Source: Tubulanus polymorphus
Taxonomy: Eukaryota > Animalia > Nemertea
NCBI RefSeq assembly: GCF_964204645.1
Contig: NC_134026.1
Coordinates: forward strand, 16,774,150 to 16,838,149
Length of the DNA: 64,000 bases
Direction of reading: 5' to 3'
Part shown: piece after piece, positions 1 through 64,000 of the stretch
How the letters are laid out: each line of letters opens with the position of its first letter
Numbering within the stretch: the stretch's first letter is position 1
Notes under the pieces: generated by a model
The model's input: the letters and a program-made list of their open reading frames with translations, nothing else
Told to the model about the DNA's origin: nothing
Databases searched by the model: none
Translations under genes and position numbers: made by a program

Positions 1-580
1 TTTGTTCTGATTCAATATCACAGTGTGGGTGCCGTATGGCACCATCTTCTGATTTACTTTTATCTTTACATACTATAGGTTTAATGTTAGAAAATGTTAT
101 AACTCCAGTAGAAATCAATGTCATTTTTCCTCCTAATTGGAATGAAGCATATCCAACCCATTTTTGTAATTCAGTCATAACTAAGTAGTCATTTTTTAAA
201 TCAACATATAATTTATTTTCATCATCACTTGGTATAATCCGTTTACATAATTTTGAATAACATTTTATAATGCCATCACTTATAGAGTCATTTATTCTAG
301 TTAATCTTGCTTCTTCATAAATCTTAAAATATTTTATTTCTTTATCTGGTTTCATAGAGTCTAATTCTTGAAAAGTTATTATTTTCCCCAAGAAATCCTT
401 AGATTTCCCGCCGGCAATTAGTAATTCAAGATAGTGCTTACAATATAAGTAGTATTCATAATCAATATTACAATCAATATTATTTTCCATTTTGGTTGGA
501 ATATCCTTATTATCACTAATGCCCAAATCATCTAATGTTTTTTCAATATCGGTATTATTCTTACTCGATTTCTTTGACAT
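1..580 (-). CDS. Hypothetical viral protein, open to the window edge (absent from the ORF track)
   Basis: ATG at 580 in TTTTTTCTCTAATATAAATG context. Manual translation MSKKSSKNNTDIEKTLDDLG...LELLIAGGKSKDFLGKIITFQELDSM...GAIRHPHCDIESEQ has no stop for 193 codons. Confidence 0.7.
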   Translation of the reverse strand, partial: MSKKSSKNNTDIEKTLDDLGISDNKDIPTKMENNIDCNIDYEYYLYCKHYLELLIAGGKSKDFLGKIITFQELDSMKPDKEIKYFKIYEEARLTRINDSISDGIIKCYSKLCKRIIPSDDENKLYVDLKNDYLVMTELQKWVGYASFQLGGKMTLISTGVITFSNIKPIVCKDKSKSEDGAIRHPHCDIESEQ

Positions 581-1717
581 TTATATTAGAGAAAAAAGCA
601 AGAAAAAAAAAATATTATAAGTATTATAAAATGATACTAGTATCTCTTTAGGTTAATACTAAATTGACTAGGTTAGTTAAAGTCAAAGAATTTCTATTCA
701 AATCTATTCAAAATATAAAGTATTCTCTTTTCGAAAAGAAATATTAGATTTTTGAAAAAATATAATAGAATTAACTAGCTAGTTGAAGTTATTGTTTTTT
801 AAATTCTTTTTATTTAAATTAGGATTTAATATCTCACTAATATTGTTTATCTATTAGGAGCAGTAATTATAACTGTCCAGATAAGTCATTTCGGATTCTT
901 GATAATAAATCTTCAAACTTAAAATCACTTCAAAGAAACGACTGGTGGAATTACTATTTCATAAACACATATATTTTATTCTACAGTCAGTATCGATTTC
1001 CACATTCCAAGCCGCTCGGGAGCCGAGCTGTAAGGTATGCGTGGAATGCAGGAACCAATAAAGTATACTACAACATCTGTCACTGCGACATTAACAACAG
1101 CTGAATGACGCAATTGAAATTTCGGCAAACGTAATGCATTGAAAGCCTATACAGTATGGCTAAACTGCTACAGTCTCATGAGTTGACAAATGCATAATTT
1201 CTGATTCCACATCCTCCTATCTTCACTTTCTTGGTTCAAATAGCAATGGTCTTCTTGTTACGCGTAGCATTTTGTTATCTAAAAGATAAATATCTAGCGT
1301 GGGATAAAACTAACTTGAAGTTGTAGTTTTCAAATATCAATTACAGCACTTAAACATGTTTCCCGACGCCTTAATAACAACAAAAACAGTACTTACATTT
1401 ATAACTGTAAACTCCTACTTGTGTTTCTAGAGAAAAATCTTATACGTTCTATATATTCCGTCTGTTCAGTTCGGCTGTTGTAATGCGACTGCGCTCAATA
1501 TACCCAGGCACTGTCTGTCTAAGCAACAGATGTTCCTTTGTGATGTAATTGATTAATCCTTTTCAACTGGAATAGCACATTCGATCAATATTCAAATGAG
1601 GTACACCCCATTCAACCGAATATAAAATGTGGCACAGATGTTAGTATAATTGCATATAGGTAGTTATAATGGATAACTATATACACACATACACAAGCGA
1701 GTTCTTATTATAAACGC

Positions 1718-2372
1718 TTAAGATTCAACATGTTTTTCATTCTGCGTTGAATTCCATAATTCAACAAATTTCTTTGCTTTATCCAGTTGATCTAAATATA
1801 ATCTCATATCAAGTGTGTTCCCTTTCCTTATATTTTCCTTCTTTTCGAGAGTTCTTAAATTTCTCCAATTCCAAATTAGTTTTTTATTATAATCATCACT
1901 CATGTCAAATTTAGAAATCGGCAACACGTGATCAATATGAAACTATTCACCATAATTATCTATATTCATTTTATCATCGAATTGATATATTATCCATGAT
2001 TCGAGTAATTCATCTGTACAACCCAACAAATTAGATAGTTTTTCTGAATGCGTTTCTTTGTTGAATAATTGTGTTAATCTAGACCTTAAACATTGTTTCA
2101 TTTTAAAATTAAGATCTGTTTTATATCTTCCTCTCATATATTCTGTCATATAATCATTTTAATGTTCTCTATTATCTGCTCGATATTGTTTAGTATATAG
2201 TTTAATACAAGTTTTTGCAGCAATATTGAAAACCATCTTTGCTAATCTTACGCTTACTAAATTCTGTTAGAGCTAATTTATCTAATTCACATTTAGAACA
2301 TTTCTTGTAGTATATATTTATAACACCAGTGTTATTTGTAATATTGATAGTTTGTGATTGTTCTGGCTCCAT
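1718..2372 (-). pseudogene. HNH endonuclease of the type common in giant viruses, with N-terminal CxxC pairs
   Basis: Joined frames read MEPEQ...KKCSKCE...KDGFQYCCKTC...NFKMKQCLRSRL...LLGCT...QFDDKMNIDNYGE*FHIDHVLPISKFD...NWRNLRTLEKKENIRKG. One frameshift and two in-frame stops. Confidence 0.8.
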
Positions 2373-2425
2373 TTATTATACATATTTTTACTAAATTATA
2401 TACTCATATTTTTACTAAAATTTGA

Positions 2426-5400
2426 TTAACACGCTAAAATCCTTTTTAAAATCTCTTTTGTTTCTTCTCTTTTCAATTTTAAATATTCATCTAAATTGCA
2501 ACCATACGCGACTGTATGAATTCCGTCATCTAAAATATATCTTTTATCATCAAATGGGTTCAAACTAACCTTTTCTATCTCTTCAATAAACATTTCATGA
2601 TCTTCAGGTCTTAAACATCTCATCTTATGTTTTCTAACTTCTTCATTGAATATACAATTGATGTAATCTTTGAAATGAATATTTTTTTCTACTACGCTTT
2701 TGGTAATTCCTTTCAATTTCTTTGATTCATGAGTTTTAGTGAGATTCATGAGTTATACACTTTAGATCTAATTCCTATGAACTCTATCATTTCTTTACCA
2801 CCTAATTCATCCTTAAACTTCCCGGAAACTTTTTTATTATCATTGTTAAACAATTCGTGAGTTTTAGGATAATTACCGAAATCAAAATGATGTTTTAATG
2901 TTTTTAAATCATCAGTTATGTTATTAGTTTTTATCTTTAATATGTAACTGTCAGTATCAAAATAAAAGATTTCTACATGCTTTTCTCCAAAATGTGGTTG
3001 TAATATGTTATAATAGAATTCATACATTAATAACTTTGATATTTCAAAAACTGTAGCTCCAACATAAATTGGTTTATTAAATTTCATAGATGTTCTCCTC
3101 ATTTTAACTGCAGCTAAATTTTCATCAAATATTCTGTTACCAATAAATTTAGGATATGTTTGTAAATGTCTAATTATTTTACCATTACTAACTAACACAA
3201 TATCATTTCTATTTCTAATATTTTCACATGTCTTACCATAGAATGCATTATTCATTAGTTTGAAGAAATCCTTCTCAAAATCAGTTTTAGCTTTAGTCCT
3301 CTGTTTGGTATTAAAATCTTTATATTTTTCTAACCATTTAGATTGAAATTTAGACTAAAATATATCTATGTACTTTTTTTAGAATCATTCCTTGATTCAA
3401 ATAGAATTTTAACATTCTATAATGTACTACATAATTATATTTGTCTTCCTGAGTTACCATTAACTTTTCTGTATGAATATAATTTTCAGGTTTAATTCTT
3501 TTTTGATAATTTGATAATTCTTTATGCGTTACAGTTTTATGTTCTGGACAGTATGCTAGATTTCTAGATTTAAATTTTTTATCTTCAGGATTTTCCAAGT
3601 CTACAACAAAGAAGTAACCAGTAACTGAAACATCTGCAATATCTAGAATTCTTTTCTTCCAATCAAATTTATCATTATTTTCATGTTGTAAAATTTCACT
3701 TATTTCAAATACTCCATAAGGTTGTGGTTCCATCATTGCCCATCCATAAAGATTATTTGCATCTATATATAATAACTTATATCCAGGGTTATCATTTACA
3801 TTGAAATATCTATCGCTTATACACCTGAAACTCCTCCTCTTATAGATTTTTCAAATAATAATAATTGATTTATATTTGTTAACAAATCCATTTTTATATC
3901 TGTAAATTTTAAACCACAATCCCAAGTTAAACCCGGGCTAGAATAACAACGGCAAGGATCAATATTAAAATATTTTACATCTCTAGACCTTTCGAATATA
4001 TCAGTTAATAATAATACATCAGATTTTAAATATAAATCTACTTATTGTCCATGATTTGTTATTCTTAAATGATTCCAAATATTCAATGTTCTATTATATA
4101 CTTCGTCTTTAACATATTCATTTTTTAATTCATCATAGAATTGTTCTTTTAATAATTCAGTTATATTGAAATCATTATGTCATTTATAAAAACTATATGG
4201 TATTGCGCCTTTATATCTCATTAATTGAAAATCATCATTATTTGGATAGTGTTGCTTTAATATTTTTAATTCATCATCAACTAATGATTTTGATAAATTA
4301 TCTAATGAACTACCTAAAAATCTATATGAATCTATAAATCTTAGACACCCAAATTGGAAAGATATATAATTCTCAGATGTTTTAGCTAACATTTTATATT
4401 TATAAGTTGGTATTTTATCTTTTGATCTATATGAATTTAATCTTTCTATTTGATTATTGATTTCTCCTATTTTATGACATAGCTGTTTGATGAATAAATG
4501 AGCATCATACCCTGATAAATTATGAAATATTACTGGAACAAAATTGATTTACTTTGCTTGTAAGTTACAATTCTCATGTGCCGCACCTCTAAACTTTTCA
4601 TTCAAATGATCATGGTCTCTTACTTTTTTATCTTTATAATTAAATAGTTTTTCACAATAATAACATTTATCATCAAACTCAAATTCTTCTTTATCTTCTT
4701 CTGTCATTATAATTTCTTTATTTGTATCTAATACTTTACTAAATTTGATTTCATACTCGATTAATAAGTCACAAAAATGATTGATAACATTTTCATTTCT
4801 GTAATGATAATATTCACTTTCAATTAGTTCTGGATAATCAGATTTTATATATAACCCGAAAGCTGCAGCTGATTGATGAATCTTTTCAATAGTATTTGTT
4901 ATTAGAGGATCTGAATAATCAATTATATCAGAATTTAATTTCTTTCTTCTATAATATATTTCTTTTCTATCTTGATCAGTTAATTCTTTATTTAATGATT
5001 CAAAATCTCCATATATAACAAATGGTACTTTATTCATGTAATCATATTTTTTAATTCTAATACTTTATCCTTTTCATTTGGTAAAACTATTTTACAATAA
5101 TCATGATTTTCACATAATTGTTTATGATTTAATAATGCACTTTCAGTTCTGAATTTAGTTATACATTTTCTACATAGATATATTTTATTATCAAAATCAT
5201 TTTCTGATTTGAAAAATAAATCAATACGTTTAATCCACATATAATGATTCTCATAATATAGTATATCTATAACATCATTTGAATCATAATCTTTTGATAA
5301 GTATAGAGGTTCTAATGTATAATGTTTAATATTATTACCTTTCGTTTTTGGTAATTTGATTAAATCGAATACATTTATTTTTAGATTATTATCTCTTTCT

Positions 5401-6492
5401 ATTTTTGGAATATTTTTAATTCTAACTGGATAATTATCTATCTTATAATTATTTTCAAATTATTTATAATTTGTTAATCTAAAACTATGTTGTTTATAAT
5501 CTTCAACTGGGTGTAAGCAACTAATAATTGACCATAGAAAACATTTATCATCAGAATTTTGTACATTTATAACAGCATTAGTTTTAAATGGTAATTTGAT
5601 ATAACTTGATCCATTAATATTATCATCTTTATAATATGATAAATTATTTTCATCAATTGGTTTTGATTTAGTTAACTAATTATATTTTGTGTTATAAACA
5701 TGTAAAATCATAAATATTATTTCATCAAAAATTAAACCAGACCCTTCAAAATATTTCTCTTCTATTTTACTTTTTATTTCATTATAACATTTATCGAATT
5801 TATCATCTATATGTTGTTTTGAAATAATATGTTGTGAATGAGAATTTATATTATATATTGTTTTATGTTCAGATTTTATAAACTTTACTTTAGAAGATAT
5901 ACTAATTTTAGGGTATTCAACATCTGTAATTATCTTTATAATATTTTTCATATTTTCTAAATGTTTTTTATTTTCTTCTAATGTTTTTCCTTTATGAAAT
6001 TTAAACTCAATAGCAGCTGGACCAATATCACTTTTAAATGCTTCAGTTATCTCAACTTCTTTTTTATTATCTAATGAATTAATATAATTTCTAACATCTT
6101 CCATGTATGGCCTTTTATTGTTTAATTTATCTTTTATTCTTTTAATTGTCTTCGGTTTCTTATCATTATCTTTTTCAAAATAATCCTCACCTAAAATATC
6201 ATTATTCATATTTCTAATATGACTTTTAGATTTTAAATGTTCTTTATAATATCTTTTATCACTGAATGATTGATTACATGTATCACATTTGTATGTTTCT
6301 TTTTCATTCTTTAATTCTGTATGTTTCTTTTTCATTCTTTAATTCATCTAATTTAGTTTCTAATATATCATCTTTATATTCTAACTTTAATTTATTTTCT
6401 AAATGCGTTTTAGTTTTATTGTGCTTTGCTTTTTGGGATTTATCTATATTGATTTTACATGCCGGACAGTAGTACTTCTTATTTGCTTCCAT
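2426..6492 (-). pseudogene. polB: Protein-primed family B DNA polymerase (pPolB) with N-terminal Zn fingers, a vOTU-like domain and an endonuclease-VII-like insert
   Basis: Motifs occur in order across frames: CPAC/CDTC fingers; INVQNSDDKCFLWS...ENHY; ExoI YGDFES; RDHDHLNEKFRGAAHENCN; ExoII FHNLSGYD; ExoIII YLKSDV; SIRGG; motif A YIDANNLYGWAM; motif B KLMNNAFYGKT; motif C YFDTDS; C-terminal KLKGI and DDKRY. Confidence 0.95.
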
Positions 6493-6522
6493 TTTAATAC
6501 TAAATTTTTTTATTAAAATTGA

Positions 6523-6950
6523 TTTTCAAATAATACATATTAGATACCTTAATACTTAAAAACCCCTTTTTCTAAAATATATATAACTTATTTTAATTTT
6601 TCAACTAAGTTTGAAATAATAAAGGTTATTGTAGATTAATACATATTAAATACATAAATAATTACATATGTATTAGATACGTATTAGATATGTATTAGAT
6701 ACGTATTAGATACATAAATACTTAAAACCTCGTTTTTTAAAATAAATATTATTTATTCAATTTTCAACCAATTTATTTTTGTTTTTTCAACTAAGTTTGA
6801 AAATAATAAAGGTTAATTATTATTACTGAGGTTTCAATATAAATTTAAAAAATTATAATTTAAGGTATTTTCAAATAATATAGTATTAGATACATAAATA
6901 CTTAAAAATCCTTTTTTATTAACTATTATTTTATACAATTTTCAACCAAT
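6523..6950. repeat. AT-rich intergenic repeat block upstream of pPolB
   Basis: Four tandem 11-mers GTATTAGATAY (~6670-6713). About three longer imperfect units contain TATTAGATAC..AATACTTAAAA. TTTTTCAACTAAGTTTGAAA occurs twice. Confidence 0.8.
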
Positions 6951-6953
6951 ATA

Positions 6954-7340
6954 TTATGTGAGATAATTAACATCATTTTCATCATCATTCTCCAATTCAT
7001 CATCAGACTCTAACAATTTATTCAACCTCTCTACAGAATCATCATTAAATTCTTCATTATAATCCTTTTTCATCCTATCTTTCATCCTATCTACCGCATC
7101 ATTAATTTGTTTTACTACTTTACGTTTCGTCCAATCTATATAATCTTCATTATCAATATGCTTTCCAGTAACTATATTTTCATTGTCATCTTTCTTAGTG
7201 TTTGACTCCAACATTTCATTTACAATGTTTGATCCTAATATTTTTTTAGCAGCAGATAAATCTAATTTATCATTACTAGGTTCCTTAGATAAAAATTCAC
7301 CTAATAAATCTTTATATAAATCTTTACCATTTACTTTTTT
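6954..7340 (-). CDS. Acidic hypothetical viral protein, 3' part, fused in frame to the capsid C-terminal remnant
   Basis: The 86-aa ORF extends upstream without a stop (KKVNGKDLYKDLLGEFLSK...NEMLESN) into IHIYIISDAQLNIVSN. Confidence 0.5.
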   Translation of the reverse strand, partial: KKVNGKDLYKDLLGEFLSKEPSNDKLDLSAAKKILGSNIVNEMLESNTKKDDNENIVTGKHIDNEDYIDWTKRKVVKQINDAVDRMKDRMKKDYNEEFNDDSVERLNKLLESDDELENDDENDVNYLT

Positions 7341-8363
7341 ATTTGAAACAATATTTAATTGCGCGTCAGATATAATATAAATGTGTATTTTAAAATTTTT
7401 GATTCCTTTTTTCTATCATTCTCATTCCTTGACAAAATATTTTATTTGCTATTCCTTCGATAGTTATTTCTACTTTTGTTATTTCAGGATTATAATAATT
7501 ATCGACCTGTATTGCGCCATTAGAATATGTTGCAATGGTAAAAAATATTAATATACCTTTAATAGATCTTCTTTGGAAGTTAATATTCTCATTAATAATT
7601 TCATCACTTGCATTAATAGTTACAGTTTTTTAAATTTATCAATATAATCATATAATAATGAAAATCCTTGATTGTATTGAGTTTGAATTATACTTGAAAT
7701 ATTTTCATCAGTTACTGTGTCATATTCTAAACATATATTCGATAATTTATAACCCATATCTTTAACAACGCTAGATAATACAATTTCATTAACAGGAGCA
7801 AATGTTATTTCAAATATAACATCTTCTTGAATTGCGTATTTATATAAAGGTGCATTATTATTTATCAATTCAAAATCTAATGGAATTTTATGTTTGCTTC
7901 CATAAATCATTTTGATCAAATTATCTGCGGTACGAGTTACTATTGCGTCATTCGCTCCTGATCTTAATTTATTTTGGTTTTCTGATTGGATGCCTTGAAA
8001 TATCATATTATTTCTATTTTCTTTTGTTAACCATAAATCTTTGTAATGCATAAATAAATTATAATCATCTAATGAGAAAACTGTTTCTGGCCCAATCTTT
8101 ATAGTTAATTTTTTAATCAAATATCTTCCAACATTATCAACAACATAATTATTATTATTACCCGTTACATTTATACCAGCTGATGAATAAATACTATTTG
8201 GAACATAAAAAGTATTTTGTGTTAATCTAGGGATTCTAACATATAAAGTTTCATCAGGATTAATATAAGAAGGGTTATGAGTAATTATATGATGAGATCT
8301 TTCTGCTTTAATAGCATTAGATATTCTATGATTCTTAGATGGATTTATATAACTCCCACTCAT
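7341..8363 (-). pseudogene. Double jelly-roll major capsid protein, frameshifted and internally deleted
   Basis: 247-aa beta-rich ORF (ITHNPSYINPDETLYVRIPRL...DNVGRYLIKKLTIKIG...YKDLWL...KIPLDFEL...LSNICLEYD). It continues in other frames as RSIKGILIFF...YNPEITKVEITIEG...QGM and IISDAQLNI. The pattern matches MCPs of invertebrate Polinton-like elements as I recall them. Confidence 0.8.
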
Positions 8364-10139
8364 TAATTCAACAAAAAAATTAATTATATATTTTTTATCA
8401 TATTCACTAACCCAAAAATAATAGCACTTACAACTGTAATTAAAAATAAAATAATATGTTCAGCAGCAAAGTTAAGAATATTCCCTGCAGATTTCAATGT
8501 AAAACCAACAATTGATGCAATAGCTCCGGGTAAAGCTGCAGCAGATTTTTTAGATAGTTCCCATAAACATTTTGCTAATTTTTTTAAACCATCCTTAACT
8601 TTATCTTCTATAGAATTATTATCATTTGGGGGTTTATCCGGTTTATTAGGATTTGGTGTAGATTTCAATGAATTTGATATAGCTAAACCAATTGTTGTGA
8701 ATACCATAGTTACAGCTGTTAGAATTGAAAGAATTGTTATACCTTCAAACATAAATAATAATTTTATTCTGTCTTTCAATGATATTTCAGAATTTGGTTT
8801 TATTATTAACTTTTTAACAACAACTTTTAATCTATTAATACAATAATCATATGATTTTAATAATAATTTCATTTTTCTCTCTGAAATTCTATGTTATATT
8901 CTAAATCATCAATTTCTTTTTCTAAATATGCATTTCTTTTTTTAAATTCAATTTCTTCAATAACTTTAAATTATCTATCTAATTTTAATTGTTCTAATTC
9001 TTTTCTGGTGTCAAATAATTTATTTTCTACAGGTTTTATTTTATTATATCTAATATTTTTTTCGCGCGCAATTTTATCGGCTTCATTTCGTATACTTATT
9101 ATTTCTTTCAGAAAACATACTTAAAGCTTCTATTTCTTGATCTGTTGCATCAATTAATCCATTCGGTAAAAGTTTTTCAGTTTGAACTTCGTTTGATTTA
9201 AGTTTACTAGTTATGGAAATTATATTCTGTTCAGAAGTTGTTTCTGTTTGTTGTTTCTTTTAATTCTAGATGGTTCTAAATTACTCAAAGTTGATTCTGC
9301 TAATATTTAGGGTTTTCTGTTTCTTCACAGAAAACCCTATTGAAATTCGCGTGATTATTATTTTTTTTTCCCTTTTCCACACAGTTTTTGTTAAAAGTGT
9401 AAAGGCTTCCTTACCTTACCGCTGTCGCCGATACAATCCGTATGATATCCTTCAGCTCACTTCAATCTCCAGATAGTGCATGGGGATTTTGATAAATCCA
9501 CGTTATAAAGGCACTGTCGAGCCGTAAACATCGGAAATTTGGCTCCGTTCAATTAGTAGCCATGTTGTGTTTTCTTTCCGAAATTTCTCTCTTCTTTTCG
9601 AGGAAGAGCTATCGAATAATTCCCTCTCTTCTCCACAATCAATTTCAAAGTCAATTTTATGAATTTATTGCTCAGCGGGTCCGAGTCCAAGAGTTTACGA
9701 GTCCGGCGTTCGCGTGTCTGACAGGTTTACGGGCATTTGTTTGTTACCTTTTTAATATTTTTGATTTCTTGTTATTCCGGTTATTTTATTTAAGTATATT
9801 GCTGATCAGTTCATGTAACCAAAAGCGTCAATAAACAGATTTTGAATTGATCAAGTTTGAATGAAGGTCGTTGAGTCGCGGAGGGCTACTAGAATTACGT
9901 TCGTCTCAGAGAGAAAACAAACGACAGAAAAGTACCAGGTGATTATCGATAGCCTACTACGGTACACACAGTTGACAAACAGTGTTAGGCCTGTGCCGGT
10001 TGGTGCGTCCTGGGAATAAATATACTGGTTGGTCAGTTGGTTCGGTTGTGAAGTGTGGAAGCTAAGAAAGCCTACCGGTATTTATTTGTTATAGGCCTTT
10101 TGTATAGTACCCAATACAATTTAAAGTACGTAGTACGAA

Positions 10140-10464
10140 GTTGTTACCCGTACGTGACTGTACGGTGATATCCATAGGTTAACCGTACGTGAGTTCCCTA
10201 AAAATGCCGTACGTGAGTTCCTATAATCTGCAAACACGCGTGCGTAAAAGAATAGAGTTTGGATTAGGTGAGGCTAGGCTATTTGTAAATCAAATTTCAT
10301 CTAACCTGCAGTTACGTTCTGTGGCACAGTGGGTTAATCACTGGACTACTACTGGATTTTTTTTTCGTTTGGTTTCGAATCCCAATATTGCATGTATGAG
10401 CGTCAACGTACTCACATATGGCTAACCTGTAGTAATCGCCGTACAGTCACGTACAGGTAACAAC
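10140..10464. mobile_element. MITE with ~28-bp TIRs containing a tRNA-like segment
   Basis: TIRs GTTGTTACCCGTACGTGACTGTACGG / CCGTACAGTCACGTACAGGTAACAAC. Internal A box TGGCACAGTGG (10322) and B box GGTTTCGAATCCC (10371). Confidence 0.65.
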
Positions 10465-10650
10465 AGCGTTTTAAGTATTGAGTGCGACAAGCCTACCATG
10501 CCTATGTGCTACAAACACAACTTTTTCCCCTCTTCTCGGCCCTACAGTGATGTTACTAATAACTGGTGCCATAATAACATGGATAGGATTTGGTCAGGAC
10601 TAGCCTAAAGTCTAATTCAGTCTATGTACTAATTCACTCGATAGGCCTAT

Positions 10651-11731
10651 TTTTAGCCCACTTGGGCGATTGCGTTCACTTTTCGTCCATCGTCCGTCAG
10701 TCCGTCGGTAGACGGAATCCAGTTATTTTGGGAAGACGCTTCAATGTAATGTCTTGATATTTGTGTTACACGTGTATCTACCCTAGACACATCTTCAGCC
10801 CAAAAACTGGCCCTGTCAGAATCAAGATGGCCGACTGGCAGCCATTGTTGTTCACCAAAATCAACACTTTTTACACATTTTTGAACTTTTTGAGGGCAAT
10901 TTTGAAGACGCTTCGATCAATTACCTTGATCTTTTGGATGTATGTGAATCCCCCAGGGCCCATCAGCATAACAAAAGTTGGGTCGATCGGACTCAAGATG
11001 ACTGTCCTATGACCTTTTTAGTGCCCAAAAATGTCAATTTTGGCCAGAATTCTGAGTGCTGTAGCTCCCTACTGGTTTGCCATTTCTCATTGCAATTTGT
11101 GATGGGTATTCTATGGGTATTTTATACCTGAGACAGGTATTTTGATCAGCCAATTATGACGCAATTGGCGGCCATCTTGGTGTCATAAGCACTCATTCGT
11201 AGGCGGGAAAAAGTTTTTCCACGTTATATTGTTGATATTTAAGCATATTTTCTTACCACAATCAATTGGAAAGTTGTAGCTCATGACATGGTCTATGATT
11301 GTGGTGAGTTTGAAGGTCATTGTTTTTGTATATGGCCACCAGGGGGCGTTGAATAATACAATATCTTAGTATTTCTATATTATATTCGTATCAATGCATA
11401 TTTTGTAACCACAATCAACTGCAAAGTTGTAGCTCATGACATCTATGATTGTGTCAAGTTTTAAGGCCAATAGTTATTCTATATGGTCACCACGGGGTGT
11501 TGAATAGAAGAATAACTTAGTATTTCCTTATTATATTGGTACCTAGGCATATTTTGTTACCATGATCTATTACAAAGTTATAGTTCGTGACATGTTCTAT
11601 AATTGTGGTGAGTTTCAAGGTCAGTGGGTTTTGAATATGGTCACCAGGGGGCGTTGAATATTGAAATTGTTAGATTGTTGAGCATTCGGAACCACTTCCC
11701 AAGTGGGCATGGTGTCCCTGGACCCCTAGTT
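10651..11731 (+). mobile_element. HINE family 2, copy A, nested in the larger Helentron
   Basis: SubTIRs GCCCACTTGGG / CCCAAGTGGGC, GTCC-type microsatellite, internal ~155-bp tandem repeats, 3' hairpin GTCC-CT-GGAC followed by CTAGTT. Homologous to copies at 18.2, 18.6 and 61.1 kb. Confidence 0.9.
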
Positions 11732-13534
11732 AAAACAATACAGTGAAGTATTCACACGCAGAAAGGCCAATTGATTTGAGCCATGTGATTAAATTTGGCC
11801 AGGCTTTCTCTGACCTGCTGACATTAATAGTCAAACCTAGATCCAAAACGTTCATATGGTCACGGCTTGTATACCAGAAATCATTGTAGGCCTGTACATT
11901 TTGCTGTTCGTAGGTTTGGTATACCGATTTCTCCATTCTTGACTGATAAATGTACGGTACAGCTGTACGCATTAGGCCTATACAATTGTTCCAATGGGAT
12001 TAGGGCCTATTGATTGGGCTTATTATTTCCTGCTTTAGAATACCGAAATAAGCCTAACGTTCATTTAAATATCCAACATCGGTGAAATTTTGATTACTGT
12101 ATACATGTACTGTAGGTTTTTCATGTTATATGAATATTTTGCAGTTCAAATGGGTATGATGCTGATTCCAATGTCAAACGCATGAAGTAAGATGGACAGT
12201 CAACACCAAGATATCTCTCTTCGACCGATGTTGCACCATAGATCTGATTCTTTCAACTCAAGCAAAGTGATTCAACACGATCGACATAACACTGGAATAG
12301 GTTTGCAGTAACAAAACGGTTCATTTCATTTAGTCCTATGTACTTTTTTTTTAGCCAATTTGAATTTGATTGTAATTGAAACTCTGGAACAAAAGACAAG
12401 TTCAAAAACACAAGTTATGCCTGATTCTCATGTTCAAATTTAATTCAAATTTATTTTATTACATCATATTTACAAAACATATCATTGGTTCATACAGTAA
12501 TAAAAATAAGGACAGAACAAATATTATTACATAATTTTCAAAAAGGCAATGAATTTCTATAACTAAATGAACATTATTTTTCTAATAACTCAGATCAAGA
12601 GTGACTCTCCCGTTTATTAGGAAACACACGCAACTAGTGGAATAGGTTTGATTTACACACATGTTGCAGGTATCAATTGTTTATCCCTATAGAATTTGTA
12701 ATCCATAAAAGCCAAAATCAACATCAGCCGGAAACCCAGACCAAATCAATTCATAATCTATTGATTGAATCTACACTACAGTATGTGTATTTATTCAAAT
12801 ATTTCATTAAAACATTAACTTCTTCTATCTATTCTAAATCAATCGTAATACGTTCTTATCTGTTAGTTCACTCAATCTATCGACTCAGCAGGTGCTTAAG
12901 ATGAGTTCTCAATAGGAAAGATCCATTTTTAAGCATGGTGATAATACGGTATCATGATGTTTGAATGCCAAAATAAATGCCTGGTCAAATAAATTAATAC
13001 TTGTTGATTGTACGTCCGCGTATGTTCGGTTTCAAAGCTGAATCATATTTGACGTTAACACAGTGTTTGCATATTAGGTTCGAATCTGTCAATGCATTTT
13101 ATTTTATGTATCGGTATTTCAATTTACTACAATTCCCATCATTCTGAATGGCTTTGCAGAAAACCCGTCATCGCTGCTTGGCAGCTATATTTTGTTTTGA
13201 TTTTTTATAAGTGATATTAATATAATAATCATCTTTCAAATGATAATAATATTCACCATCTAAAGATTTTAATTCTGTTACTAAAAGTCTGGCCCCTCTA
13301 TCATTTATATTATACCCAGATCTTTCAATTATAGGTTTGAATTTATAAATATATTCCTTATATTCTAAATTTTGTTTTACTAAATCTGGATTTTCATTTT
13401 CAGGATTTATTCTCGATTTAGTTCTTCTATCAAATTCATCTGTTGATGGGCCTTTAGAACCACCTTTATTATTATTTCCCATGTTGTCCATTTCATATTT
13501 TTCTCCACCTTCTGCCATTTACATAATAGAAAAA

Positions 13535-14460
13535 TTAAAATTTAAAATATAATATTCCTCCGATTACAATTCCTATACAAGTTATAGCGAATTTAGCATT
13601 TTCATGGGATTTATTATCATTATCAGTTTTAATTATGTCATGTTGAATATTATCAGTTTTTATATCACCGTGTGGGTGCCGTGCGGCACCATTCTCTGTA
13701 GTATTGTAATCTTTTATTTTAGAATCATTATTTAATTTAATATTCTTAGTTTTAGTTTCTGTTGATTGAATATGTTTTTTATTTTTTTCACCTTCCATTA
13801 ATTTTGGAGCAGTAATAATCTTTTTATTTATATCATTTAATCCAAATAAATTATTTATTGTTGCAGTTTTAATTAGATCATTATAACCAATTATATTTCC
13901 CATTTTTAATATTAAATCATCAGAAATAATTAATAAATTAGGGCCTAGACAATAATTTAATCTAATATGTGATTTATCTAGATAATTTTGATATCTTACA
14001 ATGTTTTCTGGAATCGATCTATTTTTATCATTATGAATGGAATCTTCAAATAAAACTTTAAATTGTTTCTGTGTATTAAATTAAGTGTTATCATTTCCAA
14101 CTATTGGTGATCTTGTTTCAACTTGCGCACCTAGAATACATATCAAATAAGTTCTAATAGATTGATTTATTCTTTGTATACCTGATTTTGTAAAAAAAAT
14201 TTAATTGATTCTGCCAATATTTCATATTAGATTTTACTTTATATATATATATGATATTCATCTCGAGTAAAAGTAACTTCATATGTATTAAATATATTTT
14301 CCATTTTAGAAATAAAAAACTGTGTTTCAGTAACATAAATTTCTAAATTAGTTAATGAATTTAAAACTAAATTTTTATATGTAATATTTTTGTTAAAATC
14401 TATTGCAGGTATATTATATTTAATTGATTTATTATATTGGAAAGCTTTTGGAAACCCCAT
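13535..14460 (-). pseudogene. Viral protein with C-terminal transmembrane anchor
   Basis: Joined frames read MGFPKAFQYN...YWQNQLNF / TKSGIQRINQSIRTYLICILGAQVETRSPIVG...RYQNYL...MGNIIGYNDLI...FAITCIGIVIGGILYFKF. Confidence 0.7.
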
Positions 14461-14477
14461 TTATATAATTAAAACAT

Positions 14478-14912
14478 TAATAATTTATTAATTCTTTTAA
14501 TAATTTATCTTGTTCTTCAACTGTAATATTACCATTTAAACTTATTATATAATCGAGTGTATTTTTTAATTTATCAATTTCTTTTATATTAGTTTTAACT
14601 TTTTTCTTTATTACTTTTTATATTTAATTTTGAACTTATACCAGTTAAAACACTTGAACTTAAACCTTACACACCAATTGATATAGCGAAAGGTGTTAAA
14701 GGACTGAATATTGCTGGAAATGTTATTACAGAACTAATTGTAACTGAACCACTGATAATAAAATAATAGATAATTTTACTTTTTAAATATTTTTTCTTTT
14801 TTATCTTTAAGTCACTTTCAAATTCTAATATTTGTTTTTCTAAATATGTTTTTAATTTAGTTTTATTTATATCATGAGGAATAATGTCAATATTATCAAC
14901 TTTATCATCCAT
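14478..14912 (-). pseudogene. Small viral two-helix membrane protein
   Basis: TAAATG start. Hydrophobic IIYYFIISGSVTISSVITF and FAISIGV*GLSSSVLTGI, with an in-frame stop at 14667. Confidence 0.6.
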
Positions 14913-14931
14913 TTATTTAGAAAAGAAATTA

Positions 14932-15343
14932 CTAATTAGTAAATTTATATGCTACAAATATAACAATAACAGTTCCACCTAAAATCCAAATTATTTCATA
15001 TTTCTGTTGTTCTTTACTTGGGGTATAATAATCTGATAATTTAGGTTTGTATAGATGTAATTTTTCTTTATTGGTTACCGCGTTATATAAACTCATTGCA
15101 TCATCAACTGATTGAAAATCTCTATGTGAAATCTTCTGATCATATAATTCTTTGTTAACCATGTAATTTTGTCTCTTTTCTCTATATTCTTCTGCTGATT
15201 TATTATATTTTTCTAATGCTAAGTCTTTTTTGTTCTGATAATGACCCATTTTTATCAATATGCTTAAATAAATAACCACCACCAGTAAATGCTAAAGCGT
15301 TAACAATTGCCGATCCTATTATAGTTATAATTACAGATGCCAT
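14932..15343 (-). pseudogene. Small viral protein with N- and C-terminal hydrophobic segments
   Basis: The likely start MASVIITIIGSAIVNALAFTGGGYLF at 15343 frameshifts into DLALEKYNK...PKLSDYYTPSKEQQKYEIIWILGGTVIVIFVAYKF. Confidence 0.7.
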
Positions 15344-15358
15344 TTATTTAACAAAAAA

Positions 15359-15581
15359 TTACGCATTTATATAGGAGGAATATATTTTTGTTTTTCCAAA
15401 TAATCAATAGTTAAATTAGATAGAGTAACTGCTAACGTTAATTTTAAAATATCATTTATATCAAATCTATCAACATTAACACTTCCCATTTTAAATAATT
15501 TTTTTAATACCAACCAACAGTTCCAACTGATAGTAAGGCTCCATTATATAATCCAGTTATTATCCACTTATTATCACTCAC
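15359..15581 (-). pseudogene. Small hydrophobic viral protein
   Basis: IYNGALLSVGTVG..LKKLFKM...FDINDILKLTLAVTLSNLTIDYLEKQKYIPP. The start appears mutated (TAAATAAGTG) and the frame is broken. Confidence 0.55.
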
Positions 15582-15596
15582 TTATTTATAAAAAAA

Positions 15597-15944
15597 TTAC
15601 TATCTTCAAAATATTTATTTATCTTAGTTATAATTATTTCAACATTTATAGTATTATTAGTTTCATTTTCATATATTTAAGTTATTATTCGTTTAATATC
15701 ATCAATAATAAAATGATAAAATCTTCATCTAATTCATAAAATCTTAAAGATTCTCTAATTAAATTAGTAATCTTTTCTACATTTAAAGTTTCTTTATCTA
15801 TTGTTTTTTCATACTCAAATGTTGTTTCATTAGAAAATGCAATATTTTTAATATGCGTAATTACATCAGTACTGTTAAATTCATTTCTTTCTCATGTTTA
15901 AAATCGAATCCAAAACATACACTCGGTCCAACAGTTATATTCAT
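15597..15944 (-). pseudogene. Hypothetical viral protein, frameshifted
   Basis: TATAAATG start at 15944 (MNITVGPSVCFGFDF). It fills the gap between neighbouring genes. Confidence 0.4.
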
Positions 15945-15961
15945 TTATATAGTGAAAAAAA

Positions 15962-16717
15962 TTACTCTCTACATCTTATAATTAATTCATAAATTATAGG
16001 AAAGTTATTCAAATCAATTAAATATCCATTATGATTTCTTACTTCTAATCTAAAATTATCAAATTGAGGAATACAAGGTTTAAAATCACATTCTGTTAAA
16101 TCATAATTTATTTGAGATCCAAATTGTTTAACATTTTTAAGCGGTAAAATATTTAGTACACTAGAACTATAAATTGTTTCTTTAGTTGCTTCGAAAGTTT
16201 TTGTAGGATCGATTAAATTGCAATAAATATAAAAGTGTGTAAAAGGTATTATATTTGAGATGCCTTCTGCGTTTCCAGTAACTGTAAGCGGTTTAATTCC
16301 TAACATTTTAGCCATTGGTTTGTTTACCGTAAATTTATGTTGTTCATTAGATATCTTTATTCTTATTTTATTAGTACTATCAATTTTATTAAATTAAATT
16401 TAAAATACAGAAGTGCCCCCGATTTTCAACCGAGCTGTTCTATTAATTTCCTGCGCTTATGATTCTAAATTATATAATCCTGGTTTTAAAAATAGATGAA
16501 ACCATTTATCTTTATTTCTCATATAAATCATAAACCCTCTATTTTCAAAAGTTTTATCCGATATATTATAAAAAGAATTACATAAACTTACATTTACTAA
16601 TCTTAAATCAACACAATTCTTAAATTCTCTATCTAATTGTACTAGTAAATTATGTGATTTATAATTTGTAAGTCTTCTTGAATCAACAAATATTCTGTAT
16701 TCTTTTAATTCTACCAT
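15962..16717 (-). pseudogene. Minor capsid protein (single jelly-roll, penton-like)
   Basis: N-terminus RIFVDSR...LVNVSLCNSFYNIS...LKPGLYN; C-terminus MLGI...FYIYCNLI...VLNILPL...FRLEVRNHNGYLIDLNNFPIIYELII. Total ~250 codons. Confidence 0.8.
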
Positions 16718-16731
16718 TTATTTTACATATT

Positions 16732-17073
16732 TTATTCGAAATCTATTTCATGGTGCCCTTTTTCATTCTTACCTTTGTATATGAAATAGAAATCTCCAGA
16801 ACATAATTCTTCTGAATCTTCACTTGATACTCTTTGAAATCTATCTGGTAAATATGTTCTGAATTTATATGTATTTCCTTTTAATCCTTCATATTCTAAG
16901 TGGATAACTAATTTACTACCATATTTGTTAGTAACTGTATCAATATTTGTAATTAGATATTTCTTATGAATTGTTAATTCTGTTAACTTTTTGAATTTAT
17001 AATCTACAGATTTTACATTTGTAGTATCTTTTATTCTATCTAAGAATTCACTGTTTACTTGTTTACTCTCCAT
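16732..17073 (-). CDS. Small viral protein, possible OB-fold ssDNA-binding protein
   Basis: Intact 113-aa ORF with FKKLTEL...KYLI...NKYG.KLVIHL...TYLPDRF. It is the first gene after the terminus. The fold assignment is inference only. Confidence 0.55.
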   Translation of the reverse strand: MESKQVNSEFLDRIKDTTNVKSVDYKFKKLTELTIHKKYLITNIDTVTNKYGSKLVIHLEYEGLKGNTYKFRTYLPDRFQRVSSEDSEELCSGDFYFIYKGKNEKGHHEIDFE

Positions 17074-17132
17074 TTTAATAACATATTTTTTATTAACATT
17101 TATTTTAGAAGTTTTTAGATTAATATCTTAAG

Positions 17133-17284
17133 AGTAATAGGGGTTTAGTTGTTCTAGATTAAAGGTTGAAAGGTTGAGTGAGTAAAAAATGAAAAATAAA
17201 TTCGAGTGTGCGAGAATTTATTTTTCATTTTTTATGACCTCGACCTTTCGACCTTTGATCTAGAACAACTAAACCCCTATTACT
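17133..17284. repeat. Terminal imperfect palindrome of the viral element (71-bp arms, 10-nt loop)
   Basis: 17133-17203 pairs with 17214-17284, with three T:G pairs and one 4-nt bubble. Loop GAGTGTGCGA. Confidence 0.95.
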
Positions 17285-17285
17285 T

Positions 17286-18035
17286 CTGTCACACCTGCTC
17301 TCCGTGCGACGTTTTGGTCCGCAATTTCGTTAATAATCGGTTTACCTACCTTTATTGCGCATCAATTTGTTCAGTGAGGAATCTGCATTCAGGAATAAAC
17401 AACAATTTTTACTCAAGTTGTTTTTGTTTTCATTTATGAGCGATAGTTTACTCAGCATCAGACTGGGTGATTGTGAGGATAACCCGTATATAAATTTTAT
17501 ACGGGTTATCCTCACAATCACCCAGTCCCTCGATTCCAGCCACTCAATATAAGGGTAATCCACGCGAACACCCGTACTCCGGGAATTCGTGTGATAACGA
17601 CCAATCGATGCTCAGACGGCCTCGGATTGGAAAATCTTAAGGTCCCGTGAGGCAGTCGGAGCCTACCATAACAATACGTGTACCTTGTTTACATCAATTT
17701 GTTCAATTAATCTATATCAAACATCAAAACTAGTTGTAAGCGAATCGACGCATGGACCCTACATGTTCATTTATTTTTTCCAGGTCTTTTACAATCAGAA
17801 CGGAACCGATTACGAGTTTGAACGTGGTTGTAGACGGGATTTATGTCGGGTGTATAGAAACGAGATCTGCCACACAGTTGGTCATCTAAAACAATGCAAG
17901 AAATGTTGCCGCTCGACCAACTGCAACTCTTATCCACTTTTCCTTGCAAAAAGTGGCAGCTCTGTGGTAACAGGTTGTACGATTATTCTAATCGCATTTG
18001 TACATGTAACATTCTCAATGATTCTCTTGTTGTGA
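17286..18035 (+). CDS. Host Ly6/uPAR (three-finger, quiver-like) GPI-anchored protein; last two exons 17286-17373 and 17784-18035
   Basis: CHTCSPC...YCASICS|gtgagg phase-0 donor matches ttttttccag|VFYN...RGC...C...C...CKKCCRSTNCN, followed by a hydrophobic tail. AATAAA at ~18070. Twelve Cys in total. Confidence 0.8.
17461..17527. repeat. Intronic palindrome with perfect 30-bp arms
   Basis: GACTGGGTGATTGTGAGGATAACCCGTATA-N7-TATACGGGTTATCCTCACAATCACCCAGTC. Confidence 0.9.
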
Positions 18036-18235
18036 GTTGCTCGATTGACATCTTACAAAACCGTTGTACAATAAATGATTTTCTGCATTAGAAGAAAAAT
18101 GTATCATTATGACGTTTGTTTCATGGTAAACAGTCCATTGTAAACATTTAAAACGCGTAACAGGGTTGATGCAGTAGCTACAGTTAAAAGTGACCTCACG
18201 TAAGCGCCGGTTGTTCCGTAGGTTAAATGAAATGC

Positions 18236-20987
18236 TTTGAGCCCACGTGGGACTTAAGTCCCAGCGGGCTATTGCGTTCAAATTTCGTCCGACCGTTCGT
18301 CCGTCCACCCGTAGACGGAATCCAGTTATTTTGGGAAGTTTTAAAGACGCTTCTGCTGTCTTGATATTTGGGTTACGCGTGTATCTTCCCAAAAAAACAT
18401 CTTCAGCCCAAAAACTGGCCCTTTCAGAATCACGATGGCTGATTGGCAGCCATTGTTGTTCGCAAAAATTCGCACTTTTTACATATTTTCTAAGTTTTTG
18501 AGGGAAATTTTGAAGACTTATCTAAAACCTTAATCGTTCAGATATATTTGAATCATAAGATAACTAGGGGTCCAGGGACACCATGCCCACTTGGGAAATG
18601 GTTTCAAATGCTCAACAATCTAACAATTTCAATATCCAACGCCCCCTGGTGACCATTTACAAAAACCAACGACCTTGAAACTCACCAAAATCATAGAACA
18701 TGTCAGCAGCTACGATTTTGTAATTGATTGTGATAGCAAAATATGCCTCGTTACCAATTTAATATGGAAATACTAAGTCATTCTACTATTCAACGCCCCC
18801 TGGTGACCATATTCAAAACCCAATGACCTCGAAACTCACCACAATCATAGAACATGTCATGAACTACAACTTTGCAATTGATCATGGTAACAAAATATGC
18901 CTAGGTACCAATATAATAAGGAAATACTAAGTTATTCTACTATTCAACGCCCCCTGGTGACCATATAGAAAAACTAATGTCCTTAAAACTCGCAACAATC
19001 ATAGATGATGTCATGAGCTACAACTTTGCAATTGATTGTGGTTACAAAATATGCATAGGTACGAATATAATAAAGAAATGCTAAGATATTTTATTATTCA
19101 ACGCCCCCTGGTGGCCATATACGAAATCCAATTACCTTGAAACTCACCACAATCATAGAACACGTTATGAGCTACAACTTTCTAATTGATTGTGGTAGCA
19201 AAATACGCTTAGGTATCAATATAATGTGGAAAAACTTTTTCCCACTTACGAATGAGTACTGGTGACACCAAGATGGCCGCCAATTGCGTCATAATTGGCT
19301 GATGAAAAATACCTGTCTGAGGTATAAAACATCCCTTTCCAAAGAATACCCATCACAAATTGCAATGAGAAATGGTAAACCAGTAGGAAGCTACAGGACT
19401 CAGAATTCGGGCAAAAATTAACATTTTTGGGCACTAAAAAGGTCATAGGACGGCCATCTTGAGTCCGATCGACCCAATTTTTGTTTCGTTGATGGGCCCT
19501 GGGGGGATTCATATATATCCGAAAGATCAAGGTAATTGATCGAAGCGTCTTCAAAATTTCCCTCAAAAAGTTCAAAAATGTGTAAAAAGTGCTGATTTTG
19601 GCGAACAACAATGGCTGCCAGTCAGCCATCTTGATTCTGACAGGGCCAGTTTTTGGGCTGAAGATGTGTCTAGGGTAGATACACGTGTAACCTAAATATC
19701 AAGACGTTACCTTGAAGCGTCTTCAAAACTTCCCAAAATAACTGGATTCCGTTTTCGGACGGACGAACGGACGGACGGACGACGGACGAAAAGTGAACGC
19801 AATAGCCCGCTGTGACTAAAGTCCCAAGTGGGCTAAAAACCCGCTATTTACAAACTAAAAGAAATCTAAAATCGAGAATTTATTAATTGAAACAATCTAA
19901 AATATAAATTAAAAGAAATCTAAAATCGTTTTATATATAAATATTTGAATCCCTCAAGGGTTCGCCAGCATGAGAAAAATTGGGGCGATCGGACTCAAGA
20001 TGGCCGTCCTTTGACCTTTTTTGCACCAAGAATGTCAATTTTGGTCCGAATTCTGAGACCTGTAGCTTGCAACTGGTTTACTCTTTTTGATGGGTATTCT
20101 TTACAAAGGAATCTATAATACCCGAGACAGGTATTTTTGATCAGCCATTTATCACGGAATTGGCGGCCATCTTGGTGTCATCAGCACTCATTCCTAGGTG
20201 AAAAAATAGTTTTTCCCACATTATATTGATACCTAATTATATTTTGTTACCACAGTCCATTGGTAATCTTGTTGTCATCATGAATATTCTTTCCTAGGTG
20301 GAAAAAGTTTTCCGCATTATATTGATACCTAAGCATATTTTGTTACCACAATAAATTAAAGTTGTAGCACTATGATTGTGGTGAGTTTCAAGGTCAGTGG
20401 TTTCTGTATATGGCCACCAGGGGGCCAGTGGTTTCTGTATATGGCCACCAGGGGGCATGAATAATACAACTTAGTATTTCTATATTATATTCATACATAG
20501 TTGTTACCACAATTAATTTCAAAGTTGTAGCTCATGACATCGTCTATGATTGTGATGACTATAAGGTCATTAGTTCCATATGGTCACCAGTGGGCGTTAA
20601 ATTGTAGAATAACTTAGTATTTCCTTCATATATTTGTACCTAGGCATAGGCCTATTATCTTACCATGATCAATTGCTAAGTTGTAGCTAATGACATGTTC
20701 TGTTAGTGTGGTGAGTTTCAATGTCATTGGGTTTTGCATATGGTCACCAGGAGGCGTTGAATAGTACAATTACTTTGTATTTTCAAATCATATTGGTACC
20801 TAGGCATATTTTGTTATCACAATCTATTAGAAAATCGTAGCTGCTGGCATGTTGTATGATTGTGGTGAGTTTCAAGGTCGTTGGTTCTTTTATATCGTCA
20901 ATAGAGGGCGTTGAATATTGAAATTGTTAGATCGTTGAGCATTTGAAACCACTTCCCAAGTGGACATGGTGTCCCTGTACCCGTAGT
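18236..20987 (+). mobile_element. HINE family 2, copy B (older, interrupted at 18555-19940)
   Basis: 5' part 18236-18554 and 3' part 19941-20987 are collinear with copy A. Confidence 0.85.
18562..19838 (-). mobile_element. HINE family 2, copy C (full length, inverted inside copy B)
   Basis: Both ends are intact, with (GGAC)n tract and ~155-bp internal repeats. Nearly identical to copy D. Confidence 0.9.
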
Positions 20988-21089
20988 TTCATTCGTTTTT
21001 TTCCTGCGTTTTAAACTAAAATGAGTTCTCAGAAAGGTCGAACTGAAAGCCCACATATGCAGGAAGACTCACAGCGAAACAAAAGCTTT

Positions 21090-21800
21090 GTTTGGATGAT
21101 GGCAAATGAGCAATATTCAACGTCATTTGAATTGGAAATTGCTTCGTTTATGAAAGAGTCTCATATGGCACTATTTCCATAATTACCAAAGTCAATGTTG
21201 TAATCACCGGTCAAGATCATCATTGGAAATTTTTTACCATTAAAGATAAAAACTCGCTTAGAGTTTATTAAGATACTTTAATATTTAAAAAGATCTGATT
21301 CTAGCGGTCGGTAGAAAATTACCAATTTTTAACACAGCCTTTTTCCGCTCGAGATTTTGTGTCTATTTCACTTATGTTTTTCTGAAGCACGTGATGTTTT
21401 AAACCGTATCACGAGGCTTCAGTTTCTTCCGGAGAGAGTTCATAATTGGAATTGTTGATGAGACAATCGATTTCTTGATATCGTTGTTGTTTCCATAAAT
21501 TTAGAAGTTTTCAAACGGCGACACACAATAGCGTCTTTGCCCAGTTGATTCGATCCTCTCCTGTAATTGTTTGGAAATTTCAGATTTGAATTTTTGAGAT
21601 TTCTTTCGTTTGAGAAGAGGTCTTTCCGTAAGTTTCCAATTTGGTTTTTCAGAATCTCGAGTTTTATGTTTTCCTGTTTTCTATAAGCATTCAGTTTCGG
21701 AGGTTTGAATATCGTGAGACGACTGACAAACAATTGAGAATTTCTCAGACCAACGTTTATTTTAAACTGGTGCGACGATAATGACGCTGATGACACTAAC
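21090..21800 (-). pseudogene. LINE fragment (ORF1 remnant plus AP endonuclease)
   Basis: Minus-strand FYRPL...MILTGDYNID APE motifs at ~21200-21320, with a coiled-coil-like ORF upstream. Confidence 0.55.
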
Positions 21801-22199
21801 AGTATTAAAGGTTAGATTACAAATATGTGGAACTTACTGAACATTTTCTCACTGGGAGCAATCATCTCACAGAAAAAGAGAATTTAGGAGTGAGAGCGAC
21901 GATGACGTGGTACGAAGTTCTCGGGAATACCCAAGCAGAAAATACTGAAATAGGGCCGCTCCGGCGGGCCGGTACAAGAGTAACTAAAGAGAAAACAGTA
22001 ACTAAAGAGAAACTAAACTATCTGAATAATATTGCAACACTAACCAATAGTAACAACTTTGAAAACACCCGTAGTTCAGTACATCGTTTAAAATATGATA
22101 CGTCTAAACGTAGTTTACCATTTCAGAAACAACTTTTCACATTTGCGAAAATCTTTCACACATATATCTCTCTGTTTAGGCAAAAAATGATACATGTTC

Positions 22200-23250
22200 C
22201 TTGTTTCTCAACCTTCTCTACGCACGCTCGAATTTATTTTCATTTTTCTACTCACTCGCCCTCTCAACCTTTGTCTTGAAACAAGATACATACAATTACT
22301 CTAATAATTTCATATTTTAAAAGAGTGAGTAAAGTGTTAGCATAATAATCTAGTTAAATAAGATATATTTCGAATAATGTAAAATCAATTTTTAAACATA
22401 AAAAGAGGGAGTGAAGTAATTCATATTTTAACATTGAATAATTGTATGAGTTAGATTTATTTCAATAAAAGTTTTTTTATTAAAATGAAGAAAGAAGAAG
22501 AAGAACCTAAATCAAAATCGACGAAATCAATGAAACCAATAAATTATTTTCACAGTTTAACATTAAGAATCTCAGCAACAAATTTAGTGTATGAGAGACA
22601 ATATAAAATTGATAATATTACTGTAATTAATCAAATATTATCAAATGAAACATATTTAATTACTGAACTAATTGATACCTTAGATAATGGCGCTAAAAAT
22701 CCTGAAATATTTAATACCGTCTTAAATTATAAAGGAACTTTAGATGAAAACATAATAAATATTCTTCGAACTCCTTTTAATGAAAGAGGTAGTGATTTTA
22801 TACCTTATACATACAGCTTAATCTTTTTTCAATATATATTTAATATTCTTTTCATATTCGATATGTTTAATTGTTTGATAATGTTTTGATTTATGTGATC
22901 TTAAATATTTACCTCCACAATAACAATACACTTTCTCATTAGGATTGAACTTTTTAAATTCATCATCTAAATTACATTGAATTGAATTCCAATATCTTTA
23001 TAAGAATTATTATTAACTGATTCACATTGAATTCCAATATTTGATGAATCTTCATTATAGATAATTTGTTTATTATCAAAATAGAAATAATATAATTGTC
23101 TTTTTTCAATTCATAAGTTATCAAATCATTGTAACTTTTAGAAAGTATTAAATCACTATCTCTTTCATTAAAAGGAGTTCGAAGAATATTTATTATGTTT
23201 TCATCTAAAGTTCCTTTATAATTTAAAGCTGTATTAAATATTTTAGGATT
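22200..23250. mobile_element. Rearranged terminal fragment of a related Polinton-like virus
   Basis: Loop plus inner arm of the terminal hairpin (22220-22302), AT-rich subterminal region, TTAAAATG-started ORF 22485-22889, and an inverted paralogous copy of part of that ORF. Confidence 0.75.
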
Positions 23251-23415
23251 ATTGCTGCCTGTGTCTTGCATAATGTTTGTATAAAAACCGCTGATCAACT
23301 TGAAGATTTCATCGAACGAGTAGAAGAGGAAGAAATTAACCCAAACCCACCTGCAGTCATGAATGATCCAAATGGCATTGCTCTTAGGGAGAGAATAGTG
23401 CAACTGTTTGCTTGA
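23250..23415 (+). pseudogene. PIF/Harbinger transposase C-terminal remnant
   Basis: IAACVLHNVCIK...acidic tract...GIALRERIVQLFA*. Convergent with a Myb/SANT gene. Confidence 0.8.
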
Positions 23416-24315
23416 ACTCTATTTTGTTTTTTAAACACATTAAGTGGTGAATGAAATTAATTAAGAAATTTTAATTTCAAGAATTAATAAATCCTTATGT
23501 TGGATACTGTTTAGGCTAAAAAAATTATAACTTGTTTCTCCGCAGCGGTCGGGTCACTTTTGTGAACTCTAATAAAATTTGTTCATTTCTACAACTGCCG
23601 GGTCTGTGATTGTTAGCCTAATCATAATTCTAAAAAAGTAATGTACAGGGTAGAAAGACGGCTAGCTGGGTCAACTTTTAAGCTCAGCAGACGGAGAAAC
23701 AAGGTATCATTTTTAGCCTTAGTGTGAAATGGTTGATTAAGGTAACTTTAGAACTTTCATGCAAAGTGAGGCTTGAGATATTTCAACATTGAATCGACGA
23801 AGCAGGCTCTTATTAAAATACATCACCTATGATATTTCACATTATTGTAATGTATTTATTACAAAACTTATAAACTGACCTATAAATTTTAAAAAACCCT
23901 CAGGCAGAGGTACTTAACATTTGAATAAAAAGAAAAACTTAAATTTTCAGCATTGAAGGTGCTTCTTCATTTCAACTAAACTTAAATAAAACTAAAAAAA
24001 GCCCGTCCACTGAACAAAGTAGAAACCACTGCACACGTACCCCTTAATACACTAGGAGCTGAAATGTATGTATTACATATCTTACTAAATTACAAATTTA
24101 AGAATATATGGCTTAGAGGTACAGTCGACTTCAAAACTTTAAAGACTATAATACGAAAAACATTAAACATTGATGCTTTCTTTAACCTGAAACTTGAAAT
24201 TAAACTAAACGATGAAACATAACTGAAATCCAGATAAACATGTATTTAACTTTTTTGTAACTTTTTAAGCAATTACAGTGTCATCAGAACATTTTAAATC
24301 GTTTAATATCAAAAA

Positions 24316-25717
24316 CTATTTTTCAAGTGACTTTTCGAACAAGTCCAGGAAACGATCCATGCGTGCCATTTTGCTGTCATGCATCTCCTTATTATTCTGA
24401 AGCATTTTAGCGCTGAGATCTTTGAATTCATCCAACGTTTTTAGCTGGGAATCCTTTATAAATAATTTCTGTTTTTTGGCTTCGATCCCTCTGCCTCACT
24501 CAATACACTTGTCTCGCATTCTTCAGGTTCGTCTACCTCTGTTAATTCAGAAGTATCCATGGAATAAATTACCAACTCGGGCTTCGTCGCTGCTCTTAAG
24601 TTTTATATCTACATCGAAATGATCCATGTATTTGATATCTGCACGCTCACTACCAGTTTTGTTGTTTTGATCCACAGTTTTTTTGGTACTTTTTCTTCAA
24701 GTTTGTCCACTTATTTATTATTTGTATAATAGTGACACTTATATTTTGTTCCGCAAGTGACTGCTGCACCTCCTTCCATAATGTACTGTGGCTCTTTTTG
24801 CCACAGGTAAAACGCTTTTCCATTGGAAGTCGAATTGCCAAAAGGCACTTTGTTTCATTGTCACTCGAGAAATGAAGGCCTCCTTGCGATCCTGATGGCC
24901 CTGGGATATCCTGATCTTGTTTTTCAGCTGGTTGACTAACGGTATTTGTTCTTTGACTAACAGTAACATCGGTTGACACCTTACGTTCTGTTTCACATTG
25001 ATGGGCTTTGGATGATGGTACAAGATATCTTAACATTTTGGTTTGTTTTTTCTGGATCTGAAATCGAAAAAAAATGTTTATTGATAGTGGAATGCTTTTA
25101 TATTTATATTAATGATTCGTTCGAGAATTGAATTAAATAATTAATAGTCGGTTTCACAGCTTTTATTACACTACAGTATGTAATCACCTATGTAACAACA
25201 GCTGTAAGACAAACCTTATTCATGGCAAAACATACATTCAAAGCTCATCATGGATCAGGCGTGTATGTAGATTTTAAGGGTCCTCGATCATTATGGACAT
25301 GAAAGATTTGAGGAAACTTACCAGTTAACGATGTCACATATTTTTGCACTGTTTCTGTCACTTCAAGTTGGTGAGTCTGACCATCCAGATCAAATCGAAT
25401 CGTAACTCTACAAAAAATGCAGTAAAATTAATAAAATGTCACCATGCCATAGACCTATAGTCAGATTATGCAGATAGTCTAATGCGTGCTTCTCTCCAAC
25501 AGTCGATTGCGAAGTCCTCTTGTGATAGCCCTTTAGCTTTTCATTTAATAAAATATCAGAAGTTGCGCATGTTTTATGTACCCTGCAATACTTGCAAGAG
25601 GTTTTAGGAGTAGTTTCATTGAGCTTAAGCTGAGATTACCAGCGAAAAGGAATACAATTCAGGTAGTTTTCGGCAATTTTTCAGCTAAAAATTCATAACT
25701 TACTTTTCTGCCGCCAT
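24316..25717 (-). pseudogene. Harbinger-associated Myb/SANT (trihelix) DNA-binding protein, three exons
   Basis: Exons 25717-25704, 25407-25322 and 25057-24316 with GTAAGT donors and YAG acceptors. ETKCLLAIR...LWKEV...IINKWTNLKKKY plus a C-terminal coiled coil. Frameshifted. Confidence 0.8.
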
Positions 25718-26455
25718 CTTGGCTGCACACTTAACCAACTCTACCCACCGAGACGAGTAAGGTTTGTTCCGGTTAACCATCTTACAAACCGGAAGCACAT
25801 TCGATTGTTAAATTTCTAACCGGGTTTAACTCGGTCGATGAAACGAAGGTGACCCTGGGTGACAGAAATCGCCTTTCATAAATCACGTGAATCATTGAAG
25901 AGCCGTGATTGGTCGGTTGAATACGGCGCTCGAGGCGAACGATTAGCGTAGCCTGACACACTATAGCCTTAATCGCCGGCTACGAAATCCAACATGTAGG
26001 ATTCGGGCGATTCCGTCAGCCGATTCAATCGCCGACCCCTGACACACAGGCAATTTTACCGGCGATTGCGTCGCCCGATTAAATCGGCAGACGAAATCGC
26101 CCACTGTGCCCCCCGCTTTAGGTCTTCCTTACCGAGCTACCATTCTGTGGATTGGTGCGCGTGTCGCTCCGATGAATTTCTCCCAATTCATGTACAATTA
26201 TTAAAGATTATCAGCTCAAACTAAGTTTTATAATTTAGTTTCAAATCAAATTCACTCCTGCTTTTTGAAGGGACCCGGCCAACAGGGTTTTATTTTTACA
26301 AATTCTCAGCATGTTTTTTTTACGACCCGGCCGCTGCGGAGAAATAAGGTAACATTTTTAGCATTGGTTGACGTCTATAACGTCATGCCAATGCTAGTAA
26401 GATTGATCGGAAGTCGTAGTAAAAAAAACCGCCGACTCTTGTCTTTTTCATAGTA

Positions 26456-27692
26456 CAGTGGAACTTCGTTCTTACGACCTCAGAACTAACGAACCATCGC
26501 TTGTTACGTACGAAAAAAAAAATCCCCGGCCAAATCCTTCTCGTTTACAGTTAAATTTCATCGGAAACAACGACCCCTTTTCTTACGAACTTTCGGTTAT
26601 AACGACCTTAGTTTTGGAGTCCTATTACATATTTTCATCGATTCTAACGATCGCTAAGCCACGATCAATCACACTTGTTAATGTATATTCAGTTTCAAAC
26701 CGAGAGACAGCGCTGCTTAATTTATCTTAGATTAGTGATGGCAGATTAACGATGTGTTGATGGCTTCTACAATTTGTAGTACGGTAGTCGGTCATTGTTT
26801 CAGCCTGTTTACAGTGATATGCACACTCGCTTAATGAAAACGTACTTCGCAAAACGATTAGATTGAGACCATCTGAGAAATCGAAAAAGGGAATAAACGC
26901 TCCGAAGTTTTAAAATTGTTTTGACGTTTTAACCGGCATAGCGTTGTTACATTCATTTCCTTGATCTCGTTCCATCGCATCCCCTGGGAGGGACTCATGT
27001 GTCCAACACATGTATTTGCCTCCCAAAGTTAACAGAGAGCATATCTGAATTTGGTTTGAATAAATATCTTATTTCATAGTTCACAGTTGTCAATAAGTGA
27101 TTTATTAGCTGTCAGTATCTATATATTCATACGAAACTATGTACCAAATAGCGTCGCCGTGGAGAAGAATTGGGCCTTGAAATTGTGTGTGGTAGTCAAT
27201 CATTGTATAAATAATGCAACGTGTATAAACGGATGTGAAAATATTTATAGGGGGGCCAAACGGAGGCAGACAAAATTTCAGCCAATCAGTGTGCAGGAAT
27301 TCTAATTAGACTCTTACTGCACCAAAACAATTCTACAGTACTGTACTAATATGCTGATTCAATGGCCTAGTTAGTAGAGTATCCGCCTGGCATCTGATGG
27401 GTCAGAAGTCCCGTACAACACCGTACAATTGCCCTACTTAATTCCATTGCGAATAAATTGAACAGCTTGAAGTTCTAGGCCGAAGGAAATCACCCGTGGT
27501 TTCCACGGGTATTACTATAGTTTATACTAAATAGTAGGCCTACTCCAATGAATCCAGTTGGTTTGTGTTTCATCACACCAGGGGATGTTCTCTTTTCATA
27601 CATAAATGATGTGAAACGGATCTAACGAACTATCGGATATCACGAACTTTTTATTTTTCCCTCAGCGGTTCGTTAGAACGAGGATCCTCATT
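26456..27692. mobile_element. Tc1/mariner-pogo-type MITE, diverged
   Basis: Left end TA|CAGTGGAACTTCGTTCTTACGA; right end TCGTTAGAACGAGGATCCTCA; subterminal AACGAAC repeats. Confidence 0.55.
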
Positions 27693-28510
27693 TGTCTCGT
27701 TAGGTCTGTGGTAGATGAGAGGGGGTTAAGCAATCGCGTAATGATATCTCCGCATTGACATTGACAGTAAAGAATGGGAATGGCCTCCTTTGAATAGAAA
27801 TACATACATTTATATAACCCCGGTATATAAATATCATAGTCTTTAAATGTCACTCTCATTCCTTCTATCAGAAGCAATGCGATTAATTGGGATGAATTCT
27901 CAGCGGTAGAATACATATTTCTAGAGCAGTGGAACGGTTGGCCTACTCATGACTGAAACACGTACCGGGTTTTAGGTCAGTTATGTGATCGCGCTGGAAC
28001 GCCTTTACTAAAGTTGAAACTATTTCATGATGACACGAAACATCAAACGGTAAACAATAACACCCAACCATCATACGATATCTCCAATAAAGATAGATTA
28101 TTTTATTCAATTTTACCAGAGTTGTTAATTGGATGAAATACCATTGTTATGTACGCCGAGAATAACCACGTTGCATCATCAATCAGTTGACTGGCAGATT
28201 AATAATAATAGTAATAATATAAGTTTATTTCTTTACTAAAGAGATACAATACAGAAATACAGTCATCACTATTACATAAAAGAAAAGTTACAGAAAGTAC
28301 TTCTACACTGTAAAGCGTAGTACAGAAAAAGGACAAAAAGGGGACCCCAAAGGGGATATACTTTTAATGAAAAAAGCCTAATGCCCTGGCGGAAATGTAA
28401 AATTCCATCGGTTTCACAAGTTTTTACATTAAGATGCCCTGTCCGCCTCCTGCCCACTCACGAGGCGGTAGCAGCCCCTACACTAAAAAATATCCGCCGT
28501 TATATAACTG

Positions 28511-28880
28511 AACTGGAATGTCGCTGAAGACGACTGATGCCCTCCACATCAGGTGAAACGCCGTGTGTAAAATACCCTTGAGTGTATGTCGAACTATTTC
28601 TGAAGGCAGGATATGTAAACAAAACAAACTGTTTCCGGTGACCTTGACCTTTGACCTACAGGACTCGAAATGTAATCAGTTACTCACGGTCTCTAGGGTA
28701 ACCCATCCATCAAATTTCACTAAGTTATCTAATACCGTTTATGAAAAAAGGTCCCGGAAATGAAAAATACAAAACAGCTCCTGGTGACCTTGACCTTTGA
28801 CATACAGGACCCGAAATGTAATCAGTTACTTACGGTCTTTAGGATAACCCATCCAAAAATTGTCACCAAATTGTCTCTAT
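28511..28880 (-). mobile_element. HINE-like fragment with two ~145-bp repeats
   Basis: GGTGACCTTGACCTTTGAC...GAAATGTAATCAGTTACT unit at 28637 and 28783. AACT plus a short hairpin at the left end. Confidence 0.55.
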
Positions 28881-29243
28881 TATCCAGTCATAAAGCATCA
28901 AGATATCCTTTGAATAACTATCGTTATTGAAAGGATATCTATATATATGTATATATATGTATATAATTATTATCAAATCATACTACATATAGTGACACCA
29001 GTTTTTGTGTTATGATTTTATCGAACATGTCATTCAATAATAAACCCAAATAATGCTTTTTCAGTGTCTAGTTAGATGGTTTCGCAGAAACCCTCTTGTA
29101 ATTCTGTTGATCACTATTATTATTAATATACATTAAAGATGGCGGACAGCAGACACAGATTGTAACGGGGCTCCGCAAATAATCTTGCTGTAATATTTAG
29201 GTGAAACACGCCATAATAGCATATATCACCAAGATCCAAGAGG

Positions 29244-30317
29244 ATGGGGAAGAATGACAAGAAGGTAAAACGCACTGCTTCAGAGAGAAGTGATGATGGT
29301 TCTTCTACGCTAGATATCGGGGTATAACGCTCGGATCGAAAAACCACACCGCAGAAAAGCCCAGGTACAAACACAGAAGACATAGGTGGTCACCAAAGCG
29401 TACCAAGCGAACTGAGATCTGATATTCCAGCTGACGGAACTCGACAAACTGAACAAATACAATTGACACACATAATGGAAGTACTGAGTGATATGTCAAA
29501 GAAGCTCAATAAACTGGAAACCATTGACGCATCGATCAGATCACTCAAAATAAACTACGAAAAATTGATGGAATCCAACGCCGAAATGAATACGAAAATG
29601 GAAGGATTAACGAGTGAAACTGGTAATCTCCGCGAGGAGAATATGCGACTTAGATCTGCTGTTCTTAATCTGCAGATGCCTTCGATGCGCGATAATCTCC
29701 TTTTCTTTGGAGTACCTGAAAGCGATAAGGAAGATATCGTGGATGTTGTGCATAATATACTACAGAATAAAGCGAACATAGCAGATGCCCGGGAAAGAAT
29801 AAAGTTTGCGCGCGTCCACAGAATCGGCCAGCGTAAGCCAGAAAGCGTGAGACCTATTATTGTTAAATTTCAGTATTTTCCGGATAGAGAAGAGGTGCGC
29901 AATAAATCCGATAACCTCTTGATACACGGAATTAGAGTGTCGCAGCAAGTACCTAGGGAAATTAGAGAAAAGAGGAAAGCATATAATCATGGCATTGAGA
30001 AGGTTAAGGAAGATGGTGGAAAGTTTCACTTTGTGCAGGATAAATTATATGTTAACAACGAATTGTATACAGCTTCTCGTGACAAGGATCAAGACACGCG
30101 TAAAAATAGAAATCACCGTCCAGATCGCCGGGATGGGTTAGCCACTAGGCCGCGTAGGTCGATGGTAGCCGCCTCGCTGACGGAACCTGTTGGTTTGTTC
30201 GATACTCGCGATAATACAAATGACCGAATCCAGGATAGCGCTGGTAGAGATGATATTAGCGACATGCTACGTGAAGTCCGTGTCACACTGAATCAAGCAG
30301 ATGGAAACAGCGAATAG
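29244..30317 (+). pseudogene. LINE ORF1 (coiled coil, RRM, CTD)
   Basis: MRDNLLFFGVPE...RVHRIG...RPIIVKF...DKLYVN. In-frame ATG at 29244, with one intervening stop. Confidence 0.85.
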
Positions 30318-30344
30318 GAGATCGCCGGAAATGGTTGTAATCAG

Positions 30345-33300
30345 CCTAATCTCGAGTTGTGTTATTTGAATATTCAAGGTTTATTTAGTAGTAAAAATGG
30401 CACTCGAATCTGCAAACTAGACATGCCAGATTTTCACCCAAAAATAGTTGAAAATGACAATGATGTTCGTAGAAACGTGGAATTCGAAAGACACTATTTG
30501 GCCGACGCCAAGCGGCTACTCATATTACCAAAGTGTAAGAAAGAAATCACCGCGTGCACGCCGTAACTCAGGTGGCCTACTGTTTCTGTTTAAGACTGAT
30601 CTGCAAGAAGGCATTCAACTTCTGCAAAGTGTACATCCTGATATTTTCTGGGTAAAACTTGATAAAACATTTTTCAATACTGATAAACATATTTTCATTT
30701 GTTTGGTTTATATAACATGTGATAACTCTAACTGTGCTGATTTCTATGATAATTTGATTTGTGATGTTATCTCCTACCAGCTAGATGGCCATGTATTGGT
30801 TATCGGTGATATGAATTCTCGTACCAGCACCCGATCTGGCTTACCCGAAGAGCCGGATCAGTATACGCCCTTCATGGATTCGAACCAGAGCATATATATT
30901 ATCTTGATATCGCATGGTATAGATATCAACAGAAAATCACAAGATTCAGTAGCTAGACCTGATATAAGAGGTAATAATCTCTTAAAGATGTGCATAGGAT
31001 CTAATCTAATTATGCTGAATGGAAGGGCATATAACGACAAATCTGTGGGTAAATTAACATGTCACCAACCCGGTGGGCGTCGCGTCGTTGATTATGCTCT
31101 TTTAGACATGAACATGATTAAATTGTTAAAAGGCTTCAATGTATCGGATGAATTACCTTTTTGTGACCATTCCATGTTAGAATTAACTTTCGATATGAGA
31201 GCGAATCGCACCCCTCGTAGTAAAGAAAATGTGCAAACAGGTAGCGTGACCACATGCCATAAGTTTAGATGGTACAAAGATAATCTATTTTCAAGCGTTA
31301 TGTGGAATCTGATGAGGTTCAATATCAACTATATGATATTCTTAACAGCGCTATTAGTATAAACCACAACCAAGGGTCGATAAACGTATTAGTCAGCGGT
31401 TTTTCATCATGTTTACAAACAGCCGTTGCTCAAGTGCATGGTATAGCAAAGCCAGTAGATACTCATAATACAAAACAAAGAACATGGTATGATAAATCTT
31501 GTAGAAAGGCGAGAAATACTTTCAGTCGTCCGGTACGCCGATTAAGATCTTTCCCAAACGATCTCAACTATTTTCTGTTGAAGGAAGCAAGACATGATTA
31601 TAAACATACTATACACAAAGCTAAATCAGCATTTAATGACCGGATTCTAGATGACCTTTTTAATGATTTAAGATCAAACAATTTCAGGAATATGTGGGCA
31701 AAATTCAAAGGTACGAATCAGCCTACTGATGACGTCATACCTAATATGGACGAACTATATGAACATTTTAAGGAGCTGTCATATCAGCAGCTGCCTGAAC
31801 CTGATTTAAATATAGATGGCGTAGAACATGAACACGTTCTTGATCAACCTATCACACAGGCCGAAGTTTCGAAAGCGATTAATTCGCTGAAGCGTAACAA
31901 TGCCGCTGGAATAGACGGTCTGAAAAGCGAGGTTTTCCTAACAGGAGGTGACCCTATCATACAACAGTTAACAATTCTATTTAATATAGTCCTTGATACT
32001 GGGATCTATCCAGATATATGGAGTGTAGATTACATAGTCCCTATACATAAGAACGGGCCTAGAACTGTAGCAAATAACTATAGAGGCATAACAATTCTAT
32101 CAGCTTTCGGGAAAATATTTTCTATAATCCTGAACTCTAGGCTGTCATGTGGTGTGAAGCGTATTCTGAAATCACTGAAGCACAAGCTGGCTTTAGGCCT
32201 TCGTACAGTACAATTGACCAAATGTTTGTCTTGAATTCGATTATTGGACATATTGTGAGAACCAAACGGTGTAAATTATACATTGCAAATTTAGATTTCT
32301 CGAAAGCGTTCGATTTGATTGATCGTACAAAACTCATGCAAAGATTATCCATTAGTGGTCTAAGTGGCAAAGTATTTAAGTTAATCAAATCGATGTATTC
32401 CTCTACAAAATAATGCGTTAAATACCAAAATGTCTTCACTGAGTATTTCTCAAGTAATATTGGTGTCAGACAGGGCGAATGCCTCTCGCCAATACTTTTT
32501 TCTCTTTTCATAGATGACATGGAAGGGTGCGTCAAATCAGGTAATTACGAGGGAATTGATTTGGGCACCTTTAAACTGATACTACTTTTATACGCAGACG
32601 ATACTGTGATTTTGGCTGAATCCGCAGAGGAGCTGCAAACCGCATTAGATAATACGTTCCACTATAGTGAAATAAAGGGGATCAAAATTAATTACGAAAA
32701 AAGCAAAATTGTGATTTTTAGAAACTCGATTAACGTGCGCGCTTCAGTTTTTACTATGAATGGACGTATTATTGAATGTGTTTATGAATTCAAATATTTG
32801 GGAGTCTGGTTCAATTTCAATGGAAAATCTCGCGTGGCTGTCGATGAAATTGCTAATAAAGGAACTGCAGCCTACTATACGTTTCAGAAACATTTGTTGA
32901 AATTCCCCGAGATGACACCTGCAATGGCATTAAAATTTTTTAGCAGCTTGGTAGTACCAGTATTGAATTATGGTTGCGAAATTTGGGGCTTTCGGGAGGA
33001 GAAAAAATAAGAAAGTATAGTAACCAAGTTCTATAAATCTCTAATGGGCGTAAAGCAGTCGACACCAGATTATTTTCTATGGAGAAATGGGACAATACCC
33101 ATTATACATCGACCATAGGATTAGAATACTCAAGTATTGGTCCAAAGTCATAAAGAGTAATAATAATAGGTTTACACGCAAAATGTATGACATCATGCTG
33201 AATGATATTGCACGGTCCCGCAACACGGTCAACTGGGCATCCAATGTACGCGATTTACTTAATCGACTTGGTTACGGTAATGTGTGGATAAACCAAGAGA

Positions 33301-33390
33301 TTTCAAACGAGCCATGGTTTTTCCGTTCTATCGAACAACGCTCTTGGTTAGCCAGAAGTTTCACTATACAGACTGAGACTAGATGATTGA
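30345..33390 (+). pseudogene. LINE ORF2 (AP endonuclease plus reverse transcriptase)
   Basis: NIQGL, VETW, SGG, IGDMNSR, VDY, DH; NYRGIT, QAGFR, DFSKAFD, GVRQGECLSP, YADD, KYLG. Confidence 0.95.
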
Positions 33391-33666
33391 ATTAAATCTT
33401 TGAATCAAAATATTGTCACTGGAGTAAATATATATTTCTTATTTTACACTTTCAGCAATGATCATATTTTACATGTAATTGAAGGTATTACCGTCATCTA
33501 ATGTTAATAAGGTATTAGAATCGCGAAATCTAAGATGTTCAAAACCAACATGAAAATGAGACGAGAAAATACACAATATCCGTATAATTATGATGAATAA
33601 CCAGAGAAATCCCGCGATGAATTCAGCTAAAAATCAAAAGTTCTATATTCATATGATTACGTTTAT

Positions 33667-33714
33667 TACGAGCAACGTTTCGGCTGATGCTATTAGCCAT
33701 CATCAGGCCCCCGT
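33667..33714 (-). ncRNA. Minimal type I hammerhead ribozyme motif (Penelope-like element remnant)
   Basis: Minus strand GGGC-CTGATGA-T-GGCT..AGCC-GAAACGTT-GCTC, followed by AATAAA. Confidence 0.65.
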
Positions 33715-34268
33715 CAACATGAAAATATAGATAGGTAAATCGAATCCATATCATGAGCATACTAATTGTTGTACAAATGAAATTAGAAAATATGACAAAT
33801 TAATAGTTCATTGAAACTAAAATAACGCTTAAAGTTATCGCACAGTTCATATCGCTCGCAAGCAGCTCGCAAGTTAAAAAGAGTTCATCGCACAATTAAA
33901 ATGTATTACAAGCTCGAGTTTAAGATTTTCCAAATTAAAAGTCATTATTTCTAATATTTTATCGCATAGCACATTAAAATATACCACAAACCACAAGTTA
34001 AGAAGAGTTATTTAGCTCGAATTAAAAGATGAATAAAAAGGTTCATTAATTTCATTTATTATATGAATTTATCTAAAGAGTTATTTCAACAAAAGAGGTC
34101 AATGCACAGTCAAATATATTGCGGATGAATATATTTGGATAAATATCTTGATAAAATGCCCACAGGGTCTAAATCCAGTAGGTTTATGACGAAAGGATAA
34201 AATTAGGAATGTAGTAGCAATATAATTTTTGGAAAGAGTATTTTGTCTCCCGATGATTAGATTTGCAG

Positions 34269-35401
34269 CGGTGATGTCATATCGCGGAAAGACGGAATCG
34301 CGGAATTTTCCAAAAACGCGGAATTTCTTCATTTTTACTATAAATAGTAAACGGGTTTTCCCACGGGGATACCCACTGTCGGACAGGGCATCGGACCCAG
34401 GTTTTCAACACCGGGAATTAGTATTTGATAATTTATTATATCGCCAGTCAACAACTTAACGATCCTGTTCCAAATAATGTAGAACCTAGGCAATACGTGC
34501 TTTGCGAATTCAGTGATACAGAGTATCGCTGCATTAACTGAAGGAATACAAATCGATGGTACGTAAACGTAGGATTTGTGATGACACCATGGGTCATTCT
34601 CCAGGACTCAGTTCCGAGTTAAGATTTGACTCTGGTCTCTGGATTTAAAACATTGGAAATGAATTGATTCTAAGTAACTCCGAGAGTTAAATCACAACTG
34701 TGGAACTGGATCGATATCAGACGAAAATAAATAGACATTATGTATATTTCATTCTGGCTTAGGATTGTTCATGCGTGTTGTGTGTCTACATTGTTGTTAT
34801 AAGCGAATGTGGTTTATCTTTTAGAATTAAATGATATGAAAGATTATAAAATGGTTTCGTTTTTTTTAATGTTTACTTTGTGACTGCTATAACATATGTT
34901 CCTATGCTGATTATTTGGATCAAAAGAATCTTATTGGTACCGGTACTGGAAGAATTTGACGAAGGAATTTGAACCGGTACTTGTTTGGTCGTAGGATTTC
35001 ATGTTTGCAACCATCTACAACTTCGGTCCGACACTGCGAACGTGCTCAATATTTATCTGATAATATTCGTTTCTGAAGTTCTCAAAAAGTCAATGAACTT
35101 CGATAACCGAAGTTTGCCTAGTAGAAATAGATATTAGGTGCCTGGTCTCTTTCACCCCACTTGATTCTGACTTCTTCTACAGGTGGCAGCCAGTCAACGG
35201 TATCGTGATATAATAATTCCATATAAAATTGCCTGCAAATAATGGGACTCGAACCTAACTCGTTGCATCGATCGGTCCGGTGCCCTGTCCGACAGTGGGT
35301 ATCCCCGTGGGAAAACCCGTTTTCTATTCAAAGTAAAAATGAAGAAATTCCGCTTTTTGGAAAATTCCGCGATTCCGTCTTTCCGCGATATGACAACACC
35401 G
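34269..35401. mobile_element. Non-autonomous Mutator-like element (MULE)
   Basis: ~130-bp near-identical TIRs (CGGTG.TGTCATATCGCGGAAAGACGG...) and a perfect 9-bp TSD GATTTGCAG (34260-34268, 35402-35410). Confidence 0.9.
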
Positions 35402-36279
35402 GATTTGCAGGCCAGACTCGTTGTTGACCAAAGTTCTTAAATTGAATCGCTTTAAGGTAATAAATATTGATGAAGCAATATCATAAGTCAGTTATTTCGT
35501 AATAATCAAATTTAAGTGCACACCGATGCATGCTAAATCCTTATAAATTCAATTTATACATTTTTTCCCTCCTCGCTTATTCATTCTCTATTAGTTTTAC
35601 TAATGAATATCATAGTAACTTGTGCCTAATGTCAATAAGCAGCGATTGGGCGCCGCCTCTCTGTGTTAATCTCGCACGAAAGATTTATCTCGATTAAAGC
35701 CACTGAAAACGTATTTCTTTGCAGCCTAGAGTTTATGCATAAGTTCTAAATCAAGACTATATGCTCTATATCAGAGCCTATACAATTCAGATTCGTTCAA
35801 GACTCCGAGGCTCAATTATGAGAGTTGTTTATACAATGAGTAATTAAATGGTGGGATTACAATGGAAGAGATCATTTCAGCAGCCACATCGTTGCCCCAG
35901 GGGGTTAGTTATATTCGTTATAGCCAAAATACCTTGACCATGAACTCTAAAACGTTTTAATGTCTAAATCGACCATTGCTTGACAGAATAAAAAAGTTTG
36001 CCCAGAAAAAGTTATGCATGCTCCAAAAAAAAAGAATCAATAAAGACTTACAATATCAGAATTTAAATGAATAGACAAGTAGTACTTTAAAGGTTAACTA
36101 TTTATTTCGACGCACGACCTTTCGCTACTTATGTATAGAAGTAAATTTTTTCCTAATAGGCTAACTTTTTGAAGAGCATGCATCCTGAGATATAATGTAA
36201 AAGCATTTAAAACTTAATAAACTGGACTCACACTCTACCGTAGAGGTTGCGACATCTACCGCAGAGATTCAGAATTACG

Positions 36280-36508
36280 ATCTAGACCGGAGCCGGGTCC
36301 AGTTTCTGTCCACACACGCATATTTAGACCGGTCCATAATTCGGTGCAGACCTGGTTCGCTCTTTTGGACCGTGCCAAATTAAACCGGTCTAAACTAGAC
36401 CGGTCTAATTTGGAACGGTATTTTTGCCCGTGTGAACGCTTGGTCTGGTCTAAATTGGACCGGACCAAATTCAGACCGGTCTAAATTTCGTTGTGTGAAC
36501 GCGCCTTA
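36280..36508. mobile_element. MITE end with AGACCGGTC subrepeats (Harbinger-like)
   Basis: Repeated (A)GACCGGTC(T) motifs ending in GTGTGAACGCGCC|TTA. Confidence 0.45.
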
Positions 36509-37499
36509 TAACTAACATGCCAAAGGATGTGTACATGGGCCACTCTGATTGGCTAGAATCCTCGCATTCGATAGAAACTGACGGCATCAGTGAACTAACG
36601 GGGAAATTAGAATTGTATGTTTGACCACGGAAAAAAATACAACATGAATGTCAATACAACACAATATCAAGACAATATCAGAAGAAAATTATGTCGTATT
36701 TTGGATAGGTGATAGGTGATAGTCAAGGCTAATATATATCCAAAATTACACTACACAGTTAATGTGCGACAAAAAATAATACAGCAATGTTTTTCAAAAT
36801 ATTTGAGGCCTCTTCGTATGAATAAGGCAAGCTTTCGGAGTTTTACATCTGATGATCTAAATAAGTCAACAAATTTATGTAATTGTGGGTTATCTACAAA
36901 GTACGAGCTAAAAAGGTCACGACGAAAATTGGCAAAAAACGGACCATGGTTTGAGTCTATGGTTTTGGCTCTGTTTTTATCGTGAGTTTGAAGAACGTAC
37001 ATAGAGAACAATGGCAGGGATTCGAATAACGTGCATCTTTTATTCAGAAAAGAGTATCATTACGTACATACATGGAGAAATTAATATAATAACTTTAATC
37101 AGAATTATTTCGTCACGCGGAACCAGTAAAAATAACCGTTATAAAGCCGCAAAGTTAATTGAATGAAATTTACATAATGTCAGCGTCTTACGGTCAACAA
37201 ATGAAACATATTGTACAATAATGAAAGAATCAATGAGAAGAGCTCATGCAATTCCAAACAGATGAATCAGATTCGAATATTTACTTCTTCGTTATGCGAA
37301 GTTTTTTCTTATATCAGAGGCGATTTAGTTTAGGTTTTAGAGTCCATGTATATAATTAGTTTATTGTCATCTTTTATACATAAATAAAAGCCATCCTATA
37401 TTAGCTTATATAAGGGTAATCCACGCACGGATTTGTCGGTTCGTCGGTATGTCGGTATTTCGGTTTGTCGGTATGTCGGTATGTTCGCACGTCCCTATG

Positions 37500-38890
37500 G
37501 CGTAATGTCGTAAGATTCAATCAGTCCAATATTGGCGGATTAATTCCAAATACCAGTCCAATGTGATAAGTCTCTGCTGGAACTATTTAATGCTATAATG
37601 GACTTGAGCCGACGTGTGCTTCTCACGGAGGGCCGTTAAAGCGCTCGTAGAAATGGCGATACTAAAAAGCTCTAAGCTTGGCACGATTCACTAATTCACT
37701 TTGACACAAGTAAGGATCGCAGATTTCATCAACATCAACAACAGGATATGGATTCCTTATTCTACGACCTTGAAATAACATAGACGGGGTCATAGGATCA
37801 GGATCTCCGATATCTGTAGGCACGTATGTTAGCGGGCGGTCATTTAATATCGACTCAATTTCGACAATTACAGTATATAATTCTTCCCGATCTTCTTCAA
37901 TAAATCTGTGTACATGCCTATCAAACGCTCATAGAAGCCCCCGAACCAGGGGACTCTCTTGCGAATGAACGTGCACGCCGTACCGTAAGTTGCTAGGTGA
38001 CTGGCAGCTTGAATTGATAGACTTTTGATTACATCACTGGAAGCTAAGAAAGTTTGGGCATCGTCGGAAACCAAAAAATTAGGACATGACCGCCTACTAG
38101 CAAAACGGCTCAACTCCAGAACCGGTAAAAGTAGATCTGCGGGTTGGTTCCAACATTTTCACTGGGAAAAGTATTGATACGCGCAGATCGATAGAAAGTG
38201 GTACGGGAAGTAATTCAGAAACCTGATAGTCGACCATTTCTCGAGTCGATAATCGGCAATCAGATCCCTGATAGTCGACCATTTCTCAGGTCGACAATCG
38301 GCAATCTGATTGTCGACCATTTCTCACAAATGTGACAAGGAATGTTCATGTCCAGACTTTTCAAGATATGATTCGCTAACCGAACTGAAATAACTAGTCA
38401 TCAACTCCAATCGGGGTATAGTTAATTTTCGAAGGGGTGCAACCTTTGTTTTCGACATCAGTATACAAGTATTATCAGATCTATGTAAATATGCTACTGC
38501 GCCATATGCCTTTTCGCTCGTGTCAGAAAATATATGTAATTCGTATGTATTATCTGTCACTTGACTCAAGTCATTCTTAAAATATTGTCTGTCAAAGGTC
38601 TTAGTCGGTAAGCATTGTAAATCTTGTGAAATATCAAACCATGTTGACGTAAATTGAGGTGATAAAAAGGCGTCCCAGTCATTAGTCTGTTTCGAGAAAG
38701 TCTGCAGAAATAGTTTTGCGCATAGAACAACTGGGGATACTAGACCGAGTGGATCGAAAAGTTTCGCTGCTGCACTTGCTACCATACGTATAGCGACCGA
38801 CGAAGACCCTAGGGGATGAATAGCAATCGTCTTATTTCTGGGACAAATCAATTTTATTAAACACGTCAATGGTATACAAAATGAATACAT
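37500..38890 (-). pseudogene. BEL/Pao LTR retrotransposon pol (RNase H, integrase)
   Basis: KLFDPLGL, ELHIFSDTSEKAYGAVAY, SKTKVAPL..LTIPRLEL, SDDAQTF, PWFGGFYERLIG, NDRPLTY. Confidence 0.9.
38223..38324. repeat. ~45-bp tandem repeat (2.5 copies) in a small insertion within BEL pol
   Basis: CTGATAGTCGACCATTTCTC..GTCGA.AATCGGCAATC repeated. Confidence 0.8.
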
Positions 38891-41800
38891 GCTAAGGTCC
38901 AGAGGACATTACAAGCAACTACAACTAAAGTTGAAATGACAGTGACATTTGACGGTGATCAAAATTAATAAATGCACGTAAACTGATAATTACACTAAAG
39001 GATGATAATATTGATAGTAATGATAGTAGCAATGAGTTGTAACAGTGATAATAATGATAAATAATAGTAAATGATAATGATAATTATAATTATTATAATG
39101 ATAATGATGATTATCATCATCAGTTAGAGATTCTTTGGTTTCTAGAAATGAATTTAGCGACAAGACAGATTACTGTCGAGTTTAAATCATAGTTATAAAT
39201 GGAATTTCCAAAAAAATAGGAATTCGCATTTATTCAACATATTTAATCTATTGAAATACGGAAGTAGTTGCAGGGAATCAAGCGAAGTGAGGAGGTTAAA
39301 AAAGTCATGTTGGAGGGAAGGTTCTCGACACTGAAGAAGGAAATGTGTTGTCGATTGGATTTGGTTGCAGTAGGGGCAGTCAGGATCACTTACATCAACG
39401 AAGTTATGTGAATAGAAATGAGATCTCAGGAAGAGGTCTACACGCAGACGATTTAAGCAGATTTCTTCATTTCGATTAAGGTTTTTTATTATGGTTGAAC
39501 TAAGAACATTTGAGTGGTATTTATTAAAGCAGGTTTTAGTTTTGAAAAGGGAAAATGAATCGCAGTTCTGAAGCTCAGGTGTAAGATTATTTCATTGTTC
39601 CATAAGTTGAACAATGGGTGATCGCCTCATAAATGAACAAATAAGATGCTGGGATTCTAAAAGGTCGCTGCGTTCTAAGGGCACGAGGTCGGTTGCTGGC
39701 CACGTTATGGAAATGAAAATTGAATTTACATATGGCGGGACAAACCTGTTTTTTACTTTAAATATATACAGCAGTTGACACTCTTTACGCCTGGCGGCTA
39801 GAGTTTGCCAGTTCAAAATTTGCAGGACCTTATAAGTGTTCGAGTCGTGGATACAACCGGAGACAAGGATCGCAGCTCTGTAGTGAATCCTCTCCACTTT
39901 GTTTAGATTAGAAGTAGAAACTCCCTGGTGGATGATATCACAGTACTCAAAGTGAGGAGCTATAAAAGATTTATAGATTAATTCTAGATGACAAGATCTA
40001 AGTTTTCGGCTTAGCAATTTCAGTGGATTTAGGAGTTTCTGGGTTTTAGTAACCAGGTGTACGATGTGTTCATGAAAATTAAGGTTTTGATCAAGAATAA
40101 GGCCTAGGTGTTTGTGGGATTGTTTTGTAGGGAGTATTTCCCCGTTGAAGGTAAGATTAGTGTAGTTTGCAGTACCACGTTTCGTAAAGTTGATATTGCA
40201 ACATTTGGAAGGTTTGAATGGGAGCCGCCAGATTTTGGCCCAAGATTCTATCTCATTAAGGTCAGTTTGTAGGATTAAACTGTTCAAATTTGGGTTTTGA
40301 GGATTGACTGGCATATAGATAGACGTATCGTCGGCATAAATAAAGGTATCACTGTTAAAACTGTCTGGTAAGTCATTTATATCCCATACAGACCAGGAGC
40401 CAAACGTTGGTCCAATTACCGTTATTACACCTTGGGGTACTATTTGAATTGTGGCCTTGAAAAAATTTCTTCAACCTACTTTCTACCAAAAATTGTACAG
40501 CAGCATGACCAACATCGTGGGGAATTTCAGAATCTCCCTAGTGTTGCATAAACACAATCGATGACATCACAATATCGTATAAAATGCGATTGCTATAAAC
40601 AGGGCCTAATTTCTAAAATTGTACATAGGGCTGGACTCGGGATCCATAGAGGATATATAAAAGGAATAACAGGGGCCCTAAAATAGATCCCTGGGGAACA
40701 GAGATATTAACGTATCCGATGGGGGATAAGTTCAGAGAAGATTCCATTCACTTTCACTTGGATTCGGCGATTAGATAGGTAGGATGAGATAAGATCATGT
40801 ATTTTGCCGTTAATTCCATATGCTTTTAGCTTGTGAAGTAATAATTTATGAGGAAGTGTATCAAAGGCAGCTGAGATGTCAAGAAAAGCCGCCCGAACTG
40901 GTTTGAGAAAATTAGATTATTAATAATAACATGATTGTATATATTTTGATAAATCAATCTTTCAAACAGTGTTGAAATGGTGCAGAGAAGAGAAATTGGT
41001 CGATAATTTTTAGGGTCATCACGAGCGTCCTTTTTATGAATTACTGAAACTTGAGCGATTTTCCATATATCGGGAAAATTACTGCGATCGGCTAAAGTAT
41101 TAAAGACACGTGCTAGCACTGGTGAAATGGCATTAGCAGACAATTTCAACATACTATTAGTTATTCTGTCATGACCGATTTGTTGACATCAAGTTCTAGT
41201 ATAAGTTTTCTAATGGAATCAGTGGCTATATGTGGCATGAATATATCGTGCGGGCTTATGTTTGCAAAGGGGAGCAAGGAATCAAAGTAATAGGGAAATG
41301 TGGCTTTCATACCGAAGGTCGAAAGGACGAGCTCGTAAAAAATGAAAATAACAATAATTTCCAGTTGAATTAGTCGCGCACACTCCTAATTCAACTGGAA
41401 ATTATTGTTATTTTCATTTTTTACTCACTCACACTTTCAACCTTTGATATGAAAGCCACATTTCCCTATTACTCTTAAAATATTCATTTACATGGATAAA
41501 ATATATATGAATAACATATAAAAGTAATTAGGAAATGGCGTTTTCAGATCAGAGGTCGGAGGTCGAGCTCTTATAGAATAGATATATAGATATATTTTAA
41601 ACATATTTCAATATTTATATTTGTATGAGTTAGATTGTTAAACATTAAAAGTGTTAGTAAAGTGTGATTGAAATAATTCATATTTAAATCATTGAATATT
41701 TATATTTATATGCGTTAAATTCTTATTTTATGTTTAAAAGTAACGAGTAATTAACGAGTTGATGAAAATATCAATTTTAATAAAAAAATTACTTATAAAT

Positions 41801-42760
41801 ATGAATGAACAGATACTACAGTTCAAAGATATCGATTTAAATGAATTGCTTTGCTTATTAGAGAATTTACAATATTGGTTTGGGATTTGTATCGGTAATA
41901 GTATGAAGCGTAGCCAGTAGTTTTAAAGCGCCTATATAGCCTATTTCGGGTGTTCATGGCCTGTTTGACATAATCTTTCATCCACGGTTGGTCATTAGGT
42001 TTTATGTGCACTGATCTATGCGGTACATGAGAGGAGTAAATAGCAAACAGCGAATTTGTAAATGATTCAGCCAAACTGTTTGTGTCCAAAGTTTGAAAAA
42101 TAGGATTCCAATCAAATTGTTCAATAGATTCGTTGAGGCGAGCAATATCGCAAGCATTATAGTTCCAGACTATTTTCTGCTCGGTAGCGGTTTCGAGTTT
42201 TGAAACGCCGCATTGATCCAAAAAGTACTATGATCGGTATTACCGATAGTTGTGGTCACTGAGCATTCTTTAATAAGACTCGGAGAATCGGTAAAAAGTA
42301 GATCAATACAGCAGCTGGTGCTAGCTGTAACGTGGGTTGGAGAATGTACTATTTGGGAGAAAAAAAGATCACTGGCGATCTGGTACAGTTCGCGGCCAGG
42401 TGTATCTGTAACATCGCTGTTGCACCATAGTGAATTTTTTGCATTGAAATTGCCTATAATATGTATACAATTATTCAGTGGATTTATCTTTTTCTGTTCG
42501 TCACTAGCTTCGTCACTTCAATAGCTTTCATCGAATCAAAGAATCGCTTTCGTTCATTCAGAGGTTGTGAGGGGGATCTATAAGTGATACACAACAACGT
42601 CGTTTTAAACTTTTCTTTGATATTTAACCATATCGAGTGGTTACACTTAGAAATCAGATCATTTCTAACGTTACAGATTAACGAGTCGTGATAATATAAA
42701 ATTAATCCTCGATTATTTGGCGATCGTCTCCAACGACAAGGTATCGTTCTCCGGTGACCA
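38890..42760 (-). mobile_element. CR1/L2-group LINE, 5' truncated, nested in the BEL element
   Basis: APE (TYRSPS, IGNFNA, CIDL, DH) and RT (NYRPISLL, VPQGSILGPLLFLLYINDL, YADD, HKHLG). ATT-rich tail at ~39000-39120. A 270-bp insertion sits at 40383-40652. Confidence 0.9.
41285..41845 (+). mobile_element. Isolated terminus of a related Polinton-like virus (188-bp fold-back plus subterminal region)
   Basis: Arms 41286-41373 and 41386-41473, loop TCGCGCACACTC. Same AGTAATAGGG end and internal motifs as 17133-17284. Confidence 0.9.
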
Positions 42761-42899
42761 GTACAACCCAAGTACAGATAATAGATCAGATTCATCAGCC
42801 ACATTATCTTCTTTCGCCAAACACATCGATCGATTAGATTTGCTACACCACGATCACAAATTAAATCCACCCTTTCCCATGATTTGTCTCGAAGACTGA

Positions 42900-43300
42900 T
42901 AAAAGTCACATATAGTTTCTTCATTTTCAAAAATCATTGTACCATATACCTCGTACCTATAGTTTCTTCATTTGCAGAATCCTTGAAAACAGGATGGTGC
43001 GGTGTGTAGTGGCAATTTCCGATGAACAGGCGTCTGGTACTCTTTCAATAAAACCTCATTGTTCGTCGATAATGTTGGCATAAACACTAAGCATGTTGTT
43101 TCACCAAGCGTTGAATAGTAGACTTTGTCCTACCAAGGAACTACTCCGTAGTTTGTAGGCAGTGGACCATGTTCCAGCTTCCATGGTAAATGGACCACGT
43201 ATTGTCCACTATCTTCATCTAACTGTATCGAGTTACCGCACTAATCCTCGACAGTAATATTAGATTGTAGTTTAAACGCAGTCTCAAATGTTTTGTGACT
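42900..43300 (-). pseudogene. Upstream BEL/Pao pol fragment
   Basis: HYTPHHPVFKDS motif at ~42975-43015. Confidence 0.6.
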
Positions 43301-45049
43301 TTCTAAAAATTATCAAAAATTTAACTGATTTTTAGTTCATAAATGAACAGTTAAAAATTGTTGAATCATGTCGATCAACCTACTAACAGTCCGGAATGTG
43401 GGATAATGTCAGGCTTTAGGGAACATAATGCCCCCGACGTCTTCACATTTACAGAAAAGATTACGTAAGCGATTCACGCTGATTGGTAATTTTGGCAAAA
43501 GATTGGTAATTTTGTGTTATTGACTGTAACTTTTTCATGTTTTGAGATACAATGTAGAATTTTTCATTGAAGATAGAGTTTTATCTGAGGATTTTGTTGA
43601 TCCTACTTTCGTAAATATTTCTTCATAGAAACGCGCATGGCACAAAATTACCAATCTTTTTGAGGCGCCTTCCCTAAAGCGACGTATATTTTTTTAACTG
43701 TAACTGTATCCGATTGTTACAGCCGAGAAAAATAAAATAAACAATCAGAAAATAGAAATTTTCACCTTTCTAACGATAAATTTTTGAAGCAAAAGAGGGA
43801 TGGACGACAATTAATCGCGCTAAAGGTTTTAGTTTGAAAAATGTGAAAATCTTTCCAACAATGCGGGGACCTGTGAGACGGCCTCAAAATGGTGCCTGGA
43901 AACTGGAAACCTCTCTACCATTTTTCAACTGTAAATTCACACTTGATATTGATATTAATAATCAATATTACTTATTTCATTATATAGCGCACTGCTGCAA
44001 ATTGTAATCAGTGTGCTTTACATGAGTATAAAATTAACACAAGCTGAAGAAATCCAAATTTAAATACGTGGATGATAAAAATCAAGTTAAAAGGTGTAGG
44101 GGCGAAGAGATCTGGCGAAAAAAAACAGTAATGGGCGCAAAATGGACCCGTGCCTAATTGCCCGACCAAAGACGACGGACCAGACCTGAGTCAAATTGAG
44201 CGTGTTAATTTAAACTGGTTCTGGAAGTCAGTCACTTCGCTTTGTTTAAGTATGGACTCGTTTAGATTCCATGGTTTTAAGCATTGTTTAGTATCGAATG
44301 GGGTTTGAATTTGAATGTGAAATGAATTTGAACATGACAATTGGTAAGCCATCCAGTTAAGTCGGACCTGATTCGAGCCAATTTGGCCCCAACAAATCGT
44401 CTCTATGTGATCCCGGCTTATGTTGGTCATGAGTGATGAGAGAAATCTTTCCCTTTATGTTTGCAATTTAGCCATTGTCCTAGTTTTAACTTCTGATTTG
44501 TACCCTGTATAGGGGTTTATATTTCTGTTTGCACTCTTTCATAGAAATTCGACATATATCAAATGGGATATTTGATTAAAGACACTGTAGACCGGTACAC
44601 ACCAATAAGTCCATCCACCCGACCTACGAGCAATCATCTCATTAATGAGATAATTGCTCGTAGATCCGACAGCTACGTTTTACAACTAGAAGTATATTAG
44701 ATCAGATTCCTAATAATAAAATCATTACTATTAAGAATATGTTATTAATTATGAATAATTTCAAAAAGAATTGACTAAATATATTGCTTTGAATGGCCTT
44801 GAGATATTGGATAGGGCGATTTTGAATTATTTTTGGGGAATTTTATCAAGAAGCTCAACTCCCTAAGGCGATAAAGTGTTAAAGGCAGATCTTTACCGAT
44901 TATGATCCCACCATATGAATTGCTCATGAAACTGTAATGTATAAACACCTCACCATTAACGTAGACTGGGGGACGTCCTGTTGCACATGCTATATTACAC
45001 CATGATAAAAAGCCTATTATAGTCGAGTTGGATTTCTTGATGTATAAAT

Positions 45050-45632
45050 TGAATGAAGGAAAAAATGGGCAAGGAAAAAATGGCCAAAACATTAAAAACA
45101 TTAAGCTTTCAATTTAATTATATCATATATTTTTCATGGGGCTTAAAACAATTAAAATCGGTATTGATGAGTTCAGAAATGTGATGAACTTACATTTCAT
45201 TTCATTACATATAATTAATATATCAAGAACTATCATGCAAGTGGTCAATGGATAAACTTACTAGTGATGAACTTAAACTTGATTAGATAACAAAATTGAT
45301 AATTCAAAACATCTAAGTAAGCTATTAGGGCATAGACTGTCTTAAATCATCAAAGGTAAATGCATCGAAATTGTGTGGTAATTCATATAGCAAAATGGTG
45401 CAGTGTCTGATAACATCAAAGTGAGATATGATCGTCGTAAATCCACATAAACTAATTCAGGAATTGGTCTAATAATCTCAAAAAGTGACATGCCAAAGCA
45501 TCGGAAAACATCAATGCAATTGATTTCGTGTTAGTTGATAAAATGACAGTCGGTTTTCCATTTAATCTTGGCCTTTCTTTCCTTGGCCATTTTTTCCTGG
45601 CCACTTTTTCCTTGGCATTTTTTCCGTTCACC
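45050..45632. mobile_element. MITE with GGAAAAAATGGCCA subterminal repeats; another end at 46072-46105
   Basis: Inverted arrays of a 14-15-bp unit. Right terminus TTTTTTCCGTTCACCG. Confidence 0.55.
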
Positions 45633-46136
45633 GTAAAAATACAGGGAGGGTCGGGAGCTTTATGTTCAATAACATTAGGTTCCTATAAATGTTTGCTCTA
45701 TGGATTTCAAAATAAAAGGAAAATCTACGTTCAAACGTGATATCTGTTTCATTACTCGTGATATATCGGGGAATCTCTGCAATAAAATTTCACAATTTCA
45801 AAACTTTTACAAAATGAGCAAATTGCGAACCTTAGTGATATTTGCTAACAGTATAAATTTTAGCGTATATGCGGATTAATGTGATATGTAATAAGTATCG
45901 TAGCGAATAATCAATGAGAAAAGTATCTACCGTAGCTGGATATGACAATTAAAATCCCAAATCCAGAATATCTCCCTCAAAATACCTTCATCCGTTCCAA
46001 AAAAAATCCCCTGGTAAAAATTTCCTATGTAGAAATCTAAAAAATCTAAACCCTAAGTCAACATGGTAAACATGGTGAACGGAAAAAATGGCCAGGAAAA
46101 ATGGTATGTAATTGTTTTCCTTTTGATTGGGTGTAG

Positions 46137-47753
46137 TGTTATAATATAAACTCATGTTTCTGTATTATTGTACATGTATTGTTTTGTGCAACACTGTATA
46201 TGTAAAGATGGTACTATGAGAAGTGTAGCCACCTAACGCTATATTGGAAAAATAAAAATTCTTTTTGTTCTCTCTCTCAATGGACACAGTCGAAATTGTG
46301 TTGGTGTCATTGTTCCTCTCGTATATTTGAGTTCGGTAATCCATCATCATCCGGAGACCGTGACCTAAAGATGGCAACAGGTTATGGGCCCAGGACGCGC
46401 GCTCCGATGTTCGATGGCGATGACAGAAAATACGAACTTTGGGAAGTTAAATTCATGGGCTACATGAGGATACAAAAATTGCACGAGGTTATAACCGGAG
46501 CTTCCGCCCTACAAGGCGATGAGCTAGCGAGCAAGAAAGCCAAGGCATATGCTGAACTTGTACAATGCCTTGACGACCGTTCTTTGACTTTGATCATTAG
46601 AGATGCAAAGGACGATGGGGCAAAAGGACTAACAATACTGAGAGATCACTATCTGTCCAAAGGTAAGCCGAAGATAATTAGTTTGTATCACGAGCTAACC
46701 TCGCTGAAGAAAAGTATCGATGAAAATTTAACCAATTACGTTTTACGGGCAGAAACTGCTGTGGCATTTCTAAAATCGGCCGAGGAGAATATCAGCGATA
46801 GCTTGCTGGTGGCGATGATAATTAAAGGCTTGCCCGTCGAATTCAAACAGTTCTGTACCGCCATCAATCAAAGAGAAAAGACCGTGTCTTTTACCGACTT
46901 CAAGGTCGCATTGCGTAATTACGCATAGACCAATAAGTCCCAATCGGACAATTTTGAAGAAGATCGTGTTTTGAGAGTTAACTCAGCGCATCGTTCATAC
47001 CGCGGTCGCGTAAGACCTGGGAATAGCCAATCGTTGGTGTGTTTCCGATGCAATAAACCAGGACTGAATCGTTCCTTATTGAAAACAAAATCAGGCATGA
47101 AAAATCCTCGCCACATTCGCCTCACCAGAATGGAACAGCAGAATGGGCGTGGCGGTCGTTATTTGAAATGGCACGCTGCTTATTCTTGGAATCTCGTTTA
47201 CCCAAGCAATTGTGGTCTTACGCAGTCCTAGCATCGTGCTATATCCGAAATCGTTGTTTGAATAAACGATTGAATAAAACTACCAACGAGGTGCTTACAG
47301 GTCGAAAACCTAACCTTAGCCATATGCACATTTTTGGTTGTACATGCTATGCGTACCTGCAGGATAAAAGCAAACTTGATGCAAGATGTGATCAGGGTAT
47401 ATTTATCGGGTATGACCGATCGAGTCCGGCGTATTTAGTTTATTACCCTAGTGACGGAAATGTCAAAAAGGTAAGGTGTGTAAAGTTTGACGATAGGAGT
47501 AGATATTATGCCAACCGATTATATGGAAGATATACCCATACAGAATGAGAAAGGGGATCAAAACTCAAACGGTCCGATCGAGAGTGTACCTAACACACCA
47601 AACATAGGTAACACCCCAGTTAACGCTGAAAAATCATCCAGCAATGAAAATATCGAAATCCAGAATCGTAGATATCCCAAGAGGATAAGTTCAAGACCAA
47701 GCTATCTTGAAGATTTCGTCACAGAAGACGATCATAATGATTATATGAATATA
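46137..47753 (+). mobile_element. Ty1/copia LTR retrotransposon 5' part (LTR 46137-46379, PBS, gag, partial integrase)
   Basis: TGTT...AACA LTR; PBS GGTTATGGGCCCAG; gag with CFRC knuckle; integrase SPHQNGTAE...MARCL, GKKP-like GRKP and KLDAR..GIFIGY. Confidence 0.92.
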
Positions 47754-50700
47754 GGGTGTCACTAAACCTAAGACCCCCTAAACCTAAGACCTAAGACCCG
47801 TTAGGTCCTATGTTTATGGGTCTTAGGTTTAGTGACACCTATATATAATATACTAAACCTAAGACCCATAAACCTAAGACCCCCAAATATCTCGTCCAAA
47901 GTACACAAATAACGAATTAGAGCCAGGTCTTATGTTTATGGGTCTTAGGTTTAGTGACACCTATATATAATATACTAAACCTAAGACCCATAAACCTAAG
48001 ACCCCCAAATATCTCGTCTCTGATAAATGAACCAAATTTAGATAGGCCATCGATGGATCATTTTAACTAATATCTATATATTAGAACCATTTCGAATAGT
48101 CTAAAGTACACAAATAATGATTTAGAGTCGGGCCTTAGGTTTATGGGTCTTAGGTTTAGTGACACCTATGTATAATATACTAAACCTAAGACCCCCAAAT
48201 ATCTCGTCTTCGAACTATGTGAGCTGCTACTTCGTGCGGTATCGCAAAGAGGTTATGTTTGGCCACCGTTTATCTATTTTTTGTTTGTTTCCATGAAACT
48301 CTTTATTAGCAAAATAACTCGGAAAGTTATGAATCGATTTCTGTAAAATACGTTTACACATGAACAGTTGATTCCTCTAAAGTTAAATTTATTTATTTTC
48401 AAGTGTCCACTCTTGATTCGCCAAAACAACAGGCTGAGTTTAAATGATCTTATTCAACCAAATAACTCTCCTCATCGAGCTACATTTTTTGAATTTTCAT
48501 TCTTTTTTTCTAGAGATTTATAAGTAGCTGGTGAACTGACACATGTATTTTAGAACCATTTTTAAATCATCCAAAGTACACAAAATAACGAATTAGAGTC
48601 GGGTCTTATGTTTATGGGTCTTAGGTTTAGTGACACCTATATATAATATACTAAACCTAAGACCTATAAACCTAAGACCCTCAAATATCTCGTCTGATAA
48701 ATAAACCAGATTTGAATAGGCCATCGATGGATACTAATATCTATATATTAGAACCATTTTGAATAGTCTAAAGTACAAAAATAATGATTTAGAGTCGGGT
48801 CTTATGTTTATGGGTCTTAGGTTTAGTGACAACTATATATAATATACTAAACCTAAGACCCATAAACCTAAGACCCCCAAATATCTCGTCTCTGATAAAG
48901 AAACCAAATTTTAATAGGCCATCGATGGATCATTCTTACTAATATCTATATATTAGAACCATTTCGAATAGTCTAAAGTACACAAAAAATGATTTAGAGT
49001 CGGGTCTTAGGTTTATGGGTCTTAGGTTTAGTGACACCTATATATAATATACTAAACCTAAGACCCATAAACCTAAGACCCCCAAATATCTCGTCTTCGA
49101 ACTATCTGAGCTGCTACTTCATGCCGTATCGCAAAGAGGTTATGTTTCGCCACCGTTTATCTATTTTTTGTTTGTTTCCATGAAACTTTTTATTAGCAAA
49201 ATAACTCGGAAAGTTATGAATCGATTTCTGTAAAATACGTTTACACATGAACAGTTGATTCCTCTAAAGTTAAATTTATTTATTTTCAAGTGTCCACTCT
49301 TGATTCGCCAAAACAACAGGCTGAGTTTAAATGATCTTATTCAACCAAATAACTCTCCTCATCGAGCTACATTTTTTGAATTTTCATTCTTTTTTTCTAG
49401 AGATTTATAAGTAGCTGGTGAACTGACACATGTATTTTAGAACCATTTTTAAATCATCCAAAGTACACAAAATAACGAATTAGAGTCGGGTCTTATGTTT
49501 ATGGGTCTTAGGTTTAGTGACACCTATATATAATATACTAAACCTAAGACCTATAAACCTAAGACCCTCAAATATCTCGTCTGATAAATAAACCAGATTT
49601 GAATAGGCCATCGATGGATACTAATATCTATATATTAGAACCATTTTGAATAGTCTAAAGTACACAAATAATGATTTAGAGTCGGGTGTTAGGTTTAGTG
49701 ACACCTATATATAATATACTAAACCTAAGACCCATAAACCTAAGACCCCCAAATATCTCGTCTTTGAACTATCTGAGCTGCTACTTCATGCGGTATCACA
49801 TGTATTTTAGAACCATTTTTAAATCATCCAAAGTACACAAAATAACGCATTAGAGTCGGGTCTTATGTTTATGGGTCTTAGGTTTAGTGACAACTATATA
49901 TAATATACTAAACCTAAGACCCATAAACCTAAGACCCCCAAATATCTCGTCTCTGATAAAGAAACCAAATTTTAATAGGCCATCGATGGATCATTCTTAC
50001 TAATATCTATATATTAGAACCATTTCGAATAGTCTAAAGTACACAAAAAATGATTTAGAGTCGGGTCTTAGGTTTATGGGTCTTAGGTTTAGTGACACCT
50101 ATATATAATATACTAAACCTAAGACCCATAAACCTAAGACCCCCAAATATCTCGTCTTCGAACTATCTGAGCTGCTACTTCATGTCGTATCGCAAAGAGG
50201 TTATGTTTGGCCACCGTTTATCTATTTTTTGTTTGTTTCCATGAAACTTTTTATTAGCAAAATAACTCGGAAAGTTATGAATCGATTTCTGTAAAATACG
50301 TTTACACATGAACAGTTGATTCCTCTAAAGTTAAATTTATTTATTTTCAAGTGTCCACTCTTGATTCGCCAAAACATCAGACTGAGTTTAAATGATCTTA
50401 TTCAACCAAATAACTCTCCTCATCGAGCTACATTTTTTGAATATTCATTCTTTTTTTCTAGAGATTTATAAGTAGCTGGTGAACTGACACATGTATTTTA
50501 GAACCATTTTTAAATCATCCAAAGTACACAAAATAACGAATTAGAGTCGGGTCTTATGTTTATGGGTCTTAGGTTTAGTGACACCTATATATAATATACT
50601 AAACCTAAGACCTATAAACCTAAGACCCTCAAATATCTCGTCTGATAAATAAACCAGATTTGAATAGGCCATCGATGGATACTAATATCTATATATTAGA

Positions 50701-52617
50701 ACCATTTTGAATAGTCTAAAGTACAAAAATAATGATTTAGAGTCGGGTCTTATGTTTATGGGTCTTAGGTTTAGTGACAACTATATATAATATACTAAAC
50801 CTAAGACCCATAAACCTAAGACCCCCAAATATCTCGTCTCTGATAAAGAAACCAAATTTTAATAGGCCATCGATGGATCATTCTTACTAATATCTATATA
50901 TTAGAACCATTTCGAATAGTCTAAAGTACACAAAAAATGATTTAGAGTCGGGTCTTAGGTTTATGGGTCTTAGGTTTAGTGACACCTATATATAATATAC
51001 TAAACCTAAGACCCATAAACCTAAGACCCCCAAATATCTCGTCTTCGAACTATCTGAGCTGCTACTTCATGCCGTATCGCAAAGAGGTTATGTTTCGCCA
51101 CCGTTTATCTATTTTTTGTTTGTTTCCATGAAACTTTTTATTAGCAAAATAACTCGGAAAGTTATGAATCGATTTCTGTAAAATACGTTTACACATGAAC
51201 AGTTGATTCCTCTAAAGTTAAATTTATTTATTTTCAAGTGTCCACTCTTGATTCGCCAAAACAACAGGCTGAGTTTAAATGATCTTATTCAACCAAATAA
51301 CTCTCCTCAACGAGCTACCCTAAGACCTATAAACCTAAGACCCTCAAATATCTCGTCTGATAAATAAACCAGATTTGAATAGGCCATCGATGGATACTAA
51401 TATCTATATATTAGAACCATTTTGAATAGTCTAAAGTACACAAATAATGATTTAGAGTCGGGTCTTAGGTTTAGTGACACCTATATATAATATACTAAAC
51501 CTAAGACCCATAAACCTAAGACCCCCAAATATCTCGTCTTTGAACTATCTGAGCTGCTACTTCATGCGGTATCACATGTATTTTAGAACCATTTTTAAAT
51601 CATCCAAAGTACACAAAATAACGCATTAGAGTCGGGTCTTATGTTTATGGGTCTTAGGTTTAGTGACAACTATATATAATATACTAAACCTAAGACCCAT
51701 AAACCTAAGACCCCCAAATATCTCGTCTCTGATAAAGAAACCAAATTTTAATAGGCCATCGATGGATCATTCTTACTAATATCTATATATTAGAACCATT
51801 TCGAATAGTCTAAAGTACACAAAAAATGATTTAGAGTCGGGTCTTAGGTTTATGGGTCTTAGGTTTAGTGACACCTATATATAATATACTAAACCTAAGA
51901 CCCATAAACCTAAGACCCCCAAATATCTCGTCTTCGAACTATCTGAGCTGCTACTTCATGTCGTATCGCAAAGAGGTTATGTTTGGCCACCGTTTATCTA
52001 TTTTTTGTTTGTTTCCATGAAACTTTTTATTAGCAAAATAACTCGGAAAGTTATGAATCGATTTCTGTAAAATACGTTTACACATGAACAGTTGATTCCT
52101 CTAAAGTTAAATTTATTTATTTTCAAGTGTCCACTCTTGATTCGCCAAAACATCAGACTGAGTTTAAATGATCTTATTCAACCAAATAACTCTCCTCATC
52201 GAGCTACATTTTTTGAATATTCATTCTTTTTTTCTAGAGATTTATAAGTAGCTGGTGAACTGACACATGTATTTTAGAACCATTTTTAAATCATCCAAAG
52301 TACACAAAATAACGAATTAGAGTCGGGTCTTATGTTTATGGGTCTTAGGTTTAGTGACACCTATATATAATATACTAAACCTAAGACCTATAAACCTAAG
52401 ACCCTCAAATATCTCGTCTGATAAATAAACCAGATTTGAATAGGCCATCGATGGATACTAATATCTATATATTAGAACCATTTTGAATAGTCTAAAGTAC
52501 AAAAATAATGATTTAGAGTCGGGTCTTAGGTTTATGGGTCTTAGGTTTAGTGACACCTATGTATAATATACTAAACCTAAGACCCATAAACATAAGACCT
52601 CAAATATCTTGTCTCTG
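47754..52617. repeat. Higher-order tandem array of palindromic units
   Basis: About 19 cores GGGTCTTAGGTTTATGGGTCTTAGGTTTAGT-N18-ACTAAACCTAAGACCCATAAACCTAAGACCC, separated by recurring ~110-125-bp and ~400-bp linkers. Confidence 0.97.
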
Positions 52618-54065
52618 ATGAATAAACCAATTTTAGCCATGTTAACTGTGGACAATCTGAAGTGTGTTAGAGAAAGCCTCCGCCACCAAGCGCGCCCTGA
52701 CTAAATATTTTTTAATGTGCGCTGATTGGCTAAATAAACAAATATCTTGAAATCTTGAATTTTGATTATTGTAATAAAGCATTATTGTAAGAATTTTGAT
52801 ATTTATAATAATAAATTGTCTACAAACTCAAACAGTATGTAATAAATGAAATCGTTCAGCATCGGAAGATCTCTATTTGAGTCATTGGGGAAATCCCACT
52901 ACCACGTATTCGCGTGATGTATTTTGAGATCGTCTCATTTGACGCATTTTCATATAAGAATTCCTTGGTTCAAGTAGAGACATGTTAGGCTTTTTAACTA
53001 CTTGAAGCATGGATCCCCTCTGAAATTCCACCAAAACATCACGTTGAAAAAGGTGTGTTTTCATCATTCAAATGTAATTCTGAAAAAAGCAATCTTTTAT
53101 TTTTATCTTGATATTACCGTTTCAAACAAGTTTCTGCAAAAAAGTCATGAAATTGATTGAAGGCCAGGTCTTTGAGATCTTTTATAATTCGTGAAGCTAC
53201 ATGTCAAAGCCCCATGGTGCTCTTGTATTATTGCGTAATCAACTCCGGGGTAAACGCAGTCTACCATAAATTCATATAAACTGGGCATTCTTCGACTGAG
53301 AAACATGTCCTCTTTGCTTTATAATCAGTTCGGTATATGTTTCGAATAAACAAAGGACACAGTGAACGATCTGACGTAAGTACTTTGAGAACGTCATGAA
53401 TATCCTATTTGTAATAATGTCGTTTACCTTCTCCCTTTTTGTCTCAAATCGTTTCAAGTCGTGTCGTTGTGTATGAAAAAGACAGCCCAGCTTGGTTATT
53501 TCTTCGGGTCGCATAACACATAGCCGCAATCAGACGAGTGCTTCTGGCCCGGATAAATTGTTCACCGGTTGCCAAATGGGCCCATAGCCGTGTCTGATTG
53601 GCTCGACCAAAAACATGGGACCAGGCCCGAGCCAAATTTTAGCGCGAGCCAAATTCAAATTATTTTGCGTGAATTGCAACTGTTTCCGGAAATGACTCTC
53701 TTCGCTTTGCTTAAGCATTATTTTGTAACGAATGGGTGATTTGCGAGTGAACGCGCTATCGGCAAATTTGACCTGGGCCAAATCGTCTCTATGTGATCGT
53801 TGAAAGCGATTTTGATGCGTCAAATGAATATAACGACAGAAAGAATAAACAGAACAAAATCTGTAAATATTTAAAAAAACAACCGGGAATTGGTTTATTG
53901 GCTTGAGAACAGCAAATTACAATGGAAGCTATAACACCAGCTACACATAAATGAAAAACAAATATTTGATTAAACCCAAGTTTATATATACTTCATTTGA
54001 TATACTTGTATGATTGTAGAAATATCTTTCAAACTACACGATTGTTCAAACATTAGCGTCTTAAT

Positions 54066-54621
54066 TAGTCAACCTCGGTTAATCCGTATCACTCGGGACC
54101 AAGCATTTTTGTACGGATTAAGTAATTTACGGATTACAGATAATCCGTACGTAGTTCTACGAATTAATTTCAATTCGCATTAACTATGATTTCAGTGTTT
54201 AAACCGTATGATAGCCAGTTTAAAGATGTCTAAATTGCCACTTAAAATCATTGAATGCAATACGAAACCAGGTACCATCATTTAATAGAGTGGTGTGAGA
54301 CAATGACTTCGATGGATTAATTTAGTGTTTCCAGGAGTTATCTCATATTTCCCATTGATCACATTTACCGAGATTCTGTTGTTTATATCTATTTTCACTA
54401 CAAATATATGTTACCGACAGCTGATACGGATTACACAATAGGTTTTACTTAGAAATGGCCAACGGGACCATACGTGTCTACGGAATAAGTTAAAATACGG
54501 ATAATGACGTACGAATTAAGGACATAATTCTAAATGGAATAACGTAACTTAAAAAGGGACCGATTTATTTATACAGAATAAGCACATGGTTTAATCGGGA
54601 CGATTTAACCTAGGTTGACTA
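54066..54621. mobile_element. Tc1/mariner-type MITE
   Basis: TIRs TAGTCAACCTCGGTTAATCCGT / ACGATTTAACCTAGGTTGACTA; internal TACGGATTA repeats. Confidence 0.65.
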
Positions 54622-54654
54622 AGAGCGAGAGATTTTGCCGTACACAAGCACAGT

Positions 54655-57600
54655 TCATTGTAACTGGCTACCAAATTCGGATCTCAGCAAGGTCCAATGA
54701 TTGTCTTCTAATTGGTGTTGGACATCTACCGGAATTGTTATGTATTCATATGTAAAATATGGGAAACGTCGCAAGATTCAGCTCACAGAGGGGTGATAGT
54801 ATCGCTTTGTTTCTCGCTTCGATGGTTCCTTTTTGCTCCAATCATTGTTGATAGGGAAGAAGTATCTCTCCATATGTGAGAAAACAATGTTGTATGGAGC
54901 AGGAGGATTAATTTTACAAAATTCAACACTGCAAGTCTTGCAGATTTTTGCATTCGTTGATAAGAACTCTAAATAAAATTTATTGTTATTATGATGCAAT
55001 TCTGTGAATGGATTCACCGACGAATGCGGTAAAGAAGCTTCCTGTCGCGTGGGACTCTCTTTACGGGAACGATAGCCATATTTATTTCTAGACCCTTTTT
55101 TCCCTGCTACAATCAAATTAACATTGGATTCAGCCAACACAGACTTCCGTTTTGTTCCCTTTTTTCGGGAAATAAAAGACAGATGCATTTCTAAAATCCC
55201 GTTTTGTTCCCTTTTTTCGGGAAATAAAAGACAGATGCATTTCTAAAATCTCGCATTTCTCTGCAACAGCCAAGCTATGTTTGCATACTTGATCATACCT
55301 ATAGCTTGCACATTTACAGGATACATGATCTTTATACAGAACACACAGGAACTTTCCGCCCTTTCCGACATGAGAAGCCACTTCGTATTTATTGGAATTT
55401 CCTGGGTTTGTACAAACTTGCTGACCGATTGACAGTGGCTGATTTAATAGTCTATGGACTTCTTTTTCAATCAAATTTGCAGATTCTTCGGAGTATTTCA
55501 ACTTGTGATGTAAATATTGTGCTAGGTTAATGGTCAATTCTTGGTATTCTTGAGGGCCGCTATCGGTTGCTGAATCAAGAGACAGTTTTACTTTCTTTAA
55601 CATATCTTCATATATCATTTGACGTACTCTGACAACATATGCATCTCTCTCTTCTTCTGTCAAATCAAACCAAATGTCAGGTGTTAACTGATGATGTTTA
55701 ACAATATCTGCTAATTCGTACTGGTCACCGAGGCCAGCGACTGCTAGTTTGACTTCTTTTGTTTGGTCACAGATGATTCGATCGAATACTTTGGTTGTTA
55801 ATTCAAATTTTGTAAGATGCTTTTCTTTCGTGCTGACATAATTTTTTTTTGCCCATGACATTCTATTATTCATCGATTCCGATGCATTAGTGTAGCATCT
55901 CATTGGTTTTCCACGTTCATCTTTAGGCATGTTAGCAGCGCTCCTTGCATCGGCAAGCATACTGTTGGCAATCATTTCAGTATGATCATTTAGATATTGC
56001 CAGAATTTCGCCACGTATCCATTAGGTTTATCCTTTGATTCCAAACCATCGAACACATTCTTGACTGCATTCAGTCGGTTTATGAACTCGTCTTCATTAT
56101 TAGCATCAAGGAGGCCTTCTTTTCTCCCTTTGACTCCAAATATTTCAACGAGGAACGGGCTCTGAGATTTAGAATCTCTTATCCCTAGCTGTGAAAGCTT
56201 ATCCTTACAGTTGGTTTGAAAGTGGCGAAAACATCTGAGTGACCGAGCATTTGGCATATCTGAGGTAAATGCATCGATAATTGCTTTCTCACCATCTGTT
56301 ACTGAACCGCGAGCTCCTTTCAACCCAGGACTGTTTGACACACAGACGGATGAGAACACTTTGAATGTGGCAATGTCTTTGTAGTGATGAATCATTGTTG
56401 GACCCAAAAAGACAGGATTTTCTCCGGTCCTTTTCGACATGAAATATGGGTGATGGTAAACAAGTGGTGTCACCTCAAACTTTCCCATTTTGAACGTTGG
56501 GTCAACGCTGACTGGGTAACCCACTTGACTAAACTTGGATACTTCGTCACATATGGTCTTTGTCACAAGTATCCAAACATCGGAAGGGATATCGGCATGA
56601 TGGAGAATATTTGCCTTATTATTATGTTGAGCATAGATCAGCAAATCATCAGTTTCGTCAATCGGTGTTTTGTGACGTTGTATATAGTTTTCTATTTGTT
56701 TACGGTCCCTAGCATTCTGCTCTGGGCAACGACCTTCACTTTGTTCTACCTCCATCGCTTGCAATATTCCCGATACTGATGCAGATTTCGAAGATGCCTT
56801 TTCTTGTATCGATTGTTTTACTGATTGTGCTGTTGGGTAAAAAGGCTTGGAACCTTTTTTGCTATTGCCATGAGGTAAAACATCAAGGTTTGTTATAGCC
56901 TTCGATGTAGTATACTGTATTAAACACACATCGTTAACGATTCTCTCCTCATTGTCGGTTACATGGAAAATTGACCGTTGGAGAGAATCATTAGCTTTAT
57001 TTCTTCTACTGTCAATATGCAGATGATAGTGCGTGTTGGATACTAATGGTTCCTTTTTTCTGGCAACCACAATACATTCGTCTTCTTCGTATTTGATCGT
57101 CCACACCTCACAACGCAGAACTCTCGAATATACACCATTCATATCGGACTTGACATCCCTGATGTGATTAAATGCACTCAAATCAATTAAAAATGATGCA
57201 TTTTCACGTACTTTTAGGGGCTGTTTCTTACATGTTAATTCCTGCGTAGACATCAGTATTTTGACTGCCTGTGATGTGGTGTAACGTTCATTTTTCAATT
57301 GATGAATAGGCAATTCCTGATCACCGTTCCAAAATTGCTTTGAAATCATCGAATTTCCAGGAGAAAATGTATCAGCAATACTGCAATCACCAGCATCATC
57401 GATCTCGTTATCATCACTGTTTGTTTGACCGTCACTGCTGCTTATTTCAGTGAAAGTATCAGCAGACCCATCAGATATCTGACCATTAGACTCAATTTCA
57501 CGAATAGACTGGTGGTTACTGTCTCTGTATTCATGTGTATCCGAAGCCAGTGTGTCGCAACCAGAATTCTCTTCAAAACAAGGGGGTTGATGTTGACCTT

Positions 57601-57800
57601 TCTGGGTACCAACGGAAATTCTCAAGAGAGAGAATGGCATTTCTTCATCACGAGTTAGCCTCAATCTACAGGCTATCCATTCGTAAAGGTCTTGACTGGA
57701 CGGGAAAATCTTTAAGAGACCATTTCCATTTCCCCCAAGAAGTTTTCCAATCGGATGGGTATCAAGTATAAAATACTCTTTTGAAACATTTCCAAGCAGA
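54655..57800 (-). pseudogene. Mutator-like (MULE) DDE transposase with SWIM finger and C-terminal Zn finger
   Basis: VDPTF (D), TDGE (D), CFRH (CxxH), TNASESMN (E); SWIM CKC..Y...VCKH; CKTC...H...YYH. A 52-bp duplication frameshifts the C-terminus. Confidence 0.85.
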
Positions 57801-58221
57801 AAGTCAATATGCCAATGAAATTGTCTTCGAGAGCATTTTTCATCAAATTCAATCCATCGATGGCACTAAGTGATATGTTATCAATAACCTCCTCCAAAAA
57901 CTCTTCTTTTTCTGGGATAAGTTGAAGTTTTTTTAGGATGTCAATAACTTCAACCGAATCGTACATTTTAGTGACATCTCTGGAACTATTGATAACATAT
58001 GGAAGATTAGTTATTGTATTCTCGGTTACTTTTACCATATCGTTCCAAGATCTATGTTCATGCCTAAACAAATGCGCTAGATAGATGCATAGAAATGCGC
58101 ACGCATTGGTGCCATCATTTTCACACTGTGAATTAATCTCAAGTCCGATATTGGCATCAAACTTTTCTACAGCTGAACCCTGACTGACACATAGTGGATA
58201 GTTTCCGTCGATTGTGAACAA
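57730..58221 (-). pseudogene. Cysteine-peptidase-like domain between kinase and transposase
   Basis: SQCENDGTNACAFLC ... YFILDTHP. The DTH segment is in frame with the transposase ORF. Confidence 0.45.
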
Positions 58222-58229
58222 AGTACATT

Positions 58230-59244
58230 GGAGCTCATCAGTTGTTGGCCGATCCGATGGTGTGAAATGAGTGCACTTCTTGAAAATTGTGCAGATATCT
58301 TCCCAGACAGTGACATGCTTTTGATGGAATTTTCTTGAAAAAGAAAGGTTTTTTTCTTATTTTTCAACATTTCTTTAATGAATTTTTTTGTGTCTATTTC
58401 ACCCTTAATTTCAACGAAGTACGGGGCCAGTAAGTCAGGATTTACTACATTGTAGATTGTCATCCCCAATGCCCAGATGTCCGCCAACAGCAAATCATTC
58501 AGAGATAGACAAACATTCGAATATTCAGCAACCTCTCCTGCAAGCAGCAGTTCAGGGGCCATGTACGGTACCGTACCTGATCAACTCTTTGTGTTTGAGC
58601 AGCCATTAACATGTTGGTCTGCAACAACCTCGACCGACTTTCACCAAAATCCGTCAATTTGCACACAATTGGAAAATTTTTGAAGGCATAATTAACGACT
58701 GATGTATTGAGGTTACCATTGACAAAATAATGACTATTGCTAACTAATATGTTTGCAGGTTTTAAATCTCTGTGGGCAATGGATTTTGAATGAAGAAACT
58801 GCAAAGCATTGATGGTGTCTTTAACAATGAACGCTGCTACGTGTTGAAATGAATCTACCATTCTTCTGTCTCGTTTATTTTCGCAGAAAAATCTAACAAG
58901 TTGTTCACTTTGTGGTCGCACTGAAAGGGGAGAAAATTAAACTCCTCGTACGACAGAACGATTGCTGAAGGAGAAAGACACCAACCCTCTAAATGAACGA
59001 TGTTCTCATGTTCAAGAGATTTTAGGAGTTTAGCTTCTTTTATAAACTCAGCAAGAAATTGATGATCCTTTAATTTCCTAAAGGCAACAGCTTTTCTTCT
59101 TCCCCAAACAGCCTTAAAAACATCTGCGAATCCACCTTTGCCAACTTGTTCCTGTAATCTAATATCTTTCATCTCGATGTTGGGTACTTCCGTAACTCTA
59201 ATAGATTTCCTAGGAACAATGGTTGGAATTTTGAAGGAGTCCAT
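58230..59244 (-). pseudogene. Ser/Thr-type protein kinase domain, frameshifted
   Basis: GKGGFADV, EFIKEAKLL, HRDLKPANIL, DFGES, GTVPYMAPE, DIWALG. Splice acceptor TTTATTTCAG lies 3 nt before the ATG. Confidence 0.92.
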
Positions 59245-59340
59245 CTCCTGAAATAAAGATTGGTTTTAATAGCACTATGGTACAGCATCACACCCCATAC
59301 ATTCAGTGTCATGATCGAGATATTTGTAATGTACCACCGC

Positions 59341-59342
<2 letters not shown>

Positions 59343-59439
<97 letters not shown>

Positions 59440-59449
59440 CATACATACA

Positions 59450-59485
<36 letters not shown>

Positions 59486-59585
59486 TTCTAAACCGATAGA
59501 GTATATATCAGCGATTTAACGTGGCGATACGTACGTACACACGCACACGCACACGCACATACACATACACATACACATACATACA
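59343..59585. repeat. Compound microsatellite (TA)n(TACA)n and (CACACG)/(CATACA)n
   Basis: Directly visible. Confidence 0.98.
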
Positions 59586-60872
59586 AAGTGATCCTTGTGG
59601 GTATCCAGAGTTACATGTATCCCAAAAAGTTTTATATTTTTCGAAAGGGCATTTATGCTTTCATAAAGGAATGCATATCTAGAATAATGAATACCGTATA
59701 ATTTTCATTTTAGGAATAGTAGAACATGATTTAAAGCGTGACGTAAAGAAACTCCTATTCATACATGTACCATATTGGGTGTGTGTGTGCGCGCGAATCT
59801 GCCAGCCAAAATAGCAGGTCCGGTGTAAAATATGACAGCGGCACCCACGTTTACTACAGCCAATTCATCTGCATCGGAAGGACAAAGAGGACGGACAACA
59901 CATTTTTCCGATCTAATCTTAAGCATATTGTATGGAACCCCTGACACGACATCTTGAGTTCATGAGTTCCCGAGTTCATGGAGTTCTCAAGTTCCTGAGT
60001 TGGTTTAAATTGCAAAAAGCTTGCAATACCGAAACATGCAATACCGAAGTTCTATGAAAGAACCTAGTCTCAGGCTAATACGACACTGAATGGCCAGCTA
60101 GCCTCGGGTGGCTCCGATTTTCTGTGCTAGGGCTAGTGAAGAGGGTGACTCCGCTTTTAGGTGACTCTCGAGGTATCCGATCGGGTTTTAATGACAACAC
60201 AAATAACAAACGCTCATTATTACAAATTTCTAAACATCTATTTATCTTCTATAAACCATCAAGAAAGCAGATGGCTGATGATAGACTGGTTGCCGGTCTA
60301 CCTTCAGTTGACTGCCAGTGCAGAATTGGACTCAGTCAGCTAGTTTAGGTTGATGCGGGACACGGGACATTATTTTTGTAGTCGATTCAAGACGAAAAAT
60401 ACGATGTTTTAAGTCACGTTATTTCATAGTGTTGTTCATGGCTAAATAAACTCAAAATCCCATAAACTCTGGAACTCTCGTCTCATCGCTTCCCTGCCAT
60501 AATATTGTATATATGTTCTGTCTTTTCAACAACATAACCGCGCTAATCGCGAGGCAATAACTTGAAAATGAATCAGATCAGTTTAAAGTAACTTGTCTGT
60601 TCTATGTTTTGCCTTACAATGTTTTACTGACACTAAATGACACTAAATGATTAATGAAGATGTGCCGGCTATGCGTTGATACAAGCAGTTTTGTTAAGGT
60701 GGATGTTGAAATTTTAGCTAGACATGTAAACTGTACTCCGATTTCCCGAATGGACCGATATGTTTTTTCCTAGTCCGAGTAATGAAATTCGACTTTATCG
60801 TATATTTTGTACTTTATTATAATCAAATGGAGGACTTCAGAAATTGACCGACCGTGTGTAGATCCGACCTAT

Positions 60873-62360
60873 CAGGGCGGATCTAGAGCCCAATTTAGGG
60901 GGGGACCGCCTAATAAATGTAGCTCTGATGATACTGTATTGACACCGAGCGGCGTAGGCGCGAGACGTTCCTAGCCCGTGCAGGAGTCTGGAGGTCCTCC
61001 CCCGAAAATTTTTGAAATTTAACTCTTTTTTGGGGCCATTTCCTGCATTCTGAGGCAAGAATTCATGACAAATACTTTTCCCTTTTCTGCTGCTGATAAA
61101 CTAAAGCATAAACTAGGGGTCCAGGGACGCCATGCCCACTTGGGAAGTGGTTTCAAATGCTCAAAAATCTAACAATTTCAACATTCAACGCCCCCTGGTG
61201 ACCATTCACAAAAACCAATGACCTTGAAACTCACCACAATCATAGAACCTGTCAGCAGCTACGATTTTGTAATTGATTGTGATAACAAAATATGCCTCGT
61301 TACCAATTTAATATGGAAATACTAAGTCATTCTACTATTCAACGCCCCCTGGTGACCATATTTCAAAACCCAATGACCTCGAAACTCACCACACTCATAG
61401 AACATGTCATGAACTACAACTTTGCAATTGATCATGGTAACAAAATATGCCTAGGTACCAATATAATAAGGAAATACTAAGTTATTCTACTATTCAACGC
61501 CCCCTGGTGACTATATAGAAAAACTTATGTCCTTCAAACTCGCAACAATCATAGATGATGTCATAAGCTACAACTTTCCAATTGATTGTGGTTACAAAAT
61601 ATGCATAGGTAAGAATATAATAAAGAAATGCTAAGATATTGTATTATTCAACGCCCCCTGGTGGCCATATACGAAATCCAATTACCTTGAAACTCACCAC
61701 AATCATAGAACACGTTATGAGCTACAACTTTCTAATTGATTGTGGTAGCAAAATACGCTTAGGTATCAATATAATGTGGAAAAACTTTTTCCCGCTTACG
61801 AATGAGTACTGGTGACACCAAGATGGCCGCCAATTGCGTCATAATTGGCTGATGGAAAGTACCTGTCTCAGGTATAAAACATCCCTTTCCAAAGAATACC
61901 CATCACAAATTGTAATGAGAAATGGCAAACCAGTAGGAAGCTACAGGACTCAGAATATGCTGATGGGCCCTGGAGGGATTCACATATAACCGAAAGATCA
62001 AGGTAATTGATCAAAGCGTCTTCAAAATTTCCCTCAAAAAGTTCAAAAATGTGTAAAAAGAGCTGATTTTGGCGAACAACAATGGCTGCCAGTCGGCCAT
62101 CTTGATTCTGACAGGGCCAGTTTTTGGGCTGAAGATGTGTCTAGGGTAGATACATGTGTAACCCAAATATCAAGACGTTACCTTGAAGCGTCTTCAAAAC
62201 TTCCCAAAATAACTGGATTCCGTCTACGGACGGACGGACGGACGACGGACGAAAAGTGAACGCAATAGCCCGCTGGGACTTAAGTCCCAAGTGGGCTAAA
62301 AAACGATCTTCACTTAAAGGAGGGAGGGGGCCCGGGACCCCCTCCCTAGATCCGCGCCTG
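60873..62360. mobile_element. MITE with CAGG termini and 5-bp flanking duplication, carrying HINE copy D
   Basis: CAGGGCGGATCTAG / CTAGATCCGCGCCTG flanked by CCTAT on both sides. Confidence 0.75.
61111..62301 (-). mobile_element. HINE family 2, copy D
   Basis: Nearly identical to 18562-19838 apart from a ~85-bp internal deletion near 61957. Confidence 0.92.
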
Positions 62361-64000
62361 CCTATGCATACTCCAGCTACCGTATTAATTTTATCACTGG
62401 ACTCGATCGTTTGAATATGGCATTGGCATATTGGGGTACTGTCAAAATTATGAAATCTTAATTGACGAATAGCTTGATGTCTCAAAACAATTGAAATAAA
62501 AAAAATCTTGGAAATAGCAAAGAAAATTATGGAAATACAGTACCGCGAAAATTGATTATATTTCATACGCCGAAAGGTTTTAGGCTATTTGAGAGCAATC
62601 TTTCTGTTTAGTCAAGGGTTTTTGTCTTTAACAATTTTGTTTTTTATCCTCCAATTTATCAGCTAATCATATATACATTGACATGATCAAAAACTTTTAA
62701 TTTCAAAAAACCTTTTAATGTATCTTAGAGATCGGATATGGCATTTCAGCGAATACAGAAAACTTTTTGGATCCTACCGGTACCGAATATACGGGTACCA
62801 CTAGGCGGAGTCGTACCTTGGAGTAATTGGAGTATCTCCAAGAATGTACATACGGTAACGGGTGTTCAGCTGATTCACTGAAACGCTGCGCATTGTTTCA
62901 TAAAATTCGTTAAATGGTTTTGTAACCACTATACGTACTGAGCTCAATCAAAATTACTCGTCAAAAAGAGAATAGCACTGGACACAAGAAAAAAGCGAAA
63001 CTAGTTGAATCAACACCAGGCCATAGTTAAAAGGTTAATGTAAAAAGTTAATTTGCCATGAATCTCTCCATTTTAGTCCGCAGTTTTTTTCTATCGTCTA
63101 TTAATTTACATGCTTGCGGCATGATAAAATAAATGCAGCGTTATGTACATGTACTTTTCCACCTTGGAGTTCATCACCATGAAAACGACAATTCATACCT
63201 ACTTACAATCACCTGAATAGTGTTATGAAATGGCAAATAACTCACCGCTAAAAAAACGCAGCCCGGTCTCGTTACTGGTACTCTACCAGTGAATGTTTCT
63301 GTTTGAATTTATTGTATCAACGGGCGAATACAAATATCAACAGCACAACGAATACCTACAATCAAAAAATTATTTTCTAACTGATGGTTTTTTTCATACG
63401 GCGACGGAATCGATAACCTACAGTGCGCTGTACTAGGAAATGATTTCGGCCTCGAGTCATACGTGATATGGTTTCTTAGGCCCATTATCGTCAGTTTGTA
63501 GCACGTGTGATTGTTGACCATTTCATAATAACCGTAGCTACGAAAATGACACAGTTGATGTTGAATATTTACCTTCAATGGCTATTACATTAATTTGTGG
63601 TATGGGCATAGCATGAAGTAAGAGACGAGTTCCGCTGACACTAAGTTGGAGAACAACTAAAATAAATAGGTCATTCGACATCTGCGATTTACGGACGTTT
63701 AGCGGGACCTGATGGTTTTTTCGTGATTTATGATCTATTTGTATCGTACACCTGTTTTAAGCCATTACGAAATTATCTTAATAGCACAGCCATGTGTAGG
63801 CCTGTTGTCATCATGGCAATTTCTTTTTATGCAGAATGAAAAAAAAACTAACAGTCCAATTTAGAGATATTATTGACCATAATTAAACTAAAGAACTCGA
63901 CAACTTGTTTCCCATTTCTGCAGCGCTTAAAAGTTGACTATTATTATGCATTTTGCATTCTATTTTCCCGAGGACAATCGCTTGATAAACTCTCGGATTT

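Follow-up and report, generated by a model that had tools for sequence, protein, structure and literature searches.

A mismatched terminal fold-back with covarying stems at the end of a multi-copy Polinton in Tubulanus polymorphus

The element, its gene array and its relatives

The window analyzed here is a 64,000-nucleotide stretch of the genome of the nemertean Tubulanus polymorphus (contig NC_134026.1), and it holds three copies of a long fold-back, two of them complete and one partial (Table 1). A decayed, AT-rich array of minus-strand genes extends leftward from copy 1; it is broken by other repeats and runs off the window. The model of its first ORF (pLDDT 77) had a best Z of 6.0 with many OB/SSB rows, and the atlas lead was a phi29-type SSB (score 0.84); on this modeled likeness, which is weak, the product is possibly an OB-fold ssDNA-binding protein. 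The second ORF had no Pfam match; its product is likely a minor capsid protein. For the major capsid protein, the intact homolog P0002 (76% identical) was predicted to adopt a double jelly roll fold (pLDDT 87.8), with Foldseek matches to iridovirus (E = 5e-16) and PBCV-1 (E = 2e-15) capsid proteins. The pieces of the polymerase gene matched Pfam DNA_pol_B_2 and Endonuclease_7 below the cut-off in both cases, and the intact polymerases of the metagenome loci L020 and L024 matched DNA_pol_B_2 (PF03175) above it. The L003 ORF that resembles the stand-alone nuclease gene showed a weak Pfam HNH match (E = 0.0055, below the cut-off).

Table 1. Positions of the genes and fold-back features within the window
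Feature	Position	Strand	Details and basis
Conserved Polinton ORF at left window edge	74..580	-	61-72% to L002, L003 and L006 ORFs
Stand-alone HNH-like nuclease gene, in pieces	1718..2158	-	38% to L003 ORF 5568-6080
Broken pPolB gene	2426..6338	-	tblastn E 4e-144 and 5e-155 to intact L020/L024 polymerases
Major capsid protein gene, two pieces	7390..8366	-	50 homologs
Broken homolog of L002 ORF2 (second ORF)	15962..16717	-	tblastn 41% over 253 aa, E 8e-59
First ORF, small beta-barrel (modeled)	16732..17073	-	starts 60 bp in from the hairpin; homologous to L002's first ORF
Copy 1 fold-back	17133..17284		71-bp arms, 10-nt loop
Copy 1 inner arm	17133..17203	+	folding
Copy 1 inner-arm mismatch zone	17159-17182		opposite 17235-17258
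Copy 1 tandem G.A/A.G	17180-17181 with 17236-17237	+	3'-ending strand
Copy 1 loop	17204..17213	-	10 nt; folding
Copy 1 outer arm	17214..17284	-	true element terminus 5'-AGTAATAG at 17284; folding, read breaks
Copy 3, loop and inner arm	22221..~22300	+	outer arm missing
Copy 3 AT-rich interior remnant	22301..23266	+	ORF rearranged by 128-bp inverted duplication
Copy 2 fold-back end	41286..41473	+	88-bp arms; stems unlike copy 1
Copy 2 arms	41286-41373 and 41386-41473		12-nt loop
Copy 2 AT-rich interior remnant	41474..41850	+	stops inside presumed LINE-like ORF
Third, degenerate direct copy of outer-arm unit	41518-41579		in copy 2 interior

Overall, eight consecutive ORFs of the metagenome contig L002, through the capsid gene, were matched in order by the array. 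L002 encodes an rve integrase (E = 1.5e-10) with a chromodomain and an A32 ATPase (E = 4.6e-11). Neither had a match within the window, where the element runs off the left edge, and the two genes may lie beyond that edge or have been lost. The Pfam scan of 27 window ORF pieces gave no protease match. Judged by the double jelly roll capsid, the polymerase and the 5'-AG end, with an integrase seen only in the relative L002, the element is best called a Polinton/Maverick. A first reading, made from the sequence without searches, had spoken of a Polinton-like virus; since the nearest relative carries both the rve integrase and the A32 ATPase, Polinton proper fits better. Known Maverick ends likewise start with AG in the available text of PMC8097293.

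We also looked for the fold-back elsewhere. In none of the 43 metagenome loci did a long fold-back lie 400 nt or less from a contig end, but most of these loci are fragments that stop short of a terminus; L002 ends 124 nt short of its first ORF and is thus uninformative on this point. The informative negatives are L024, whose left end is present, and probably L020. L024 is a distant relative with the same polymerase type, and its intact left end lacks a fold-back, which indicates that the structure is dispensable in the clade; it also has an Endonuclease_7-like insert (Pfam E = 7e-4, below the cut-off). Among viral contigs, capsid queries and the L002 integrase retrieved no relative, and no capsid relative was found in prokaryote genomes. 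In the viral contigs, the inner-arm 20-mer hit one unrelated locus without a long inverted repeat, and none of the 25 stretches that matched the pattern of tip plus outer motif carried this fold-back.

Two other observations concern these relatives. L020, distant but complete, has a subterminal stem of 24 bp located some 130 nt in from the left end (L020:134-192), and an integrase ORF is not apparent in its ORF list. Three close relatives have internal imperfect palindromes where their ATPase gene ends (3' side; L002:9082-9359, L006:3183-3255 and L003:3684-3875), which are possible terminators or resolution sites.

Geometry and covariation of the fold-back

The full-length comparison covers two complete copies and one partial copy, with arm positions numbered from the tip towards the loop. 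Both complete copies fold far better than shuffled sequence: the z-scores for the two strands were -17.7 and -18.1 in copy 1 and -19.8 and -20.4 in copy 2, with 0/200 shuffles as good in any of the four folds. Arm positions 1-10 are identical everywhere. Positions 11-26 are fully paired in each copy (16/16), with only 5 of the 16 letters common to copies 1 and 2; at the other 11 the change is matched in both arms. From position 51 to the end of the arm the pairing is again perfect within each copy, and copy 2, which carries a 17-bp extension in both arms, still retains the loop and the mismatch zone. Every mismatch falls into positions 27-50 (7/7 in copy 1, 9/9 in copy 2; Fisher p = 3e-4 and 2e-6, for a zone picked post hoc). 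In this zone the inner arms of the two copies are alike at 21/24 positions and the outer arms at 19/24, and the two arms of a single copy agree at 17/24 and 15/24. Mismatches at 35, 43, 47, 48 and 49 are common to copies 1 and 2. All three window copies have the same orientation (p = 0.25; three copies only, with short reads over an inverted repeat).

Most of this geometry had been described in the sequence-only reading. Its second copy with different yet paired stems and a 17-bp paired extension was borne out, and the arm motifs and loop orientation common to both copies are as it quoted them. The 71-bp-arm terminal hairpin stands too, but the end moves from 17285 to 17284, where the reads break, the extra A being flank. 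The third partial copy exists (22221-~22300) and consists of loop and inner arm only.

The terminus was examined in raw reads from a run labeled as the same species, of which about 12% was read. The body of the element had a mean depth of 557x versus 4-14x at unique bins, which corresponds to about 60 body copies (range 41-128). Right behind 17284, 508 reads exit the alignment with a flank agreement of 0.35 and the depth drops from 447x to 12x. Such breaks into unlike flanks mark a dispersed element terminus: position 17284 is the dispersed terminus of a multi-copy Polinton, starting 5'-AG, and the end of copy 2 is the same base. Depth was 838x at 17140-49 and 621x on the inner side at 17120-29, and 12x outside the tip at 17290-99.

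The reads also extend the comparison of stems to the family. At 17257 and 17261, respectively, 777 and 742 reads exit into other outer stems, which share the same closing tip; a longer stem resembling that of copy 2 appears in 385 and 477 reads. A complementary variant stood at the mirror position for 4 of the 5 listed outer-stem variant columns, and a single-base deletion was mirrored at 17155 and 17262. Six inner-arm variant columns (positions 11-19) had no mirror row among the 40 of 88 variant rows listed, because the outer arms concerned were probably clipped; the covariation was scored by column, unphased, on those 40 of 88 rows. Hairpin covariation is real, in that stems differ between copies yet pair perfectly within each, and what is new here is family-wide covariation around a fixed, strand-biased mismatch zone. 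Another 419 reads carry the outer arm with different sequence in front of it in place of loop and inner arm (agreement 0.74). Some ends therefore lack the fold-back, and these reads may stem from the far end of the element or from a subfamily without it. A second mirrored indel (17191/17217) was dropped, as its two positions are not mirror images.

Not all mismatches are equally constant. The pairing letter was present in 72% of reads at position 43, in 38% at position 50 and in 34% at position 28, and position 47 was mostly in the G.T form (90% of reads). Positions 35, 48 and 49 were variant-free among the 40 of 88 variant rows listed. Across the family, only positions 35 and 47-49 look fixed, so that the conserved asymmetric bubbles first proposed hold for 35, 48 and 49 in those rows but not for 43, 50 and 28, which are often paired in reads.

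The mismatches also differ between strands. On the 3'-ending strand, G.T accounts for 7 of the 8 mismatch positions of transition type (p = 0.035), and a tandem G.A/A.G stands at 48-49 in copies 1 and 2; the opposite strand has C.A and T.C at the same positions. The 3'-ending strand has the better predicted fold in both copies (-61.9 versus -55.3 and -77.5 versus -73.6 kcal/mol). A pyrimidine-GA-purine context favors the sheared form of G.A pairs. The pyrimidine-GA start of this context is present in the inner and outer arms of copies 1 and 2, and the outer arm of copy 1 ends in C, not in a purine. Tandem GA-AG mismatches have very large stacking, according to the available text of PMC8163305. 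Deamination of one exposed strand could be an alternative source of the G.T bias, and it would imply a single-stranded phase. Random CpG decay, which the sequence-only reading had named as a refuting outcome, is rejected: the mismatches cluster in 27-50, reappear at the same sites and stay on their own arm, although one-strand deamination may have shaped them.

Copies 2 and 3 are truncated, and the far end of copy 1 falls outside the window. In blastn, the interior of copy 2 matched 41281-41343 (75% over 63 nt) and the Polinton spacer 6490-6526 (84% over 37 nt). The interior of copy 3 had a read depth of 140-380x versus about 9x at unique bins; its ORF had no match in the atlas or Pfam and did not significantly resemble the ORF of copy 1 (E = 1.0). 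The host control for these comparisons was unmatched for AT content, which makes the match of both interiors to the Polinton body weak.

A possible role for the folded end

We put at about even the chance that the terminal fold-back is a working replication end, at which a duplex origin is rebuilt locally for the protein-primed polymerase. When pPolB displaces a strand, the freed 3' end would pair with the inner arm, and it is on such displaced single strands that the fold would form. The refolded 3' end would restore a short duplex origin locally, with no need of the far end, and terminal protein would initiate synthesis there, as it does in other Polintons. Arm may be copied onto arm when the folded end is trimmed and re-extended, or repaired, and this would produce the covariation. 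The mismatch zone would survive such copying through the G.T and tandem sheared G.A pairs of the 3'-ending strand, marking the two arms as distinct protein sites and serving as a structural or protein signal. The integrase would presumably insert the open, extended duplex end. One accidental fold-back would remove the mismatches, and arms drifting independently would lose their pairing; neither yields stems renewed on both sides of a fixed mismatch zone, so a fold that forms in the life cycle is the simplest account of the data; its refolding into a duplex origin would fit the geometry and the strand bias. The SSB-like gene beside the hairpin may also be counted, weakly, for a replication end. 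Against a working end, no free or replicating molecule was seen among the integrated copies and short reads, L024 lacks the fold-back, and positions 28, 43 and 50 are often paired elsewhere in the family. Of the new terminus and replication system first suggested, the real end stands; published terminal palindromes, the recurrence of the nuclease insert in L024 and the ordinary AG tip speak against a wholly new system.

The likeliest competitor is a neutral by-product, in which the doubled end arose through template switching (fold-back copying) on a TIR made of short repeat units and is occasionally recopied, the mismatches being leftover differences between units. It would accommodate the third degenerate outer-arm unit inside copy 2, another local inverted duplication in copy 3, the 419 reads that have the outer arm without a fold-back, and the bare end of L024; accidental annealing is named as an alternative in the available text of a preprint on Halocafeteria elements (10.64898/2026.07.28.741278). 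One fold-back copying event, however, would wipe out all mismatches, and the stems have been renewed on both sides (positions 11-26 and the 17-bp extension) while 35 and 47-49 stay unpaired alike, so we regard a by-product as unlikely. A free-standing fold-back MITE that chances to adjoin viral genes seems highly improbable. The hairpin core does have about 5 times the depth of the subfamily body, and the ORF beside copy 3 has no recognized homolog. Other subfamilies and two ends per element can explain the extra depth, though, and an AT-rich, multi-copy interior lies on the inner side in 3/3 window copies, that of copy 2 matching Polinton spacers (weakly, against an AT-unmatched host control). 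Read depth also continues from the inner arm into the body and collapses beyond the tip, which upholds the earlier view that the hairpins are tied to a Polinton interior.

Another proposal, in line with the sequence-only reading, is a hybrid hairpin replicon, in which the 3' end primes its own synthesis, the endonuclease-VII-like insert of pPolB or the HNH protein nicks the bubble, and resolution runs in one orientation, as it does at the left end of rodent parvoviruses. The predicted folds would place the 3'-OH paired at the stem base, facing the body; the single orientation of 3/3 window copies (p = 0.25) and the two nuclease candidates encoded by the element point the same way. In the accessible parts of the literature, asymmetric bubble resolution is described for MVM and LuIII (PMC1185569), and the Halocafeteria preprint (10.64898/2026.07.28.741278) suggests that hairpins prime replication in protist virophages and a PLV. 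On the other hand, no HUH Rep was found among the window ORFs scanned of this incomplete element, the Endonuclease_7-like insert is present in L024 without a fold-back, and the element has the canonical AG tip. The available text of 10.1101/2024.03.18.585575 interprets inserts of this kind as remnants of homing nucleases or inteins, and the palindromic ends published for Halocafeteria elements (10.64898/2026.07.28.741278) are mostly in elements without pPolB. Taken together, we consider this replicon doubtful. The mismatched fold might instead be a signal for packaging or integrase loading and not an origin, comparable to the vaccinia telomere mismatches in virion maturation, which according to the available text of PMC8956199 act on assembly and not on DNA synthesis; relatives of the element do encode an A32 ATPase and an integrase. 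Packaged or integrated Polinton DNA would, however, be expected to be duplex and free of mismatches unless extruded as a cruciform, and a signal alone leaves the re-copying of the arms unexplained, so that we judge this improbable. Also unlikely is a reading in which a pPolB Polinton lineage has acquired parvovirus-like ends. The sheared G.A/G.T zone of the self-folding terminus would make its arms unequal and steer priming or nicking, by the endonuclease-VII-like domain fused to the polymerase, to one side; if true, such a lineage would link the protein-primed and hairpin-primed modes of replication as a living intermediate among jelly-roll viruses.

The working-end proposal can be set against known systems, described here from the available text of the sources cited. 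Like Polintons/Mavericks with an Alpha-adintovirus-type PolB and OTU domain (PMC8502044, PMC10748475, PMC8097293), the element has a DJR capsid, a PF03175 pPolB with a nuclease insert, a 5'-AG end and many dispersed copies, with an integrase and an A32 ATPase in its nearest relative; unlike theirs, its end is a 150-190-nt imperfect palindrome. In the accessible literature, including the surveys PMC10748475, PMC8502044, PMC11131425 and PMC8097293, we saw no pPolB Polinton described with a mismatched fold-back at its end; the available text of these four animal Polinton surveys does not mention hairpins, nor palindromes where that term was sought. Terminal palindromes are reported for Halocafeteria seosinensis virophages (subtypes 1, 2, 5 and 6) and PLV subtype 4, for which the preprint proposes hairpin priming or accident (10.64898/2026.07.28.741278). 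There, as here, the palindrome lies at the TIR tip and adjoins the host junction. By contrast, in the main text of the preprint those palindromes measure about 52 nt in subtype 5, were found with no more than 4 mismatches and belong mostly to protist elements without pPolB, whereas ours span 152-188 nt, with 7-9 mismatches in a fixed zone, covarying stems and a pPolB.

Viruses with better-known ends offer partial likenesses, again as far as their sources were available. At the left end of rodent protoparvoviruses (MVM, LuIII; PMC1185569) a bubble also makes the fold-back arms unequal, and one orientation is reported; these are ssDNA viruses whose HUH protein NS1 resolves the end, whereas the Polinton is an integrating dsDNA element with pPolB in which no HUH gene was seen. 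Poxvirus flip/flop telomeres (PMC8956199) likewise conserve terminal-hairpin mismatches, with structure kept over sequence, but their closed ends are covalent, exist as two isomers and have the axis of the palindrome at the extremity, whereas here the outer arm ends free at the AG tip. Bidnaviruses (PMC4938981) have a related protein-primed PolB and ends that re-form a duplex (panhandle) origin; their ends have no palindromes and must pair with each other, whereas one end could pair with itself here. The start of Polinton replication and the regeneration of its ends have so far only been modeled, and dozens of copies with several stem types around a fixed mismatch zone amount to a record of natural mutagenesis at the end. 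Should the folded end prove functional, terminal palindromes would extend from protist elements without pPolB to a polymerase-bearing Polinton, which would bear on how hairpin-ended DNA viruses arose from protein-primed ancestors.

Surroundings of the fold-backs

The three copies differ in their neighborhoods. A separate high-copy repeat, 17285-~17630, starts one base beyond the Polinton tip of copy 1 (1936 reads, with unlike left flanks) and contains its own hairpin with 33-bp arms at 17461-17527; we presume it to be Helentron-like. The ORFs that flank copy 2 we read as LINE-like by their motifs. Copy 2 sits within the LINE-like ORF2 on the minus strand (40826-42933), and the remainder of the Polinton was seemingly deleted together with some LINE sequence. 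Copy 3 is broken at the loop, its remnant beginning inside the loop, like a break at a cruciform tip (n = 1). Beside it lies what we assume, by motif, to be a Harbinger-like transposase tail (23255-25108), with a Myb/SANT ORF at 24650-25108 (Pfam E = 2e-12). In 2 reads the loop has turned self-complementary (17195-17237), as if repair had lengthened the stem, which may be a library artefact.

Further repeats occupy the rest of the window. A dispersed, very high-copy repeat (10732-11732, 18562-19839, 20078-20988 and 61110-62244; depth up to 17,000x) has internal 154-bp tandem units, and one of its copies interrupts the Polinton. At 55130-57640 an 836-aa ORF has a weak MULE transposase match (E = 0.0014, below the cut-off). 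A complex tandem array at 47742-52679 is built of an 887-1061-bp higher-order unit of ~200-bp subunits, the units being 93-100% identical.
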